Source of the DNA: Octopus vulgaris
Lineage: Eukaryota
Reading direction: 5' to 3'
DNA: 64,000 nt
Assembly: GCA_951406725.2 (NCBI GenBank)
Contig: OX597822.1
Span: 24,490,001-24,554,000 of the forward strand
Made by a program: the position numbers and the translations under genes. Positions 1 to 64,000 of the stretch are shown one piece after another. Under the pieces are notes generated by a model that searched no databases, was not told where the DNA came from, and saw only the letters and a program-made list of their open reading frames with translations. Every line of letters begins with the position of its first letter. The stretch's first letter is position 1.

Positions 1-119
1 AGTTTTGGGTTCAGTTTCACTGTATGGCATCATGGGAAAGTGTTTTCCACTAAAGCTTTGGGCCAATGCGAAAAGCTTGTGAATGGATTTAATAGACAGA
101 AAGTGAGAGAAATAATCAT

Positions 120-475
120 ACACACACATGGGTATATTTGTGTGAGTGTGTGAGTGAGTGAGTGAGTGAGTGCATTTGTGTGCATGCATGCAATTGTGTG
201 TGCGTGCATGCGTATGTGTGTGTGTGTGTTTGTGTGTGCATGCGTGTGTATGTGTGTGTGAGTTTGTGTGTATGTGTGTGAGTGAGTTTGCGCACATGCA
301 AGTTTGCGCGCTCAAGTTTGCATGTGTGTGTGTGTGAGTGTGTGTATGTGAGTGTGTGTATGTGAGTGTGTGTGAGTGAGTGAGTGTGCGTGAGCGAGTG
401 TGAGTGAGTTTGTGTGTGTGAGTGTGTGTATGTGTGAGTGTGTGTGTATGAGTGTGTGTGTGTGAGTGAGTGTGA
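120..475. repeat. Compound (GT)n/(GTGA)n microsatellite
   Basis: Direct reading; explains the His/Thr-repeat ORFs 116..541 and 312..614. Confidence 0.95.
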
Positions 476-1173
476 ATATTTGGGAGTTTTTGTTCTGACA
501 TTGTATGATAATTGTTGGTCCAGGGCCATAGATGAAGACACTTGCCCATGGTGCCATGCAGTGTGGGATTGAACCCAAAATCATGTGGTTGACAAGCAAA
601 CTTCTTAACCACACAACTCTGCCTGCACCTGTTACATAAAAAAATAAATACTAAAACCGGATGGTCCTGGCTGGAATGTTAGTGATCGTAAGAACAAGGA
701 ATCTGATACAAACCTATCCAAAGGCTTAGTTTTGGCTTAAGTGAAAATGCTAATAATAATCCTTTCTATTATAGGCACAAGGTCTGAAATTTTTGGGGGA
801 AGGGGACAATCGATTACATCAACCCCAGTACACAAATGATACGTATTTCATCAACCCTGAAAGGATGAAAAGCAAAGCCGACCCCGGCAGAATTTGAACT
901 TAGAATGTAAAGACTGACAGAAAAAAAATCAGTAAACGTTTAGCCTGGTATGCTAACGATTCTGCCAGTTTGCACTTTTAAAAATGCTGATAATGATAAT
1001 TTTTTTTTTTTTTCTTGTTGGCAAAAAGACAACAATTATGAGGGGAGTGGCCAAGTTGATTGTATCAACTGCAGTACTTGACTGGTACTTTATTTTATCA
1101 ATTCTGACAGGTTGAAAAGCAATGTGATGAGTCAAGAGAAATATTGTTATGCATTTTATCTCATGTTCTAATG

Positions 1174-1719
1174 CAGTAGTTCCAAATCCGGGGTCCGTGG
1201 ACCGCTGGTGGTCCGTCAACTAAATTCAAAATTTCATATATATATCATCATCATCATCGTTTAACATCCGTTTTCCATGCTAGCATGGGTTGGATGGTTC
1301 AGCCAGGTTCTGGGAAGCCAGTGGGCTGCACCAGACTCCAGTCTGATCTGGCAGTGTTTCTACAGCTGGATGCCCTTCCTAACGCCAACCACTCCATGAG
1401 TGCAGTGGGTGCTTTTTACGTGCCACCAGAGGCTGGTAGCGGCCACGATCGGTTGGTGCTTATTACGTGCCACCGGCACAGAAGCCAGTCAAGGCAGCGC
1501 TGGCATCAGCCACGTTCAAATGGTGCTTTTTACATGCCACCGGTACAGGTATCACAACTACAATTCCCATTTGATATTTATTTTGATGTACTTGACTCAA
1601 TAGGTCTCATATATATATACACACACACACACATTATATATATATATATACATAAAGATAAGCAGATTAAAAGGGGTCTGTGGGAAAACTCATTTAAATA
1701 AAAGGGTTGGGAGCCACTG
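1174..1719. mobile_element. hAT-type MITE carrying a nested RTE-tail fragment
   Basis: CAGT...ACTG termini with imperfect TIRs; perfect 8-bp TSD TTCTAATG at 1166-1173 and 1720-1727. Confidence 0.8.
1245..1610 (-). mobile_element. RTE-type LINE 3' end or RTE-tailed SINE with (GAT)n tail
   Basis: Same sequence recurs at about 3995-4230 (+), 6900-7122 (+) and 9872-10050 (-); the last copy continues into RTE ORF remnants. Confidence 0.65.
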
Positions 1720-1864
1720 TTCTAATGCTTCTGCCGGCTCACCACTTATAGGGGTAGAGGGTCAGAAGATATTGAGTCAGAAGAAATACTGCAAGGCATT
1801 TTGTCTAATACACTAATGATCCTCCAATAATAATTACAGCAGTAATAATTTTTTTCTACTATAA

Positions 1865-2086
1865 GTGCAGCAGTGGCTGTGTGGTAAGAAGCTTGCTTTC
1901 CAACCACATGGTTCCAGGTTCAGTCCCATTGCTTGCGTTGCACCTTAAGCAAGTGTCTTCTGCTATAGACTCAGGCTGACCAAAGCCTTATGAGTGGATT
2001 TGATAGACAGAAAGTGAAAGAAGCCCATCATATATATATATATTTCCAGGATTAAATAAAAAGACAACAAACAGAATATGACATAG

Positions 2087-2162
<76 letters not shown>

Positions 2163-3700
2163 GTTGGAAACACCTAGCATCATAATTTTTAAATATCTAT
2201 AAAACTGTCAAATGCTTGTTTATTTTTATGTTTTTTTTATATATTATTAGTGTCGCTAAATATGGTTTGCTAAAATTGCTGTTTCTTTTCAGATATCATC
2301 AGAAAAAGGTAATTAAAATTCATAAAAATGACATATCTATCGGACATTCAAAGAGGTCAAATTGTTGGTGCTTGTATGACAGGCGATCGCATAATGAAAA
2401 CAGCCAAAATGTTTGGTGTATCAAGAAGTACTGTCTCAAAAGCAATGACAGCCTTTGAGAAAGAGGGAAAAACCTCATCGAATCAAAACTCTGGAAGAAA
2501 ACCAAAACTTTCAGATAAGGACTGTTGGATTCTTACGTGAATTGTTAGAAAGGATCACAAAAGTACAGCTCCCCAAATTACCGCAGGGCTTAATGACCAC
2601 CTCGAGAACCCAGTTTCCACAAAACTGTTTGCTGGGAGCTGCACAAAGCCAGATTTCACGGGAGGGCTGCAATCAGAAAACCACTGCTTTCAAAAACAAA
2701 CGTTGCAAAGCATTTAGAGTGGAATAAAAACTTACAGAATTGGTCCCTAGAACTGTGGAAGAATGTTATTTTATCGAATGAGTCATCCTTTACCTTAATT
2801 CTGACCAGCAGCTGAGTATATGTGTGGAGACAGCCAAAAGAAGCATTTGACCCAGACTGCCTTCTTCCAACTGTCAAACATGGAGGAGGATCTCTGATGA
2901 TCTGGGGGGGTTATATTTTGAAAATCTGCTGGCCCAATGGTTTCCCTTCATGGCAGAATTAATAGTCAAGACTATTTAAGCATTTTATCTGACCAAATTC
3001 ATCCTATGGTTGCAGAACTGTTTCCGGAGGGAAATGCAATCTTTCAGGATGATAATGCACCAATTCACACAGCTAAAGTTGTTACTGAATGGCATGAGGA
3101 ACATTCTAGCGAAGTTGAACATCTTATCTGACCACCAAAGTCCTCAGATCTCAATATTATTGAACATTTGTGGTGCATTTTAGGAACACAAGTAAGTAGT
3201 GGATATCCTCCACCATCATCACTACAAGAACTGGAGACTGTTTTAGCTGAAGAATAGACAAAATTTCCTTTGGAAACAATTAAACTTTGTACGAGTCTAT
3301 ACCTCATAGAATTCAAGCTGTAATTACTGCCAAAGGCGGTCCTGTCACACATTAAAATAAATTTGTTTGAAATTTTAAGGGGTTTCATTATTTGGTCCAA
3401 TCCCTGTATTTGTTTTTAAATGTCATAAATAAACATTCAACAAATGCTAAATACACAGACGAATGGAAAACACAGATATATATGTATGTATTTGTGTGTC
3501 TGTGTTTGTCCCCCTCCATCGCTTGACAACCGATGTTGGTGTGTTCACATCCACGTAACTTACTGGTTCGGCATAAAAGACCGATAGAATAAATACTAGT
3601 CTTACAAAGAGTAAGTCCTGGAGTTGATTAGTTCGACTAAAGGCGGTGCTCCAGCATGGCTGCAGTCAAATGACTGAAACAAGTAAAGGAGTAAAAGAGT
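1865..3700 (+). mobile_element. tRNA-derived SINE (family B) split by a Tc1 insertion in its internal microsatellite
   Basis: Head GTGGCTGTGTGGTAAG...GGTTCAGTCCC at 1865-2030; matching 3' half with (GTAAAAGA)n-like tail at 3480-3700. Confidence 0.75.
2161..3406 (+). mobile_element. Tc1-family DNA transposon with frameshifted transposase pseudogene
   Basis: Paired-like HTH (QRGQIVGA...TAKMFGVSRSTVS), FQDDNAPIH and SSDLNIIEH motifs of a DD34E-type enzyme; right TIR ends CCCTG|TA; left end lies in (TA)n. Confidence 0.92.
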
Positions 3701-4754
3701 ATATAGGGTACAAAGCCTGAAATTTGGGTGGGGGAGATCTAGTTGATTACATCAGCCCCAGTATTCAACTAGCAATTATATCATTGACCGCAGGCCATGG
3801 CAGAATTTGAGCTCAGAACAAAAAGACAAAGGAAATGTTGTTAAGCGAAATGTCGTCCAGCATGCAAACGATAATTACAGGATTAATAGTAATTGTTTCT
3901 AATAACTGCAAAGCCTGAACTTGTAGTGTGAGGGGAAAAGTTAATTATATTGACCCCTAGTGCTTGATTAGTACTCTATTTTATTGAGCCGCCTTAAAGA
4001 GCACCATCCGAGCATGATCGTTGCCAGAGCGGCTATCTGGCCTCTGTGCCGGTAGCATGTAAAAGCACCCACTACATTCTTGGAGTGGTTGTCGTTAAGA
4101 AGGGCATCCAGCTGTAGAAAACCTGCCAGATCAAGATTGAAGCCTGGTGCAGCCATCTGGTTCGCCAGCCCTCAGTCATTCGTTCAACCCATGCTAGCAT
4201 GGAAAGCGGACGTTAAATGATGAATGATGAGAAGGATAAAAGGTAAAGCTGACTTCAGCAGGATTTGAACTTAGAACACAAAGCAAGACAAAATGCATGT
4301 CACTAAGGAATTTATTTGGCATACTAACAATTCTAGCGGCTCACCATTAGATGCCAATAATCTTTTCTACTGGAAGTACACGACCTCAAATTTAGGGGAA
4401 GGGATTAAGTTGATTGCATTGAATCCCAGTACACAACTGGTACTTAATTTATTGACCCTGAAAAGATGAAAGGCAAAGTTGACCTCAGCAGAATTTGAAC
4501 TCAGAACGTAGCAGCAGATGAAATACCACAACTCAACAATATCTGAACTCAAAATGCAAAAGGCCCAAAACGAAATACTATAGGGTCAGTTAGCCTACTA
4601 TTATTTAAATAATACTGTGACCCTCTGATAATATCTATAATTTTCCATGAGTTAGTGCAGTGGTAAATATCATATTGCACTTAAAGCAAGCAAAAGTATG
4701 TTGTTACATTTTGTTTGTAGAGTAATAAATTTGTGCTAAAAAAGTATTTACATA

Positions 4755-5120
4755 GGCACAGGAGTGGCTGTGTGGTAAGTAGCTTGCTTACTAACCATAT
4801 GGTTCTGGGTTCAGTCCCACTGCACAGCACCTTGGGCAAGTATCTTCTACTGTAGCATTGGGCTTGTGAGTGGCTTTGGTAGACGGAAACAGAAAAAAGC
4901 TCGTCATATGTGTGTGTGTGTGTGTGTGATTGTCCCCACCATCGCTTGACAACCGATGTTGGTGTGTTCACATCCCCGTAACTTAGCAGTTTGGCAAAAG
5001 AGACCCATAGAACAAGTACTAGGCTTACAAAGAAGAAGTCCTGGGGTTGATTTGTTTGTTTGACTAGAGGCGGTGCTCCAGCATGGCCACAGTCAGATGA
5101 CTGAAACAAATAAAAGAATA
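4755..5120 (+). mobile_element. tRNA-derived SINE (family B)
   Basis: A/B-box head, central microsatellite and conserved 3' half; many copies in the window. Confidence 0.85.
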
Positions 5121-5469
5121 TATCTCAGCCTATAACTATAATTTAACTCTTTTGACATCAACCTATCTGAAACCACCAATGATCCCACAATGCAAACTTG
5201 CCATTCAAAAGTGTTGTAAATTTAAACCGTCTTCCATCAAAATTTCCTATTGATTTAAGTTTATAAAACCAACTTGTTTAGCATATAAATCAGCCATATG
5301 TGGCCCAAGCATTCTACCTATTTTATGTTCAAACCAGCCATTCTGGCTTCTCACATGTACCCTAAAATGCCATTTTAAAAATAAACAATCAGATCACCAA
5401 AATCTCGAAGTTAAGAGATTATGCATAATTAATTCAAAACAGCGTAAACAAGTGCACTCAGAGAGGACA

Positions 5470-5820
5470 AACCTCTGCCAAGGCAACACCAACATCCTCG
5501 TGACGATTAGCCAGAGATGATTTTTAAAATGAGAATATCTGAAATATATTCGACTGCTCTCACAAACGAGAATACTAAAAATGAACTTGATCGTTCTCAA
5601 AAATTAAGTGAAAAAAAAAAAACAGGAAAAATAATCCAGAATCCTTGTCTGGTACCAGATCGATTCCAAAATCTAATCAGTTTGTGCCAGTTATGAGTCC
5701 AAACATCCTTGAAAGTTTCATCCAAATCCATCCAGTGGTTCTTGAGATATTTTGTCCACGAATAAGCAAACAAACACGACTGAAAACAATACCTCTACCT
5801 TTGCTAAGGTGGAGGTAATA
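5470..5820 (+). mobile_element. Helentron/DINE-1-like non-autonomous element
   Basis: 5' ACCTCTGCCAAGG and 3' hairpin ACCTCTACCTT-TGCT-AAGGTGGAGGT; subterminal inverted repeat layout. Confidence 0.5.
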
Positions 5821-8456
5821 AATAAGCAAAACATTTGACAAAGAAATCTACATGCTAAAGGGTTAATAAGGACAAAGTTATTCTATCAAATTTTTCATTT
5901 ATTTTAAAATTAATTGAAAGAAAGGGAATGTGTTTTATCAGAAAAATGGTTGTAAAAGGGTTAACACTTTTGATACCAACACACCTGAGATACCCTTGAT
6001 GCTGTAGTACAAATATACTGTTTGAAGGTGATGTAAATTAAAACCTTCTTCTGTCAAAATTTATTGTTAATTTATGTTTCAAACACTGGCTTAATAAAGA
6101 CTGAGTCATATTACTAACTTTTGCATCTTTGAAAATTAATTGAAGGCAAGACAATGTGTTTCAGATGGCAGCTTAGGCAAATGTCTTCTACTATAGCCTT
6201 GGGCCAACCAAAGCCTTGTGAGTGGATTTGGTAGATGGAAACTGAAAGAATCCCATCATATATATATATATATATATATATGTATATGTATATATCTATG
6301 TGTGTGTCTTTGTGTCCGTTCCTCCATCATCACTTGACAACTGGTGTTGGCGTATTTATGTCCCCATAGCATTGTTTTTAAAGCCTAGTGCTTATTCTAT
6401 TGGTCTCTTTTGCTAAACCAATAGGTCCCGGGGTCAAATTGTTTGACTAAAAACCCTTCGAGGCAGTACTCCAGCATGACCAGTCAAATGATTGAAACAA
6501 GTAAAAAAACATAAATAATGGTAACAAAATGGTTAAGGTATGGAGAATTATTAAATGGAAGCATAATTATCAAAGAGAGACACATGCTTAAAGATTTTGG
6601 CAATGCTTTCTATGTTTGGACACATGATATACATGTACCCCAATTTCATCATATACAGCTTACAGTTATGATATTCTGTATCATAACAAAAATTTATATT
6701 TTGATTCATGATGTGCAACAGAAGCAGTATTGGTTTAAAACAGGCATCAGTGTAACATACTTAATGCAGATACAGCATGGAAAGCCAGATTAAGTGTAGC
6801 ATTTGGTTGGAGATAATATTCCCTATGGATATACAGTACCAATTCTAGTGGATGTCTTTCATCTGCTTCTGATATATTTTTGTGTACCACAGCAGAATTG
6901 ATACTGGTGCCACATAAAAACACTTATGTTGGTGCCATGTTAAAAAGCACCCAGTACACTATGTGGAGTGGTTGGTGTTAGGAAGGGCATCCAGCTGTAG
7001 AAACCACACCAGAAGAGACAATGGAGCCTGGTACAGACACTGGCCTTACCAGCTCCGGTCAAACTGTCCAACCCATGCCAGCATGGAAAACAGTTGTTAA
7101 ATGATGAAGATGATGATGATGATTAACACTATATCTATAAGAGGTATTATCTCCTCTGGACAAATACAGAAGTTAATTTGGCTTTCTGTAATGTATCTGC
7201 TTTAAGTATGATACACAGATTGCAAAATTTTGAATTTCAGTTTCTATTTTTGACATTTTTTTTAGATATTAATTTTCGATATTTTTGAGGCACACCTGGT
7301 TACATATTGTGGCATCAGGAACCTCTGTTTTGGTGGGTTGTCACCTCTTTTTTAAAGTATCAAGTCTAAGGTGGCAAGCTGGCAGAATCGTTATCATGTT
7401 GAGCAAAATACTTAGTGGTACTTTGCCTGTCTTTAGGTTCCGAGTTCAAATTCTGTTGAGGTGAACTTTGCCTTTCATCCATTTGGGGTCGATAAATCAA
7501 GTACCAGTTGAATACTGGGGTTGATGTGATCGACTGTCTCCCACCCCACAAAATCCAGGCCTTGTGCCTATAGTAGAAATAATTATAAAGTATCGAGTCT
7601 GTCAGTCAGTCAGGGTTCATCCTTCCTTGTCTCTCGTAAAGGCAATATGAATTAAATGACTCATTAAGAAGTAAAACATGTGGCTTATTACTGATCAACA
7701 GCTGCACCTATACACACCATACATTTGAAAGTTTGATCCTTATAAGGTTATGACATGATAGTTTATCCTAAAAACAAAAAATTCTATAATTGATAACTCC
7801 ACATAAGTAAAAAGTGACAGATTCAAAAAACTCACTGAGAAGGCTACAGATGTGTAACAGAAAACTTTTATAGATCAATTATTTAAAGAAGTGAATTTCT
7901 ACCAGTGTGTGTATATTCATTGGCAGAATGACCTTTCACAGATTTATAAGGAAAAGCTGTAATCATTTGAAATGACCAAAGTATGTACCTGTCAACACCA
8001 CTATACCAGTCTGCAATATAGTCACATGGTCTTCTAGAAACAGCAACCAAATCTACCTCAAATCTGATTCTGCCATTAAAAAGAAAACAAAAACCCAAAC
8101 ATATTGGATAATTCCAAGCTTGTAATGCTGTGTTTGAATAAAATAGGTGATGGTCATGGTTGGATGATATTTCTTCAACAGTTTACTCAGTCATGGTTGA
8201 CATAGAATTAAAACAATTTCATTACTAATTATTGTAATATTTATGAAGGCACATGGCTTAGTGGTTAGGGTATTTGACCACTGATCATAAGGTTGTGAGT
8301 TTGATTCTTGGCAGTGCATTTTGCCCTTGAGCAAGACACTATATTTTATGTTACTCCAGTTCACTCAACTGGAAAAAACAAGTTGTACCTGTAATTCAAA
8401 AGGGCCGACCTTGTCACTTTTGGTGTTGCACCAAATCCCTCTGAGAACTACATTAA

Positions 8457-8676
8457 CCCTTTCGTTACTAACCCGGCTGAAACCAGCTCTGGCTCTGAGT
8501 ACAAATGTCTTGTTTTCATAAGTTTTGAATTAAAATCTTCCACCAAACCTTAGTCAAAATTTATCCTCCTAACACTAGCTTAATGATAACTAAGTTATTT
8601 TACTAAATTCTGTGTTATATTTAAAGTAATTGAAAGAAACACAGAGCATCTCAAAAGAAGTATGGTAACAAAAGGG
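8457..8676. mobile_element. piggyBac-type MITE
   Basis: TTAA TSDs at 8453-8456 and 8677-8680; TIRs CCCTTTCGTTAC / GTAACAAAAGGG; decayed relatives at about 5145-6530. Confidence 0.8.
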
Positions 8677-9177
8677 TTAAGGGTATGTATGTCTGTGGAG
8701 TGCTCAGCTACTTGTACATTAATTTCATGAGCATGCTATTCCATTGATCATAAAGACCCCTTTGGTCATAGATGACCATGAGATTGCACCTCCAAGGCAC
8801 AAGTCTGGGCAAGGTTGTTTATGGAAGACCAACAGTTGTCCATGAATACCAGTTTCCCCTCTCCATGTCACCAATGTTATCCAAGGGAAAGGCAAAGGCC
8901 AATACAGCTTGGCACCAGTGACATCTCAGCTCATTTCTACAGCTGAGTGAACTGGAGCAACATGAAAAAGTAGTGTCTTGTACAAGAACACAACACACAG
9001 CCCAATCCAGGAATCAAACTCACTACCTTGTGATTGTGAGCTTGATGCTCTGACTACTGAGCCATGGATCACCTGGAACACATGTCATTGTAACTGACAG
9101 ATTGCCAGTTTTATTTTAATAGAAAATAAAATTTCTTAGTTTATGATCAAGTGTGCTAATATCTAATATTAATCATT

Positions 9178-9376
9178 CTTTTACTCTTTTACTTGTTTCA
9201 GCCATTTGACTGCGGCCATGCTGGAGCACCGCCTTTAGTCAAGCAACTCGACCCCAGGACTTATTCTTTGTAAGCCCAGTACTTATTCTATTGGTCTCTT
9301 TTGCCGAACCGCTAAGTAACAGGGACGTAAACACACCAGCATCGGTTGTTAAGCAATGCTAGGGGGACAAACACAG

Positions 9377-9425
<49 letters not shown>

Positions 9426-9595
9426 TATATACGACAGGCTTCTTTCAGTTTCTGCCTACCAAATCCACTCACAAGACTTTGGTCGGCCCGAGGCTATAGT
9501 AGAAGACACTTGCCCAAGGTGCCACGCAGTGAGGCTGAACCCGGAACCATGTGGTTGGTAAACAAGCTACTTACCACACAGCCACTCCTGCACCT
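9178..9595 (-). mobile_element. tRNA-derived SINE (family B), full length
   Basis: Reverse complement of the family B consensus; further copies at about 19135-19485, 21960-22310, 49690-50100 (all minus) and 61965-63240 (split). Confidence 0.88.
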
Positions 9596-10051
9596 ATTTG
9601 ATCAAAGTTTTTTTTTTAAAAATAGATATAGTATATGTGTTGTGGATTGTGGAGCTATTTCTGATTAGTACCAAGAACAGTGCCAAAACTGATTCGAGGA
9701 AAATTTGAACTCAAAACAAGAAAAAGACAGATAAATGAGTGCAGGCGAGGCTATGAGATAAAGAAGCTTTCTTCATAACTTTTCAGACAAGTGTTTTATA
9801 CTAAAGCTCCTTGAGTTGACTAAATTCTTGAGAAAATACATATAGATACACACATGCACAAACACATGTAAATCATCATCATTTAACGTCTGTTTTCCGT
9901 GCTGGCATGGGTTGTGGAGTTTGACAGGAGCTGACCAACCAAAGTGCTGCTCAGGTTCCCTCCCTTTTTTTGCATGGTTTCTATGGCTGGATACCCTACC
10001 TAACACTAACCACTTTACAGAGTGTACTGGGTGCTTTTACGCAGCACCAGC

Positions 10052-10330
10052 AGGAGGCGCAATGGCCCAGTGGTTAGGGCAGTGGACTCGCAGTTGGAGG
10101 ATCGTGGTTTTGATTCCCAGACCGGGTGTTGTGTGTGTTTATTGAGCGAAAACACCTAAAAGCTCCATGAGGCTCCAGCAGGGGGTTGTGGCGACCCCTG
10201 TTGTACTCTTTTGCCCCAACTTTCTCTCACTCTTTCTTCCTGTTTCTTGTCCCCGACTTCCTATACAACCACTGAGCTTGGATGCGCATTCATCCATCTG
10301 TCGATGCTCTCGGTGTCGGGGGTTGACCTT
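10052..10330 (+). mobile_element. tRNA-derived SINE (family C)
   Basis: Head GGAGGCGCAATGGCCCAGTGGTTAGGG...GGTTT(C/T)GATTCC; copies at about 25798-26100, 30862-31160 (+) and 38865-39160 (-). Confidence 0.85.
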
Positions 10331-10489
10331 TCTCTTCGGCAAAGGACCATGTTTCGGACTTCTCCCATCTTGCGAGCTCTGGGATGAAGACCGTTCGCTC
10401 AACAGCAACAGCAGCACCAGCACTTACAGGCTCTCAAGTTTAGGGATGCTCAGCTGGAGAGGGTTGCGGGGCAACCACGCTTTTATTTA

Positions 10490-11243
10490 GCTTGACATAT
10501 CTTTTCAAGCACAGCAAATTGCCTGGAGTCTCAGTCTTCTGTCATTCCCTCTGTGAATCCCAATGTCTATAGATTCTTTCTCACCACCTCGTCCCATGTC
10601 TTCCTGGGTCTACCCCTTCCACATATTCCCTCTACAATTAGAGATCAGCATCTCTTGATGCAACTGTCTCCATTCATACACATTAAATGGCCATACCAGC
10701 ACAATACATTTCATGCTACCCAGTTTTTCTCTCAAATCACTTACACCCTGTAGTATATGCACACTGACATTACCCATCCAGTAAAACATACTGGTTTCAT
10801 TTCTTCCAAGTCTTCACATATTCTCAGAAATCACAGCCCATGTCTCACTGCCATGCAGCATAGCTGTTTGTACACAAGCATCATACAATCTCTACCTTTC
10901 ACTCTGACGGAAAGGCCCTTCATTACTAACAGAGGTAGTAGCTCTCTGTACCTGCACATATGCCACATGTAAATACTACCTTCTCCATTAGTTGTCCAGT
11001 GATACGGCTGCACCGCTTATGTGTCCATAGCTTGCACTGAATACACCTTATGGAGTTTCTCCTGACACCTTTTCTACATATTGAGCAGGGCCATCTCCCC
11101 AAAGGGATCTGTGACTTATCTGTTTTCCTACTTACTAATACTTTGGTCTTTGCTAAATTAACTCTAAGTTGCTTTGATTCCAGACCTTGGTTCCATACCT
11201 GAAATTTCTTCTCTAATTCTGGTAGCAATAAGAAGGTCATCAT
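10490..11243 (-). mobile_element. RTE-clade LINE ORF2 remnant (RT C-terminus plus Cys/His finger)
   Basis: LRVNLAKTKVL RT motif followed by WPCSICRKGV...NSIRCIQCKLWTHKRCS; frameshifted and internally deleted. Confidence 0.85.
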
Positions 11244-11402
11244 CCCAAGGGTAGCTAGTCTTACACCCAGTGTTCAAATACTACTGAGGTCAACTTTACC
11301 TTTCATCCTGTCAGGGTTGATGTCATCAACAAGCCCAGCTGCCCCTTAAAAAGTTTCATGCCTTATGCCTATAGTAGAAAATATTATTATTATTATTATA
11401 TA

Positions 11403-11849
11403 CAAGTTGTCCTTGACTTATGACCACAATTGGTTCTGATTGACTGGTCATAAGTCGATTTGGCCTACATAGCTTTGTTTCATATTTTTACATTCCTAAG
11501 GTACATTCTCAGGTAAAAGTCAGACACAGCATTCTGTATTATACTATTATACTGGCGTTGGTCAAAAATTTTGGAGTCTCAAGCAGTCGTCTTATAAACA
11601 AATACGAGGTTACCTTGATGTCTCTGCGACAGGATATTTATCCAACACAGTGGTGATAGATAACCAAACCTAGGGGAAGCATTTGTTAGCTGACATATAT
11701 CCATACACATAGATGGATTAATTTCTAAGAAATTTTAACCCATTAGATTTCAACTGGGCTATTTACTATTGCTGCTGGGAGCTGGCATGCCAATCATCAT
11801 AAAGTCAATCAGTTGTAAGTCAGATAAGTCATAAGTTGACGACGACCCG
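11403..11849. mobile_element. Tigger/pogo-like MITE
   Basis: TA-flanked imperfect TIRs CAAGTTGTCCTTGACTTATGAC / GTCATAAGTTGACGACGACCCG. Confidence 0.65.
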
Positions 11850-14524
11850 TATATCTATTGATTAAGTATGAGTATATATACATATTTTCATACATTGTAT
11901 ATATTATTATAATGATGATACCTTTGGTGTCAAAATTACAATGATATCTGTCTGGCGGCTGATGAGGGTACTTCCCTGGCTGTGTTAAACTGGATTTCTT
12001 TCTATCATTATGTCTAAGCTGGTTTCTTAAAGCCCAGTAATTTTTTTTTTCCTGACTTTTGCTTTGATATGCTCAACTACAATAATATATATTTAAGCTC
12101 ATTGTCATTTCCATAGAGTTGATGTTTGTGTGAGATGTAATTTTATTAGTATGGTTTGTAAATAACTATAATGTAACAAGGTCAACTTGCAGGTATAAGG
12201 TGAATAAAGAAGCTTTTAGAATTAGGAATATATTTAAGGTGGTGAGCTGGTCGAATCATTAGTGTGCTAGACAAAATGCTTAGTGGCATTTCACCCATCT
12301 TAACATTCTAAGTTCAAATTCCACTGAAGTCAACTTTACCTTTCATCCTTTCAGGGTTGATAAAATAAGCACCAGTAGAGCACTGGGGGGGTTGATGTAA
12401 TTGACTAGTCCTTGCTACAAAATTTTAGGCCTTGTGCCTATAGTAGAGTATATATATATATATTTCTAAATTGTGTGTGTGTTATTAATGTATAATTATT
12501 ATGTTGAGATTATCATTTAGTAACTTAATTACATTATCATTACATATATTGTATCATTAATATTACATGTGTTATTAATATAATTATATTGTTCTAAAGT
12601 GTATAATTATTGTATGTATGTATGTATGTATATATATATTATGCGTATATTATATATACATAGAAAGATGGATATATTATGCGTATATTATTTTTTATAT
12701 ATACATTTCCACCATATCTTGTGTGTGTGTGTACACATATTTATAGATACACATGCATGTGTGTTTTATAAAGGTATAGATATGCGCGCACGCATCCATA
12801 CTACATTGTATTAATTTCGAAAATGCTTAAAAAATGTTGAGAATTCGCAAAATATCTAATTTTACCATTTTGCAGTATGTGATACAGGTATTAAAAGAGA
12901 TATAAACCAGGAGACATTGAATAAATTCTTACATTAAATTTATACCATGCAGTTTCATAACTATGTATCCAAGTTTAAATAATTCTTAAGTGCATTGACC
13001 ATTTAGGGTGATAGCACTTTCAGAGCCGCTTGCTTGACTATTTGGAGTCAACGACAGCGCACATATGTAGTCGCACGCATTGCTAGAAATATCATCCGAT
13101 AAATCTGCCGCAAATTACACCCTACCATGTTATCTAAAAAGGAAAAGATGCGGGCCAAAAACACGTTAAGTAATGTGGTTTTGCAGTTTTAGATATCCTT
13201 TAAATATACGGGATTGTCGCAACTGGAATGGCTTTGATCATAAAATATGTTCGATCTTAAGTTGACATGGTGCTTAACAACAGAAGCAACTTGGTCCCAT
13301 CAAGGTAGAGAAGGGATCAGAAACTTTAACAATATCGATTCTCCTCTTTACTTGTTATTAAAAGGGAACAGCGTGCAAGCAGCTGACTACTGTCAGACAG
13401 GCGGCAGAAACACTGCATAATTTGTCATGTGTATTCCGTCGTTGTCGGCGAAGTGGTGATGCTTCATTGAAAAGCCATCACCAACCGGCTTGGAGGCAGA
13501 AATCTCAGATCAGACAAGCAGGAAGAAGAATAAGAAGTGGTGCATCAAAAACACATCAGAAAGCAGCATGATGATGATGGTGGGGGTAATGAAAATGTTA
13601 GTACCTCCATGCTGGAACAACTAGACTGGCGGACAACAAACCGATAGAAAAATACGAAATTCGAACAGGAAAACATCGCTGAACAAGCTGTGTTACATTG
13701 AGAAGAAGTTATGCCAATCTCGAAACACGAATAAATATATTGGAACCATTCCAGTCACACTTTGTTCTATAACCATCGATATGTTCGCTTACTCGAACCA
13801 CTAAAAATAGCAGCAAAATCTTCCTCAAATAGCCCGTTAGTTTATGTAACTGTTTATTTTTTTAAGGAAATTGCATAATGTAATCCTAGATAGACTGTGT
13901 CAGCACAGAAGACAGTATCATTAACGCTGGTGTCTTTATGGGTGTCTGCTTGATCGGGCACCGACCTGCAGTGTAAGAGCACATGATTATATACGTACGA
14001 TCTGAAGATTTTAACATTGTTGTTTACAGCAAAAAACCAGCAGAAATGTAGATAGGGGATAATTTTAACAATGACCGAAAATATCAATGCTAGAAAATAC
14101 CATTATTAGTGTTGGTTGCTTAGAAGAATTAGAATAGAAGCAGCAGGAAGAATGGTATCGGTGGTAGTAATAGTGGTGGTAAGATGGTAATTGTGATGTC
14201 GGTTAGAGAGAACGTGTCGCAAATTCGTCATTTTTATTAAAATCAAGAATGTTTATTATAAACTGCATACACACGCACACACACACCACGTGAGATAGAG
14301 AAAGAAAGAGAGAGAGAAAAAGGTGTGCGAGATGTGTAATATGCACAAACACATGAATACCCATTCAAATATGCAAATATATGTGTGCATGAATGTAAGT
14401 ACAGACTGCGTGTATGTATGAGAAAATGTGTATAGATGCGTGCGCTTATCGTAGCATGGGAAACAAGTATATATGAAAAATTATTATTATAACTAAATTG
14501 TTAAAACTTCGTTACTTTAGTGCA

Positions 14525-15083
14525 AATTATTCACAGACAATTATATTCATTTATCTTTTGAAATAATACAAGGCTACCACAAACCTTTATTACATAGTTT
14601 AGTTTCTACTAAGCCTTTTAATTCACCTTGCTCCTAAAATTAATTAGTTCGCGCATAATTATAAAGAAAGTGTTAAATATTAAATTTGAATGTGTATACG
14701 AAAGTAGTGGTTTCTTAAAATATACATACAAATATTAATAATAAAAATATTTCTGTTTAATTTTGGTACAAAGCTAGCAATTTTGCGGGAGTGGTGCAAG
14801 TCGCTTACCTCGGTCACATTACTTGACCAGCAATTATTTTATCGACTACGAAAGGATGAAAGGCGAAGTTGACTTCGGTAAAATTTGAACTCAGAATGCA
14901 GAGAGCCAGAAGCTAACAATAAAACTCATCGTCTGAATAACGATAATAATAATTCTACTCTAGGCACAAGGCCTGAAATTTTGGGGGGCAGGAGACTAGT
15001 CCATTACATCGACTCCAGTGCTCAACTGGTATTTATTTTATCGACCCCGAAAGGATGAAAGGTATAATCGACCTCGGAGGAAT
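14525..15083 (+). repeat. Copy 1 of a local diverged direct duplication (copy 2 at about 17517-18267)
   Basis: Shared TATTCACAGACAATTATATTCAT, GCTCCTAAAATTAATTAG and CTCATCGTCTGAATAACGATAATAATAATTCT, plus the same SINE junctions. Confidence 0.85.
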
Positions 15084-15592
15084 TTGAATAATAATAATAA
15101 TAATAATCTTCTAAAAGAACACTGAAGATGTGATGCTCACATCGTGTTGCTGCGAAGAATCGAAACTGGGTCATCTGACACTAAAAATGTGTACTCGCGG
15201 TAAACAATGTATTATATAAACATACATAAACATGCACACAGTATACATACACATATATACTTATATAAACAAGCGCATTTGGAAGGTTGAAGGTGCAGAT
15301 AGATAGATAGATGAATTATTCCGAAATATGCAAACATGCACAGTAAATTTAAGGATACAGAAATGAAATAAATATAATTGTAAATACCACTGAACGTTTT
15401 GTACACATATTTTTATGTATGTGTATAAATATATACGTAGATGTGTGTGTACATATAAAGCCTGAAACGTAACCCACTGTTTATACAGATAGGAAAAAAA
15501 ACTAACACATCATGTGTTTTTCGCGAAATTAGCTTGCGCTTCTTAATTTATTGTTTCCCGTAAGGAAGCTCATCAGTACTAGCCACAGCATT

Positions 15593-15631
<39 letters not shown>

Positions 15632-15666
15632 AATATGTATGTATTGAAAAGAAAGGTCACGTTTAC

Positions 15667-15741
15667 CTTAATCAAATGATATATTTGTTCGCAGTCGGAA
15701 CTCCTGCCCTCCCGGACCGTAAATTTCCGTGTGGTAGCCAT
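15667..15741 (-). CDS. First coding exon of a spermidine/spermine N1-acetyltransferase (SAT1/SAT2-like GNAT diamine acetyltransferase)
   Basis: MATTRKFTVREGRSSDCEQIYHLIK aligns with the SSAT N-terminus (human SAT1 [22 protein letters not shown]) and ends at the same phase-0 position, AAG|GTAAAC; acceptor TTGTTTCCACAG lies 1 nt upstream of the ATG; downstream exons were not found in the window. Confidence 0.8.
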
Positions 15742-15814
15742 ACTGTGGAAACAAGACGACGAATTGTAATATTTTTTCTCAGAGAACTTCTATGTCAAGC
15801 GTATTTATACAACT

Positions 15815-16340
15815 ATTTCTTTCTTTCTTTCGCCTTTTCCTTCTTTTTCCTTGCTTCACTTCCTCTATCTCTCTATCTTTTCTCTTACTCCTCTCGCTCA
15901 CTCCCTAACTCTTTACCTTTCCCTCCAGCTCTTTCTCTACCAAATCTTTCTACTTTTCGTTTCCAATTCCTCCTCTTTCTCTCCCTGTCTGTTACCCCCT
16001 ACTCTTCCTTCTCTTTATTCCTTCCTCTCCCGATCTCCCCTTTTCTTATTTCCTCTGTCTTTTTCCTCTCTTGCTCTCAAGCCCTTCACTTTTCCTTCAC
16101 TTCATATATCTCTCGTTGCCCTCCCTTTTTCCTCACTCAATCTCTCATTCTCATTATTTTCGTTACCCCTCTCTCATTTTATCTTTCTTATTCCCCCTTA
16201 AATCTCTTCTTTCTTTTCTACCTACTTACTTATCGCTCTGTTTTCTTCTCTGTTTCAAGCTTTCTGTCACCATCACTATCGTTATCTCTCCCTTCTTTTC
16301 GACTGTCATTTACTCATTTAACTAAATTCTCCCGTCATCA
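15815..16340. repeat. CT-rich low-complexity tract
   Basis: Polypyrimidine run on + strand; explains the 257-aa Leu/Ser/Phe ORF. Confidence 0.9.
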
Positions 16341-16518
16341 TTTCTCTCAGAGCATGATCCTCTTTCCGTTTGCGATTTTTCAATATTTGAAAACGAACCA
16401 AAATGTGAAAATTTCACAAAACCGGGCCAGGGTCATGTGCTATATTTAATGACCCCCATAATAATTTCAGCTGCTTTCTTCTCCTTCTTCTTCATTTCTC
16501 TGTCGTTTATTTCTGTTC

Positions 16519-16564
<46 letters not shown>

Positions 16565-18444
16565 CGTCTGCCTGTCTGTGTATTTCTCTTTATTTTTTTT
16601 TCGTCTGTGTCTTTTATAAACATCGCATTTATATACACATACATACATGCGTACATACATATTTTGTTTAATAAATACATGCGCACACAAGCACGTAGCA
16701 CACATGCATACACATAAATACGCACGTCTGTACGAGTACGTGGGGGAGGGTCTTTGGTGTTGCGGTTTTCTTCATTATACACAAAAGTGCTCTTTTAAGT
16801 CGAAATTCAAAGACATTTATATATCTAATTGAATACACATTACCAGCGCTTATTTTTCAGCTGCTGGTCCCGCTAAAATCAATATTGTAAAAAGTTCGAC
16901 ACGATGCAGTGATCAATATTAAAAAAAAAACAACTAAAATTTATATTTTTTGTCTTTCTAAAGTAGTAAATAAATAATTCATTAAACGACATGTCATAAA
17001 CCTTTGCTTTTTAAATATAATTTTTTAAACAATAACATTTTCATCGTAAATGTATAAATATATCTGTAAATTAATTATAAAATGATGTAGCTTTTTTTTT
17101 TTACCCCTGAAGTTCGATGATATCGGCAAATACCTTCGGCTTCAGAAACATGCTTTACTCCTCAACCTTCGCTCCTCCTTCAACATATTTCTCATTATTC
17201 TATGTTGCTAATCATTATTATCACACTAAATTCCCGCCGAGGTCAACTTTGTCTTTCAACCCTCAAGGGTCCATATGATTAAGTACCAGTATAGTACTGA
17301 GGTCAGTCGTATCGATTAACCTACTTCGTTCTTCTGCTTGGCCTTGTGCCAAAATTTGGAACTATTAGTGTCACAAGAAAGACGTATGGATTAAGGAAGA
17401 CTGAACGTCGGACAAATTTATCATACGGTAGTGTGTTCTATGGTTCTTAACGTTCTGCGTTCAAATTCCGACGAGGGGCAATTTTTTATTTATTTATTTA
17501 TTATTTCATTTATCGAAAATTATTCACAGACAATTATATTCATAAACCATAAACTATTATTACTTACTCTCTACTTAACCGTGCTCCTAAAATTAATTAG
17601 CTCTCGCATAATTATAAACAACGTGTTAAATATTAAATTTGCGTGTACGAAAATGGTGATTTCTTAAAATATACATAAAAATATTAATGATAATATTAGT
17701 TCTGCCAAATTTTGGTACAAGGCCAGCAATTCTTAGGGTGGGGGACCAATTCCATCGGTCGCAGTACTTGATTGGTATTTAATTTATCGATCACGATAGA
17801 ATGAAAGGTAAAGTCGACCTCGTTAGACTTTGGACTCAGAGAGTCTAAAGAGACGGAAACTAACAATTTAGCTCATCGTCTGAATAACGATAATAATAAT
17901 TCTTAAGGCTGCGAGCTGACAGAATCGTTAGTACGCCGGACAATATCCTTAGCGGCATTTCGTCCGTCCTTATGTTCTGCGTTCAAATCTCACCGACGTC
18001 AACTTAGCTTTTCACCCTTTCGGGGTCAATAAAATTAGTACTAGTAGAGCACTGGGGTTAATGTAATCTGCTTACCCTAATATTCCCTAATATTACTGGC
18101 CTTGTGCCAATATTTGAAATCAATAATTATAATTCTTTCTGTTATAGACACAAGGCCTGAAATTTTATGGGGAGGAGGTCTAGTTAATTACACCGACTCC
18201 AGTGCTCAACTGGTACTTATTTTATCGACCCGGAAAGAATGGAGGATATAGTTAACCTCGGAGGAATGTGTGTGTGTGGGTGTGTACCATCCTCATTGGA
18301 TGGTATATAACCTCACCTTGAATCGGAAGCCGAAATTTGTCAGTTAATTTCCCACTCTTGATCAAGCTTTCTGACAGTTTTGGTATGTATGCCTGCACAT
18401 ACGCGCGAGCGAGCATGCATGTGTGTGTGTCTAAGAGGGTGATT

Positions 18445-18845
18445 AAAGCTGGCAGAAACGTTAGCATGCTTAGCGGTATTTCGTCTGCGTTACGTTGTGA
18501 GTTCGAATTCCGCCGAGGTCGACTTTGCTTTCATCCTTTCGGGATCGATTAAATAAGTACCAGTTACGCACTGGGGTCGATGTAATCGACTTAATCCGTT
18601 TATCTGTCCTCGTTTGCCCCCTCTGTTTAGCCCCTTGTGGGTAGTAAAGAAATAGGTATTTCGTCTGCCTGCCTCTACGTTCTGAGTTCAAATTCCGCCG
18701 AGGTCGACTTTGCCTTTCATCCTTTCGGGATCGATTAAATAAATACCAGTTACGCACTGGGGTCGATGTAATCGACTTAATCCATGTGTCCGTCCTTGTT
18801 TGTCCCCTTTATGTTTAGCCCTTTGTGGGCAATAAAGAAATAAGA
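18445..18845 (+). mobile_element. tRNA-derived SINE (family A), internally duplicated
   Basis: GCTGGCAGAA.CGTTAG head, GAGTTCAAATTCC B box and core GTCGACTTTGCCTTTCATCCTTTCGGG; about 180-bp body repeated; similar multimers at about 32055-32430, 36210-36600, 37121-37505 and 45457-45845, plus many monomers. Confidence 0.85.
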
Positions 18846-19569
18846 AAGGGACAGTCAAATACTGTTTTAATATAAGTGATTCAGCTCCTCTCCATAAGTT
18901 TTAGGCCTTGTCTTCCTTGAAAGAGTTATTATTTACTTGGAGGGATAAAATGCGTGTTTGTGTGTGTGTGGTAGGCAAACAGAATTCAAGGAGGGTGGAT
19001 GGTGGTCTTGATCATCACAAACGTTTGCTTAAACATAGAGAAATATTGTTTCAGTTATGCTGCTGCTGGGATCACCATCGTAATATCATAGTTTCCTTTC
19101 CCGCTCAACTCGTGTGAGTGTAGAACTCTGTACTTACTCTTTTACTTGTTTCAGTCATTTGACTACGGCCATGCTGGAGCACCGCCTTTAGTCGAGCAAA
19201 TCGACTCCAGGACTTATTCTTTGGAAGCCTAGTACTTATTGTATCGGTCTCTTTTTGCCGAACCGCTAAGTGACGGGGACGTAAACACACCAGCATCGGT
19301 TGTCAAACGATGTTGGGGGTCAAACACAGACACACAAACACACACACACACATATATACGGCGGGCTTCTTTCAGTTTCCGTCTACCAAATCCACTCACA
19401 AGGCTTTGGTCGGTCCGAGGCTATAGTAGAAGACACTTGCCCAAGGTGCCACGCAGTGGGACTGAACCCGGAACCATGTGGTTGATGTGAATGTAGCACT
19501 CTGTACTTGAACAAGCAACTCCCTTTCAAGTTGCTTCTGTATTCTACAGAGGTGTAATGAGTATCAGAA

Positions 19570-19609
<40 letters not shown>

Positions 19610-19659
19610 TGAGGAGGGAGTGTGTGTAGTTATGAATATGCATGCATGAATGTTACGTA

Positions 19660-19987
19660 CGTAGTCTGATCAATAAGTATCCGGACTGTTGCCATGCTAA
19701 CGAAGCGAAAGCACGCAGAGTGAAGTCGCCTGGCACAGATTGACCTTAAACTCTGCTGTGCATGCGCACTAAGTTTTAACGTTCTAGCTCACTTTCGCAC
19801 CACACGATCACACGCTACACACCTTCCTTCCAAGCCCTGTTGTAAACAGCGGAAGTGAGCTAGAACGTCAAAACTTAGTGCACATGCACAACAGAGTTGA
19901 AGGTCCAACTTTGCCAAGCGGCTTCACTCTGCGTGTTTTAGTTTCGTTATTATGGCAACAGTTCGGATACTTATTCATCTGACCTCG
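19660..19987. mobile_element. mariner-type fold-back MITE
   Basis: TA TSD; about 140-bp imperfect inverted arms beginning CG(A/T)(G/A)GTC(T/A)GAT.AATAAGTATCCG. Confidence 0.8.
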
Positions 19988-20648
19988 TACATGCATAAGC
20001 GCAGGCGTGGCTATGTGATAAGAAGTTTGCTTCCTAACTACATGGTTCCGGGTTCTGACCCATTGCATAGCTCCTTGCATTTACCTCCTCATGCCGTTAC
20101 TGCATTTTCCTCACCTTGGAGAAAAACTCCACGTGGAGCTACCGCCAAGCGTTTTGGTATAGACGTTTTGGCGTCGTTGATTCGACGCTGACTTGTTTGA
20201 CATCATATATTTTCATGTTCTCTCGTTTTAATGTCTCTCGTTCTCTCTCCTTTTTCTCTGTGTGTGAGCATATTTCTCTTTATGTATATGAGGAAAGGCA
20301 AAATGTTCAATTAATAAATGTTCCTCACATCTTTCCTATTTGCATGTACATGTTTCTGCGCGCGCGCGTTTCCTTTCTGTGCCAAAAACTACAGTCGCCC
20401 AAATAGGTTCAATGTCCAGTCAGCCGTGTCAAATCATCAGCGTCCAAACAGCCTCGCCCAGCTGTCTCATTCTGTACCAGATTATTCTCCCAATTCATGG
20501 CATCAATGAGTTTCGGATTAGGACACCCATATAAGTTGGGTTTTCTTCGTTTCGACGTGGATTTTTTTCAATTATTTTTTTTCACTACGCCTTTGGAAAT
20601 GATGGTGGGCAGCTTTTTATGAAAAAAGTTTTGAAAATCTATTATTTT

Positions 20649-21052
20649 ATTTACATTATTTACATTTGGCGGATATTTGTCCTCATCTGATATACCCTCC
20701 AGCCTTCGTCAGGTGTCTTGGGGAAATTTCGAACCTGGGTTCTCATTCCTAAGGTACTTTTCGATGTTGTTGTTATTATTATTGTTGTTGTTGTTGTTGT
20801 TATTGTCGTTGTTATTCAGGTCACTGCTTGGAATCGAACTCGGAATCTTGGGGTTAAGAGCGCGGGTTACTAACCCCAAGTTTCCGAGTTCGATTCCAAG
20901 CAATGATCTGAATAATAATAATAATAATAATAATCATAATAACGATAATAATAATAACGATAATAATAACAGTAATAATAATAATGATAATAATAACAAT
21001 AATAATAACAATAATAATAATAATAATGATAATAATAACGATAATAATAACG

Positions 21053-21104
<52 letters not shown>

Positions 21105-21318
21105 CAACAACAATAACAACAACAACAACAAGAATACCAAAAAATACCTTTGGAATGAGACCCTAGGTTCGAAATTTCTCCAAAACACCTGATGAAGGCT
21201 GGAGGGTATATCAGCCGAAACGTGGTGTTAACAACAAACAAGATGAGGACAAATATCCATCGAATGTAAATATTGTAAATAGCGTACATAATTCCTCATC
21301 TCTTCAATATAGAACTGT
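20649..21318. mobile_element. Inverted-dimer element with tRNA head, (AAT)n and hammerhead (locus 1)
   Basis: Two oppositely oriented arms; near-perfect 12-bp TSD ATCTATTATTTT (20637-20648) / ATCTATAATTTT (21319-21330). Confidence 0.85.
21184..21229 (+). ncRNA. Minimal type I hammerhead ribozyme motif (Penelope-like, palindromic stem III)
   Basis: AACAC-CTGATGA-A-GGCTG-(10 nt)-CAGCC-GAAA-CGT-G-GTGTT; stems I and II pair fully; N17 is G here and U in the sister copies. Confidence 0.75.
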
Positions 21319-21432
21319 ATCTATAATTTTGTTTACCGCTAGCCGTTACCTCCCACTACCGATTTTGGCGGGTTTTTTTTACACTATGCCCTTAAATACC
21401 ACAGGAAAAGCTTTTTCAGTAAAAGAAAATTT

Positions 21433-21847
21433 GGATCTTTTCGGTTTGAACGGCAGTTTTTTCTGGCGGTGTCATATGAAATTTTCACCCATAATTATGA
21501 CCCTAGTATAACCCTGTTTTAGGGTTAGTTAGGGTTAGAGTTATGGGGGGGGGGAAGGGTATCTTTTTTTCTTCAGAAATGTAAATAAACCCAATCTGTT
21601 TCTTAAACGAGGGACATATTCATACGGCACACAATGTTTTCACCTCAATAGACGTGCATTGATTGGTTGAAATTGCAGAAATTGAAGAAAAAAAACAAAA
21701 CAAATATCTTACAAACTATAGAATTTTCTCAACAAAGCCAAGAGAAAAAGATGTTTTATAAACACATTCTACCAGTATACAAAGTTTAAAAGTGTTTAGT
21801 TACGTGGAAATTATTTTAAAAAACTGCCCTTCAAACCGAAAAGATCC
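21433..21847 (-). mobile_element. MITE with GG..CC TIRs, 8-bp TSD and internal TTAGGG repeats (Merlin-like)
   Basis: TIR GGATCTTTTCGGTTTGAA; TSD GAAAATTT / GAAATTTT. Confidence 0.8.
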
Positions 21848-22320
21848 GAAATTTTTTGAAGATATTTTGAGACGAAAAGGTGTGAGATTTAAAAGCAATT
21901 TAATTGTTGTTTCTAGCATATACCACGAACACCTTCCCACTTTTTATGTTTTATCTTTTATTTCTTTCAGTCGTTGAACTGCAGCCATGCCGAGGCACTT
22001 CCTTGAAGAGTTTAGTCAAACAAATTTACATCGGTACCTTTTTTATTCTGTCGTTCCTTTCTGACGAACCGCTACGTAACGGGAACGTAAATAAGCCGGT
22101 TGCAATTGCGCGCGTGTGTGTGTGTGTAAGCACAAACACAAAGACACACATACATAATACATACAACGAGCTTCCGTACAGTTTCTGTCAACTAAATTCT
22201 CTCATAAGACGTTGGTCAGCCAGGGGCTATAGTAGAAGATACACAAAGTGCCGCGCTCTGGGACTGAACCTAAAACCACATGTTTGCAAAGCGAGCTTCT
22301 TAACCACACAGTCGTATATT

Positions 22321-22353
<33 letters not shown>

Positions 22354-22505
22354 ATCTACACACACATACACATACATACATACATACATACATACATACA
22401 TACATACATACATACATACATACATACATACATACATACATACATACATACATACATAGGTACGCACGTACGTACGTGCATGCATTTACACAAAAACAAA
22501 TGCCA

Positions 22506-23690
22506 GAAAATTGGTGATCAGGAGTAGGAAAGTGTGTGGCGAATACCGGCTTCCTGTTCAGGGTGAGGTCACGTTCCATCAAATGAGGAGAACCTGATAA
22601 AATACCTATAGAAGAAATATGATGCTCTCACTTCCTTACTAACAGAGGCAATGTATAATAGACACAGAAACAGAAGAAAGAAAAATCACGACTGGTTTAA
22701 AAAGATAGAGGGATCAGGCATTCTAGGCAAGTTCATGGCCTGGATCTTCCAGTATGATCTGCTAGTGACGATTCTTTGAAAAACGTATGACATCTGTGGG
22801 AAGATGTGATAGGAACAGAGGCGAATTAACAAACACCCTCGCAGATGGCTTGCAGTTTCACCAAGTTACAAGTTAGTAGATCTATACACCCGGGTTGGGC
22901 AGTTACAGATATCCCTGTCATCAGTGACCGGAGAGATCAAGTTGGTTGAGTGCAGATTTACGATGACGGTATAAAGTCTCCAACGAGTAAAAGATCAGAG
23001 ATGCATGAGTAAACACAAGATCAGGAATTAAGCGAGGAACTGAGAAAGTAGTAGTACGAACAGAAAGTAGGCTGAGGTTGAAGGACGTCAATGGAAGCTC
23101 ATGTGAAGAGACCTAGACTCAGAAGCACCCTCCTCCAGTAAAGAGGTGGGGAAGTGAATTCAGAGAAGTGAAAAAAAAATGCCAGACCTATGCGAGATCA
23201 ACCTCAGCGGGGAAGGAGCCGATCTCTTCCAAAAAAGACTAAGACCTTGCAGGCAACATAATTATGGGAGATGAGGGTCCACCTAAGAAGAAAACTTTAC
23301 TCTACCCAGGTTTTCCAAATGTCTCTAAGCCTGACATGAAGTATGTCACATAACCTGAGAAGGTAAAGTCGATAACTCTAATTGAACTGACCGTGCCGTG
23401 AGAAGATAGATGAAAGGAAAACCATCTAGTACAAGGTTCTGGTCCGACAATGTAAGGAAAAAGCTTGTCAGGTCTGGTTATTTCTAGTTAAGGTGAGTTG
23501 TGAGGTTTTCCCAGAGCGGGCTTTGTTTAAGTGTTGACTGCAATGAGAACCGCGGTAAGAGAAAAGAAGTTAGTTGCATGTAGGTTGGGAGAAGCAACGG
23601 AATAGTGGTGGGAGTTGAATTGGAAGTCAGAGGCTAGACAGTGAATAGCCTTTGCGTCGACTTGTCTCCTGGGTGGGTAGCACATGCAAC
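22506..23690 (+). mobile_element. Degraded HERO/R2-group non-LTR retrotransposon 3' region, inserted in (TACA)n
   Basis: KPDM...ITLIELTVP*EDR...YK.LV.QC...W.F.V.V.C.GF pattern of a restriction-like endonuclease; many stops. Confidence 0.6.
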
Positions 23691-24000
23691 TTAAGGTTCA
23701 CATACATACATACATATACACATACATCAGAAGTTTATCATTTAAATATATATGAGCATGTCTAGATATGCAACTACATGCATGAGAATACATACATAAA
23801 ACATACAAATCTGCACATACATACATACATACATACATACAAAAATATCCTGTTGTTGATGTTGAAATTCCAATGAAGGAGCCTTGGATCTAGGTTAGAA
23901 ACCGGTTCTTTCTCTGTTGGCAAGAAACCTTGAAATAAACTGAATAATGATATACTTACGTACAGTTATAACATTTCTTGAGAGTACAATGACCGTGCGA

Positions 24001-25463
24001 TGTGAGGTGACGAGAACGGCTCTTTAGTACTCGATCACACGGCCTATACAATAAAGAGAAATCGAATTGAACAAATAAATGCCAGATGGGAAAGAAAGAC
24101 ACAGCCGCGTAAGAAAGATTAGAAGAATATTTATTGATATGTTAACATGTGTGTCTGTGTGTGTCATGTATACAGAATAATAGACAGGCCGCCATGAGAA
24201 CAGAATGTATGTGTGTGTGTAAGCATAGATGTATGCGCGTATTAAGAACATATAAGGATGGCAATGAAGAAGAGAGAGTGAAAGAGTCTATAGCCATCGA
24301 AGTGAGAAGTAAGTTCATAGACACAAGAACGATGACAATACCAGTTCGTAGTCATTAGTACACGGTAGTTGAAACACTGTATCAGGAAGTCGCGGCCATA
24401 ATGCTGAGCTGGATAAAGGTATATGTCGTACGCGAAGTCGTGGATGTGACGCTGCTGCCTAGGTCACTTGTACAAGAGTTGATACAGGTTGTATATTCAC
24501 TGTTGATCCATGGTGTAGTAATTCACCAACAGTGAAGTGTTGGAACCTGTGTGAATTGCTATGTACGTTGAGAGATGATGCTGACGACGTTAAGGACATG
24601 ATGGGGGCGACGAAGACGGAGGTTGCCGTAATGCTGTTGGACGAAGTTGGCAAGTGTCAACGTAGCTGCTGTGGTGGTGGTGGTGTTGTCTAGCGTTGTC
24701 GCTGAAACTGGCTGTGTCTTTGTGGTCAATGGCTAGACCTTAAAAGATCTGGAGCCAAAGACTCCGGAACGAGGAGAAGCTGGGTTTTTATAAGGAGCTG
24801 TAGGCTCAAAACAGTGTGGGGATCTTCTCGGTTTGAACGGCAGTTTTTAACATAATTTCCACATAACAAAACACTTTTAAATTTCGTATACTGGTAGAAT
24901 GTGTTTATAAAACATCTTTTTCTCTTGGCTTTATTGAGAAAATTCTATAGTTTGTAAGATATTTGATGTTTTTTTCTTCAATTTCTGCAATTTCAACCAA
25001 TCACTGACGTCTATTGGGATAAAAAACATTCTGTGCCGTATGAATATGTTCCTCGTTTAAGAAACAGATTGGGTTTATTTACATTTGTGAAGAAAAAAAA
25101 GATACCCTTCCCCCTAACCCTAACCCTAACCCTAAAACAGATTGAAATGCAATAGATCGATACTAGGGTCATAATTATGGGTGACAATTTCATATGACAC
25201 CGCTAGAAAAACTGCCATTCAAACCGAAAAGATCCCAGGGTGGTGAATAGTCTATCGAACGTGATCCTATTTAGAGATTCCGACTGGTTATACACGGCAA
25301 GTGACAGAGTAAGAGACAAATTGCGCCAATACCAACCAATCAGAGGTAGTGGAAACAACGGGACCCAAATAGCAGGCAAAGGCTAGCTATTCCCTGCTAT
25401 GTTCGAATGCACATATATATATAATAAATGGGAGAGAGGAATTTCATCCGAATCTACGCTACA
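24001..25463 (-). mobile_element. Solo-LTR-like repeat with a MITE nested at 24820-25235
   Basis: Starts TGTAGCG and probably ends CACCTCACA; CCAAT, TATA and AATAAA in LTR order; homologous copy at 51579-52560 (+); no TSD found. Confidence 0.65.
24820..25235 (+). mobile_element. Telomere-repeat MITE (copy 2)
   Basis: GGATC...GATCC TIRs; TSD CAGTGTGG / CAGGGTGG; (CCCTAA)4 at about 25112-25135. Confidence 0.85.
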
Positions 25464-26101
25464 AGAGCTACAAGCATCTATTTATTCTTAGTGATTTATG
25501 GCACATTATTTGTATCAGTTATCGTTTCAACTATATTTATCCTTATGTTTCTTTTCTTTCTTTTCTTTTGGCACGAAACCCGTAAAGATGAAAGCTGACG
25601 GATGAAGTTGTTTTGAGTATTATCAATCGATTGGCAATGGCTATAAAATTCATACCACTTCTCGTTTCATTTCGTTATAAATAATCGTACGATTAACCCT
25701 ACCAATATTGACATAAATTATAACGTATGGGAGCGTCGCGTTCAACTTGAAAGGAGTTTAATATAAATACTTATATATGTGTGTGTGTGTGTGTGTGTGG
25801 AGGCGCAATGACCCAGTGGTTAGGGCAGCGGACTCGCGGTCGTAGGATCGCGGTTTCGATTCCCAGACCAGGTGTTGTGAATGTTTATTGAGCGAAAACA
25901 CCCAAAGCTCCACGAGGCTCCGGCAGGGGATGGTGGCAATCCCTGGTGTACTCTTTCGCCACAACTTTCTCTCACTCTTTCTTCTGTTGGCCTGCTCGCT
26001 TAGCCAGCGGGGTGGCGTCATTTGAAGGCTAAAATAAAGCGAAGCGCATTGTGACCAGCGATGTGTTGCAACATCTGATAGCCTGGTCAGTTACGGTGAT
26101 C

Positions 26102-26144
<43 letters not shown>

Positions 26145-26222
26145 TGACTATTTATTAAAATTTTATGTATTGATTAAGTCTTTCCTTGTTTGTTTTGCAA
26201 AATAGTGGTTTTGTCTCTAATA

Positions 26223-26295
<73 letters not shown>

Positions 26296-27597
26296 ATATA
26301 TATATATATATAAGATGAAGATAGATAAATAGATAGATACACACATACACACTTGCACACACATGCACATACATATTTTTATACTTACATATATGTGTAG
26401 TTAGGGAAAAATTCCGAGCAGTGTTCTGTTGGAGCACATCCGTCTATTCCAGTATTACAATTCACTATATAGTTATTATCGTTATTGTATTGATGTTAGG
26501 TACATACTGGAGTTGAACATTCTCGAAATATCGTTTGTAGAGGATTATTATATGATAAAACAGGATTCTGGAAAATCAAATAAGGAATCTGGAGAATCAA
26601 TTAATATTATTTGATTCTCTGTCTGGAGAATTTCTGATAGGAAATTTCTTACATGTTTTCTGCTACAAGTACAATTTTGTAACTCCTATTGGCAAATGGA
26701 ACATGTGTAATGGTGAATAAATAATTCCAAAAAATTTTCCAGATTCCTGTTTTCTTACATATGTGTGTGTGTGTGTGTGAAATTAAATAAAGACAAAGGA
26801 ATAGGAAATTATGCAGTGAATTTTATTAATTTTTGGCTGTTTCTTCTATAAGACGGCAGCGCACCCTGGGGAGAGAGAGCTTGTGCATCACCATTTAGGA
26901 TTCGGATTCTAGCCCTTCTCTGTCAGTGTCACCATTGTCGGGCTTTTGAGATGGATCGTTGTTATTTTAGGTTATTTGGTTTGGGCTGGTTTAAACTGGT
27001 TTAGGCTGTGTATTGTTTCTCACATAAAAGTAAGTTCATTGTAGTTTTTTTTTTTTTATGAAACCATTTATTTAAACTTGAACGTTATATTGATTAGAAA
27101 AAATTATTTGCCGGAGGTTACATTGCTGAATTCCCCATGTGATTGATGTATGCTATGTCTGGCTAAGAACTGGCTAGCTATATATTTGCGTGGCGACAGG
27201 TGAAGGCATTGTATTCATGGTATGTGTTTAAAAAAGTATATTGTAGACGAAGTGAAGATCTTTTCACTTTGACCGGCAGATTTAAAAAATAATTTCTTTG
27301 TAACTAAACACTTTTGAACTTCGTATACTGGTAGAATGTGTTACATAAAACATCTTTTTCTCTTGGCTTTCTTGAGAAAATTCTGTAGTTTGTAAGCTAT
27401 TTGTTGTTAAATTTATTGCATTTCGGCAATTTCAACTAATCAATGACGTCTTTTGAGGTGAATACAATTTCTGTTGTTGTTTGTCAACAACAACTTCCTG
27501 CGGTCTCTATTTAGTTTGTCACTGTTATTTATGACATATTTCATATCAGTCACGTTCGTATGAATAAAAGATTGTGGGGTTAAGGTTACCACGCACG

Positions 27598-27638
<41 letters not shown>

Positions 27639-27799
27639 GAGGCGAATCCAGGTCATTAGTGTCTCTCGGGCTGAAGTTATTGGCTGCAATTGCATACTTG
27701 AAGTCAGTGTTAGTAGAAATTAAATCAGCTTGAAAATGCACGTTCACTTTACTAAATTTATACTAAGCTCAAATAGCCTCAGTGCCGGAGTCATCAGTC

Positions 27800-27886
<87 letters not shown>

Positions 27887-27889
<3 letters not shown>

Positions 27890-28122
27890 GGTGATCCAAA
27901 AGTAGGTTTATAGTTATGCAACTATCTCTTTCACATTCATACATTAACAGTTTAGATCTTAATTATAAAGATATATGAAACCATTAATCTATGTTAATTT
28001 AGTTCATTTTGTCAAGCTCCCTTTTCAGTTTGTAAGATAGAAATTCAAATGTAATAAAATGTTTTATCAGAAATTTAAAGTGCGTGCACGATAACTGTAA
28101 ACCTACATTTTGGGCCACCCTG
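27887..28122. mobile_element. Tc1/mariner-type MITE in (TA)n
   Basis: TIRs CAGGGTGATCCAAAAGTAGGTTTATAGTTAT / ATAACTGTAAACCTACATTTTGGGCCACCCTG. Confidence 0.8.
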
Positions 28123-28368
28123 ATATATATATAATCGGCCAGTAGTTCATAAATCCGAAAAGAAGCTCACTCTAAAACTTTAGAGCAGAAATACTTCAAA
28201 GGTTAATGTTTATGGCTGATCAGAGAGTGACCACTGGTTTGGCACCTGTAAGGTTATTAGCGGTATAGGTGACTTAGCTAGAAAGCCTAGGTACAATGAG
28301 ATTATCTGTCAAGCCTCAAGGAATTTTGAACGACTTGGAGCAATGAAGTTATCTTCTTTAGTATATTC

Positions 28369-28808
28369 GGATCTTTTCGGTTTGAAAGGCATTTTTAAAA
28401 AATAATTTCCACGTAACTAAACACTTTTAAACTTCGTATACTGGTAGAATGTGTTTATAAAACATCTTTTTCTCTTGGCTTTATTGAGAAAATTTTATAG
28501 TTTGTAAGATATTTGTTGTTTTTTCTTCAATTTCTGCAATTTCAACTAATCAATGACGTCTATTGAGGTAAAAAAACATTCTGTGCCGTATGAATATGTC
28601 CCTCGTTTAAGAAACAAATTAGGTTTATTTACATTTCTGAAGAAAAAAAGATACCCTTTCCCCCCACCCCTTACCCTAACTAACCCTAACTCTAACCCTA
28701 ACCCTAAAACAGATTGAAATGCAATAGATCGATACTAGGGTCATAATTATGGGTGACAATTTCATATGACACCGCAAGAAAAGACTGCCGTTTAAACCGA
28801 AAAGATCC
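28369..28808 (+). mobile_element. Telomere-repeat MITE (copy 3)
   Basis: GGATC...GATCC TIRs; TSD GTATATTC / GTACATTC; degenerate (CCCTAA)n at about 28668-28707. Confidence 0.85.
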
Positions 28809-29456
28809 GTACATTCTCATCTCTTATAATTGCGCTTCTTGTAGGAGGTTCTTTTTTGAAGGAGATTGCTTATTTTATATATACTTTTTACGTCTCTCCT
28901 ATGAAATGAACGGCTGTAGTTAATCTCGAATGGGTCTGTTATTTTTTTCCGTCTCGCTCCAAATGGTCAGCCAGTGTTCTGCTCTGAGGAGCTTGTGAAA
29001 TGTACTGTAACAAGTATTCGATTTCTGACCAGCATTAGAGTAGAACATAAATCATATGATATTGGACAAAGTTACAATCAGAACATTAATTTACATGCAA
29101 ATTTTGCAGCTTTTTATTTTAAACTACTGAATTTTCACATATTTGCCCCGATTTCGTAATCAATTGATTTGATTAAATTTAAAACCATATTTAAACTTCA
29201 GATGTTTAGGTATCTCTTTGAAGCAGCTCAAGCTTAAGTTAGACATGCGAAATATTTTGTAGTATTTTCAGTCAATGTCACAAACAAAAGCTCTGTTTTA
29301 TGATTTCATAGAGCGTTTGAATAATACCCCTCCTCCTCCTCTCTCTCTCTCCACATATATACATTATATATACATATATATACACATACATATATACATA
29401 TATATACAACTATATTATCTTTCTCTCTCTCACACACACAATATAATATGTATATA

Positions 29457-30470
29457 CAGGGGTTTGACTAAATAATGGAAACACCTTAAAATTTCAAACA
29501 AATTAATTTTGATATGTGGTAGAACTGCCTTTGGCAGTAATTACAACTTGAATTCTACGAGTAATGGACTCGTACAAAGTTTGAATTGTTTCCAAACGAA
29601 GTTTTGTCCATTCTTCAGCTAAAATAGTCTCCAGTTCTTGGAATGATGATGGTGGAGGATATCGACGCCTTAATTGTTTTCTTAAAATGCACCATAAATG
29701 TTCAATAATATTGAGATCTGGGGACTGTGATGATCAGATACCATGTTCAACTTCACTAGAATGTTCCTCGTACCATTCAGTAACAACTTTAGCTGTGTGA
29801 ATTGGTGCATTATCATCCTGAAAGATTGCGTTTCCCTCCGGAAACAGTTCCGCAATCACAGGATGGATTTGATCAGATAAAATGCTTAAATAATCTTGAC
29901 TATTAATTCTGCCATGAAGAGAAACCATTTGGCCGGCAAATTTCTACGATATAACCCCCAGATCATCACAGATCTTCCTTCGTGTTTAACAGTTGGAAGA
30001 AGGCAGCTGGGCCAAATGTTTCTTTTGGCTGTCTCCACACGTATACTCGGCCGGTAGTCGGAAATAAGGAAAAGGATGACTCATCTGAGAAAATAACATT
30101 TTCCCACTGCTTTAGGGACCAATTCTGTAGGTTTGTAACATTTGTTTTTGAAAGTAGTGGTTTCTGTTTGCAGCCCTCCCGTGAAATCCGGCTTTGTGCA
30201 GCTCCTGGCAAACAGTTTTTGTGGGAGCTGGGTTCTCGATGTTGTCATTAAGCTCTGCAGTAATTATGGGAGCTATACTTTTGTGAGCCTTTCTAACAAT
30301 TCGTGTAAGAGTCCGACGGTCCCTATCTGAAAGTTTTGGCTTTCTCCCAGAGTTTTGTTTCGACGACGAGGAATTTCCCTCTTTGAAAGTCCGATAGATC
30401 TGTCATTTTAATGAATTTTAATTACTTTTTTCTGATGATATTTGAAAAGAAACAACTATTTTAACAATGC
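29457..30470 (-). mobile_element. Second, 5'-truncated copy of the same Tc1 family
   Basis: VIFSDESSF and FQDDNAPIH motifs; near-identical peptide to ORF 2937..3131; TIR CAGGGGTTTGACTAAATAATGGAAACACC next to TA. Confidence 0.92.
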
Positions 30471-31522
30471 ATTCTGTAGTTCTTTGTCACAGACAGACAC
30501 GGAATTTCAAGAACCGAAACGAAAGGTTCACCCGAAATTTGTTGTTTCGTCGTCGACAATCCAACCACGCACAGATTGTAGTAGAAGGTTAAACTGACCT
30601 TAAAATACTTCTTACCTAAGCAATATATATTTTTCTTTTCTTCAAGGCTACACATAAATTTGCACATTTGATGATACAGCTGTTCGCCATGAACTCAAAA
30701 TTAGTCAAAATTCTTATTTGAAACGTGTATCAGTCTATCTCACATATGCTTAACCCCATAGAGAAATGTTTCTTGTGCATAAAATATGTACAAAAAGGAA
30801 ACGAAACTTTCTATACCAGACATACATGCACAAATAATTAACAATCCTACAGGTCTAACAGTGGAGGCGCAATGGCCCAGTGGTTAGGGAAGCGGACTCG
30901 CGGTCGGAGGATCGCGGTTTCGATTCCCAGACCGGGCGTTGTATGTGTTTATTGAGCGAAAACACCTAAGAGCTTCACGAGGCTTCGGCAAGGGGTGGTG
31001 GCGACCCCTGTTGTACTCTTTCGCCACAACTTTTTCTCACTCTTCCTATTTCTTGAGTAACGCTGCGATGACTGGCGTCCCGTCCAGCTGGGGTGAACAC
31101 ATACGTCACAGAAACCGGGAAAGCGGGCCCATGAGCCTGGCTGGGCTTGAAAAGGGACGACGTTTATCGTTACAGGTGAGACAAAATACACACAACGAGA
31201 TATTATTTTCAAAAACATTAAAACGAGGTCCCATAACCTCGTAATTACTCCAAAAAAAAAAAACTGAAAGGTACGACTTGTGACAAAAACAAAAAAATCG
31301 TCTTAGATTCACTATTCTTGACAAACGTTTCAACAGAAAACGAACCAGTCTAAATTATGATGAAAACTGAAAAGAAAACGGCAAAATATGAGTTACGTGA
31401 AGACACGATTACTGTTTGCGAAACTTCATAAGCGACACCAACGGTCGTTTTACTGCCGCACTCTGTATTACAGACTGGCGAGCGGTTTGCTTCGTTATTT
31501 GGTTGCTGAAAACTTGTAATTA

Positions 31523-32013
31523 CCGTAAATCCACGAGTATAATACGCTGGGGATTTTTAGGAGGCTGTACCGCTGAAAAACCTAAACCTTGTGTATAATA
31601 CGCACCCCTTCTCTAACTTGAGTCGTGCGTACCTAGTCGAACAAACACTTCCGCGCATGCGTAATACAATAATGATAATGTTCTTAACTGTTATATGGGA
31701 ATGTAAATATGTTTGCAAATTGTTTTTGTTACATGTTATTCTGTGTTCTGAATACTTTTACTTTAATAAATGTTGCTTACTGTAAGTTATGGACGATTCT
31801 TTTCTGACTTCATTGCTTTCAGGCTTAGCTTAAAGTATTTTCGCGCCCGACATCACAAAATACGTCTGAATAAACATTGCCGAACAGCAAATAGAGACTC
31901 AGACATTGCTTAGAAAATATTTTTCATTTTTAACCTCTTATATAGTACGCACTAAGGATTTTGACCTTTAAATTTTTGGGGGAAAAATGCGGATTATACT
32001 CGAGAATTGACGG
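31523..32013 (+). mobile_element. Tc2/pogo-like MITE (CCGTAAATCC.CGAGTATA TIR, TA TSD)
   Basis: TIRs and TA flanks; copies at 50716-51232 and 62233-63147. Confidence 0.8.
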
Positions 32014-32759
32014 TAACCAGGCAAGTTCACATTGTTGATATTAAAAATTCTGTTAAGGCGGCGAGCTGGCAGAATCGTTAGCACGCCAGGCGAAATGCTT
32101 AGCGGCATTTCGTCTGCCGCTACGTTCTGAGTTCAAATTCCACCGAAATCGACTTTGCCTTTCATCCTTTCGGGGTCGATAAATTAAGTACCAGTTACGC
32201 ACTGGGGTCGAGATAATCGACTTAATCCGTTTGTCTGTCCTTGTTTGTCCTGTCTGTGTTTAACCCCTTGTGGGTAGTAAAGAAATAGGTATTTCGTTCG
32301 TCTTTACGTTCTGAGTTCAAATTCCGCCGGGGTCGATAAAATAAGTACCAGTTGAGCACTGGAGCCGATGTAATCGACTTAACCCCGCTCCTCCAAAATC
32401 TCGGGCTTTGTGTTTATAGTAGAAAGGATATTAGAAATTCTGTTATGATGCTTTGAGGTTATATTTTCTATTAGATAAATCGTTTTTATTAGCCGGATTG
32501 TTCCCGTACGCCACAATACTTGTGTGTCAGATATGTAATGCTCACATTGTCCCTTCACTTTATCGATTGTTATTGTTGAATATGTTGTGTTTACTCGGGT
32601 GTGTATATGTCTATGTGTGTGTGTGTGTGTTGTTTGTGTGTGTGTGTGTGTGGTTGTGTGCATGTATGTGCTGCTGTGTGCTTGCTGTGGAAAGTGCTCA
32701 CGTACAGGTGTCAATGTGTTTGATCGTATACACATAGAACGCTCACCGCAACAAACACC

Positions 32760-32816
<57 letters not shown>

Positions 32817-34185
32817 CACCACCACCACCACCACCACCACCACCTCTACCACCTCTACCACTACTACCGCCACCATCACCACCACCACTACTACTAATGC
32901 TCATGCACACACACTTTAAAATGTTTGGCAGTGTTCAGTAAAATATAAACAAGAAAGAACTTGTGCAAAAGGATAGCTGAATATGAGAAATACTTAAAAT
33001 TACTGAAGTGCAACGGAAATATTTTGAAATAAGTTTTTAAAAAAAGTCAGTAAAATGCAAAAATGGGAAGGAACAATACTTTCATCATATATTAGGCTGT
33101 ACCGCGAGGTACAAGAAAAATTTACTTGTCGAACAGAATAATATGCTTGCAATAATCAAATAAAAATTGAAACGCTTTGTGTTCATTCGCTTTGACGCCG
33201 CTGTTGTTACTTTGGAGCGGTTACACCCAATTTGAAGTGGCAATGTCTCACTTTGAAATTCTTTATCTCATTTTGAAAGAAAAATCTGCTCAACCAGAAT
33301 TACAAATACTGAAGTTAGCGACTACTTTACTCATCATTTTATAACATTAAAATTTCACTTGATGTTGCAACGGTGATTCGAAACCGAACCGCTAGGTAAC
33401 CAGTCATATATCACGACGAACCACAGTTGTTTCACGTGATCGGTTTACTACGCAACTAATCTGTGTCAGTCCATCGCGTGATGCGATCATCTGGAATCTT
33501 CTTCTTGTGCCCTATAAAAAGCCGCTATTGGTGCCAACACTCTTTGCAACACTGTTTAGAGCGACTGACTCATTTGTTACGAGGCAGAATGATGAGGCAG
33601 TTACACGATCTGTCTCCACCAAGGCCGACTTTGCCTTTCATCCTCTCGGGATCGATAAAACATGTACCAGTTGAGTACTGAGGTCGATGTAATCGACTTA
33701 ATTCCCACCCCCACTAAATTGCTGGCCTTGAGACTTACCTCCATACCCCAAAATTACTTGCCTTGAGATAAAATTTGAAATCAGCATTATAAACCTCTCT
33801 GCAGTCGCTAGAAATAACAGCTAAGTATTTATGGGTACTCGACCAATTACGTCATTTCAGTCGTGTTGTTTTGTTTCTTCGTCGAAACATCTAGTCTTGC
33901 TAAATGACATGTGTCACGTAAGCAGTAGGTAGGATCGCATGACAGCACGCAGTCTAAACTCACTGCATCGGTAATATTATAGAGACACTGGATAATATAG
34001 TTTTATTTACATTGCACCTGAAACGAAAAGTAAGTGAAATATAGGATGATCACGCAAAGAATGCCTCTGTCTAGTCAGGACTGACTACTTGAAGCACTGC
34101 GCCAACATCCGGTATTTAGTCATTTTAATATTACATCCGGCAGTTAGTCATTTTTGATAACAGCAGCAACAACAACAACAACAAC

Positions 34186-34216
<31 letters not shown>

Positions 34217-34239
<23 letters not shown>

Positions 34240-34780
34240 GCCCTGATGCAATACCAGGCAGTGGCTCTCATGGCTTCTGGTCTTAACTGATTGTAAGTGT
34301 TATCATGTACATTGTTTTGTCTTGGTATAAAAGATGGGCTACAGCAAATATTCTGCTCAGTACCACAGATTTGCTTGTCAGTTGTTTGACTTTAACCAGT
34401 TGAGAATGTCCCTTGGTGGCTGATGATATGTGCATCTCTGATCTCAAACAGAAGTAGTGGGGGAGCATCATAGCCATGTATCGAGAGGAATTCTTTTGGC
34501 TTTGAATAATTAATATTGGAAGCATGGCTGTTTTGTTCATCATCTTTAAACAACCCTTATTCAGGGACATGTTGATGGGCTACTCGATCTGAATAAAATT
34601 CTAACTGGGTCCCACCTGCAAGGTTATGAGCTGTTTATCTTAATATGAGATCACCATGTCGCGCACATTTGGTTGTGATGCATGTGCTTGGAGTACCTTT
34701 ATCAGACGGGTAGTCGTGATGGGTATACTGGGCTTTGTGTATTTTACACCAGTGTCACTTTGGTAGCATGCATCGCTCTC
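34217..34780 (-). mobile_element. R4/Dong-like non-LTR element 3' end abutting (TAA)n
   Basis: Same 3' sequence at 44785-44907 (+), also ending in (TTA)n next to R4-type endonuclease remnants. Confidence 0.55.
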
Positions 34781-34810
34781 CCACCAACACCACCACCACT
34801 GCTGCTGCTG

Positions 34811-34859
<49 letters not shown>

Positions 34860-35715
34860 ATATTAGAAGGCAAGTTGTCTGTCTGTATGTTGCGTGAACC
34901 ACTCCTACAATTTTCAACCGAATTACACCAAATTTGACATGTGTGCTCTCTTTGAATTAAGACGCTTTTTCTTATAATTTTTTCCTCGAAATTCCGCGCC
35001 CCCAACATAAATAGACTACTCTCAATTCACCTATGATCTGGCTTCTGCCAGCGTAAAAACGTGGCACACACACAGCTGGAAAAATCAATACTTTACTTTG
35101 TCAGCTGTGGCAAGTTCTTATCGAGCTTGTTTATCGAGCAGTATATATTTTCGAGTTACGATTTGCCTCTGTTTTAACGTGAGCGCTCTTTTTCATATAA
35201 TCATTCCAACTTAAACTAGCCACTTCAAAACTCTTACCCAAAATTTAAAATCCTTAATTCGGTCTGTTTGATTAACATTTTTTGCCAATTACATTTTACT
35301 ATGTTTTATTAACTGACACTCCGTTACTGATCAATTAGAGGAATAACCTGCCCCCTCTCTGAACTTTGCCGTTCACCTTTTCGGGGTCTACCACACTCAC
35401 TGAAAAGGTAATTGATCCCTTCGTCTCTTTTCCTTATTTGTTGATCCGATCAACAGCACAACTTACTCTTGAAATTAACGTGAAAGTGGTGGATCACTCC
35501 ACAGACACTCGTATCCTTAACGTGGTTGTTAGGGAGATTCAGTGTAACACAGAATGTGACAAGACAGCCCTTTGAATTACAGATTTAACTTATTTTTGCC
35601 AACTTAGTGGACTGGAGCAATGCGAAATATAGTGTCTTGCTCAAGAACACAACACGCCGCCGGGAATCGAACTCACGACCTTACGATCGTGAGCTGATTG
35701 CCCTAACCACTCGGC

Positions 35716-36060
35716 CCTTTCTGAAATGGACAAAGGCCGAACTACAGATCTTGGACAGAACTAGAAAGCTGCTCACAATGCACAACGCACACCATCATAA
35801 ACACATTTTCGACAGGCTCTTTCTACAAAGAAAGGAACGGGTAAAGGATTATTAAAAAGAGAAGATGTCGTTAGTGCCGCGATATTGGGGTTGAAAAATT
35901 ATGCTGTGCGGAGCAAAGAAAGTCACAGATGCCCCAAACTTGATGAAAATCTGTAAGAATACAAAAAGAGAAGGAAGAACAATAGAGCAAGGGGGTGGAA
36001 AGAAATAGAATTGCATGACCAATTCATGTAACAAACCAAGAATATTGGAAATAAAGAAGC
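35716..36060 (+). mobile_element. R4/Dong-like RT-thumb remnant
   Basis: KWTKAELQILDR-TRKLLTMHNAHH...DRLFL.RKE motif; sister fragment at about 40510-40800. Confidence 0.6.
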
Positions 36061-36598
36061 TGGCTCTGGCTGACGGATGAGAATCTGAAATGAAAGCCCG
36101 AAGCCAAAACGATAAAATATGGCACCAGTGAAGAACTGGGGTCGGGCAATCGACTAACCCATTCCCCTTAAAATTTTTAGGCTTGTACAAAAATTTGAAA
36201 CAGTTATTATTGAGCTGACAGAATCGTTAGCACGCCGGGCGAAATGCTTAGCGGTATTTCGTCTGCCGCTACGCTCTGAGTTCAAATTCCGCCGAGGTCG
36301 ACTTTGCCTTTCATCCTTTCGGGGCCGATTAAATAAGTACCAGTTACGCACTGGAGTCGATATAATCGACTTAATCCGTCTGTCTGTCCTTGTTTGTCTC
36401 CTCTGTGTTTAGACCCTTGTGGGTAGTAAAGAAATAGGTATTTCACCCGTTGCTACATTCTGAGTTCAAATTCCACCGAGGTTGACTTTGCCTGTCATCC
36501 TATCGAGGTCGATAAATTAAGTACCTGTGAAACACTGGGATCGATAAAATCGACTAGTCCCCCCCCCAATTTCAGACCTTGTGCCTATATTAGAAAGG

Positions 36599-36687
<89 letters not shown>

Positions 36688-37006
36688 GGCGGCGAGCAGG
36701 CAGAATCGTTAGCGTGCCGGGCAAAATGTCGAGCGGTATTTCGTTCGTCCTTACATTCTGAGTTCAAATTCCGTCGAGGCCAATTTTACCTTTCATCCTT
36801 TCGGGGTCGATGAAATAAGTACCAGCTACGCATTAGGGTCGATGTGATCGACTATCCCCAATTCCACAAATTCCAGGCCTCACAAAATTTCCCATATGCG
36901 CGCGCATGCACGCATACACGCTTACACATACACACATATCTATGCGTACACACACATCCATGGAAGCACACACAGAAACATATACATGTAGACAGAAAGA
37001 GTGAGA

Positions 37007-37680
37007 TTATTTACATTCGACGGATATTTGCCGTTATCATGTTTGTTGTTAACACAACGTTTCGGCTGATAAACCCTCAAGCCTTCTTCAAGTGTCTTGG
37101 GGAAATTTCGAACCTGGGTTGTCGACCTGAGTTCAAATTCCGCCGAGGTCGACTTTGCCTTTCATCCTTTCGGGGTCGATAAATTATGTACCAGTTACGA
37201 ACTGGGGTCGATGTAATCGACTTAATCCGTGTGTCTGTCCTTGTTTGTCCCCTCTGTGTTTAGCCCCTTGTGGGTAGTAAAGAAATATATATTTAGTAGT
37301 AAAGAAATATATGGTTAGCGGTATTTCGTCTGTCGTTACGTTGTGAGTTCAAATTCCGCCGAGGTCGACTTTGCCTTTCATCCTTTCGGGGTCGATTAAA
37401 TAAGTACCAGTTACGCACTGGGGTCGATGTAATCGACTTAATACCTATGTCTGTCCTTGTTTGTCCCCTTTGTGTTTAGCCCCTTGTGGGTAATAAAGAA
37501 ATAGGTATTTTTCGATGTTATTATTATTATTATTGTTCAGGTCACTGCTTGGAATCGAACTCGGACTCTTGGGGTTAGTAGCCCGCGCACTTAACCACTT
37601 CGCCATATACCCACGCGCATATGGCGTGGTGGTTAAGAGCGTGGGCTATTAACAATAATAATAATAACAACAACACCCAC

Positions 37681-37741
<61 letters not shown>

Positions 37742-37932
37742 TCGAAAAATACCATAGGAACGAGAACCCAGGTTCGAAATTTTCCCAAGACACCTGATGA
37801 AGGCTGGAGGGTATATCAGCCAAAACGTTGTGTTAACAACAAACAAGATGAGGACAAATATCCGTCTAATGTAAATAACGTAAATAATGTAAATAATGTA
37901 CATAATTCCTCATCTCTTAAATATAGAACTGT
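37007..37932. mobile_element. Inverted-dimer element with tRNA head, (AAT)n and hammerhead (locus 2); SINE A multimer nested at about 37121-37505
   Basis: Perfect 13-bp TSD AGAAAGAGTGAGA (36994-37006 / 37933-37945); head-to-head tRNA-like heads centred near 37612; hammerhead motifs at 37051-37096 (-) and 37789-37834 (+). Confidence 0.88.
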
Positions 37933-39234
37933 AGAAAGAGTGAGAGACAAGCACTTTCCCTCTCTTCAAACAACTAAAGAAAAATACACTAATACACATA
38001 AACAGAGAGAGGGGGAAGAGAGAGAAAGGAGATGAAAGAGAGAAGAGAGAGAGGAGAGAAGTGGAAGCGGAGAGGAAGAGGAGAGAGCGGCGAGAGAGGG
38101 AGAGAGAAACACTAAAACATCTGATGTAAAATAAGCCAGCGTCGAATTAACAACGCGCCAAATAGACAACGCGAAAACGCCCGTGCCAAAACATTTCACA
38201 CCCAACAGAAACGAAAGAGTGAAGACTTGTTGCATAACCATTGCTCAATATTCAGGACAAAACACTAAATTGCCACATTTCAACAAATTCCTTTACTCAA
38301 CCTACAGTTCCTATTACCTTGAACTAATTTCATGCGTCGAGTATACTACGCTGTAAATGTCAAAAAGTTAGAGGTCTATATTAGTTCGCTGTGGTGTTGA
38401 AAGTTATATCTGTTACAGAGTATGAAGTACAGATCTCTAACATAATTAGGACATACACCAAAGTTCAGTTCTGTTTTATCTTGTATATATTTTGCCTACG
38501 TAATTTGAATAGACGGTAAATGTAGAACTTTCTCACTCTCTGTATGACATATCGGTCATTTAAGGAAGCAAGCCCCTGCTATAACGTTACACTGGATGAC
38601 ATCGATTTCGTTTCTAACATAAACTCTAATTTTCTTTTTTTTTTTATATTTTATGTATATCATATCGGTTTCCTGTTTCTCCGTTCTCGCTTTTTTTTCC
38701 TTCTTTTTTTTTATAGCTTCGCTAGTAGAGGAATGGCGATACCAATGACCTTTTCGCAGAAATTCCGAAACTGGAAAAGGGCAAGACAAAAAAAAAAAAA
38801 AGAAAAGAAAAGGTAAAAAAACAGAAAGAACATGACGAGTGGATCATCTATCCATTATTTTTTTATGCGCCCATTTCAAGCCTAACCAGGCTCATGGGTC
38901 CGTTTTCCCGGTTTCTGTGGCGTACGTGTTCTCTCCAGCTGGACGGGACACCAGTCCATCGCAGCGTTACTAAAGAAACAAGAAGAGAGAAAGCTGGGGC
39001 GAAAGAGTACAACAGGGGTTGCCACCAACCCCTGCCGAAGCCTCGTGGAGTTTTAGGTGTTTTCACTCAATAAACACACACAACGCCCGGTCTTGGAATG
39101 GAAACCACGATCCTACGACCGCGAGTCCGCTGCCCTAACCACTGGGCCATTGCGCCTCCACTATCTAGCCATACACGATCTAAATATTTTCAACGGAATG
39201 CTTTTCCTTCGAGTTTTATTATCAAGACTCATAT

Positions 39235-39306
<72 letters not shown>

Positions 39307-39674
39307 GTTATGTCTCTAAAACCATGACAATAAAATTCTATGTATTTTATTTCTTGCGCTATCGGATCAACGAACGACCCCTGGTAACTTCCTTGATAAG
39401 CATAATTTACCTTGTCATGAAGTTTCATGAAAGAAAACGAAGTTGGTCTCCTGCTGCCTTCTTTCGGATGTTTTATCATTTTTTTAAAATGATATCATGG
39501 TATCAGTTAGATACTAACAAGTTCACTACATTCGCCTGGGTATTCAGAACATGAAGAACCGGAACAGCTATCGCAAGAATTCCTTTATAATCACAACATA
39601 CATTGTCAAGGGGCTCCTGTGGAAGAATACAAAAGGGGTTTCCTAATACTGTCCTTCGACTGTTTTATAATTTA

Positions 39675-40066
39675 CTAGCAGTATTGCCCGGCGTTGCTCG
39701 GGTTTGTTTCGACCCTTTAGAATTGGAATTTTTGAAAAGTAAAAAGTTTGCATTATGTAGCTTGTTATTCTCTTTACGTGAACATTTTTCTGGTTGAAAT
39801 ACACCGAAAAATGGCGACACAGCAGTCAAAAAATCATTTAAAAAATAGGGATTTTCATAGAAAAAAAGCACCTTTTTGACGTAAATAATTTTTGGTGTTT
39901 ACATGGTCCGATTTGAATTTTATCTTCTACGGAAAGAAGAGCAACCCTTCTTCTATCATACTCTCAATTTTGGTCAACTTGCGCCGCAGTGTCTCGGAGG
40001 AGATAGTGTTAGTTGAAGGCTACCAAACCTGCCGCACACAGACAACTTCAGCTCTCTCTATATAGA
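39675..40066 (-). mobile_element. Non-autonomous Helitron
   Basis: Minus strand reads A|TC...CCCGAGCAACGCCGGG hairpin...CTAG|T with no TSD; relative at 62420-62814 nested in a MITE. Confidence 0.8.
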
Positions 40067-40799
40067 TTTAAACTGCACCATCGCGTCAGCTCCATAGAAA
40101 CAAGTTCTTCTCAATACGCCTTGATATTCATAACGTAAAGAATTGGAACGAATGCTGCAAGGCATTTAATTGTATCGAATGCTCTGAAGATTCTTCCAAA
40201 TCACGGTCTTGTAATGTGGCAAATTGAATGAGTCGAAAGTGCGCTGGAAAGAATTCCTCGTCTCTAACCTTCAAATACTTCCGAAGTCAACTTTTTCTTT
40301 CATCTTTTCCAGCAAAGGTTTCTAATTTTGGTACGAGGTCAACAGTTTTGAGATGAGGGGACTAGTTGATTCCATCAAACCCAGTGCTTTACTGGTACTT
40401 TGATTTATCGACCCCGAAAGGGCGAAAAGCAAAGTTGAACACGGAATATGAAGTACAAGAAGAAACAACACAAGGTATTTTTGTCTGACGATTTGACTAA
40501 ATTCTACCCAGTTCTGAAATGGACAAAGGGCGAGCTACAGAACTTGGCTAGAATTAGAAAGCTGTTCACAATGCAATCCACCCTAAAATACCGATCGACT
40601 CTATCTACAAAGAAAGGAATGTAGGAGAGCATTACTAAATGCAGAAGACAGTTAATACTGCGATACTGGGTCTGAAAAACTATGTCGTGCAGAGTCAAGA
40701 AAGGCAGAATGACTGAAACAGTAGAAGGATTGAAAGAGAAAAGAAGGAAGAACAACAGAACAAACAAATGGAAAGAAATGGAATTACTTGGTTAATTTA

Positions 40800-41600
40800 T
40801 GTCAAACACCTGCTGTCGCGTGTGGGAATCCGGCTACCAGCCGAATCCATTGTGAAGATTGCCCTGCCGCTCTCTTTTGGCCGGGAGGCGCAGGCAATTT
40901 TTATGTCTAGTGGCTGTAGCGAAAGAGGTAGTATATGGGCGACCCGTTTGAAAGTGCTAAAGACAGACACTTTTCTCTTTGGCCAAGCCCTCACCAACTT
41001 TTTCAAGTTTCACTTGAAAAGGAAGCTGAGGATGGAGAGGGGAGTGTTGCCTTGTAGCAAGTTTACATTATTTACATTTGACGGATATTTGTCCTCATCC
41101 ATCAAATGTAAATAATATAAACAATATATCCTCTGTGTGAAAAGTCTGGCTGCATACAATTGACAGCACAGTTAATTAAGATTTATTTAGTGAGTTCTAT
41201 TCAACACATGTTTACATGTGAAATTAGCAGAATCATTATTAACTTTAGATGGCTCGCAGGCGAGGTGAACAAATTAGTGAGAGAGATAGACTGGCAATAC
41301 TTCTACGCCACCAGCAGTCTTGGGAAGAGCTATCTGAGCGGAAAATTCGTTGATGTATTCAACGTCAAACTCGTGTTCGGCGTCAAATAGTTGACTGTCG
41401 TGGTGGTAACAGATTCGTGTAATAAATTTTGTGTTTATCTTTGTTTCTTAATATATATTTTTTCGGATGCAGCCAGACTTTTCACACAGGTACATAATTC
41501 CTCATCTTTTAAATATAGAATTGTAGCAAGTTTGTTGAAAGATAGGTGAATGTTGGAAGAATGACCAGTGTGAAAGGACCAATTCTGAGCGTGCACCTGT
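40800..41600 (+). mobile_element. Tx1/L1-like ORF2 C-terminal remnant, interrupted at 41065-41520
   Basis: W.TRLK...FFKFHLKRKLRMER..L...KF|VER* resumes after the insertion. Confidence 0.55.
41065..41520. mobile_element. Collapsed copy of the inverted-dimer element (locus 3) with a TA-type MITE (about 41130-41490) inside
   Basis: TTGTAGCAAGTTT repeated at 41052-41064 and 41521-41533; both termini of the family retained; MITE TIR CTGTGTGAAAAGTCTGGCTGCAT. Confidence 0.8.
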
Positions 41601-41880
41601 AAAAAACTAAAGAAGGGCTATTTCTATAATATTATTATCGTTGTAAGACGATATTATTAAGACGATAATATTATTATCGTTGTAAGGAGGTAAGACGTGT
41701 TTTTTGAGCTCCGTTAAAAGTTGTATATTTTTGTCGAAAATTTGTTGAATTCCTGTTTTTGTTACTCTAATTGTTGTTGCAAGGTAGCTGCCCTCGTGGG
41801 GAGCTAGTTTTTGTTTTTCAAAAAGCTCTCTTTTGGGGCTAAATACTCACTGTTTTCGAAAATTTTCGAAAATAAAAGCA

Positions 41881-43286
41881 ATGGCTACTGAGCGAGGATG
41901 TACGAGCGGAAGTTTATTTAAACAGCCATTTCGACGAGGACTTCCCCGCCCTCACCATCTCTACTTTTCCTGAACGGGAGAGGGAGAAAGAGAGAAAAGA
42001 AGAAAGCAAGAGAAAAATGACACTGACACTACTACTACTACTACTACCACCACCATCACAACAACAGCAACAACAAACACGAACAACAGCAACAAACTAA
42101 GCGGCAACAGTTTCGCCTCGGCAGCAAAACAAACCAGACAATTAATTTAACAATTGATGACTTAAAAAATGTAAAGGGGTTGTTAGGGACGGAAAAGAAT
42201 AATGTCTTCCTTAACACTCCACAAGAACCGATAACATAAACCAAAAACAAAAAAAAAAACGGTGATATACAGGACATTGAATATTTAAAAAATGTAGAAC
42301 GAGCTACTCAGCAGCAGTTAGAAATTGTGTCAAAGCCAGTATGGACCAAGAAAACGTATGTGACCAGAGGAAAACGCTTCGGCACTGTGGAAGTGCGCTT
42401 CGCAACGGAAGAAGAAGCAAGACAACATTCCTCAGTGCTACTAAAGACTGAGAAATTCCTGCTCGTGCCGACATATTTTGGCCGGCACGTCACAAAAATT
42501 AAAATTGGGGAGATGCCCCCTGAAATAAATATATGCTAGCTGGTGGCGGCTGTCCATTTAGACATCGAGGACAGCGTCACAATACTGGAGGTTCATAAAT
42601 TGCACTAACAAAATTGGATGGGTCAGGGGTTGGAGCTCCTTGTTCAAATTGAACACAAGGCCTTAAATTCAGTGCCTGACTCGATAAACCTGCCTGACGG
42701 CACCAGACTGCACGTGGCTGTGGAGGGCAGGGGGTCGAGATGCTATTTTTGTGGTGACCAAGGCCACTTCAGAAGGAGAGGCGACCGGCCCTTCTGCTGA
42801 CACCAGAACCGGGGGCACCTCCACTACAGTAGCAGCAACAGAAACCAACCCAAACACCAACACCATCACGAGCAGCAGCAACAACAGCGACGACGCCCCC
42901 AGCCGTCGCCAGGGCACCACCAACATCAACAACGACACCAGCCGGAGTACCACTACTACCAGCCGGAGTAACAGTAGCAGTAATCCCCCCCGCCAACAGT
43001 TACTTCAGCAGCAACAGAGGAACCCCAACAAAACCAAGCCCCAGAGAAAATACTCCTTCCCAACCAAAACAACTCCCCAAACAACCCCCACCCCCCCAAA
43101 AAAAAGAAAAGGACAAAAAAGGGGACCGCAAACAAGAGGCACTTCCCAACAGCAATACACACACACACATACACAACAACAACAACAACAACCAACAACG
43201 ACAACACCTCCACCAACACTACCATCTCAAACACCAACACAATGCACAACACAGATTACACAAACACCACCAATCACACAACCATC

Positions 43287-43290
<4 letters not shown>
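41881..43290 (+). mobile_element. Tx1/L1-like ORF1 (gag-like) pseudogene
   Basis: RRM-like GKRFGTVEVRFATEEEA, then VPDSINLPDGTRLHVAVEGR..RCYFCGDQGH zinc knuckle and a Thr/Gln/Pro low-complexity tail; in-frame stops. Confidence 0.7.
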
Positions 43291-43325
<35 letters not shown>

Positions 43326-44194
43326 GACGAGCTTCCATGCAGTTTTCCTCTACCGAATTCACTCACGATGCCTTGTTCGTGATGCGGGTACAGTAAAAGA
43401 CACTTAACCAAGATGGCGCTCGAAACCACGTATCGACATGTTAGCATCCTTATTATTAACAGATTCATTATCAAACCGGAAATTTAAAGGCGAAATAATA
43501 AATAAAAAAAGAAGTATTTTAAGGAATCTATGTTGGTTGAACTACTTCAAGGAACTAAAGCATTCGTTATGGAAAGCTTATAGAATGAAAGCCGACAATC
43601 AGAAATAAAATATATAGAAGAAAAAACAGAAAAAACAACTGCTTACATGACGTGCACGCCGGTTCTTAAGGTCTAATTAGATTCGATGTTAGCATAATTC
43701 TCAAGCGTATTGGATACATATTCATGCGTAACTTTCCATTGATATGCAATATATTTATTTTGATCAAGTTTCTATTGATGTAGCTCTGGGTTAAAATTGA
43801 TTTTATTATTAAGTTTGAAGATTTTTGTGTTTTGTTTCTTTATTTTTCCTTTCTGTTTTTCTTTACTTTCCTTTTCTTTTCTTTTTTTATGAGAAGTTTT
43901 TTCGTAATCAGAGTTTGTTTTTGCCTTCGACACATGCAGACACATTGTTTTAAAAATTGCTTTTGGCGTTTTGTTTCTCTAGTTTCAGATATGTTGCCTG
44001 CGTAACAAGGGCAGCGGATCGGCAGATTCATTACCGAGCCGGATAAAATGCTTAGCGGCATTTCTTCTAGATTTACGTTTTGAGTTCAAATTCCGCCGAG
44101 GTCAAATTTAATTTTTATCCTTTCGGAGTCAATGTGGTCGAATTAACCCCACCTCCTCGCGAAATTGCTGGCCGCTTGTCAAAACTATTGTTAT

Positions 44195-44785
44195 TATTCT
44201 ATGTTTGACTTTTGCTTTACATTTGTACAAGTTGGCTCCAAGTCTCACCCAAAGACCTCAAGAGACAAAAAGTTGGGAGTTCATGTTGGTGTTATGCCTA
44301 GTGTGCCATATATTTGGTTTTATACTTAGTGTTGTACTAGTGAATGTCTAAAAAACCATACGAAAATTATGTTTGTTTTAAAACTTGAGATTATATAGAA
44401 AGTATTTTGCGTAGGATATGAGCAGTTCCCATGAGCACTATCTTTTGAATTTCTGCCATTTTTGGGTTTCCTGGTCTCTGAGTTAGGTAGCAATCACCCC
44501 CTTTTGCTATCATTCCCAGGGCACCTATGACAACAGGTATTATTTTAGTCTTCAGGTTCCACATTTTGCTGATTTCTATTTCAAGATCTTTATATTTGCT
44601 CAGTTTTTGGTAGATCTTGACAGATACGTTTATATCGATTGGGACAGTCATATCAATGAGGAGGCATGTTCTTTGTCTGAAGTCTTTCAATATGATGTCT
44701 GGCCTATTTGCATCTATCTTTCTGTCAGTTTGAATGGCGAAGTTCCAGAGGAGTGAGATGTGGTCATTTTCAAGTACTGGAAAAT
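44195..44785 (-). mobile_element. R4/Dong-clade restriction-like endonuclease domain and 3' UTR
   Basis: LLWNFAIQTDRKIDANRPDII...CLLIDMTVP...KLSKYKDLEIEISKMW...IPVVIGALG. Confidence 0.85.
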
Positions 44786-44904
44786 TGATCAGAATATTTG
44801 CAGTAGGCCATTTTTATACCAAGACAAAACAAAGTACATGATAACACTTCCAATCAGTTAAGATGAGATGCCATGAAAACCACTGCCTGGTACTGCATCA
44901 GGGC

Positions 44905-44956
<52 letters not shown>

Positions 44957-44958
44957 GT

Positions 44959-46160
<1,202 letters not shown>

Positions 46161-46190
46161 GATAGGGATTGTTTCTGTTTATTATTATTA

Positions 46191-46266
<76 letters not shown>

Positions 46267-46479
46267 GGCGGCGAGTGCACAAAAAGAGTATAAACGCAGA
46301 CATGACTGTAAAGGCAAAAGAGTGCATTGGGATGTTAGCATGAAACTTCAAAAGTAACAGAACACGAAGACGAACCAGAGACTGTGATAGAAAATGAGAA
46401 CAGAAAGATTAACTGTCGAATTCTCACCTTTTTTAAGGTTAACATATCAATCAGTCTCTGTAAAGGAATATGCAGTACT

Positions 46480-47590
46480 TATGGTAAATTAATGAGTTAC
46501 GAACTCTGCGCAACCAACGACCTACTCCTTTGCTAAAAGATCTAGGTAAACTTCCTACTAACTATACTATGACAGTTGACCTTAATCTGGAGGAGGCTTT
46601 ACTCTATAATAACGGACCAAATGCACACAACCGTATTCTAGTGTTTGGTACCAGTGATGGCCTCAAACTCTTTACTGGTGCTGATACTCTCTCTATAGAT
46701 GGCAAACTTGCTATGGCTCCAACTATTTTCAAACAGATCTATGTCATCCGTATCCCTTTTGGTGATACAGCTGTTACTTCAGTGTACGTTCTTCTTCCAA
46801 ACAAGACTCGTGCCACCTTCGAAGAACTCTTTCAGGCTATAGTTGATAAGTGAAGACCTAAGCTATTCTATTAATGTGCAAACCGTGGTTACTGATTTTG
46901 AAGGTGGTGTACTGAGAACTGTTCTTGCAGTGTTTGGCCGCGATGTAGAGAGCAAAGGTTCTCCCTATCATCTTACGCAGTCCATTTGACGTAAGATCCA
47001 GGAACTGGGTTTGGGAACACAGTATAATACCAATGCTGTGTTGCGTTTGTTTTGTGGCATGATTGATTCTCTAGCTTTTTTTGCCCCTAGAAGACGTTAA
47101 TGAAGGTATGGGATACTTCAAAACTGTCATTCCACAGGATCGACCTGAAGCCGAGGAGTTGCCCATGTACTTCGATTTTACTTATGTTAGTGGCTCCTTT
47201 CGACTGATTCAGCAGCCAATTGCCATGTCCAGTGATGCCCCTGAGAATGCGTCACATTCCACCTACGTTTGCCCCTCACCTATGGAATGTGCATGACGCC
47301 ACTATGAACAACAACGCTCGTACCAACAACATCTGCGAAGGGTGGAATAGTAAATTCTTCAACCACGTTGGTCACTACCATTCTTCACTCTGGCGTGTCA
47401 ACGTGGAGAAGCGACAGCGAGCACCATTATCCAGCAGGATGCTGTTGGTAGCCACCTCAAAGAAGAGTTCGTCGACGCTATCTGCAGCTACGAGAACGCC
47501 TTCGCAACTTGTGTGTTGCTCGGCGGAAGGACCACAGGACTGTGACAGAGTTTCTTCGTGGCGTCGGCTCGAATATTCGTCTTAATCATT
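46480..47590 (+). mobile_element. Mutator/MULE transposase pseudogene (DDE domain)
   Basis: RILVFGT...SIDG....P.IFKQIYVI...VYVLLPNKTRATF, VVTDFE, YHLTQSI and RTNNICEGWN motifs; stops and frameshifts. Confidence 0.88.
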
Positions 47591-47699
47591 AGTATTAATA
47601 TATATATAATTACATATAATACAATATACATGTAATGCCACGATATTATGTAAGCTGTTATCAATCTGTACTGTCAATAAACGACTGAGTTAAATATTT

Positions 47700-48635
47700 T
47701 TGTGACATTTTTCTGTGACTTTTTTCTTGTAACTTTTTTCCTGTGACTTTTTCTGTGACTTTTTTCTTGTGACTTTTTTCTGTGACTTTTTCCTGTGACT
47801 TTTTCCTGTGACTTTTTTCTGTCACTTTTTTCTATGACTTTCTTCTGTGACTTTTTTCTGTGACTTTTTTCTTGTGACTTTTCTCTGTAACTTTTTTCTT
47901 GTGACTTTTTTCTGTTACTATTTTCTTGTGACTTTTTTCTTGTGACTCTTTTCTGTTACTTTTATCTTGTGACTTTTTCCTGTGACTTTTTTCTATGACT
48001 TTTTTCTGTGACTTTTTTCTGTGACTTTTTTCTTGTGACTTTATTCTGTGACTTTCTTCTGTGATTTTTTTCTTTGACTTTTTCTGTGACTTTTTTCTGT
48101 GCCTTTTTTCTGTGACTTTTTTCCTGTGACTTTTTTCTGTGACTTTTATCTGTGACTTATTTCTGTGTCTTTTTCCTGTGACTTTTTTCTGTGACTTTTT
48201 CTGTGACTTTTTTCTTGTAACTTTTTTGTGTGACTTTTTTATGTGATTTTTTCCTGTGACTTTTTCTTGTGACTTTTTTCTGTGACTTTTTGTGACTTTT
48301 TTCTGTGAACTTTTCTGTGACTTTTTTCTGTGACTTTTTTCTCTGACTTTTTTCTTCTGACTATTTTCCTAAAACTTTATTCTGTGACCTTTTTCTTGTG
48401 ACTTTTTTCTGTGACTTTTTCCTGTGACTTTTTTCTGTGACTTTTTTCTTCTGACTATTTTCCTAAAACTTTATTTTGTGACCTTTTTCTTGTGACTTTT
48501 TTCTGTGACTTTTTCCTGTGACTTTTTTCTGTGACTTTTTTGTTGTGACTTTTTCGTGTGACTTTATTGCCAGCCACCATAAATTAATTGTGACATTTTT
48601 TCCTGTGACTTTTTTCTGTGACTTTTTTCCTGTAA
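47700..48635. repeat. Minisatellite of about 13-14 bp units (TGTGACTTTTTTC[C/T])
   Basis: About 930 bp of degenerate tandem units directly 3' of the MULE ORF. Confidence 0.95.
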
Positions 48636-48654
48636 CTGTATTACCGGCCACTCC

Positions 48655-49047
48655 TGGGACTTCCCCATAAAACTATGAAGTAAGAAGACCAGATAGGATT
48701 ATAGGACACGAAATAAACAGTGAAATGTTAATAGATTTTGTGATTCCCTATTATAGCAGAGTCGATACCAAAGAAATTGAGAAAAAAAAACTGAGAAATT
48801 TCTGGATCTAGCCAGAGAATTGAGGAGACTGTGGAAGACCAAAACAACATTTATTCTTGTATTTGGCACAACACCCAACATGCTGCCTAAAAGACTGAAA
48901 GAAATTGGAATTGATACTCGCATGGTTGTCCTGCAGAAAAGTACCATCCTATATTCTGCAAAAAATCTTAAGAAAGATTCTTGAGATTCAAGGAGGCTTG
49001 TCACTGAGCCTTAAGATAAAATACCTTCTAAATTAGAATGCACTAGC

Positions 49048-49050
<3 letters not shown>
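48655..49050 (+). mobile_element. R4/Dong-like endonuclease remnant, continuing 46267-46410
   Basis: WDFPIK...RRPD...IDFVIP...DLARELRRLW...LQKSTILYSAK.L.K.L. Confidence 0.7.
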
Positions 49051-49079
<29 letters not shown>

Positions 49080-51578
49080 AAGAAGAAGAAGAAGAAGAAG
49101 AAGAAGAAGAAGAAGAAGAAGAAGGACGACGACGACGATTATAATAATAATGTGTGTGTGTGGAGAGAGAGTGAGAGAGAGAATGAGAAAGAGAGTGAGG
49201 GAGAGAGAGAGTGAGTAATGTATCGTTAGTATTTACCTATAGCTAGCAAGATATGCTTTGGTGCGTGGAAAAGACAATATTAGTTAATGACTAATATTGT
49301 TTTAATTCTTCCAAAAGAAGCGGGAGAACCACCAGCTATGTTTCAACCTTACAGAACCTCCTCGGAAAGCATAGGCCTCACTGCGAACTTCGTTTTTCTT
49401 ATAAGACGATTGTGTGCTATATGAAACGGATTTTGTTGCTCTCTCTAGCAGGTCGAGCAACCACATAGAGACACCTTCGATTTTAATGTTTGGCAATACG
49501 ACTTGTCAGTACTGTCAGGACTGCTCTAAACATCGATGGTTCTCACGAGAGAATCGCAGATAAATGTACAATATGATGTACGAAAGTCCTTGTAATTCTA
49601 AATGAGTACTTGTGACTTCAAAGTGAGAAAAGCGATCTCAAAGAGAGAATCTAACGTTCGAAACTTAAACTACTGATTCTTTAAACTTTTTACTCTTTAC
49701 TCTTTTATTTGTTTCAGTCATTTGACTGTGGCCATGCTGGAACACCGCCTTTAGTCGAGCAAATCGACCCCAGGACTTATTCTTTGTAAGCCTAGTACTT
49801 ATTCTATCGGTCTCTTTTGCCGAACCGCTAAGTTACGGGGACGTAAACACACCAGCACCGGTTGTCAAGCGATGTTGGGGGGACTAACACAGACATATAC
49901 AGACATGTGTATATATATATATATATATACATATATACCACGGGCTTCTTTCAGTTTCCGTCTACCAAATCCACTCACAAGGCTTTGGTCGGCCCGAGGC
50001 TTTAGTAGAAGACACTTGCCCAAGGTGTCACGCAGTGGGACTGAACCTGGAACCATATGGTTTGTAAGCAAGCTACTTACCACACAGCCACTCCTACGCC
50101 TTTTTTTAATATCAAAAGCCTTGACAAGCAGCAGTCAACTTATAGATTCTTACGACTGTGGGCCGGACAAGAAGGATCTTGTTCTGCCGATACACATTTG
50201 TTTGAAGACTTTGTTGAATGGCTGATAAGTTGACATGTTTGAATTATGAGCTAAGAGTGGAATGACACTTCAGTCATGTTTTATTGATTACGCTTAAGGT
50301 TTTTATTTAACGATATTTACAATCGTTAAATACAAATGTATGAATCGGGATTCCCAGTGCAGGAACTAATGAGTGATGCGCCGTAAGTGAAAAGGGACGA
50401 GTGAAGAAGGAAGGGACGTCAGGTAAAGACGCAGGCGATTCGAGCGTCTTCTTTTTGGTAGGGCAATGACAGAGAACGGTTGCATGGAATTTTCGAGGTC
50501 TTCGAGAATTCTGTCTATTGGCCAGAGGATACAATAGAGAGTGTCTCAGGGTGAACAACAAATTTCTGTCATTTTGCCAGCTCTAAGTAAAAGACCTTTC
50601 CCGTCCTTTACACTACGCAGAGAAAGAAATAAAATTGTTAGTAGTAAAAGAAATGATTTTTCAGTGAAGAAGTTGAGGAATGAAAATTGTTTTATCAAAC
50701 GTCAGACCGAAAATACCGTAAATCCTCGAGTATAGTTCGCCCTTGAGTATAATACGCAGGGGAATTTTAGGGGGCTGTACTTCTGAAAAACCTAAACCTT
50801 GTGTATAATACGCATCCCTTCTCTAACTTGAGTCGTGAGTAATTAAGCCAGCAGCACCTAGTCGAACCACCACTTCCGCGCATGCGTAATACAATAATGG
50901 TGCTGTTATTAACTGTTATATGGGAATGTAAATATGTTTGCAAATTGTATTTTTTTTTTACATGTTATTCTGTGTTCTGAATACTTTTATTTTAATAAAT
51001 GTTGCTTACTGTAAGTTATGGATGATTCTTCATTGCTTTCAGGCTTAGCTTAAGGTATTTTCGCACCCGACATCACAGAATGCGTCTGAATAAACATTGC
51101 CGGACAGCAAATAGAGACTCGGACATTGCTTAGAAAATATTTTTCATTTTTAACCTCGTATGTAGTACGCACTAGAGATTTTGACCTTTAAATTTGGGGG
51201 AGGGGGTGCTGATTATACTCGAGAATTTACGGTATCGCTCCCAGTTGCAATAAGCCAAATATCTTCAAGAAAGATGAATGGCAGGTTCTTTATAAACCGG
51301 GAAGCCGGCTTTATAAATCTATATGAGAGTTCTCAATCGGGGCCCACGTTAAATTTTGTTAAAATTTATGTACAATGAATCGATTATGCTTCTACAATTA
51401 ACAAAATAGTTTAATAATTTTTTTATACACTTCCTAATAAAATTTCATTTTCAAAATATAATGGGACGTTTATAAAATATTGAATGGATATGAGGGTCCA
51501 GTGGAGTAAAATAGGGACCAAAAAGGTCCATAAGCAAAAAATGGTTGAGAACAACCGGACCCCAGTACTTATTTTATT

Positions 51579-52560
51579 TGTAGCGTCTACTCAATGAAAT
51601 TCATCTCTCCATTATTATATATAAATACATACATTCGAACGTAGCAGATAACAGCTAACTTTTAGCCGCTATCTAGACCCCGTTGTGTCCACTACTCTGA
51701 TTGGTCGGTATTGGCGCAATCTGTATCTTACTCTGTTGCGCCAATCTGCTGCGTATAACCAATCGGAGCTCTAAATAAGATCACGTGAGACAGCCTTTTC
51801 TTAACTCAGATTGAGCCTACTGTTTCTTATAAAAACTCACCGTCTCGTCTCGAGGTCTTTGGTTCCAGACCTTCTAAGGTCTAGCCACTGACCACACAAG
51901 ACACAGCTAGTTCCAGCGACAACACCAGACGACAACACCTGTCCAACAGTAACACGTCCAGGTTTCACCACAGCACTGTTCGTGAATTACTTCACCCTGA
52001 ATCAACAGAAAAGATATAACTTGCGAGCTAGACGACAACACCCGTCCAACAGTATTACGGCACTCTCTTTCTTCGTTGCCACCATCATCTTAACGACGTT
52101 AACAACATCTCTACGTACATAGCTCAACCTGCAACACTGCACAGGTTCTAACATTGCACTGTTCGTGAATTACTTCACCATGGTTAACAGCAAATATACA
52201 ACCTGCTAGAACTCCCGTACAAGTAACCCAGGCAGCGGTATTACAGCCACAACTTCGTACGAAACGCACCGCAACCGGTTCTGCCTCATCGCCGCAACTT
52301 CTTGATATAGTATTTCTATTCCGTGTACAATCGACTACGAACTAGTATTTCTCATTCGTGTGTCTATAAACATTTGTCTGACTTCTCATTATAGACTCTT
52401 TCAATGTCTTCTTGTTATTCTTATATGTACTTAACGCACGCATACATCCATGTCTATACACGCATACACTTTGTTCTCATGACGGCCTGTCTATTATTCT
52501 GTATACATGATGCACACACAGACACACATATTAAGCTATCAATAAATCATCTACTAAATC
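51579..52560 (+). mobile_element. Solo-LTR-like repeat, 3'-truncated copy
   Basis: Homologous to 24001-25463; TGTAGCG start, CCAAT near 51759, CACGTG near 51782, TATAAAA near 51828, AATAAA at 52541. Confidence 0.65.
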
Positions 52561-54063
52561 TACTCACAAAGCTTTGGTCGGCCCGGAGCTATAGTTAAGG
52601 ACATTTATCCAAGGTGCACGCAATGGGACTGAACCCGGAACCATGTGGTTGACAAGCAAACTTCTTACTACGCAGCCTATACTTACATTTTAGACACATT
52701 TAAGAAAAGAAATTCGTCATGCAACAAAATTAGTGGGAAAACTAGCCGAGTGTTCATGTCGTTTTACGCAATCATAAAACTATGACCACCTACCAAATGG
52801 TTTGTTGCTCATTACCTTAACTGTCCTGAGATTCTCAGATAGCATCATGGAAGGCGTATTGTCATTATCAAGTTATTTTCTTTTTTTGACAAAAACGTGT
52901 TGGTGCTACTTTAGCGTGCGGTCTTGAAATCATTTTTACCGTGCGGTCTACCTTTCCTTACCCTCTTAACCCGAGTTAATTTTTACCGTTACAATGTTGT
53001 TAAAGGATTTCTATAGACGTATAATTTTACAGAGGCTATTGAGAGATCAAGGTTGGATTCCAAAACGACTATTTTAAAGAAAATGGGAGGCATTAGTAGT
53101 GAGCTTTTCCAGTCTTTGATCACTTTTGCTGGAAAGTTTCGGGAAAAGATACAGCAGATTTGATTGTGGCATTCCTAAATGACGTACGAAGCATGTATCG
53201 TTAATTAAGATTTAATTGTAAGTTATTAATAAATCATTACTCAACATTAATCAATTTGTTTTTATCATCCTGTTGTATAAAGTTCTTATAGTGGAGGTAG
53301 ATCGCACGCTAAAATGTAAAAGGGTAAGAAAAGGTAGACCACACGCTAAAAGTAATTTCACAGCATAGACAGAATACTGCGGTAGACCACACGCTAAAGT
53401 AGGATACTGCGATAGACAGTACGCTAAAGAAGGCACGAAGACGTTTCCTATGGTCGGTATCACTCCAAAAGCCACAATGAATGCTTTTATGTTATGCAGT
53501 AACTCTGTGGTTGGAAGTGAGGAAATCGTGTTCGCATTATAATTTCGCTGGAACCTTGTATTATATTGGTGGAAATAATTTGCTATGAGCTAACTTGATT
53601 AATTTGACAAATAATGCTTGTTAACGATGTTTATTTTTTAGCTGACAATTGATAATTTTTGCATGCGTCATTATTTTAGCAAACAATTAAGGCCCTAGAA
53701 TATGATAACAGCAGAAGTATACACCGTGTAATCGAAAGTATATGGAAACATCTGAAGAATGGTTTCATTAACTTCAACTACAAGGAAAGGCATGTGTTTC
53801 TGATGCGTGTGTTGTGGAACCTAAAGTCGGGGAAAGTACATGACTATCTTCGTAACGTTTACCATGAACATGACGAGGTGAAATTTCGGAAATTGGAATG
53901 TATTTTAAAAATTCGGCAAGCCAGTGCATGTTTACTCATCTTAGAACATTGCATATCTCATGTTAGTTAGTTAGTTAGTTAATTTGGCTCAAAAGCAAAT
54001 AGCAAGGCCATGTAGGGGGACATGGAGTTAAGTACAGGGTGGTGTTCATGTAAAGAGTTCAGG

Positions 54064-56934
54064 TCACTTGAGGTCAAGGGAGGCTTTGAACAAAGCGGTC
54101 GTCGGCATCTTCACCATCTCGTCTGGCAGCTTGTTCCACGGATCCGCAACCCGGACAGAGGAAGCTCCTCTCCTTCGATTGAGATGAAATCGTCGCAGGT
54201 AGAGCTTTTCGGAATGACCCCGCAGTCGACACCCTGGAGCAGGAGTGAAGAACAGCTCTTTCGAGAGGTTACACTTTCCGCTTATGATGTTGTGGGCGAG
54301 AATGAGATCACCACGGCGGCGGCGTTTTTCAAGAGAATAAAGGTCGAGCATCCTCAGCCTTTCTTCGTATGACAAATTTTTGAGACCATGAACCATGCGG
54401 GTAGCCAGCTTCTGGACTTTTTCGAGATGCTGTATGTCTTTGAGGAGGTAAGGAGAAGAGGCTTGAATCCCGTACTCCAATATGGGTCTCACCAGCGTGA
54501 CATAGAGTGGTAGGAATATGGCTGCTGAGAGCATTCCGAATGACCGTCGAATCAAGAACAGAATTCTGCGTGCTTTGTTGGCAGCATGGACGCACTGGGC
54601 CGAAGGCGAAAAGGAGGAATCCACCAAGATACCCAGGTCCTTTACCTGATCGGTCCTCTCCAGCAGCAGACGACCCGGCTCGAAATCAAGTTGAGTTGCA
54701 GGAGGAGAGCCGACAGGCAGATGACAGCACTTTGACACGTTCAGACACAGATCCCATTCGTTAGACCACTTCCAAATTTGGTGGAGGCATCGACGAAGAT
54801 CCTCTATATCACCGCGAGGAGCGACCAGTTTGATATCGTCGGCAAATAGAAGGGTGTGTTGCGTGAGGTCGTTGGGCAAGTCATTTATGAAGACTAAGAA
54901 CAATAAGGGCCCAAGCACTGAACCTTGAGGCACGCCACTGCTCGCACTGGAGACGTCGGACCGCGAACCATTAACTTGGACTTGGAAGGAGCGATCTGAG
55001 AGGAAGGCACCAACCCATCGTACAATATCCGGATGGAAACTATATGCTTGAAGCTTTACAAGTAATAGGCGGTGGCTTACCGAGTCAAAAGCTTTGGCAA
55101 AGTCCAGTAAAACGATGTCAACAGCATCACTAACATCGAGGATGCGCGTCACCAATTCTTCCATTACTAGTAAGTTGGTCAAGCATGATCTCTTCGGCAC
55201 GAAGCCGTGTTGGGAATCAGAGATAGAGGCTGTGTTTAGGAGGTGGAGCATCATACTTTTCTTAAGGATGGTTTCGAATATCTTGCTGATTATTGATGTA
55301 AGGGAAACCGGTCGGTAGTTAAGCGGGTCTTCGCGGCTCCCTTTCTTGAAAATTGGGCAGATTATCGCTGTTCTCCAGTCTGCAGGTATAACACCCGTCG
55401 CCAATGATATATTGAATAGACGTGTTAAGGGCTCGCAAATGACCGGAGCCAACGCTTTGATAACCCGTGGGTGTATGCCGTCAGGGCCGTGACCCTTGTT
55501 GACATCGAGGCCTTGAATAACACGTTTGACTTCGTCCCGCGTGATGACCAATCGAAGCATTGGAGATACCGATCTATCAAATGGAGGGGGTTCACGACCA
55601 TCATCTTGTTTGAAAATAGTTGAAAAAGCCTCGGCAAATAATTGACTCTGTTGATAAGGGTCCTCAATCGATACGCCTGTTGAGTCTACCAACGTTGCAA
55701 TCTGGTTGTTCAAGCGGGAATTCCGTTGGACATGGGCAAAGAAGGTTTTTGGATTGCTACTGGCATTTGCCGCGATTTTGTATTCATAACTGAAGCGTTC
55801 TTCCTTTTCAATTTTCACGGCTCGGTCTCGTTGAGTTTTGTACACCTCAAAAGCTGCAGTCGAATCCAGATTTTTTAATTCAGCCCAAGCAATATCTCTG
55901 AGTCGACGTTCTTGTTTAACCTTCTTCGTCACCCAGGGCTTGTGTTTCTTCTTCTTGGGAAGCCCAACGGGAACTGCCTGGTCAGTCAACCAGATTACAT
56001 ATGCTTTGAGGGATGACCATAGTTCGTCAACTGAGGACAACGTCATCAGGGATCGCCAGTCCAGAAGCGCGGAAGCCTCGGTTAGAATTTCAAGATTAAT
56101 TGCAGAGAAGACTCTACGTGGCAGCGAAGTAGTCGTGGGCGTAGAAAAAGTTGTGTGCATGACGAACTTCAGGACCGCATGATCACTCTTGGCAAGAGGG
56201 GCGCACACAGATACGTCTGACACTGATCTTGGATAGCGGGAGAATACCAGATCTAGCATAGATGGCTGCTGCCCAGACCGATGCCTTGTCGGATATTCAA
56301 CATGTTGCGATAGAAAACAATCTTCAGCCACGTCGAGAAGGGCCTGGCCGAACCGGGAAGATGTTGTACAAATTGATGCGGGCCAATCGATCGTGGGAGC
56401 GTTGAAGTCTCCTAGTACCAAACAGTCATGCGAAGCTGAAACGAATCTTATCGCTTCGAGTAAATGAGCATCGTCCTGGGGGTCGGCAAGAGGCGGCCTG
56501 TAGACAGCTAACACGGGCAGGCAAAACTCGGATAGGCTCAGCTTGCAATAGACGGCATCGAATTTTGTTGTAGGTTGAGCATTAGTGGGTAGAATACCGC
56601 TGGACGGTTTGTGCTCAGACTTAACATACACAGCAACACCTCCACCTCGCCTTTTTCCTCTGTCACATCTGAAAAGGACGTAGCCCTGCAGGTGGATTTC
56701 TGAGTCCTTTACTGCTAGAGTCAGCCAAGTCTCGGTGATAGCTATCACATCAGGGGAGTCACGTATGGCCAGTGTAAATAGTTCGCTGAACTTTGGGAAT
56801 AAGGAGCACGAGTTGGTATAGACGATGCTGAGCTGTGAAGTCTGAGGGGCGGGAGTTGGGGAACAAGCAGAATAAGGGGTATCAGAGATAGCATCGTTGA
56901 CGGGGGTATCAACTTCACTTCGATTTGCCCTCAC
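54064..56934 (-). CDS. LINE ORF2: apurinic-like endonuclease plus reverse transcriptase
   Basis: APE motifs IAITETWL, GGGVAVYV, LGDFNAP, LDLVF and SDH; RT motifs NYRPVSLTS, QHGF, LDFAKAFD, GVPQGSVLGP and FADD; 956 uninterrupted codons; no ATG before the end of the EN domain. Confidence 0.95.
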   Translation of the reverse strand: MRANRSEVDTPVNDAISDTPYSACSPTPAPQTSQLSIVYTNSCSLFPKFSELFTLAIRDSPDVIAITETWLTLAVKDSEIHLQGYVLFRCDRGKRRGGGVAVYVKSEHKPSSGILPTNAQPTTKFDAVYCKLSLSEFCLPVLAVYRPPLADPQDDAHLLEAIRFVSASHDCLVLGDFNAPTIDWPASICTTSSRFGQALLDVAEDCFLSQHVEYPTRHRSGQQPSMLDLVFSRYPRSVSDVSVCAPLAKSDHAVLKFVMHTTFSTPTTTSLPRRVFSAINLEILTEASALLDWRSLMTLSSVDELWSSLKAYVIWLTDQAVPVGLPKKKKHKPWVTKKVKQERRLRDIAWAELKNLDSTAAFEVYKTQRDRAVKIEKEERFSYEYKIAANASSNPKTFFAHVQRNSRLNNQIATLVDSTGVSIEDPYQQSQLFAEAFSTIFKQDDGREPPPFDRSVSPMLRLVITRDEVKRVIQGLDVNKGHGPDGIHPRVIKALAPVICEPLTRLFNISLATGVIPADWRTAIICPIFKKGSREDPLNYRPVSLTSIISKIFETILKKSMMLHLLNTASISDSQHGFVPKRSCLTNLLVMEELVTRILDVSDAVDIVLLDFAKAFDSVSHRLLLVKLQAYSFHPDIVRWVGAFLSDRSFQVQVNGSRSDVSSASSGVPQGSVLGPLLFLVFINDLPNDLTQHTLLFADDIKLVAPRGDIEDLRRCLHQIWKWSNEWDLCLNVSKCCHLPVGSPPATQLDFEPGRLLLERTDQVKDLGILVDSSFSPSAQCVHAANKARRILFLIRRSFGMLSAAIFLPLYVTLVRPILEYGIQASSPYLLKDIQHLEKVQKLATRMVHGLKNLSYEERLRMLDLYSLEKRRRRGDLILAHNIISGKCNLSKELFFTPAPGCRLRGHSEKLYLRRFHLNRRRGASSVRVADPWNKLPDEMVKMPTTALFKASLDLK

Positions 56935-58103
56935 TTCACTTTCCCTGTCAGCACTACAGCATGGGACCAGAGGTAGGACTTGATTATTTGTCCATCTTGG
57001 ATGCGTAAACCCTTCTCTCCCATTTGTTTCCTCATCTTTAGTTCGGATATTAGGTTTCTCCGGCGAATTCTCTCTCTCAGTGAGTATTCCTCGCGAAAAC
57101 CCATATTGGGGTCCTCCCAGGCATGCGTCTGAGCTCTGTTCAGAAAGACTGAAGCCTCCCGATCGGAAGAAAAGATCACCCTTATTGGGCGTGGTCTAGT
57201 ATCTGAGGTTGGGTTCGCTTGGAATCTTCCTAGCCGAGCGACCTTATGGATACTGACATTTTCGTTCACAGAGAACAATTCTCCTACTAAAATGGAAACA
57301 AAATTAATGTCTTCTTTTAGACGGTTTATGCCTGTATCACAGGTGGATTCAGCTTTACCATAAATTATTGCTGATCTTAAGTGGGCAAAATGTTCTCTAC
57401 TATGAGCTGCGGTATTCGATTCTTCATTGGATGATTTCGAAAGGGTGGTTTCATAGCCATCAGACTTATGTCGGCCTGTGGGGTCGATCGGAATGGGTTT
57501 TGTGGTCATAATTTTCCCGCCTGGTTTGGAACTGCACTGCCTCTTCTTCGGTTTGGGGGAGCACCACTCCCCCCCAGATGAACTCACAACGAGATCGTTC
57601 AGAATTGGTTGAGCAATGGCATTAATGGGAAGGACAAGTGAGGGAGAATCCAAACAGATTTTATCGTGATCAGGTTTCATAGCTAAATCTGCCCCACTGG
57701 AGTTTTGACTACGTTTCTTCTTTTGGGGAGAACAACGGTCTTCAGGTGGGTTTGAGTCTACGCTCCTCAAATTAGGTTGGGGAACCTCCGGGACCGAAAA
57801 GGCAGATGAGGAAGAATCCGCACAGGAACGATCATGTGCAGAAACGACCGCCAGTTCCTTCGCCTTCTTTGGCCGCTTCGATTTTGTTCCCTTCGGTTTG
57901 GACGTCTCCAGGGAAGAAATCAAGGGTGACTCTGCGTCAACAGGAGACTGTTTATTCAGTAAAAGAGCAACAACAGACTTTAGGTGCTCGACCTCTTGTT
58001 TGAGCAATAGCAACTGCTCGTTGAGCTGACTATTGGTAGGACCATCATCTTGATGAGAAGCCCTTCTTGCAGATCTCAGTTTCGATCCGTAGGTAGCTGA
58101 CAT
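56931..58103 (-). CDS. LINE ORF1 (coiled coil plus C-terminal RRM-like nucleic-acid-binding region)
   Basis: 390-aa ATG-initiated ORF; N-terminal heptads, AIIYGKAES and RLGR...RPRPIRVIF motifs typical of CR1 ORF1p. Confidence 0.88.
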   Translation of the reverse strand: MSATYGSKLRSARRASHQDDGPTNSQLNEQLLLLKQEVEHLKSVVALLLNKQSPVDAESPLISSLETSKPKGTKSKRPKKAKELAVVSAHDRSCADSSSSAFSVPEVPQPNLRSVDSNPPEDRCSPQKKKRSQNSSGADLAMKPDHDKICLDSPSLVLPINAIAQPILNDLVVSSSGGEWCSPKPKKRQCSSKPGGKIMTTKPIPIDPTGRHKSDGYETTLSKSSNEESNTAAHSREHFAHLRSAIIYGKAESTCDTGINRLKEDINFVSILVGELFSVNENVSIHKVARLGRFQANPTSDTRPRPIRVIFSSDREASVFLNRAQTHAWEDPNMGFREEYSLRERIRRRNLISELKMRKQMGEKGLRIQDGQIIKSYLWSHAVVLTGKVK

Positions 58104-58281
58104 GATAGATGGTTGACTAAAAGCAATCTTCTATGGGCTCTAGGACAAATCTGAGTTAAATCAGGAACAAAAAACAGCTGCAATCCTTGTAGGAGTAGGC
58201 AACAGCAGACAAAATCTGAGAGAGTTTGGGCTGAGCCGAATCACAATCCAGCAATACAGGGCACAGAAAGGAAGGGCCCTC

Positions 58282-58520
58282 TCGCGCATGCGCGAACCAC
58301 CGGAAGCACGACCCTATTGCCTACGTAGGTTAGCGAGGCAAGGGGGTCGTAGAACGTTTGACCGCTAGCAGCAGTCAGGGGGACTTTGAGACATGGCTAT
58401 CGAAGGCAACGGTCACGTATATTCTCTCTCCGTCAGGACTTGATTCTAGCAGCAGTCGGCCGAATGCCTTTAACCAAATTGTTGCCGACCACATTCAACT
58501 TCCCTGTACGACGCCATCTT
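58282..58520 (-). promoter_or_regulatory. Putative internal promoter / structured 5' UTR of the LINE
   Basis: TCGCGCATGCGCGA (NRF1-type palindrome) at 58282-58295, CCGGAAG (ETS) near 58300, AAGATGGCG (YY1) at 58512-58520 on the minus strand. Confidence 0.45.
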
Positions 58521-59564
58521 GAACCCGTTCTGGTTTTAGCGGCTGAATATTGTAAATATTACAATCGATTAACTTTCAGCCTTGCGCGCCCCGAACCAAG
58601 GACATCAGATAACTATTTATTGTTATTGTTACCAAGAAAGAGAATAAAGTAGTATATATATATTTTACGTCTGCGTCTCGTTGTTTCTGACTGGTAGAAT
58701 TCTGGATTATTAAAGCAACGGCTAGTGAGTGATTGCTTTCTTGTACCCCGAAAGTACAAGAGAAGATATTTACTCACACTAAGTTCGTTACACATCTAAT
58801 GCGGTTTTTCCAAAGTGCCTCTTCTAAGTTTCTAAGTCTCTCTCTTTCTCTATTCTAGTTTTCTCTGTTGCTAATTCCTTATTAAACCTTATCGAATCTA
58901 CTATAATCATTTTTTTCATGCGAACCATTTGTTGTTGACAATTGTCCAACTCCCGCTTAACTAATTCACTAATCCAATCTCTCCCAGCTTTACATGTCAT
59001 GAATGACGCTTCCAGTTTCCCGTAATCGGGTCCCTGCCAACGAACTCTATCTAGGTGAACCAAACAGATCACGAATTTGTGGTCTGCACAGCAGGTCTCT
59101 TTGAATTGTTGACAAACTACGCTATCTCTATCAATTGGTCTCTGGAATATTCGATTTGGATTACGATCAGGAGGACCTGATGATGTTTGTCCATGTTCAC
59201 ATAAACACATTCAGGGAATCCAGTCGTTACCTATCAAACAGTTGGCAACATCTGAGCAGGTTTGCGTAGCTCTTGTACACCCTCTTTTATTTTATTGGCT
59301 AGCACCACGGAGTCCTTAATGTGTATTCAAGATACAGAGTCCAGTTTTAAATCAGGCAACTGAAAGAGCACCACCACCATTATTCTTCTGCATGTGTTTC
59401 AGTTTTTGAATTCATATATTTTTCATTTTCTAAAATGCTATATTTTGCTACACTAATCCTGTCCATCTTACCACACTAAAGGATAATTGATAAGAAAGAA
59501 AGAAAGAAAAAAAGCTTTTAATGGGAAATAACTTGAATGAGATTAACGGAAACACTATTACAGA

Positions 59565-59767
59565 ATGTTGTGTCTGGGGAGAGTAATTTTCTTTGTGTGC
59601 CTTATAATATAACACACTCACCGGTAAAATTTCCACTTCTTTCTTATTTTTATTTTCCTAAAATTTTCGTCGCGTCTTGCAACCTTTTCAATAGTTTTGG
59701 AAATTTTACCGGTGAGTGTGCTATATCATAAGGCACAAAAAGAAAATGACTCTCCCCAGACACAACA
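59565..59767. repeat. Fold-back repeat with about 70-bp arms
   Basis: TGTTGTGTCTGGGGAGAGT...CCGGTAAAATTTCCA mirrored by TGGAAATTTTACCGG...ACTCTCCCCAGACACAACA. Confidence 0.9.
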
Positions 59768-61908
59768 GAATATGCTTCAACACACGAACTCATATAAAGA
59801 ATCTTGCAAACCAAATCCCAAAATGAAATATTATAGAAGAGTCACATACCGGCATCCTCCATCATTTAAATAAAAAATATGTTAATATTATTTTATTTCA
59901 ACACCAACCCACTCCGCTGGAATTGTTCAAATTAAATTTATAATCCTGGAATGAGAAAAATCATCTTTGGTTTCACTAGAAAAATATTTGTCTTTTACTG
60001 AGATTGGAAATTAAAATAATGCAAAAATGGTACACATAAAATAACAAAAGATTTTACATATCGTGAAGATATTTAACAACAAGGTTGAATGAATTCCATT
60101 TGAGTCTTTAATAATCTTCTCTTTTATTCTTCCCAGCAGCACATTGATGCACAAAACGAACGATTGCTAAAACTATTTCCTCCAACAGCCAAGAAACAGA
60201 GACTTTATCTTTGTCGCTTCAATTATCTTTGCTTCGATGGAAGCCTTTACTAAGATATTCCACTCAATCACTGACAATCCACGATTGTTTCCATCTATAT
60301 AATTCTCTTTGATAAATCATTGCAGGGTCGACAAAATTCCATCTTACTTTGTCTACTTGACAAGTTCTGTGTTTAATTAGATAATTTTCTCTCTAGTTTC
60401 CTTGTGTTACGCTTTCATCAGCGAATGTGGCAAATATTGGAAGGGAGATAACTCTTATATATAATTGCTCTTGTCTGAGCAGGCTTGTAATCAAAGATAC
60501 TCCGACCGTGACTATCACGTCTTTTTCTTTCTTTCTTTCTTTCGTTCTTTCTTTCTTACCAAACACAGTATATCCAGGACCAAATTAAGTAACGCATTTT
60601 CATTTTCTATGGCAGTTGAGTATGATTTGAAGAAATATATGGCTGCTATTTGTAGGAGATCGATGTTATAGATTTCTTAATTAGACATGCTTGAGTGACA
60701 AATCATTACATCGGAAAATGTACACATGTGACATGCTACAATAAGCAGAAGTATAGTATATCAAGAAAAATAGGTCTTTTGCACACATCCAGTTGTTCAA
60801 TGCGTCACCCACATGACATGTATTCAAATCAGCAAGATTTGATCTCAGAAGATAAAGAACAACAAAAACAATCAAAAATAAATAGATAAATAATACGCTC
60901 ATCTTATTCCATAAATCAGTAATCAGCAATTATACTGTACAAATTAACATTAGCTATTCAGATATAAAGCAATAGTAAGAACTTTCTGAGTCATATCAAC
61001 CGAACATTGTACAGTAAGGGAGATTTTAGCAAAAGATACCTGCGCCCTGTATAAGTTATATGTGTATGGAAGTGTGAATTATACTAAGTTAATCTCTTAT
61101 ACAACAAGCTTATCATCGTCCTCAGCATCTTAAGTTTATAATCCCAAGATAATCAGTTATAAGACTTCTTATATCTTATGAAGTAGCAAATCTAGTTTAC
61201 TCAGCTACTGAACAATATTTTAAAATAATACGGAGGGTCTTATTTTCTTCAGACCACCACATTAATCTCATGTTCTCACTTGCCTTCGTTCTGGTCTTTT
61301 TTTATGCGAAAACAACAACGATTTTTATCTTTTAATCAGGTGGGAAGGCATAACCAACGACCCTTTATAGGGCTTCCGAATCTGATAAGTGATAGGGAAG
61401 GGAATAGCCTCAAACCAAAGAAGGAGCTCCACTGAAGGCAAATGATGTGCTAGGGAGTGGTGTTAAGCAGAGTAACGGATTAAGTCTACAGCTAAAGAAA
61501 TGTTCCTAGGATTGCATTATCCAGGGTGTATTTTATTTTCTTTAAGACAGTATGATGCTGAGTTGAGGGAAATTTAGCTATTATTATTAACAGATCACAC
61601 GACTATACACAAATTTTCGCGTGTGTGCTATATAAGATAAAATTCTTCAAAGGGAAATAACTCACTAAAGGGACATAACTAGTTAAGTTATAGAATAAGT
61701 TCTGCAATCGATAAAAAAAGTCTAAAAGCTAAATATTTGCACGCATTTAATTAGGAATTGAACCCGTGTTCTCTGAAATGAATTTAAAGAAGCAGCGTTA
61801 TGTACATTCATCAGAGGCTTAACACAAATATCTTACCTAAGACAAATAGATCAAGCTTAATCTTCATCTTTTTTCTAAACTGGATGAAATAATAGAATTT
61901 CTGCTATT

Positions 61909-61946
<38 letters not shown>

Positions 61947-62232
61947 GCGCACACACACACACAGAGGCGTGGTTGTGTGGTAAGAAGTTTGCTTCCACAC
62001 CGCATAGCTTCAGGTTCAGTCCCACTGCATGGCACCTTGGACAAGTGTCTTTTGCTATAGCCTCGGGCCAACCAAAATGTTGTGTGTGGTTGAAGGAAAC
62101 TGAAAGAAGCCTGTCGTATATATGTGTGTGTGTGTGTGTTTGTTTATGCGTGTGTGTGTCCATCGCTTGACGGCCAATGCTAGTGTGTTAAATTCCCTGT
62201 AACTTAGCAGTTCAGCAAAAGAAGAATAAGTA

Positions 62233-63147
62233 CCGTAAATCCCCGAGTATAGTCCGCCCTTGGGTATAATATGCAGCGGATTTTTAGAGGGTTGTACCTT
62301 TGAAAAACCTAAACCTTGTGCATAATACGCACCCCTTCTCTAATTTGAGTCAAGGAAGTCTATCTAACGTCCTCGGTTTGTAAAACTTATACGGTAACGT
62401 CCTTTATTATTATTGTATACTAGCAGTATCGCCCGGCGTTGCTAGGGTTTGTAAGGGAAATAACTATATAAGCATTTTTAGAGATGTAAAGTATAATAGC
62501 CATCTCAATATGGCTAACCACAAAGGTGGGGTGTTACTGTAGCTTTTTACGTTCTGAGATTTAAAAATACATTTTTAGAGAGTTACTTCCCTTATATAAT
62601 AGCAATAAAATGCATTAGAAATGGGAAAAAATGATGGTAAATTTTTTTTTAATCGTAGACTCATCGTAGACGCGCACTAATACCCAGAAGGGCTCGATAT
62701 AAATCACGACTATAAGATACTCGTTTTTGGTTACACTGCACCGCAAAATGTGGGAGTAGTTAGGAATCTAAATCGTAGGAGACAGACACACAACTTCACT
62801 TTTATATATAAAGATATAACATAATGCAAACCCGTAGCTTTTTTGTGCATTTTGTTCGGAGAAAATAAAGAAATAACAGTAATAACAGTAATAACGTTTA
62901 ATAAATGATGCTTACTGCAAGTTATGGATGATTTTTTTTAATGACTTCATTGCTTTCAAGCTTAGCTTAAGGTATTTTCGCGCCAGACATCACAAAATAT
63001 CTGAGTAAACATTGCCGGACAGCAAATAGAGACTCGGACATTGCTTAGAAAATAATTTTCATTTTTAACCTCGTATATAGTACGCACTAGGGATTTTGAC
63101 CTTTAAATTTTGAGAAAAAAGTACGGATTATACTCGAGGATTTACGG
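62233..63147 (+). mobile_element. Tc2/pogo-like MITE containing a Helitron (62420-62814), itself nested in a family B SINE
   Basis: TIRs and TA flanks; the SINE sequence AATAAGTA|CTAGGCTTACAAAG resumes after the element. Confidence 0.85.
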
Positions 63148-63687
63148 TACTAGGCTTACAAAGAATAAGTCCTGGAATCTATTTCTTCGACTAAAAACCC
63201 TTTAAGCATGGCCGCAGTCAAATGAATGAAACAAGTAAATGAATCTCCACTCTTACTGTGATCTCTACACATTCTGATCGATACTTCCATGTGTTAACCA
63301 GTACCTAGCAACAATGTAAACTTTCATTCGATTAAAATACTCTTGGCCTGACGAATAGCCTGCGATACACATCTCGCTTGGATATTTACCACTACTTAGG
63401 TTTCGCTCGCTATGAAACACATGTTGTTCAGATCTTCTCTTCTCCATTCCTTAACTCTTGTATTCTTATTTGCATGCCCGGCGACCTTGGTCGCCTGATG
63501 TGAAATATAAAAAGAACTTTCTCTAGTTCATTGTACTACAGTACGAAAAAATGTACAGCCTTCCGTCTCAATAAAATATTGTCCCTGAAAGTTGTTTTTT
63601 ATATTTACTATGGATTGCTTGAAGTTTCTTCCTACACCTCGATCCTTGGATCTTATACACACGCACACATACGCATACACACGCACG

Positions 63688-63738
<51 letters not shown>

Positions 63739-63793
63739 AACGGGCCTTCTTTCTGTTTCCGTCTCCCAAATCCATTCACAAATATACATATAC

Positions 63794-63828
<35 letters not shown>

Positions 63829-63858
63829 CATACATAATATGATATAAATAATATGTAT

Positions 63859-63900
<42 letters not shown>

Positions 63901-64000
63901 CCATTTTCTGCTTACTTAAATTTTATATATGTATATATATAAATATATATAATAATATAGGGTACAATTAATTAATTAATTGATTAGTCAATTAATAATT

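What the first reader, a model, noticed from the sequence alone, without database searches (positions are those of the whole stretch)
21184..21229. Loop-less, palindromic stem III hammerhead that could only fold as a dimer
Seen: after G12-A13-A14 the sequence is A-C-G-U, so positions 15.2 and 16.2 are adjacent with no loop, but ACGU is self-complementary. There is also an extra A between A9 and stem II. Each copy in the window has a different lesion (G at N17 here, G12A at 37822, C3U and a stem II mismatch in the 37051-37096 copy, deletion near 20688), so the consensus is complete. Established: minimal PLE hammerheads with palindromic stem III are reported to cleave better as dimers. Inference: the two divergent transcripts of one locus could supply both partners in trans.
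Basis: partly seen in the sequence, partly recalled or inferred. Interest (0 to 1): 0.7.

Follow-up and report, generated by a model that had tools for sequence, protein, structure and literature searches.

The report
Octopus hammerhead in tRNA-headed Penelope-type repeat
This is a decayed copy of a well-known minimal self-cutting RNA motif of Penelope-type jumping genes; the less ordinary part is its carrier, a short octopus repeat that starts with a tRNA-like promoter and seems to be copied around the genome by Penelope enzymes.

Summary
The motif is real: a type I minimal hammerhead at 21184-21229 (+) with loop-less ACGU, an extra A before stem II and G at N17. All four copies and their lesions are as described. 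The architecture is already published for Penelope-like elements (PLEs): 29 of 56 representative motifs in PMC4209133 Fig. S3 have the same GAAA-CG-U-H core, and opposite-strand pairs 100-700 bp apart are described there. The idea that the two divergent arms supply each other's partner fails here: the opposite arm has lost GAAACGU, and neither arm keeps a full A box. The inverted layout is a PLE integration footprint: three insertions in the window, each with a 13-18 nt target duplication and a ~38-nt tail on one arm only. The family matches Octopus sequences. Going beyond the finding, all four long arms begin with a tRNA-like head (A/B boxes), then (AAT)n, the hammerhead and a PLE-type 3' end; a diverged sister family seems to share the head. 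Best reading: dead copies of a short, SINE-like element mobilised by PLE enzymes. I did not find that combination in print, but no autonomous partner or transcript was shown and Repbase/Dfam could not be checked.

The parts
21184..21229 (+). Minimal type I hammerhead, locus A right arm; core intact, N17 = G (21224), so a poor substrate but a formally intact 'enzyme' strand
   Evidence: NUH rule in PMC6908138 passages
20637..20654 (+). Target-site duplication, locus A left (18 nt, 2 mismatches)
21319..21336 (+). Target-site duplication, locus A right
20655..20851 (-). Locus A left (inverted) arm: partial tRNA-like head with B box (20830-20840), short AAT/AAC repeat, body, hammerhead remnant 20687-20717 with 28-nt deletion, 3' end without tail
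20852..20911 (+). Locus A right arm tRNA-like head, 5'-truncated inside the A box; B box at 20887-20897
20912..21132 (+). (AAT)n/(AAC)n microsatellite inside the element, length differs among arms
21133..21183 (+). Conserved body ahead of the ribozyme, with a second B-box-like word 23 nt before C3
21230..21280 (+). AC-rich then AT-rich 3' region; the three left arms end at the equivalent of about 21273-21280
21281..21318 (+). About 38-nt tail present only on right arms; predicted to pair back on the pre-tail region in a 9-bp helix
   Evidence: PLE tail in PMC8557442 and PMC11167929
36994..37006 (+). Target-site duplication, locus B left (13 nt, perfect)
37007..37124 (-). Locus B left arm 3' part with hammerhead 37051-37096 (C3U, one stem II mismatch, U17), no tail
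37503..37618 (-). Locus B left arm full tRNA-like head: A box from 37605, B box from 37561, 32 nt apart, then short (AAT)n
37618..37932 (+). Locus B right arm: A box half of the head (B box deleted), (AAT)n, body with T4, hammerhead 37789-37834 (G12A, U17), 3' end with tail
37933..37945 (+). Target-site duplication, locus B right
41052..41533 (.). Locus C: third inverted insertion, both arms cut short before the ribozyme; 13-nt duplications at 41052 and 41521; tail on the right arm only; interrupted by a small DNA-transposon-like element

Best explanation
The motif is a neutrally decaying copy of the minimal hammerhead that PLEs carry near their 3' end. It sits in a short non-autonomous Octopus retroelement (about 280 nt plus a variable microsatellite): tRNA-derived Pol III head, (AAT)n, hammerhead, PLE-type 3' recognition region. 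Steps: (1) master copies are transcribed from the internal A/B boxes (inferred); (2) a PLE reverse transcriptase/GIY-YIG protein binds the 3' region, nicks both strands of an AT-rich target 13-18 nt apart and primes cDNA from both nicks at two start sites about 38 nt apart (inferred from the Anolis PLE biochemistry; the footprint is shown here three times); (3) the two cDNAs join head to head, giving an inverted pair with the tail on one arm (footprint shown). The ribozyme cannot close stem III alone; two RNAs must swap strands, one giving CUGANGA, stem II and GAAA, the other giving GUH and the 3' strand of stem I (published model). It is probably slow and protein-assisted, and since the insertions span the cleavage site, uncut RNA is the template (shown by the sequence). 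The 21184 copy, with G17 and no full promoter, is most likely silent.
For: Same core, extra nucleotide 9.1, long stem II and short stem I as published PLE min-hammerheads. Target duplications at 3 of 3 loci, scores 12, 13, 13; 1 of 150 random zone pairs reached 12. Tail on the right arm only at 3 of 3 loci, the PLE signature. Substitutions no rarer in the 11 core positions (2 of 39 cells) than in flanks (23 of 343). The head is present in 4 of 4 arms long enough to reach it and, at E below 0.05, nowhere else in the window; both arms of locus B begin within 10 nt of the head's start. A+B box pair exact in the B-left head; 4 such pairs in 100 Markov windows. Best of 6 phage-collection matches of the head is a tRNA gene (E 0.02), colinear, 43 of 74 identical. 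Frame-translation of the element hits Octopus sinensis and O. bimaculoides proteins. In spurious ORFs over sister families the match ends are bimodal, 50 of 133 at profile 53-56 and 61 of 133 at 64-70, i.e. without and with tail; 103 of 110 ribozyme-spanning peptides need U at N17 and none shows the Gly of the 21184 copy; stem II pair 4 reads C-G there against U-A here, a double change inferred from codons; two proteins carry an upstream stretch matching this head (P0082, P0139: 0 of 300 shuffles each).
Against: No autonomous PLE sharing this 3' end was found: no RT/GIY-YIG ORF among 11 window ORFs scanned except an APE-type LINE, none among the 150 listed of 829 profile hits (longest 195 aa), nothing in GTDB. 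Rfam and ARAGORN do not call the head a tRNA. The head-in-sisters result rests on 2 (plus 1 marginal, 7 of 300) of 19 upstream stretches tested, and default BLASTP did not recover it. Only two loci reach the head. No transcript or cleavage data. No covariation among the window copies.
Confidence: 0.65

Rival explanations
1. The copies are ordinary 5'-truncated ends (pLTR) of an autonomous PLE whose 3' untranslated region happens to hold an old tRNA-SINE insertion; the structured head stalls the reverse transcriptase, so copies end there.
For: PLE copies are mostly 5'-truncated with an inverted partner (PMC8557442; PMC4209133). Locus C and both arms of A are truncated. Penelope families are abundant and some recently active in Octopus vulgaris (PMC13282606 passages).
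Against: 4 of 4 long arms stop inside or at the start of an 80-nt head and none goes beyond; the two B arms leave only 10 nt between them. By eye, the stretches ahead of the head differ among sister-family proteins P0013, P0058, P0094 and P0139.
Confidence: 0.25
2. One reading: the head-to-head pair is a functional unit whose two divergent transcripts dimerise through ACGU and cleave each other, with lesions complementing in trans.
For: Both loci have divergent heads. In a strand-swapped dimer the 21184 copy could serve as enzyme for a GUU strand. Published family representatives exist with U3 plus G8 (Saccoglossus 1) and with G17 (S. mansoni 3), so these lesions need not be null. B-left has both boxes and no T4 run over 612 nt.
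Against: The A-left arm lacks the palindrome; 3 of 4 arms lack one promoter box; locus C has the same inversion with no ribozyme; no sign of selection on the core. For 46-mers the swapped dimer scores -21.1 kcal/mol against -15.6 for each monomer and -35.2 for an inactive alternative dimer (ViennaRNA does not model the core). A read-through RNA buries the ribozyme in an arm-arm duplex.
Confidence: 0.05
3. The element is a non-LTR retrozyme or Sm-alpha-like satellite: tandem master arrays self-cleave to unit RNAs or circles that are reverse transcribed.
For: 6 of 149 sister-family proteins show two or more ribozyme peptides in tandem units of 38-43 residues. Retrozymes are proposed to be PLE derivatives (10.64898/2026.07.22.740005; PMC7229834).
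Against: No tandem unit in the window (0 of 3 loci). Ends fall at the head and at the two tail positions, not at the cleavage site. Retrozymes in PMC7229834 carry canonical type I motifs, set apart from the minimal ones. The tandem peptides belong to other subfamilies and fit PLE partial tandems equally well.
Confidence: 0.05

Closest known systems
Minimal hammerheads of metazoan Penelope-like elements (Cervera and De la Pena 2014, PMC4209133; Lunse et al. 2017, not held, known here from its title and the review PMC6765202)
   Same: CUGANGA-H-G core, nucleotide between 9 and 10.1, stem II of 5-6 bp with G10.1-C11.1, stem I of 5 bp, palindromic 15.2-16.2 without loop (29 of 56 rows of Fig. S3 have CG as here, by my count), opposite-strand pairs 100-700 bp apart, mostly isolated truncated copies.
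   Different: No Octopus example in the supplement file searched; not linked here to a PLE ORF; preceded by a tRNA-like head.
EN+ PLE insertions (Penelope/Poseidon, Neptune; Anolis PAc, PMC11167929; structure in PMC8557442)
   Same: Inverted 5'-truncated partner, 30-40-nt tail on one end only, AT-rich targets, ends 50-100 nt downstream of the cleavage site, uncut RNA inserted.
   Different: No RT or GIY-YIG coding; about 300-500 nt per arm; apparent internal Pol III promoter; clear 13-18 nt target duplications.
Schistosome Sm-alpha / Sj-alpha SINE-like elements (via PMC6765202 and PMC8490949 passages)
   Same: Pol III-type promoter upstream of a type I hammerhead in a short non-autonomous repeat.
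   Different: Sm-alpha is described as tandem and released by cleavage from multimers, with a canonical ribozyme; here single or inverted arms, a minimal ribozyme and a PLE tail and inversion footprint.
Non-LTR retrozymes and other non-autonomous PLE derivatives (PMC7229834; 10.64898/2026.07.22.740005; MRC1 in PMC8557442; short non-autonomous Penelope in 10.1101/596502)
   Same: Short, non-coding, hammerhead-bearing or pLTR-derived, proposed to use PLE enzymes.
   Different: Defined by head-to-tail tandems; no tRNA head mentioned in the parts I read.
tRNA-derived SINEs and the tRNA-bearing TRIM Helenus (PMC10886601)
   Same: tRNA-derived A/B-box head used to make the template RNA of a non-autonomous element.
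   Different: Their partners are LINEs or LTR elements; here the 3' end and footprint point to a PLE.

Membership tests
PLE-type minimal type I hammerhead | CUGANGA and GAAA core flanking stem II, closed by stem I | tested here: met
   Exact in 21184 copy; 0 hits in 100 controls
PLE-type minimal type I hammerhead | Extra nucleotide between 9 and 10.1, G10.1-C11.1 pair, palindromic 15.2-16.2 | tested here: met
   against PMC4209133
PLE-type minimal type I hammerhead | H (not G) at position 17 | tested here: not met
   G in this copy; U in the other 2 window arms that keep the site; 103 of 110 sister peptides need U. The family meets it, this copy does not.
PLE-type minimal type I hammerhead | Covariation in stems I/II | tested here: inconclusive
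   0 of 11 pairs among window arms; one U-A versus C-G double change against sister families, inferred from peptides
PLE-type minimal type I hammerhead | Self-cleavage as a dimer | not testable with these tools
   needs bench assay
Penelope-like element (autonomous) | ORF with telomerase-like RT and GIY-YIG endonuclease | tested here: not met
   None within or next to the three insertions; none in the 150 listed profile hits
PLE-mobilised element | Inverted 5'-truncated partner and 30-40-nt tail on one end only | tested here: met
   3 of 3 loci; bimodal ends in sister peptides
PLE-mobilised element | 3' end shared with an autonomous PLE of the same genome | not testable with these tools
   No animal genome collection; supplement motif searches negative
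tRNA-derived SINE | 5' head with A and B boxes at tRNA spacing | tested here: met
   Both boxes in 1 of 4 arms, B box in 3 of 4, A box in 2 of 4; colinear with a tRNA gene. No Rfam or ARAGORN call.
tRNA-derived SINE | Element begins at the head; short, dispersed, flanked by target duplications | tested here: inconclusive
   Duplications met; 5' boundary rests on two loci
tRNA-derived SINE | Transcription by RNA polymerase III | not testable with these tools
   no RNA data
Non-LTR retrozyme | Head-to-tail tandem units each with a hammerhead | tested here: not met
   0 of 3 window loci; tandems only in 6 of 149 sister proteins

The most novel reading that the evidence does not exclude
A class of tRNA-derived SINEs whose autonomous partner is a Penelope-like element rather than a LINE: a Pol III head fused to the PLE hammerhead and 3' recognition region, abundant in Octopus and present as diverged sister families. 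The dimer-only ribozyme would be what lets a monomeric Pol III RNA survive uncut, and the ~95 nt from cleavage site to tail end would mark the minimal cis-element for PLE trans-mobilisation.
Probability: 0.35. Interest if true: 0.6.

Novelty: new variant of a known kind. Interest (0 to 1): 0.38.

Why it matters
The ribozyme itself changes nothing: it is the commonest published form of the PLE minimal hammerhead. If the carrier is what it looks like, it extends the SINE strategy (tRNA promoter plus borrowed 3' end) to a third class of retroelement enzymes. It would also give a short natural substrate, with many genomic copies, for the open questions of how PLEs recognise their RNA, why insertions are inverted and tailed, and what the ribozyme is for.

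Tried and rejected
Rfam scans gave no hammerhead or tRNA family, only microsatellite or hairpin matches to miRNA models. ARAGORN found no tRNA at default or, on the head alone, at a lowered threshold; at a lowered threshold on the window it listed 32 loose calls, not used. The GTDB scan with the frame-translation found 599 pattern matches, none confirmed. A second A+B box pair at 35717 and its relative at 8255 belong to another SINE body, not to this family. A weak nhmmer match at 53851-53942 (E 0.045) showed nothing by eye. The open frame through the ribozyme was considered as the N-terminus of a PLE protein: all listed hits are short or embedded in unrelated gene models, so I treat it as spurious. 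Motif searches in supplements of PMC13282606 (1 small file, no repeat library) and PMC8557442 found no exact match. BLASTP of P0082 against the translated head gave no meaningful match. Source names for the sister-family proteins could not be obtained, so their taxa stay unknown. Lunse et al. 2017 is not held.

Full report
Observation. Window 21184-21229 (+) is a type I hammerhead with a 5-bp stem I, CUGAUGA, one extra A, a 5-bp stem II extended by a G-U pair, GAA, ACGU and G at position 17. The fourth arm, 20687-20717 (-), has a 28-nt deletion. Rfam has no model that matches. In the lowest-energy fold of this copy G17 pairs with C3 and extends stem I; hammerheads cleave after NUH, and GUG is called non-cleaving in PMC6908138 (passages).

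The motif is known. PMC4209133 (main text parts 1-2 of 4; supplement file 2 parts 1-2 of 3; file 1 could not be searched) defines the minimal hammerhead without helix III or loop 3. It lists the extra nucleotide between 9 and 10.1, the G10.1-C11.1 pair and the palindromic 15.2-16.2, reports opposite-strand pairs 100-700 bp apart, and finds no cleavage for a monomer and low cleavage for dimers and trimers. By my count 29 of the 56 rows of its Fig. S3 have CG at 15.2-16.2 with no loop, as here. The review PMC6765202 (passages) gives the same dimer model and cites Lunse et al., which I could not read.

Surroundings. The window is animal DNA rich in microsatellites and SINEs. A frame-translation of the element hits O. 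sinensis and O. bimaculoides gene models (91% over 54% of the query; 78% over 89%), so the host is most likely an Octopus; the species was not determined. The family occurs at three loci. Each is one insertion: a left arm on the minus strand and a right arm on the plus strand, head to head, between direct repeats of 18, 13 and 13 nt that abut the element ends; 1 of 150 random zone pairs scored as high. At 3 of 3 loci the right arm runs about 38 nt further than the left. An inverted truncated partner and a 30-40-nt tail at one end are the standard PLE footprint (PMC8557442 passages). PMC11167929 (parts 1-2 of 4) shows for the Anolis PLE that both target strands are cut and extended and that the tail lies between two internal start sites of reverse transcription. 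It also shows that the hammerhead needs the protein and is dispensable for insertion. Here the insertions span the cleavage site, so uncut RNA was the template.

The trans-partner idea. The arm opposite 21184 has no GAAACGU, N17 or 3' strand of stem I, so it cannot be a partner. Both arms of locus A start after the first half of the A box; B-right has lost the B box and has a T4 run; B-left is split by another SINE. Locus C shows the same inversion with no ribozyme at all. Core positions are not better kept than flanks (2 of 39 against 23 of 343 cells), arms within a locus are no closer than arms between loci, and there is no compensatory change among the four arms. A read-through RNA of either locus pairs the ribozyme with its own antisense arm. 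In favour of the idea: a swapped dimer lets one strand give the core and the other the cleavage site, so lesions could complement, and Fig. S3 has family representatives with U3/G8 and with G17.

The carrier. All four arms long enough to get there run, 5' to 3': a head of about 80 nt, (AAT)n of variable length, a 50-nt body, the ribozyme and the 3' region. The B-left head has an A box and a B box 32 nt apart (box patterns recalled); such pairs occurred 4 times in 100 control windows. Its best match among 6 in the phage collection is a tRNA gene (E 0.02), colinear from D loop to T loop, 43 of 74 identical (the shuffle control is not independent, since the gene was picked as best hit). Rfam and ARAGORN do not call it. 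The two B arms begin within 10 nt of each other at the head's start; the A arms stop inside it; none passes it. The head was not found apart from the body in the window.

Relatives seen through spurious ORFs. A profile of the frame-translation hit 829 proteins at E up to 0.001; the 150 listed are at most 195 aa long and 679 were not seen. Their sources are unnamed and their taxa unknown. Of 133 matches followed by at least 5 more residues, 50 end at profile positions 53-56 and 61 at 64-70, with 10 between and 12 earlier: the tail and no-tail ends again. Among 110 ribozyme-spanning peptides in 105 of 149 proteins, the residue whose codon starts at N17 is C 92, Y 5, F 4, S 4, W 2, R 2, D 1 and never Gly, so G17 is private to the 21184 copy. 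The two residues that cover stem II pair 4 are mostly R, decaying to both W and Q on each side, which points to CGG codons and a C-G pair; the window arms have U-A. This is one compensatory change, inferred, not read from DNA. Of 19 upstream stretches tested, 2 match the translated head (0 of 300 shuffles each) and 1 marginally (7 of 300); several of the rest hold only linker, another frame or, by eye, an inverted arm. Default BLASTP missed the match. Six proteins show tandem ribozyme units.

Mechanism and rivals. Most likely (0.65) these are dead copies of a short tRNA-headed element copied by PLE enzymes through twin priming at both target nicks. The main rival (0.25) is a long PLE whose copies stall at an embedded tRNA-like hairpin. 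A functional divergent pair (0.05) and a retrozyme-type cycle (0.05) fit worse. Shown: motif, lesions, duplications, one-sided tail, promoter boxes. Inferred: Pol III transcription, the PLE partner, dimer cleavage.

Novelty. The finding as written is already known. For the carrier, searches (listings and abstracts) and passages of PMC13282606, PMC8967140, PMC10886601, PMC7229834, PMC6155905, PMC8490949, PMC3899998, PMC4918200 and 10.1101/596502, plus parts 1-3 of 5 of 10.64898/2026.07.22.740005 (supplements not seen), turned up no tRNA-headed element with a PLE footprint. The nearest are Sm-alpha, retrozymes and Helenus. Repeat databases and subscription papers, including the 1994 octopus SINE paper, were out of reach, so the family may already have a name. 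I score it a new variant of a known kind on account of the carrier, interest 0.38.

Noticed in passing
window 41133-41489: About 360-nt element with perfect 23-nt terminal inverted repeats, inserted in the 3' end of locus C next to a TA; MITE-like, Tc1/mariner label recalled, not tested.
   Followed up: partly
window 37127-37502: Two tandem pieces of the window's commonest SINE (more than 15 copies, e.g. 18466, 32095, 36244, 45486) interrupt the B-left arm between head and ribozyme.
   Followed up: partly
window 54064-57195 (-) and 56931-58130 (-): Uninterrupted 1043-aa frame with APE endonuclease and RT domains, with a 399-aa frame upstream, in a 48% GC island: a young-looking LINE.
   Followed up: partly
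window 21161-21170 and the same place in the other three arms: A second B-box-like word lies 23 nt before C3; an inverted-arm peptide in sister proteins suggests the same word there. It may be the remnant of an older promoter.
   Followed up: no
window 21242-21302: The pre-tail region and the tail are predicted to form a 9-bp helix around the AT-rich stretch where left arms end; a candidate recognition stem-loop.
   Followed up: partly
window 20655-21318 and 37007-37932: Read-through RNA of either insertion folds into a long duplex (about -286 and -366 kcal/mol); a possible A-to-I editing or small-RNA substrate (cephalopod editing recalled).
   Followed up: no
proteins P0002, P0004, P0005: Octopus gene models, one named dystrobrevin beta, begin with or consist of a translation of this repeat: misannotation or exonisation.
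   Followed up: no
proteins P0034, P0068, P0081, P0084, P0086, P0097: Tandem units of 38-43 residues, each with the ribozyme peptide: head-to-tail hammerhead arrays in related families, where dimers could form in cis.
   Followed up: partly
window 35600-35720 (-) and 8255-8403 (+): Another tRNA-headed SINE family with a different body.
   Followed up: partly
window 44391-44813 (-): 140-aa frame resembling the restriction-like endonuclease end of an R4/Dong-type element (label recalled; Pfam gave only a sub-threshold match); its flank is repeated in inverted form at 34189-34332.
   Followed up: no
window 47667-48475: Minisatellite of 13-14-nt T-rich units, more than 60 copies.
   Followed up: no
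window 2475-3386 with 29478-30366; 21687-21850 with 24844-24979 and 28366-28527: Further dispersed repeats in inverted orientation at 82-94% identity, unclassified.
   Followed up: no

Follow-up and report, generated by a model that had tools for sequence, protein, structure and literature searches.

A two-armed insertion in the octopus genome, read as a back-to-back pseudo-LTR pair of a Penelope-like element with a tRNA-like head

The insertion at positions 36994–37945 of the window, a 64,000-nucleotide stretch of the Octopus vulgaris genome, almost certainly consists of two pseudo-LTRs set back to back, each arm being one pseudo-LTR of an autonomous Penelope-like element (PLE). It is bracketed by a perfect 13-bp TSD, the left copy of which (36994–37006) is directly repeated at 37933–37945. 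The left arm, on the minus strand, has no tail; its outer part (37007–37124) is the 3' end of the pseudo-LTR body, 90% identical to the right arm over 118 nt and 85–88% identical to the autonomous copies L157, L161, L172, and L272, and it stops within a 9-nt repeat that is the usual end point of tail-less arms. Farther inward on the same strand, sequence comparison places the start of the body with an (AAT)n spacer (37503–37539) and a tRNA-derived head with a short leader (37535–37622; A box 37595–37605, B box 37551–37562). The right arm, on the plus strand, consists of a head remnant (37618–37648) with an A box at 37622–37632 and the B box deleted, an (AAT)n spacer (37650–37739), a body (37740–37897) that is the 5' end of the Penelope ORF, and a 35-nt Penelope 'tail' (37898–37932) present on this arm only, which in autonomous copies runs on into the ORF. 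A short palindrome lies at the junction of the two arms. The 13-bp TSD, the divergent arms, the A box in both of them, the loss of the B box from the right one, the (AAT)n spacers, and the one-sided tail had been described in a first-pass annotation of the window, and all of them were located. The start codon position of the right arm, 37760, here reads ACG; the frame is stop-free for 57 codons, remains open up to the tail end, and shows 49% identity over 47 aa with the N-terminal end of an 847-aa homologue, P0005 (E 9e-8).

The same annotation regarded 36994–37945 as one element. The two arms and the TSD stand, but a stretch of ~385 bp, 40% of the locus, was missed. This stretch (37125–37510, plus strand) is foreign to the element: it is a nested fragment of a different, very abundant SINE with many 80–93% matches in the window, its two pieces being joined via an 8-nt microhomology, and it appears to have landed in the left arm after the element had inserted. 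This second, commoner SINE is also found at 18466–18842, 32095–32385, 36244–36555, and 45486–45797, often as partial tandems with an (ATT)n end, and it gave 134 BLAST matches in the 800-kb blind sample described below.

The autonomous element was recognized from an RT fragment adjoining an arm at one locus, a search with which gave 150 scored matches. Within 20 larger stretches around RT matches, most copies with the 3' end retained show the ORF end followed by the head and body. Fourteen ORF-end/head junctions, drawn from 11 loci, could be aligned and have the head 29 nt past the stop, and body and tail pass directly into the ORF in five of the 12 aligned copies. The order of the parts is the body (comprising the ATG, hammerhead, and tail), an 835-codon RT-endonuclease frame, the stop, 29 nt, the tRNA-like head, (AAT)n, and the body. 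The 835-codon frame is the majority reading of 37 fragments; it begins at the ATG in the body, which makes up its first ~55 codons, spans the hammerhead and the tail, and includes an RT with YVDD and an endonuclease at the C-terminus. One real copy can be read for 282 aa from the body ATG; no intact full-length ORF was found among the copies examined. A search for an autonomous PLE sharing the hammerhead and tail had been proposed in the first-pass annotation, and the element found shares the head and spacer as well; the suggested Penelope link, minimal hammerhead, and tRNA-type head are all borne out by its pseudo-LTR. The accompanying claim that the repeat is non-coding does not hold for its origin, the body being the start of the 835-aa ORF.

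The Pfam model RVT_1 matches fragments of the family. The Pfam GIY-YIG model gave no match to the family's endonuclease fragments, and their motifs align with 22 full-length homologues. The peptide encoded by the hammerhead is kept, around an altered loop, in P0005, which is 55% identical; identity to the family's closest relatives is 55–68%. The linker between the RT and the endonuclease contains scattered single cysteines only and no zinc-finger-like arrangement. By the criterion given in the available part of PMC8557442, the absence of such a linker together with the C-terminal endonuclease makes the family fit the Penelope/Poseidon clade, a placement by domain layout. Two of six ORF-bearing copies tested have the inverted layout and 12–13-bp TSDs. 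Annotated proteins of two Octopus species carry the arm's peptide at 85–89% identity. The element's N-terminal peptide is contained in the annotated Octopus proteins P0001 and P0002, one of them named dystrobrevin beta, where the arms have either been exonised or been wrongly annotated as exonic. Two ORFs that belong to other, more distant PLE-like families (31–38% identical) were noted at L125:5022–6182 and L165:7909–8787, the former matching Pfam GIY-YIG.

The abundance of the family was estimated from a blind sample of 80 stretches of 10 kb, which held 17 insertions, a small set; scaled to the 2.80-Gb genome it corresponds to ~60,000 copies. Two divergent arms were present in 6 of these 17 insertions and the remaining 11 were of other kinds. 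A second sample comprised 68 consecutive exact matches of a 23-mer from the body, which occurs 6198 times genome-wide; two arms were seen in 43 of the 68, a sample biased to younger and two-armed copies. Over the two samples, with two duplicate loci dropped, there are 49 two-arm insertions. The tail is at exactly one end in 42 of them, at both ends in none, and undetected in seven, which bears out the first-pass picture of frequent inverted insertions tailed on one side. A TSD of at least 9 bp was found in 32/49 two-arm insertions (one being a TA run), as against 2/36 other insertions and 6/387 controls with swapped flanks. TSD lengths range from 8 to 17 bp across the two-arm insertions, and the duplicated sequences are 75% AT compared with 64% for the genome. 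Three loci within 1 Mb of C1 (L252, L253, and L256) have one common TSD and probably go back to a single insertion that was segmentally duplicated; all were counted for the TSD comparison, and one or two were removed for the counts of 5' ends and arm lengths. Duplicate and tRNA loci were left out of the ORF-to-head junction, cut-site, and arm-variant counts.

Two-arm insertions are 126–1056 bp long, only 3 of the 49 have two full heads, and the junctions between the arms vary from locus to locus. Of the 42 pairs with a tail, 17 have a tail-less arm that extends further 5' than its partner, 13 have a tail arm that does so, and in 12 the two are similar. The arms are therefore truncated independently, and the inverted pair is a product of integration, not a fixed dimer. 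The ends of the arms, as defined by the TSDs, lie at the tail end and inside the 9-nt repeat just before the tail, where the two start sites described for the anole element PAc (PMC11167929) would place them.

It had been proposed that the repeat is a SINE/retrozyme hybrid in its own right, non-coding, mobilised by Penelope enzymes, and with a palindromic dimer as its mobile unit. This reading is highly improbable and already largely refuted: the body is the coding start of the autonomous element, the head, spacer, hammerhead, and tail are all part of that element's pseudo-LTR, and pairs with two full heads are as rare, and the junctions as variable, as described above. The excess of short copies over ORF-bearing ones (see below), the two arms in 43/68 motif-sampled insertions, and the existence of tandem body arrays (L021, L309) would fit such a hybrid. 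Retrozyme-like tandems were observed at L021:1501–2842, with six body units behind one head, and at L309, L217, L316, and L319; some tandem units consist of body, tail, and 70–120 nt of the ORF, and since these retain sequence beyond the tail they could be source copies. Head-to-tail tandems are a small minority of the family, and the copy at 36994–37945 is inverted. At L005:1–1257 and L026, head-less bodies directly follow unrelated LINE fragments whose 3' ends are (AAT)n, which suggests insertion into such microsatellites.

The origin of the second arm bears on the way in which the pseudo-LTR pair of the autonomous PLE is produced. In a fold-back model, put forward for rotifer Penelope elements in the available text of PMC3846280, one cDNA or an antisense RNA primes itself at a palindrome and copies itself. 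Short palindromes are present at several junctions, including that of 36994–37945, and arms of the same insertion share variants above chance: in 82 arm pairs they agree at N7 in 87% of cases versus 59% by chance, and they have 19 shared derived changes versus 6.6 by chance. This agreement would also be expected from a single template, from sources being active one at a time, or from conversion at a later stage. The two arms of 36994–37945, however, disagree at both subfamily markers, and 5' sequence is unique to the tail-less arm in 17 of 42 pairs and to the tail arm in 13; because a copy of one cDNA cannot exceed its template in both directions, fold-back is disfavoured and appears very unlikely. 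The arm lengths argue for two priming events over simple fold-back.

What the DNA shows directly is the layout, the sequence in common, three preferred ends, and the TSD, and from these a course of integration can be proposed in which the head-to-head pair is probably reverse-transcribed from an RNA that Pol III likely starts at the tRNA-derived head, as deduced from the DNA. Transcription would begin about 5–15 nt before the A box and would meet no T4 stop, so the resulting RNA would span the head, the body, the tail, and the ORF sequence beyond. The element's protein would cut both strands at AT-rich sites, the cuts lying about 12 nt apart, and each cut end would prime reverse transcription, with one start at the tail end and the other about 35 nt earlier; in the accessible part of PMC11167929, two reverse-transcription start sites bounding the tail are described in vitro for the anole element PAc. 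The two cDNAs would terminate independently of each other, in many cases where the RNA ends at its 5' side, and would then be joined head to head, often via a few shared bases, the outcome being an inverted pair with a one-sided tail and a TSD. Copies ending at the tail are probably dead ends, and the source copies would be those that retain ORF sequence past the tail. The same text on PAc reports that both strands are cut, that the hammerhead lies inside the ORF start, and that ORF sequence beyond the tail is needed.

The head is closest to tRNA-Arg, with 49/75 and 51/74 identities to two genes (z about 7) in a comparison with 27 tRNAs of six isotypes, which leaves the isotype tentative. Its A and B boxes fit the consensus in the family majority; neither Rfam (window and 10 loci) nor ARAGORN gave a match for the head, which is too degenerate. 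A putative tRNA-type promoter inside an autonomous element is an unusual feature. Among 50 arms reaching the head start, 34 have their 5' end within 20 nt there, and the rate of 5' ends per 10 nt is 0.34 at the head start, compared with 0.088 within the head and 0.036 upstream. Counts of exact 20-mers rise from 850 at ~60 nt upstream of the head to 5148 within it and 7092 in the tail, and drop to 85 at ~60 nt past the tail; by this measure the head exceeds the neighbouring upstream DNA sixfold, and short copies exceed ORF-bearing ones 6- to 80-fold. Short ORF-to-head junctions lie at the head start in five of eight cases, as expected from end-to-start template jumps. Six of 78 ORF-start pieces reach the upstream head, of which three begin at the head start, two begin inside the head, and one runs into the upstream ORF end; the ORF-start loci that run on into an upstream ORF end are L297, L263, and L265, two of them with deletions. 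Of 68 arms with a head, at least 16 continue beyond it on the upstream side, eight of them well into the ORF, which means that longer templates exist. A leader of 2–7 nt before tRNA +1 is retained at many arm starts and is counted in favour of a discrete start, since an RNase P cut would remove it. Family matches occur in public runs under five organism labels, eight runs, all of assembled contigs, having been compared and two insect metagenome rows of small share left out; under four other organism labels, contig breaks coincide with the head start and the tail boundaries, although the RNA origin is a guess for four of the runs and such contigs give neither start, strand, nor level.

The short copies could instead be 5'-truncated products of a Pol II transcript of the full element, the head being a fossil SINE in the 3' UTR at which ends pile up by RT stalling or RNA processing. 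This is unlikely, although depth drops gradually from 3' to 5' along the ORF as in ordinary truncation, some arms pass through the head into the ORF, the available part of PMC2377424 describes an internal LINE-like promoter in the pseudo-LTR of Drosophila Penelope, and Pol III reading is here deduced from DNA sequence. The number of 5' ends rises four- to ninefold within 20 nt, at the place expected for transcription starts from a type 2 Pol III promoter; the stability of the head fold is ordinary when compared with shuffles (z 0.36 and 0.71); the leader bases are retained; and the A and B boxes match the consensus in the family majority. T4 runs are, moreover, depleted in the family. The sense strand of the 2.7-kb majority sequence has none, versus 2.9 expected from synonymous shuffling (P 0.024), and 25 real family fragments have 20 versus 38.8 expected; these fragments are not independent, so the depletion amounts to one modest signal. 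No depletion is seen in 18 control retroelement ORFs (47 versus 46.2 expected) or in two other PLE-like ORFs, one of them at L125 (6 versus 4.8 expected). Together with the three of six ORF-start copies that begin at the upstream head start, the T4 depletion is the basis offered for a more far-reaching and distinctly doubtful proposal: the whole 2.7-kb autonomous element may be transcribed by Pol III from the upstream head, with T4 runs purged and with the hammerheads cutting the uncapped RNA and re-closing it into a unit that serves as message and template.

The hammerhead itself fits the minimal motif in the family majority. In the copy at 36994–37945 motifs are indeed present in both arms, as annotated earlier, but neither core is intact: that of the left arm (37051–37096, minus strand; N7 = A) is damaged by C3>U and a stem II change, and that of the right arm (37789–37834, plus strand), which lies within the coding frame, by G12>A. 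Stems I and II of the right motif are present in the predicted fold, and the predicted cut falls after 37829. Rfam returned no hammerhead match in the window and 10 loci, and a hammerhead descriptor search of the window found no intact motif. Preferential conservation of the core among copies, which the first-pass annotation had expected, was not observed: over 120 arms the non-reference rate is 0.034 in the core versus 0.046 in the comparison sequence, which is no real excess, although such conservation would not be expected of decaying copies. Apart from CpG changes, frequent variants near the motif occur only at N7, the one free core position, and at one base of loop II that has the behaviour of a mutation hotspot. 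Of 391 arm starts, 4 fall precisely on the predicted cut, compared with about 1–2 per nearby position, the neighbours being confounded by a palindrome, and the 5' ends give no clear mark of the cut.

Two further insertions in the window share the outer ends of the family and have their own TSDs, as had been claimed for 20649–21318 and 41065–41520, but their arms are incomplete. The first, at 20637–21330, has two arms, a 12-bp TSD with one mismatch, and the tail on the right; the heads are truncated on both arms, with B boxes only and A boxes absent. The second, at 41052–41533, consists of just two outer ends without head or hammerhead, and has a 9–13-bp TSD, 4 nt of which overlap the tail end. 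It encloses a 357-bp insert (41133–41489) with perfect 23-bp terminal inverted repeats, and no second copy of this insert was found among the loci examined. Elsewhere in the window, a young-looking LINE at 54064–58130 (minus strand) has an open frame of 1043 codons for APE endonuclease and RT domains, ahead of which lies a 399-codon frame that overlaps it, and a tandem array of a 13–14-bp unit occupies 47667–48461.

In the usual division of labour between SINEs and LINEs, the Pol III promoter resides in the parasite and the Pol II promoter in the host element. One octopus element seems to hold both roles, its end-repeat having spread to about 60,000 places, and a single family offers a traceable path from pseudo-LTR to SINE and to retrozyme-like tandems. 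The tens of thousands of two-arm scars constitute a large natural data set for the unsettled mechanism of PLE integration. If full-length reading by Pol III is true, the element would be a retrotransposon that codes for protein, depends on Pol III, and makes its own SINE, and both the translation of uncapped RNA and the purpose of PLE hammerheads would become directly testable. Annotation would mislabel the short copies of the family as SINEs.

The literature compared yielded neither a PLE whose promoter derives from a tRNA nor a SINE carried by a PLE; Repbase, Dfam, SINEBase, Ohshima and Okada 1994, and the supplements of bioRxiv 10.64898/2026.07.22.740005 lay outside the comparison and may hold the repeat. 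The available portion of PMC13282606 gives 190 Penelope-like families in an octopus and leaves hammerheads unmentioned, and in those of PMC4758252 and PMC4824008 octopus OR1/OR2 appear merely as CORE-SINEs. Like tRNA-derived SINEs, OR1/OR2 included, the family has an A/B-box head, a defined 5' end, a length of about 300 bp, and tens of thousands of copies; unlike them, it has the end of a PLE, not a LINE tail, at its 3' end, and its autonomous partner has the same head. It is not the separate non-coding unit, sharing only the 3' end with a LINE partner, by which SINEs are defined.

The likeness to known PLEs is extensive, as far as the accessible parts of the cited sources describe them. Inverted truncated copies, one-sided tails of 30–40 bp, TSDs of 8–10 bp, solo pseudo-LTRs, and pseudo-LTRs with an ORF start are on record for PLEs (PMC8557442, PMC3846280). 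With the endonuclease-bearing Drosophila virilis Penelope, Adineta Pen2a, and anole PAc (PMC2377424, PMC3846280, PMC8557442, PMC11167929) the octopus element shares one ORF of about 840 aa with an RT and a C-terminal endonuclease, a pseudo-LTR with the ORF start and a hammerhead, solo pseudo-LTRs, an inverted 5'-truncated copy, a one-sided tail of 30–40 bp, a TSD of about 9–13 bp, and AT-rich targets. The promoters known or proposed for those PLEs are of the Pol II type (TATA-less internal, or TATA/Inr-like), whereas the octopus pseudo-LTR has a tRNA-derived A/B-box head at which the short copies start. The family consensus of the hammerhead agrees with the minimal hammerheads of metazoan PLEs in all four additional marks listed in the available text of Cervera and de la Pena 2014 (PMC4209133), among them one base between positions 9 and 10.1, a G10.1–C11.1 pair, and a palindromic two-base helix III; a short helix I is also common to those hammerheads, and the predicted octopus motif differs just by the tRNA head before it.

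Outside the PLEs, the closest parallels in the cited sources, to the extent that these are available, are Schistosoma Sm-alpha/Sj-alpha (PMC6765202), in which a Pol III-type promoter stands beside a hammerhead (Sm-alpha), and animal non-LTR retrozymes (PMC7229834; bioRxiv 10.64898/2026.07.22.740005), which are likewise non-autonomous units derived from pseudo-LTRs and occasionally form tandem arrays. Sm-alpha and the retrozymes are mainly head-to-tail tandems, a type I hammerhead in each unit being characteristic of the class, whereas the octopus copies are mostly single or inverted, carry a minimal hammerhead within coding sequence, and have an identified parent element. A Pol III promoter derived from a small RNA and placed within a terminal repeat is also found in the TRIMp3 elements Cassandra, Helenus, and Ajax (Kojima 2024, PMC10886601). 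These are non-autonomous LTR elements, and the accessible part of the same paper argues that their autonomous partners need Pol II and are unlikely to share the repeat. In the octopus, by contrast, the autonomous element itself bears the repeat, and its arms are inverted or single rather than two direct LTRs with a PBS and a PPT.
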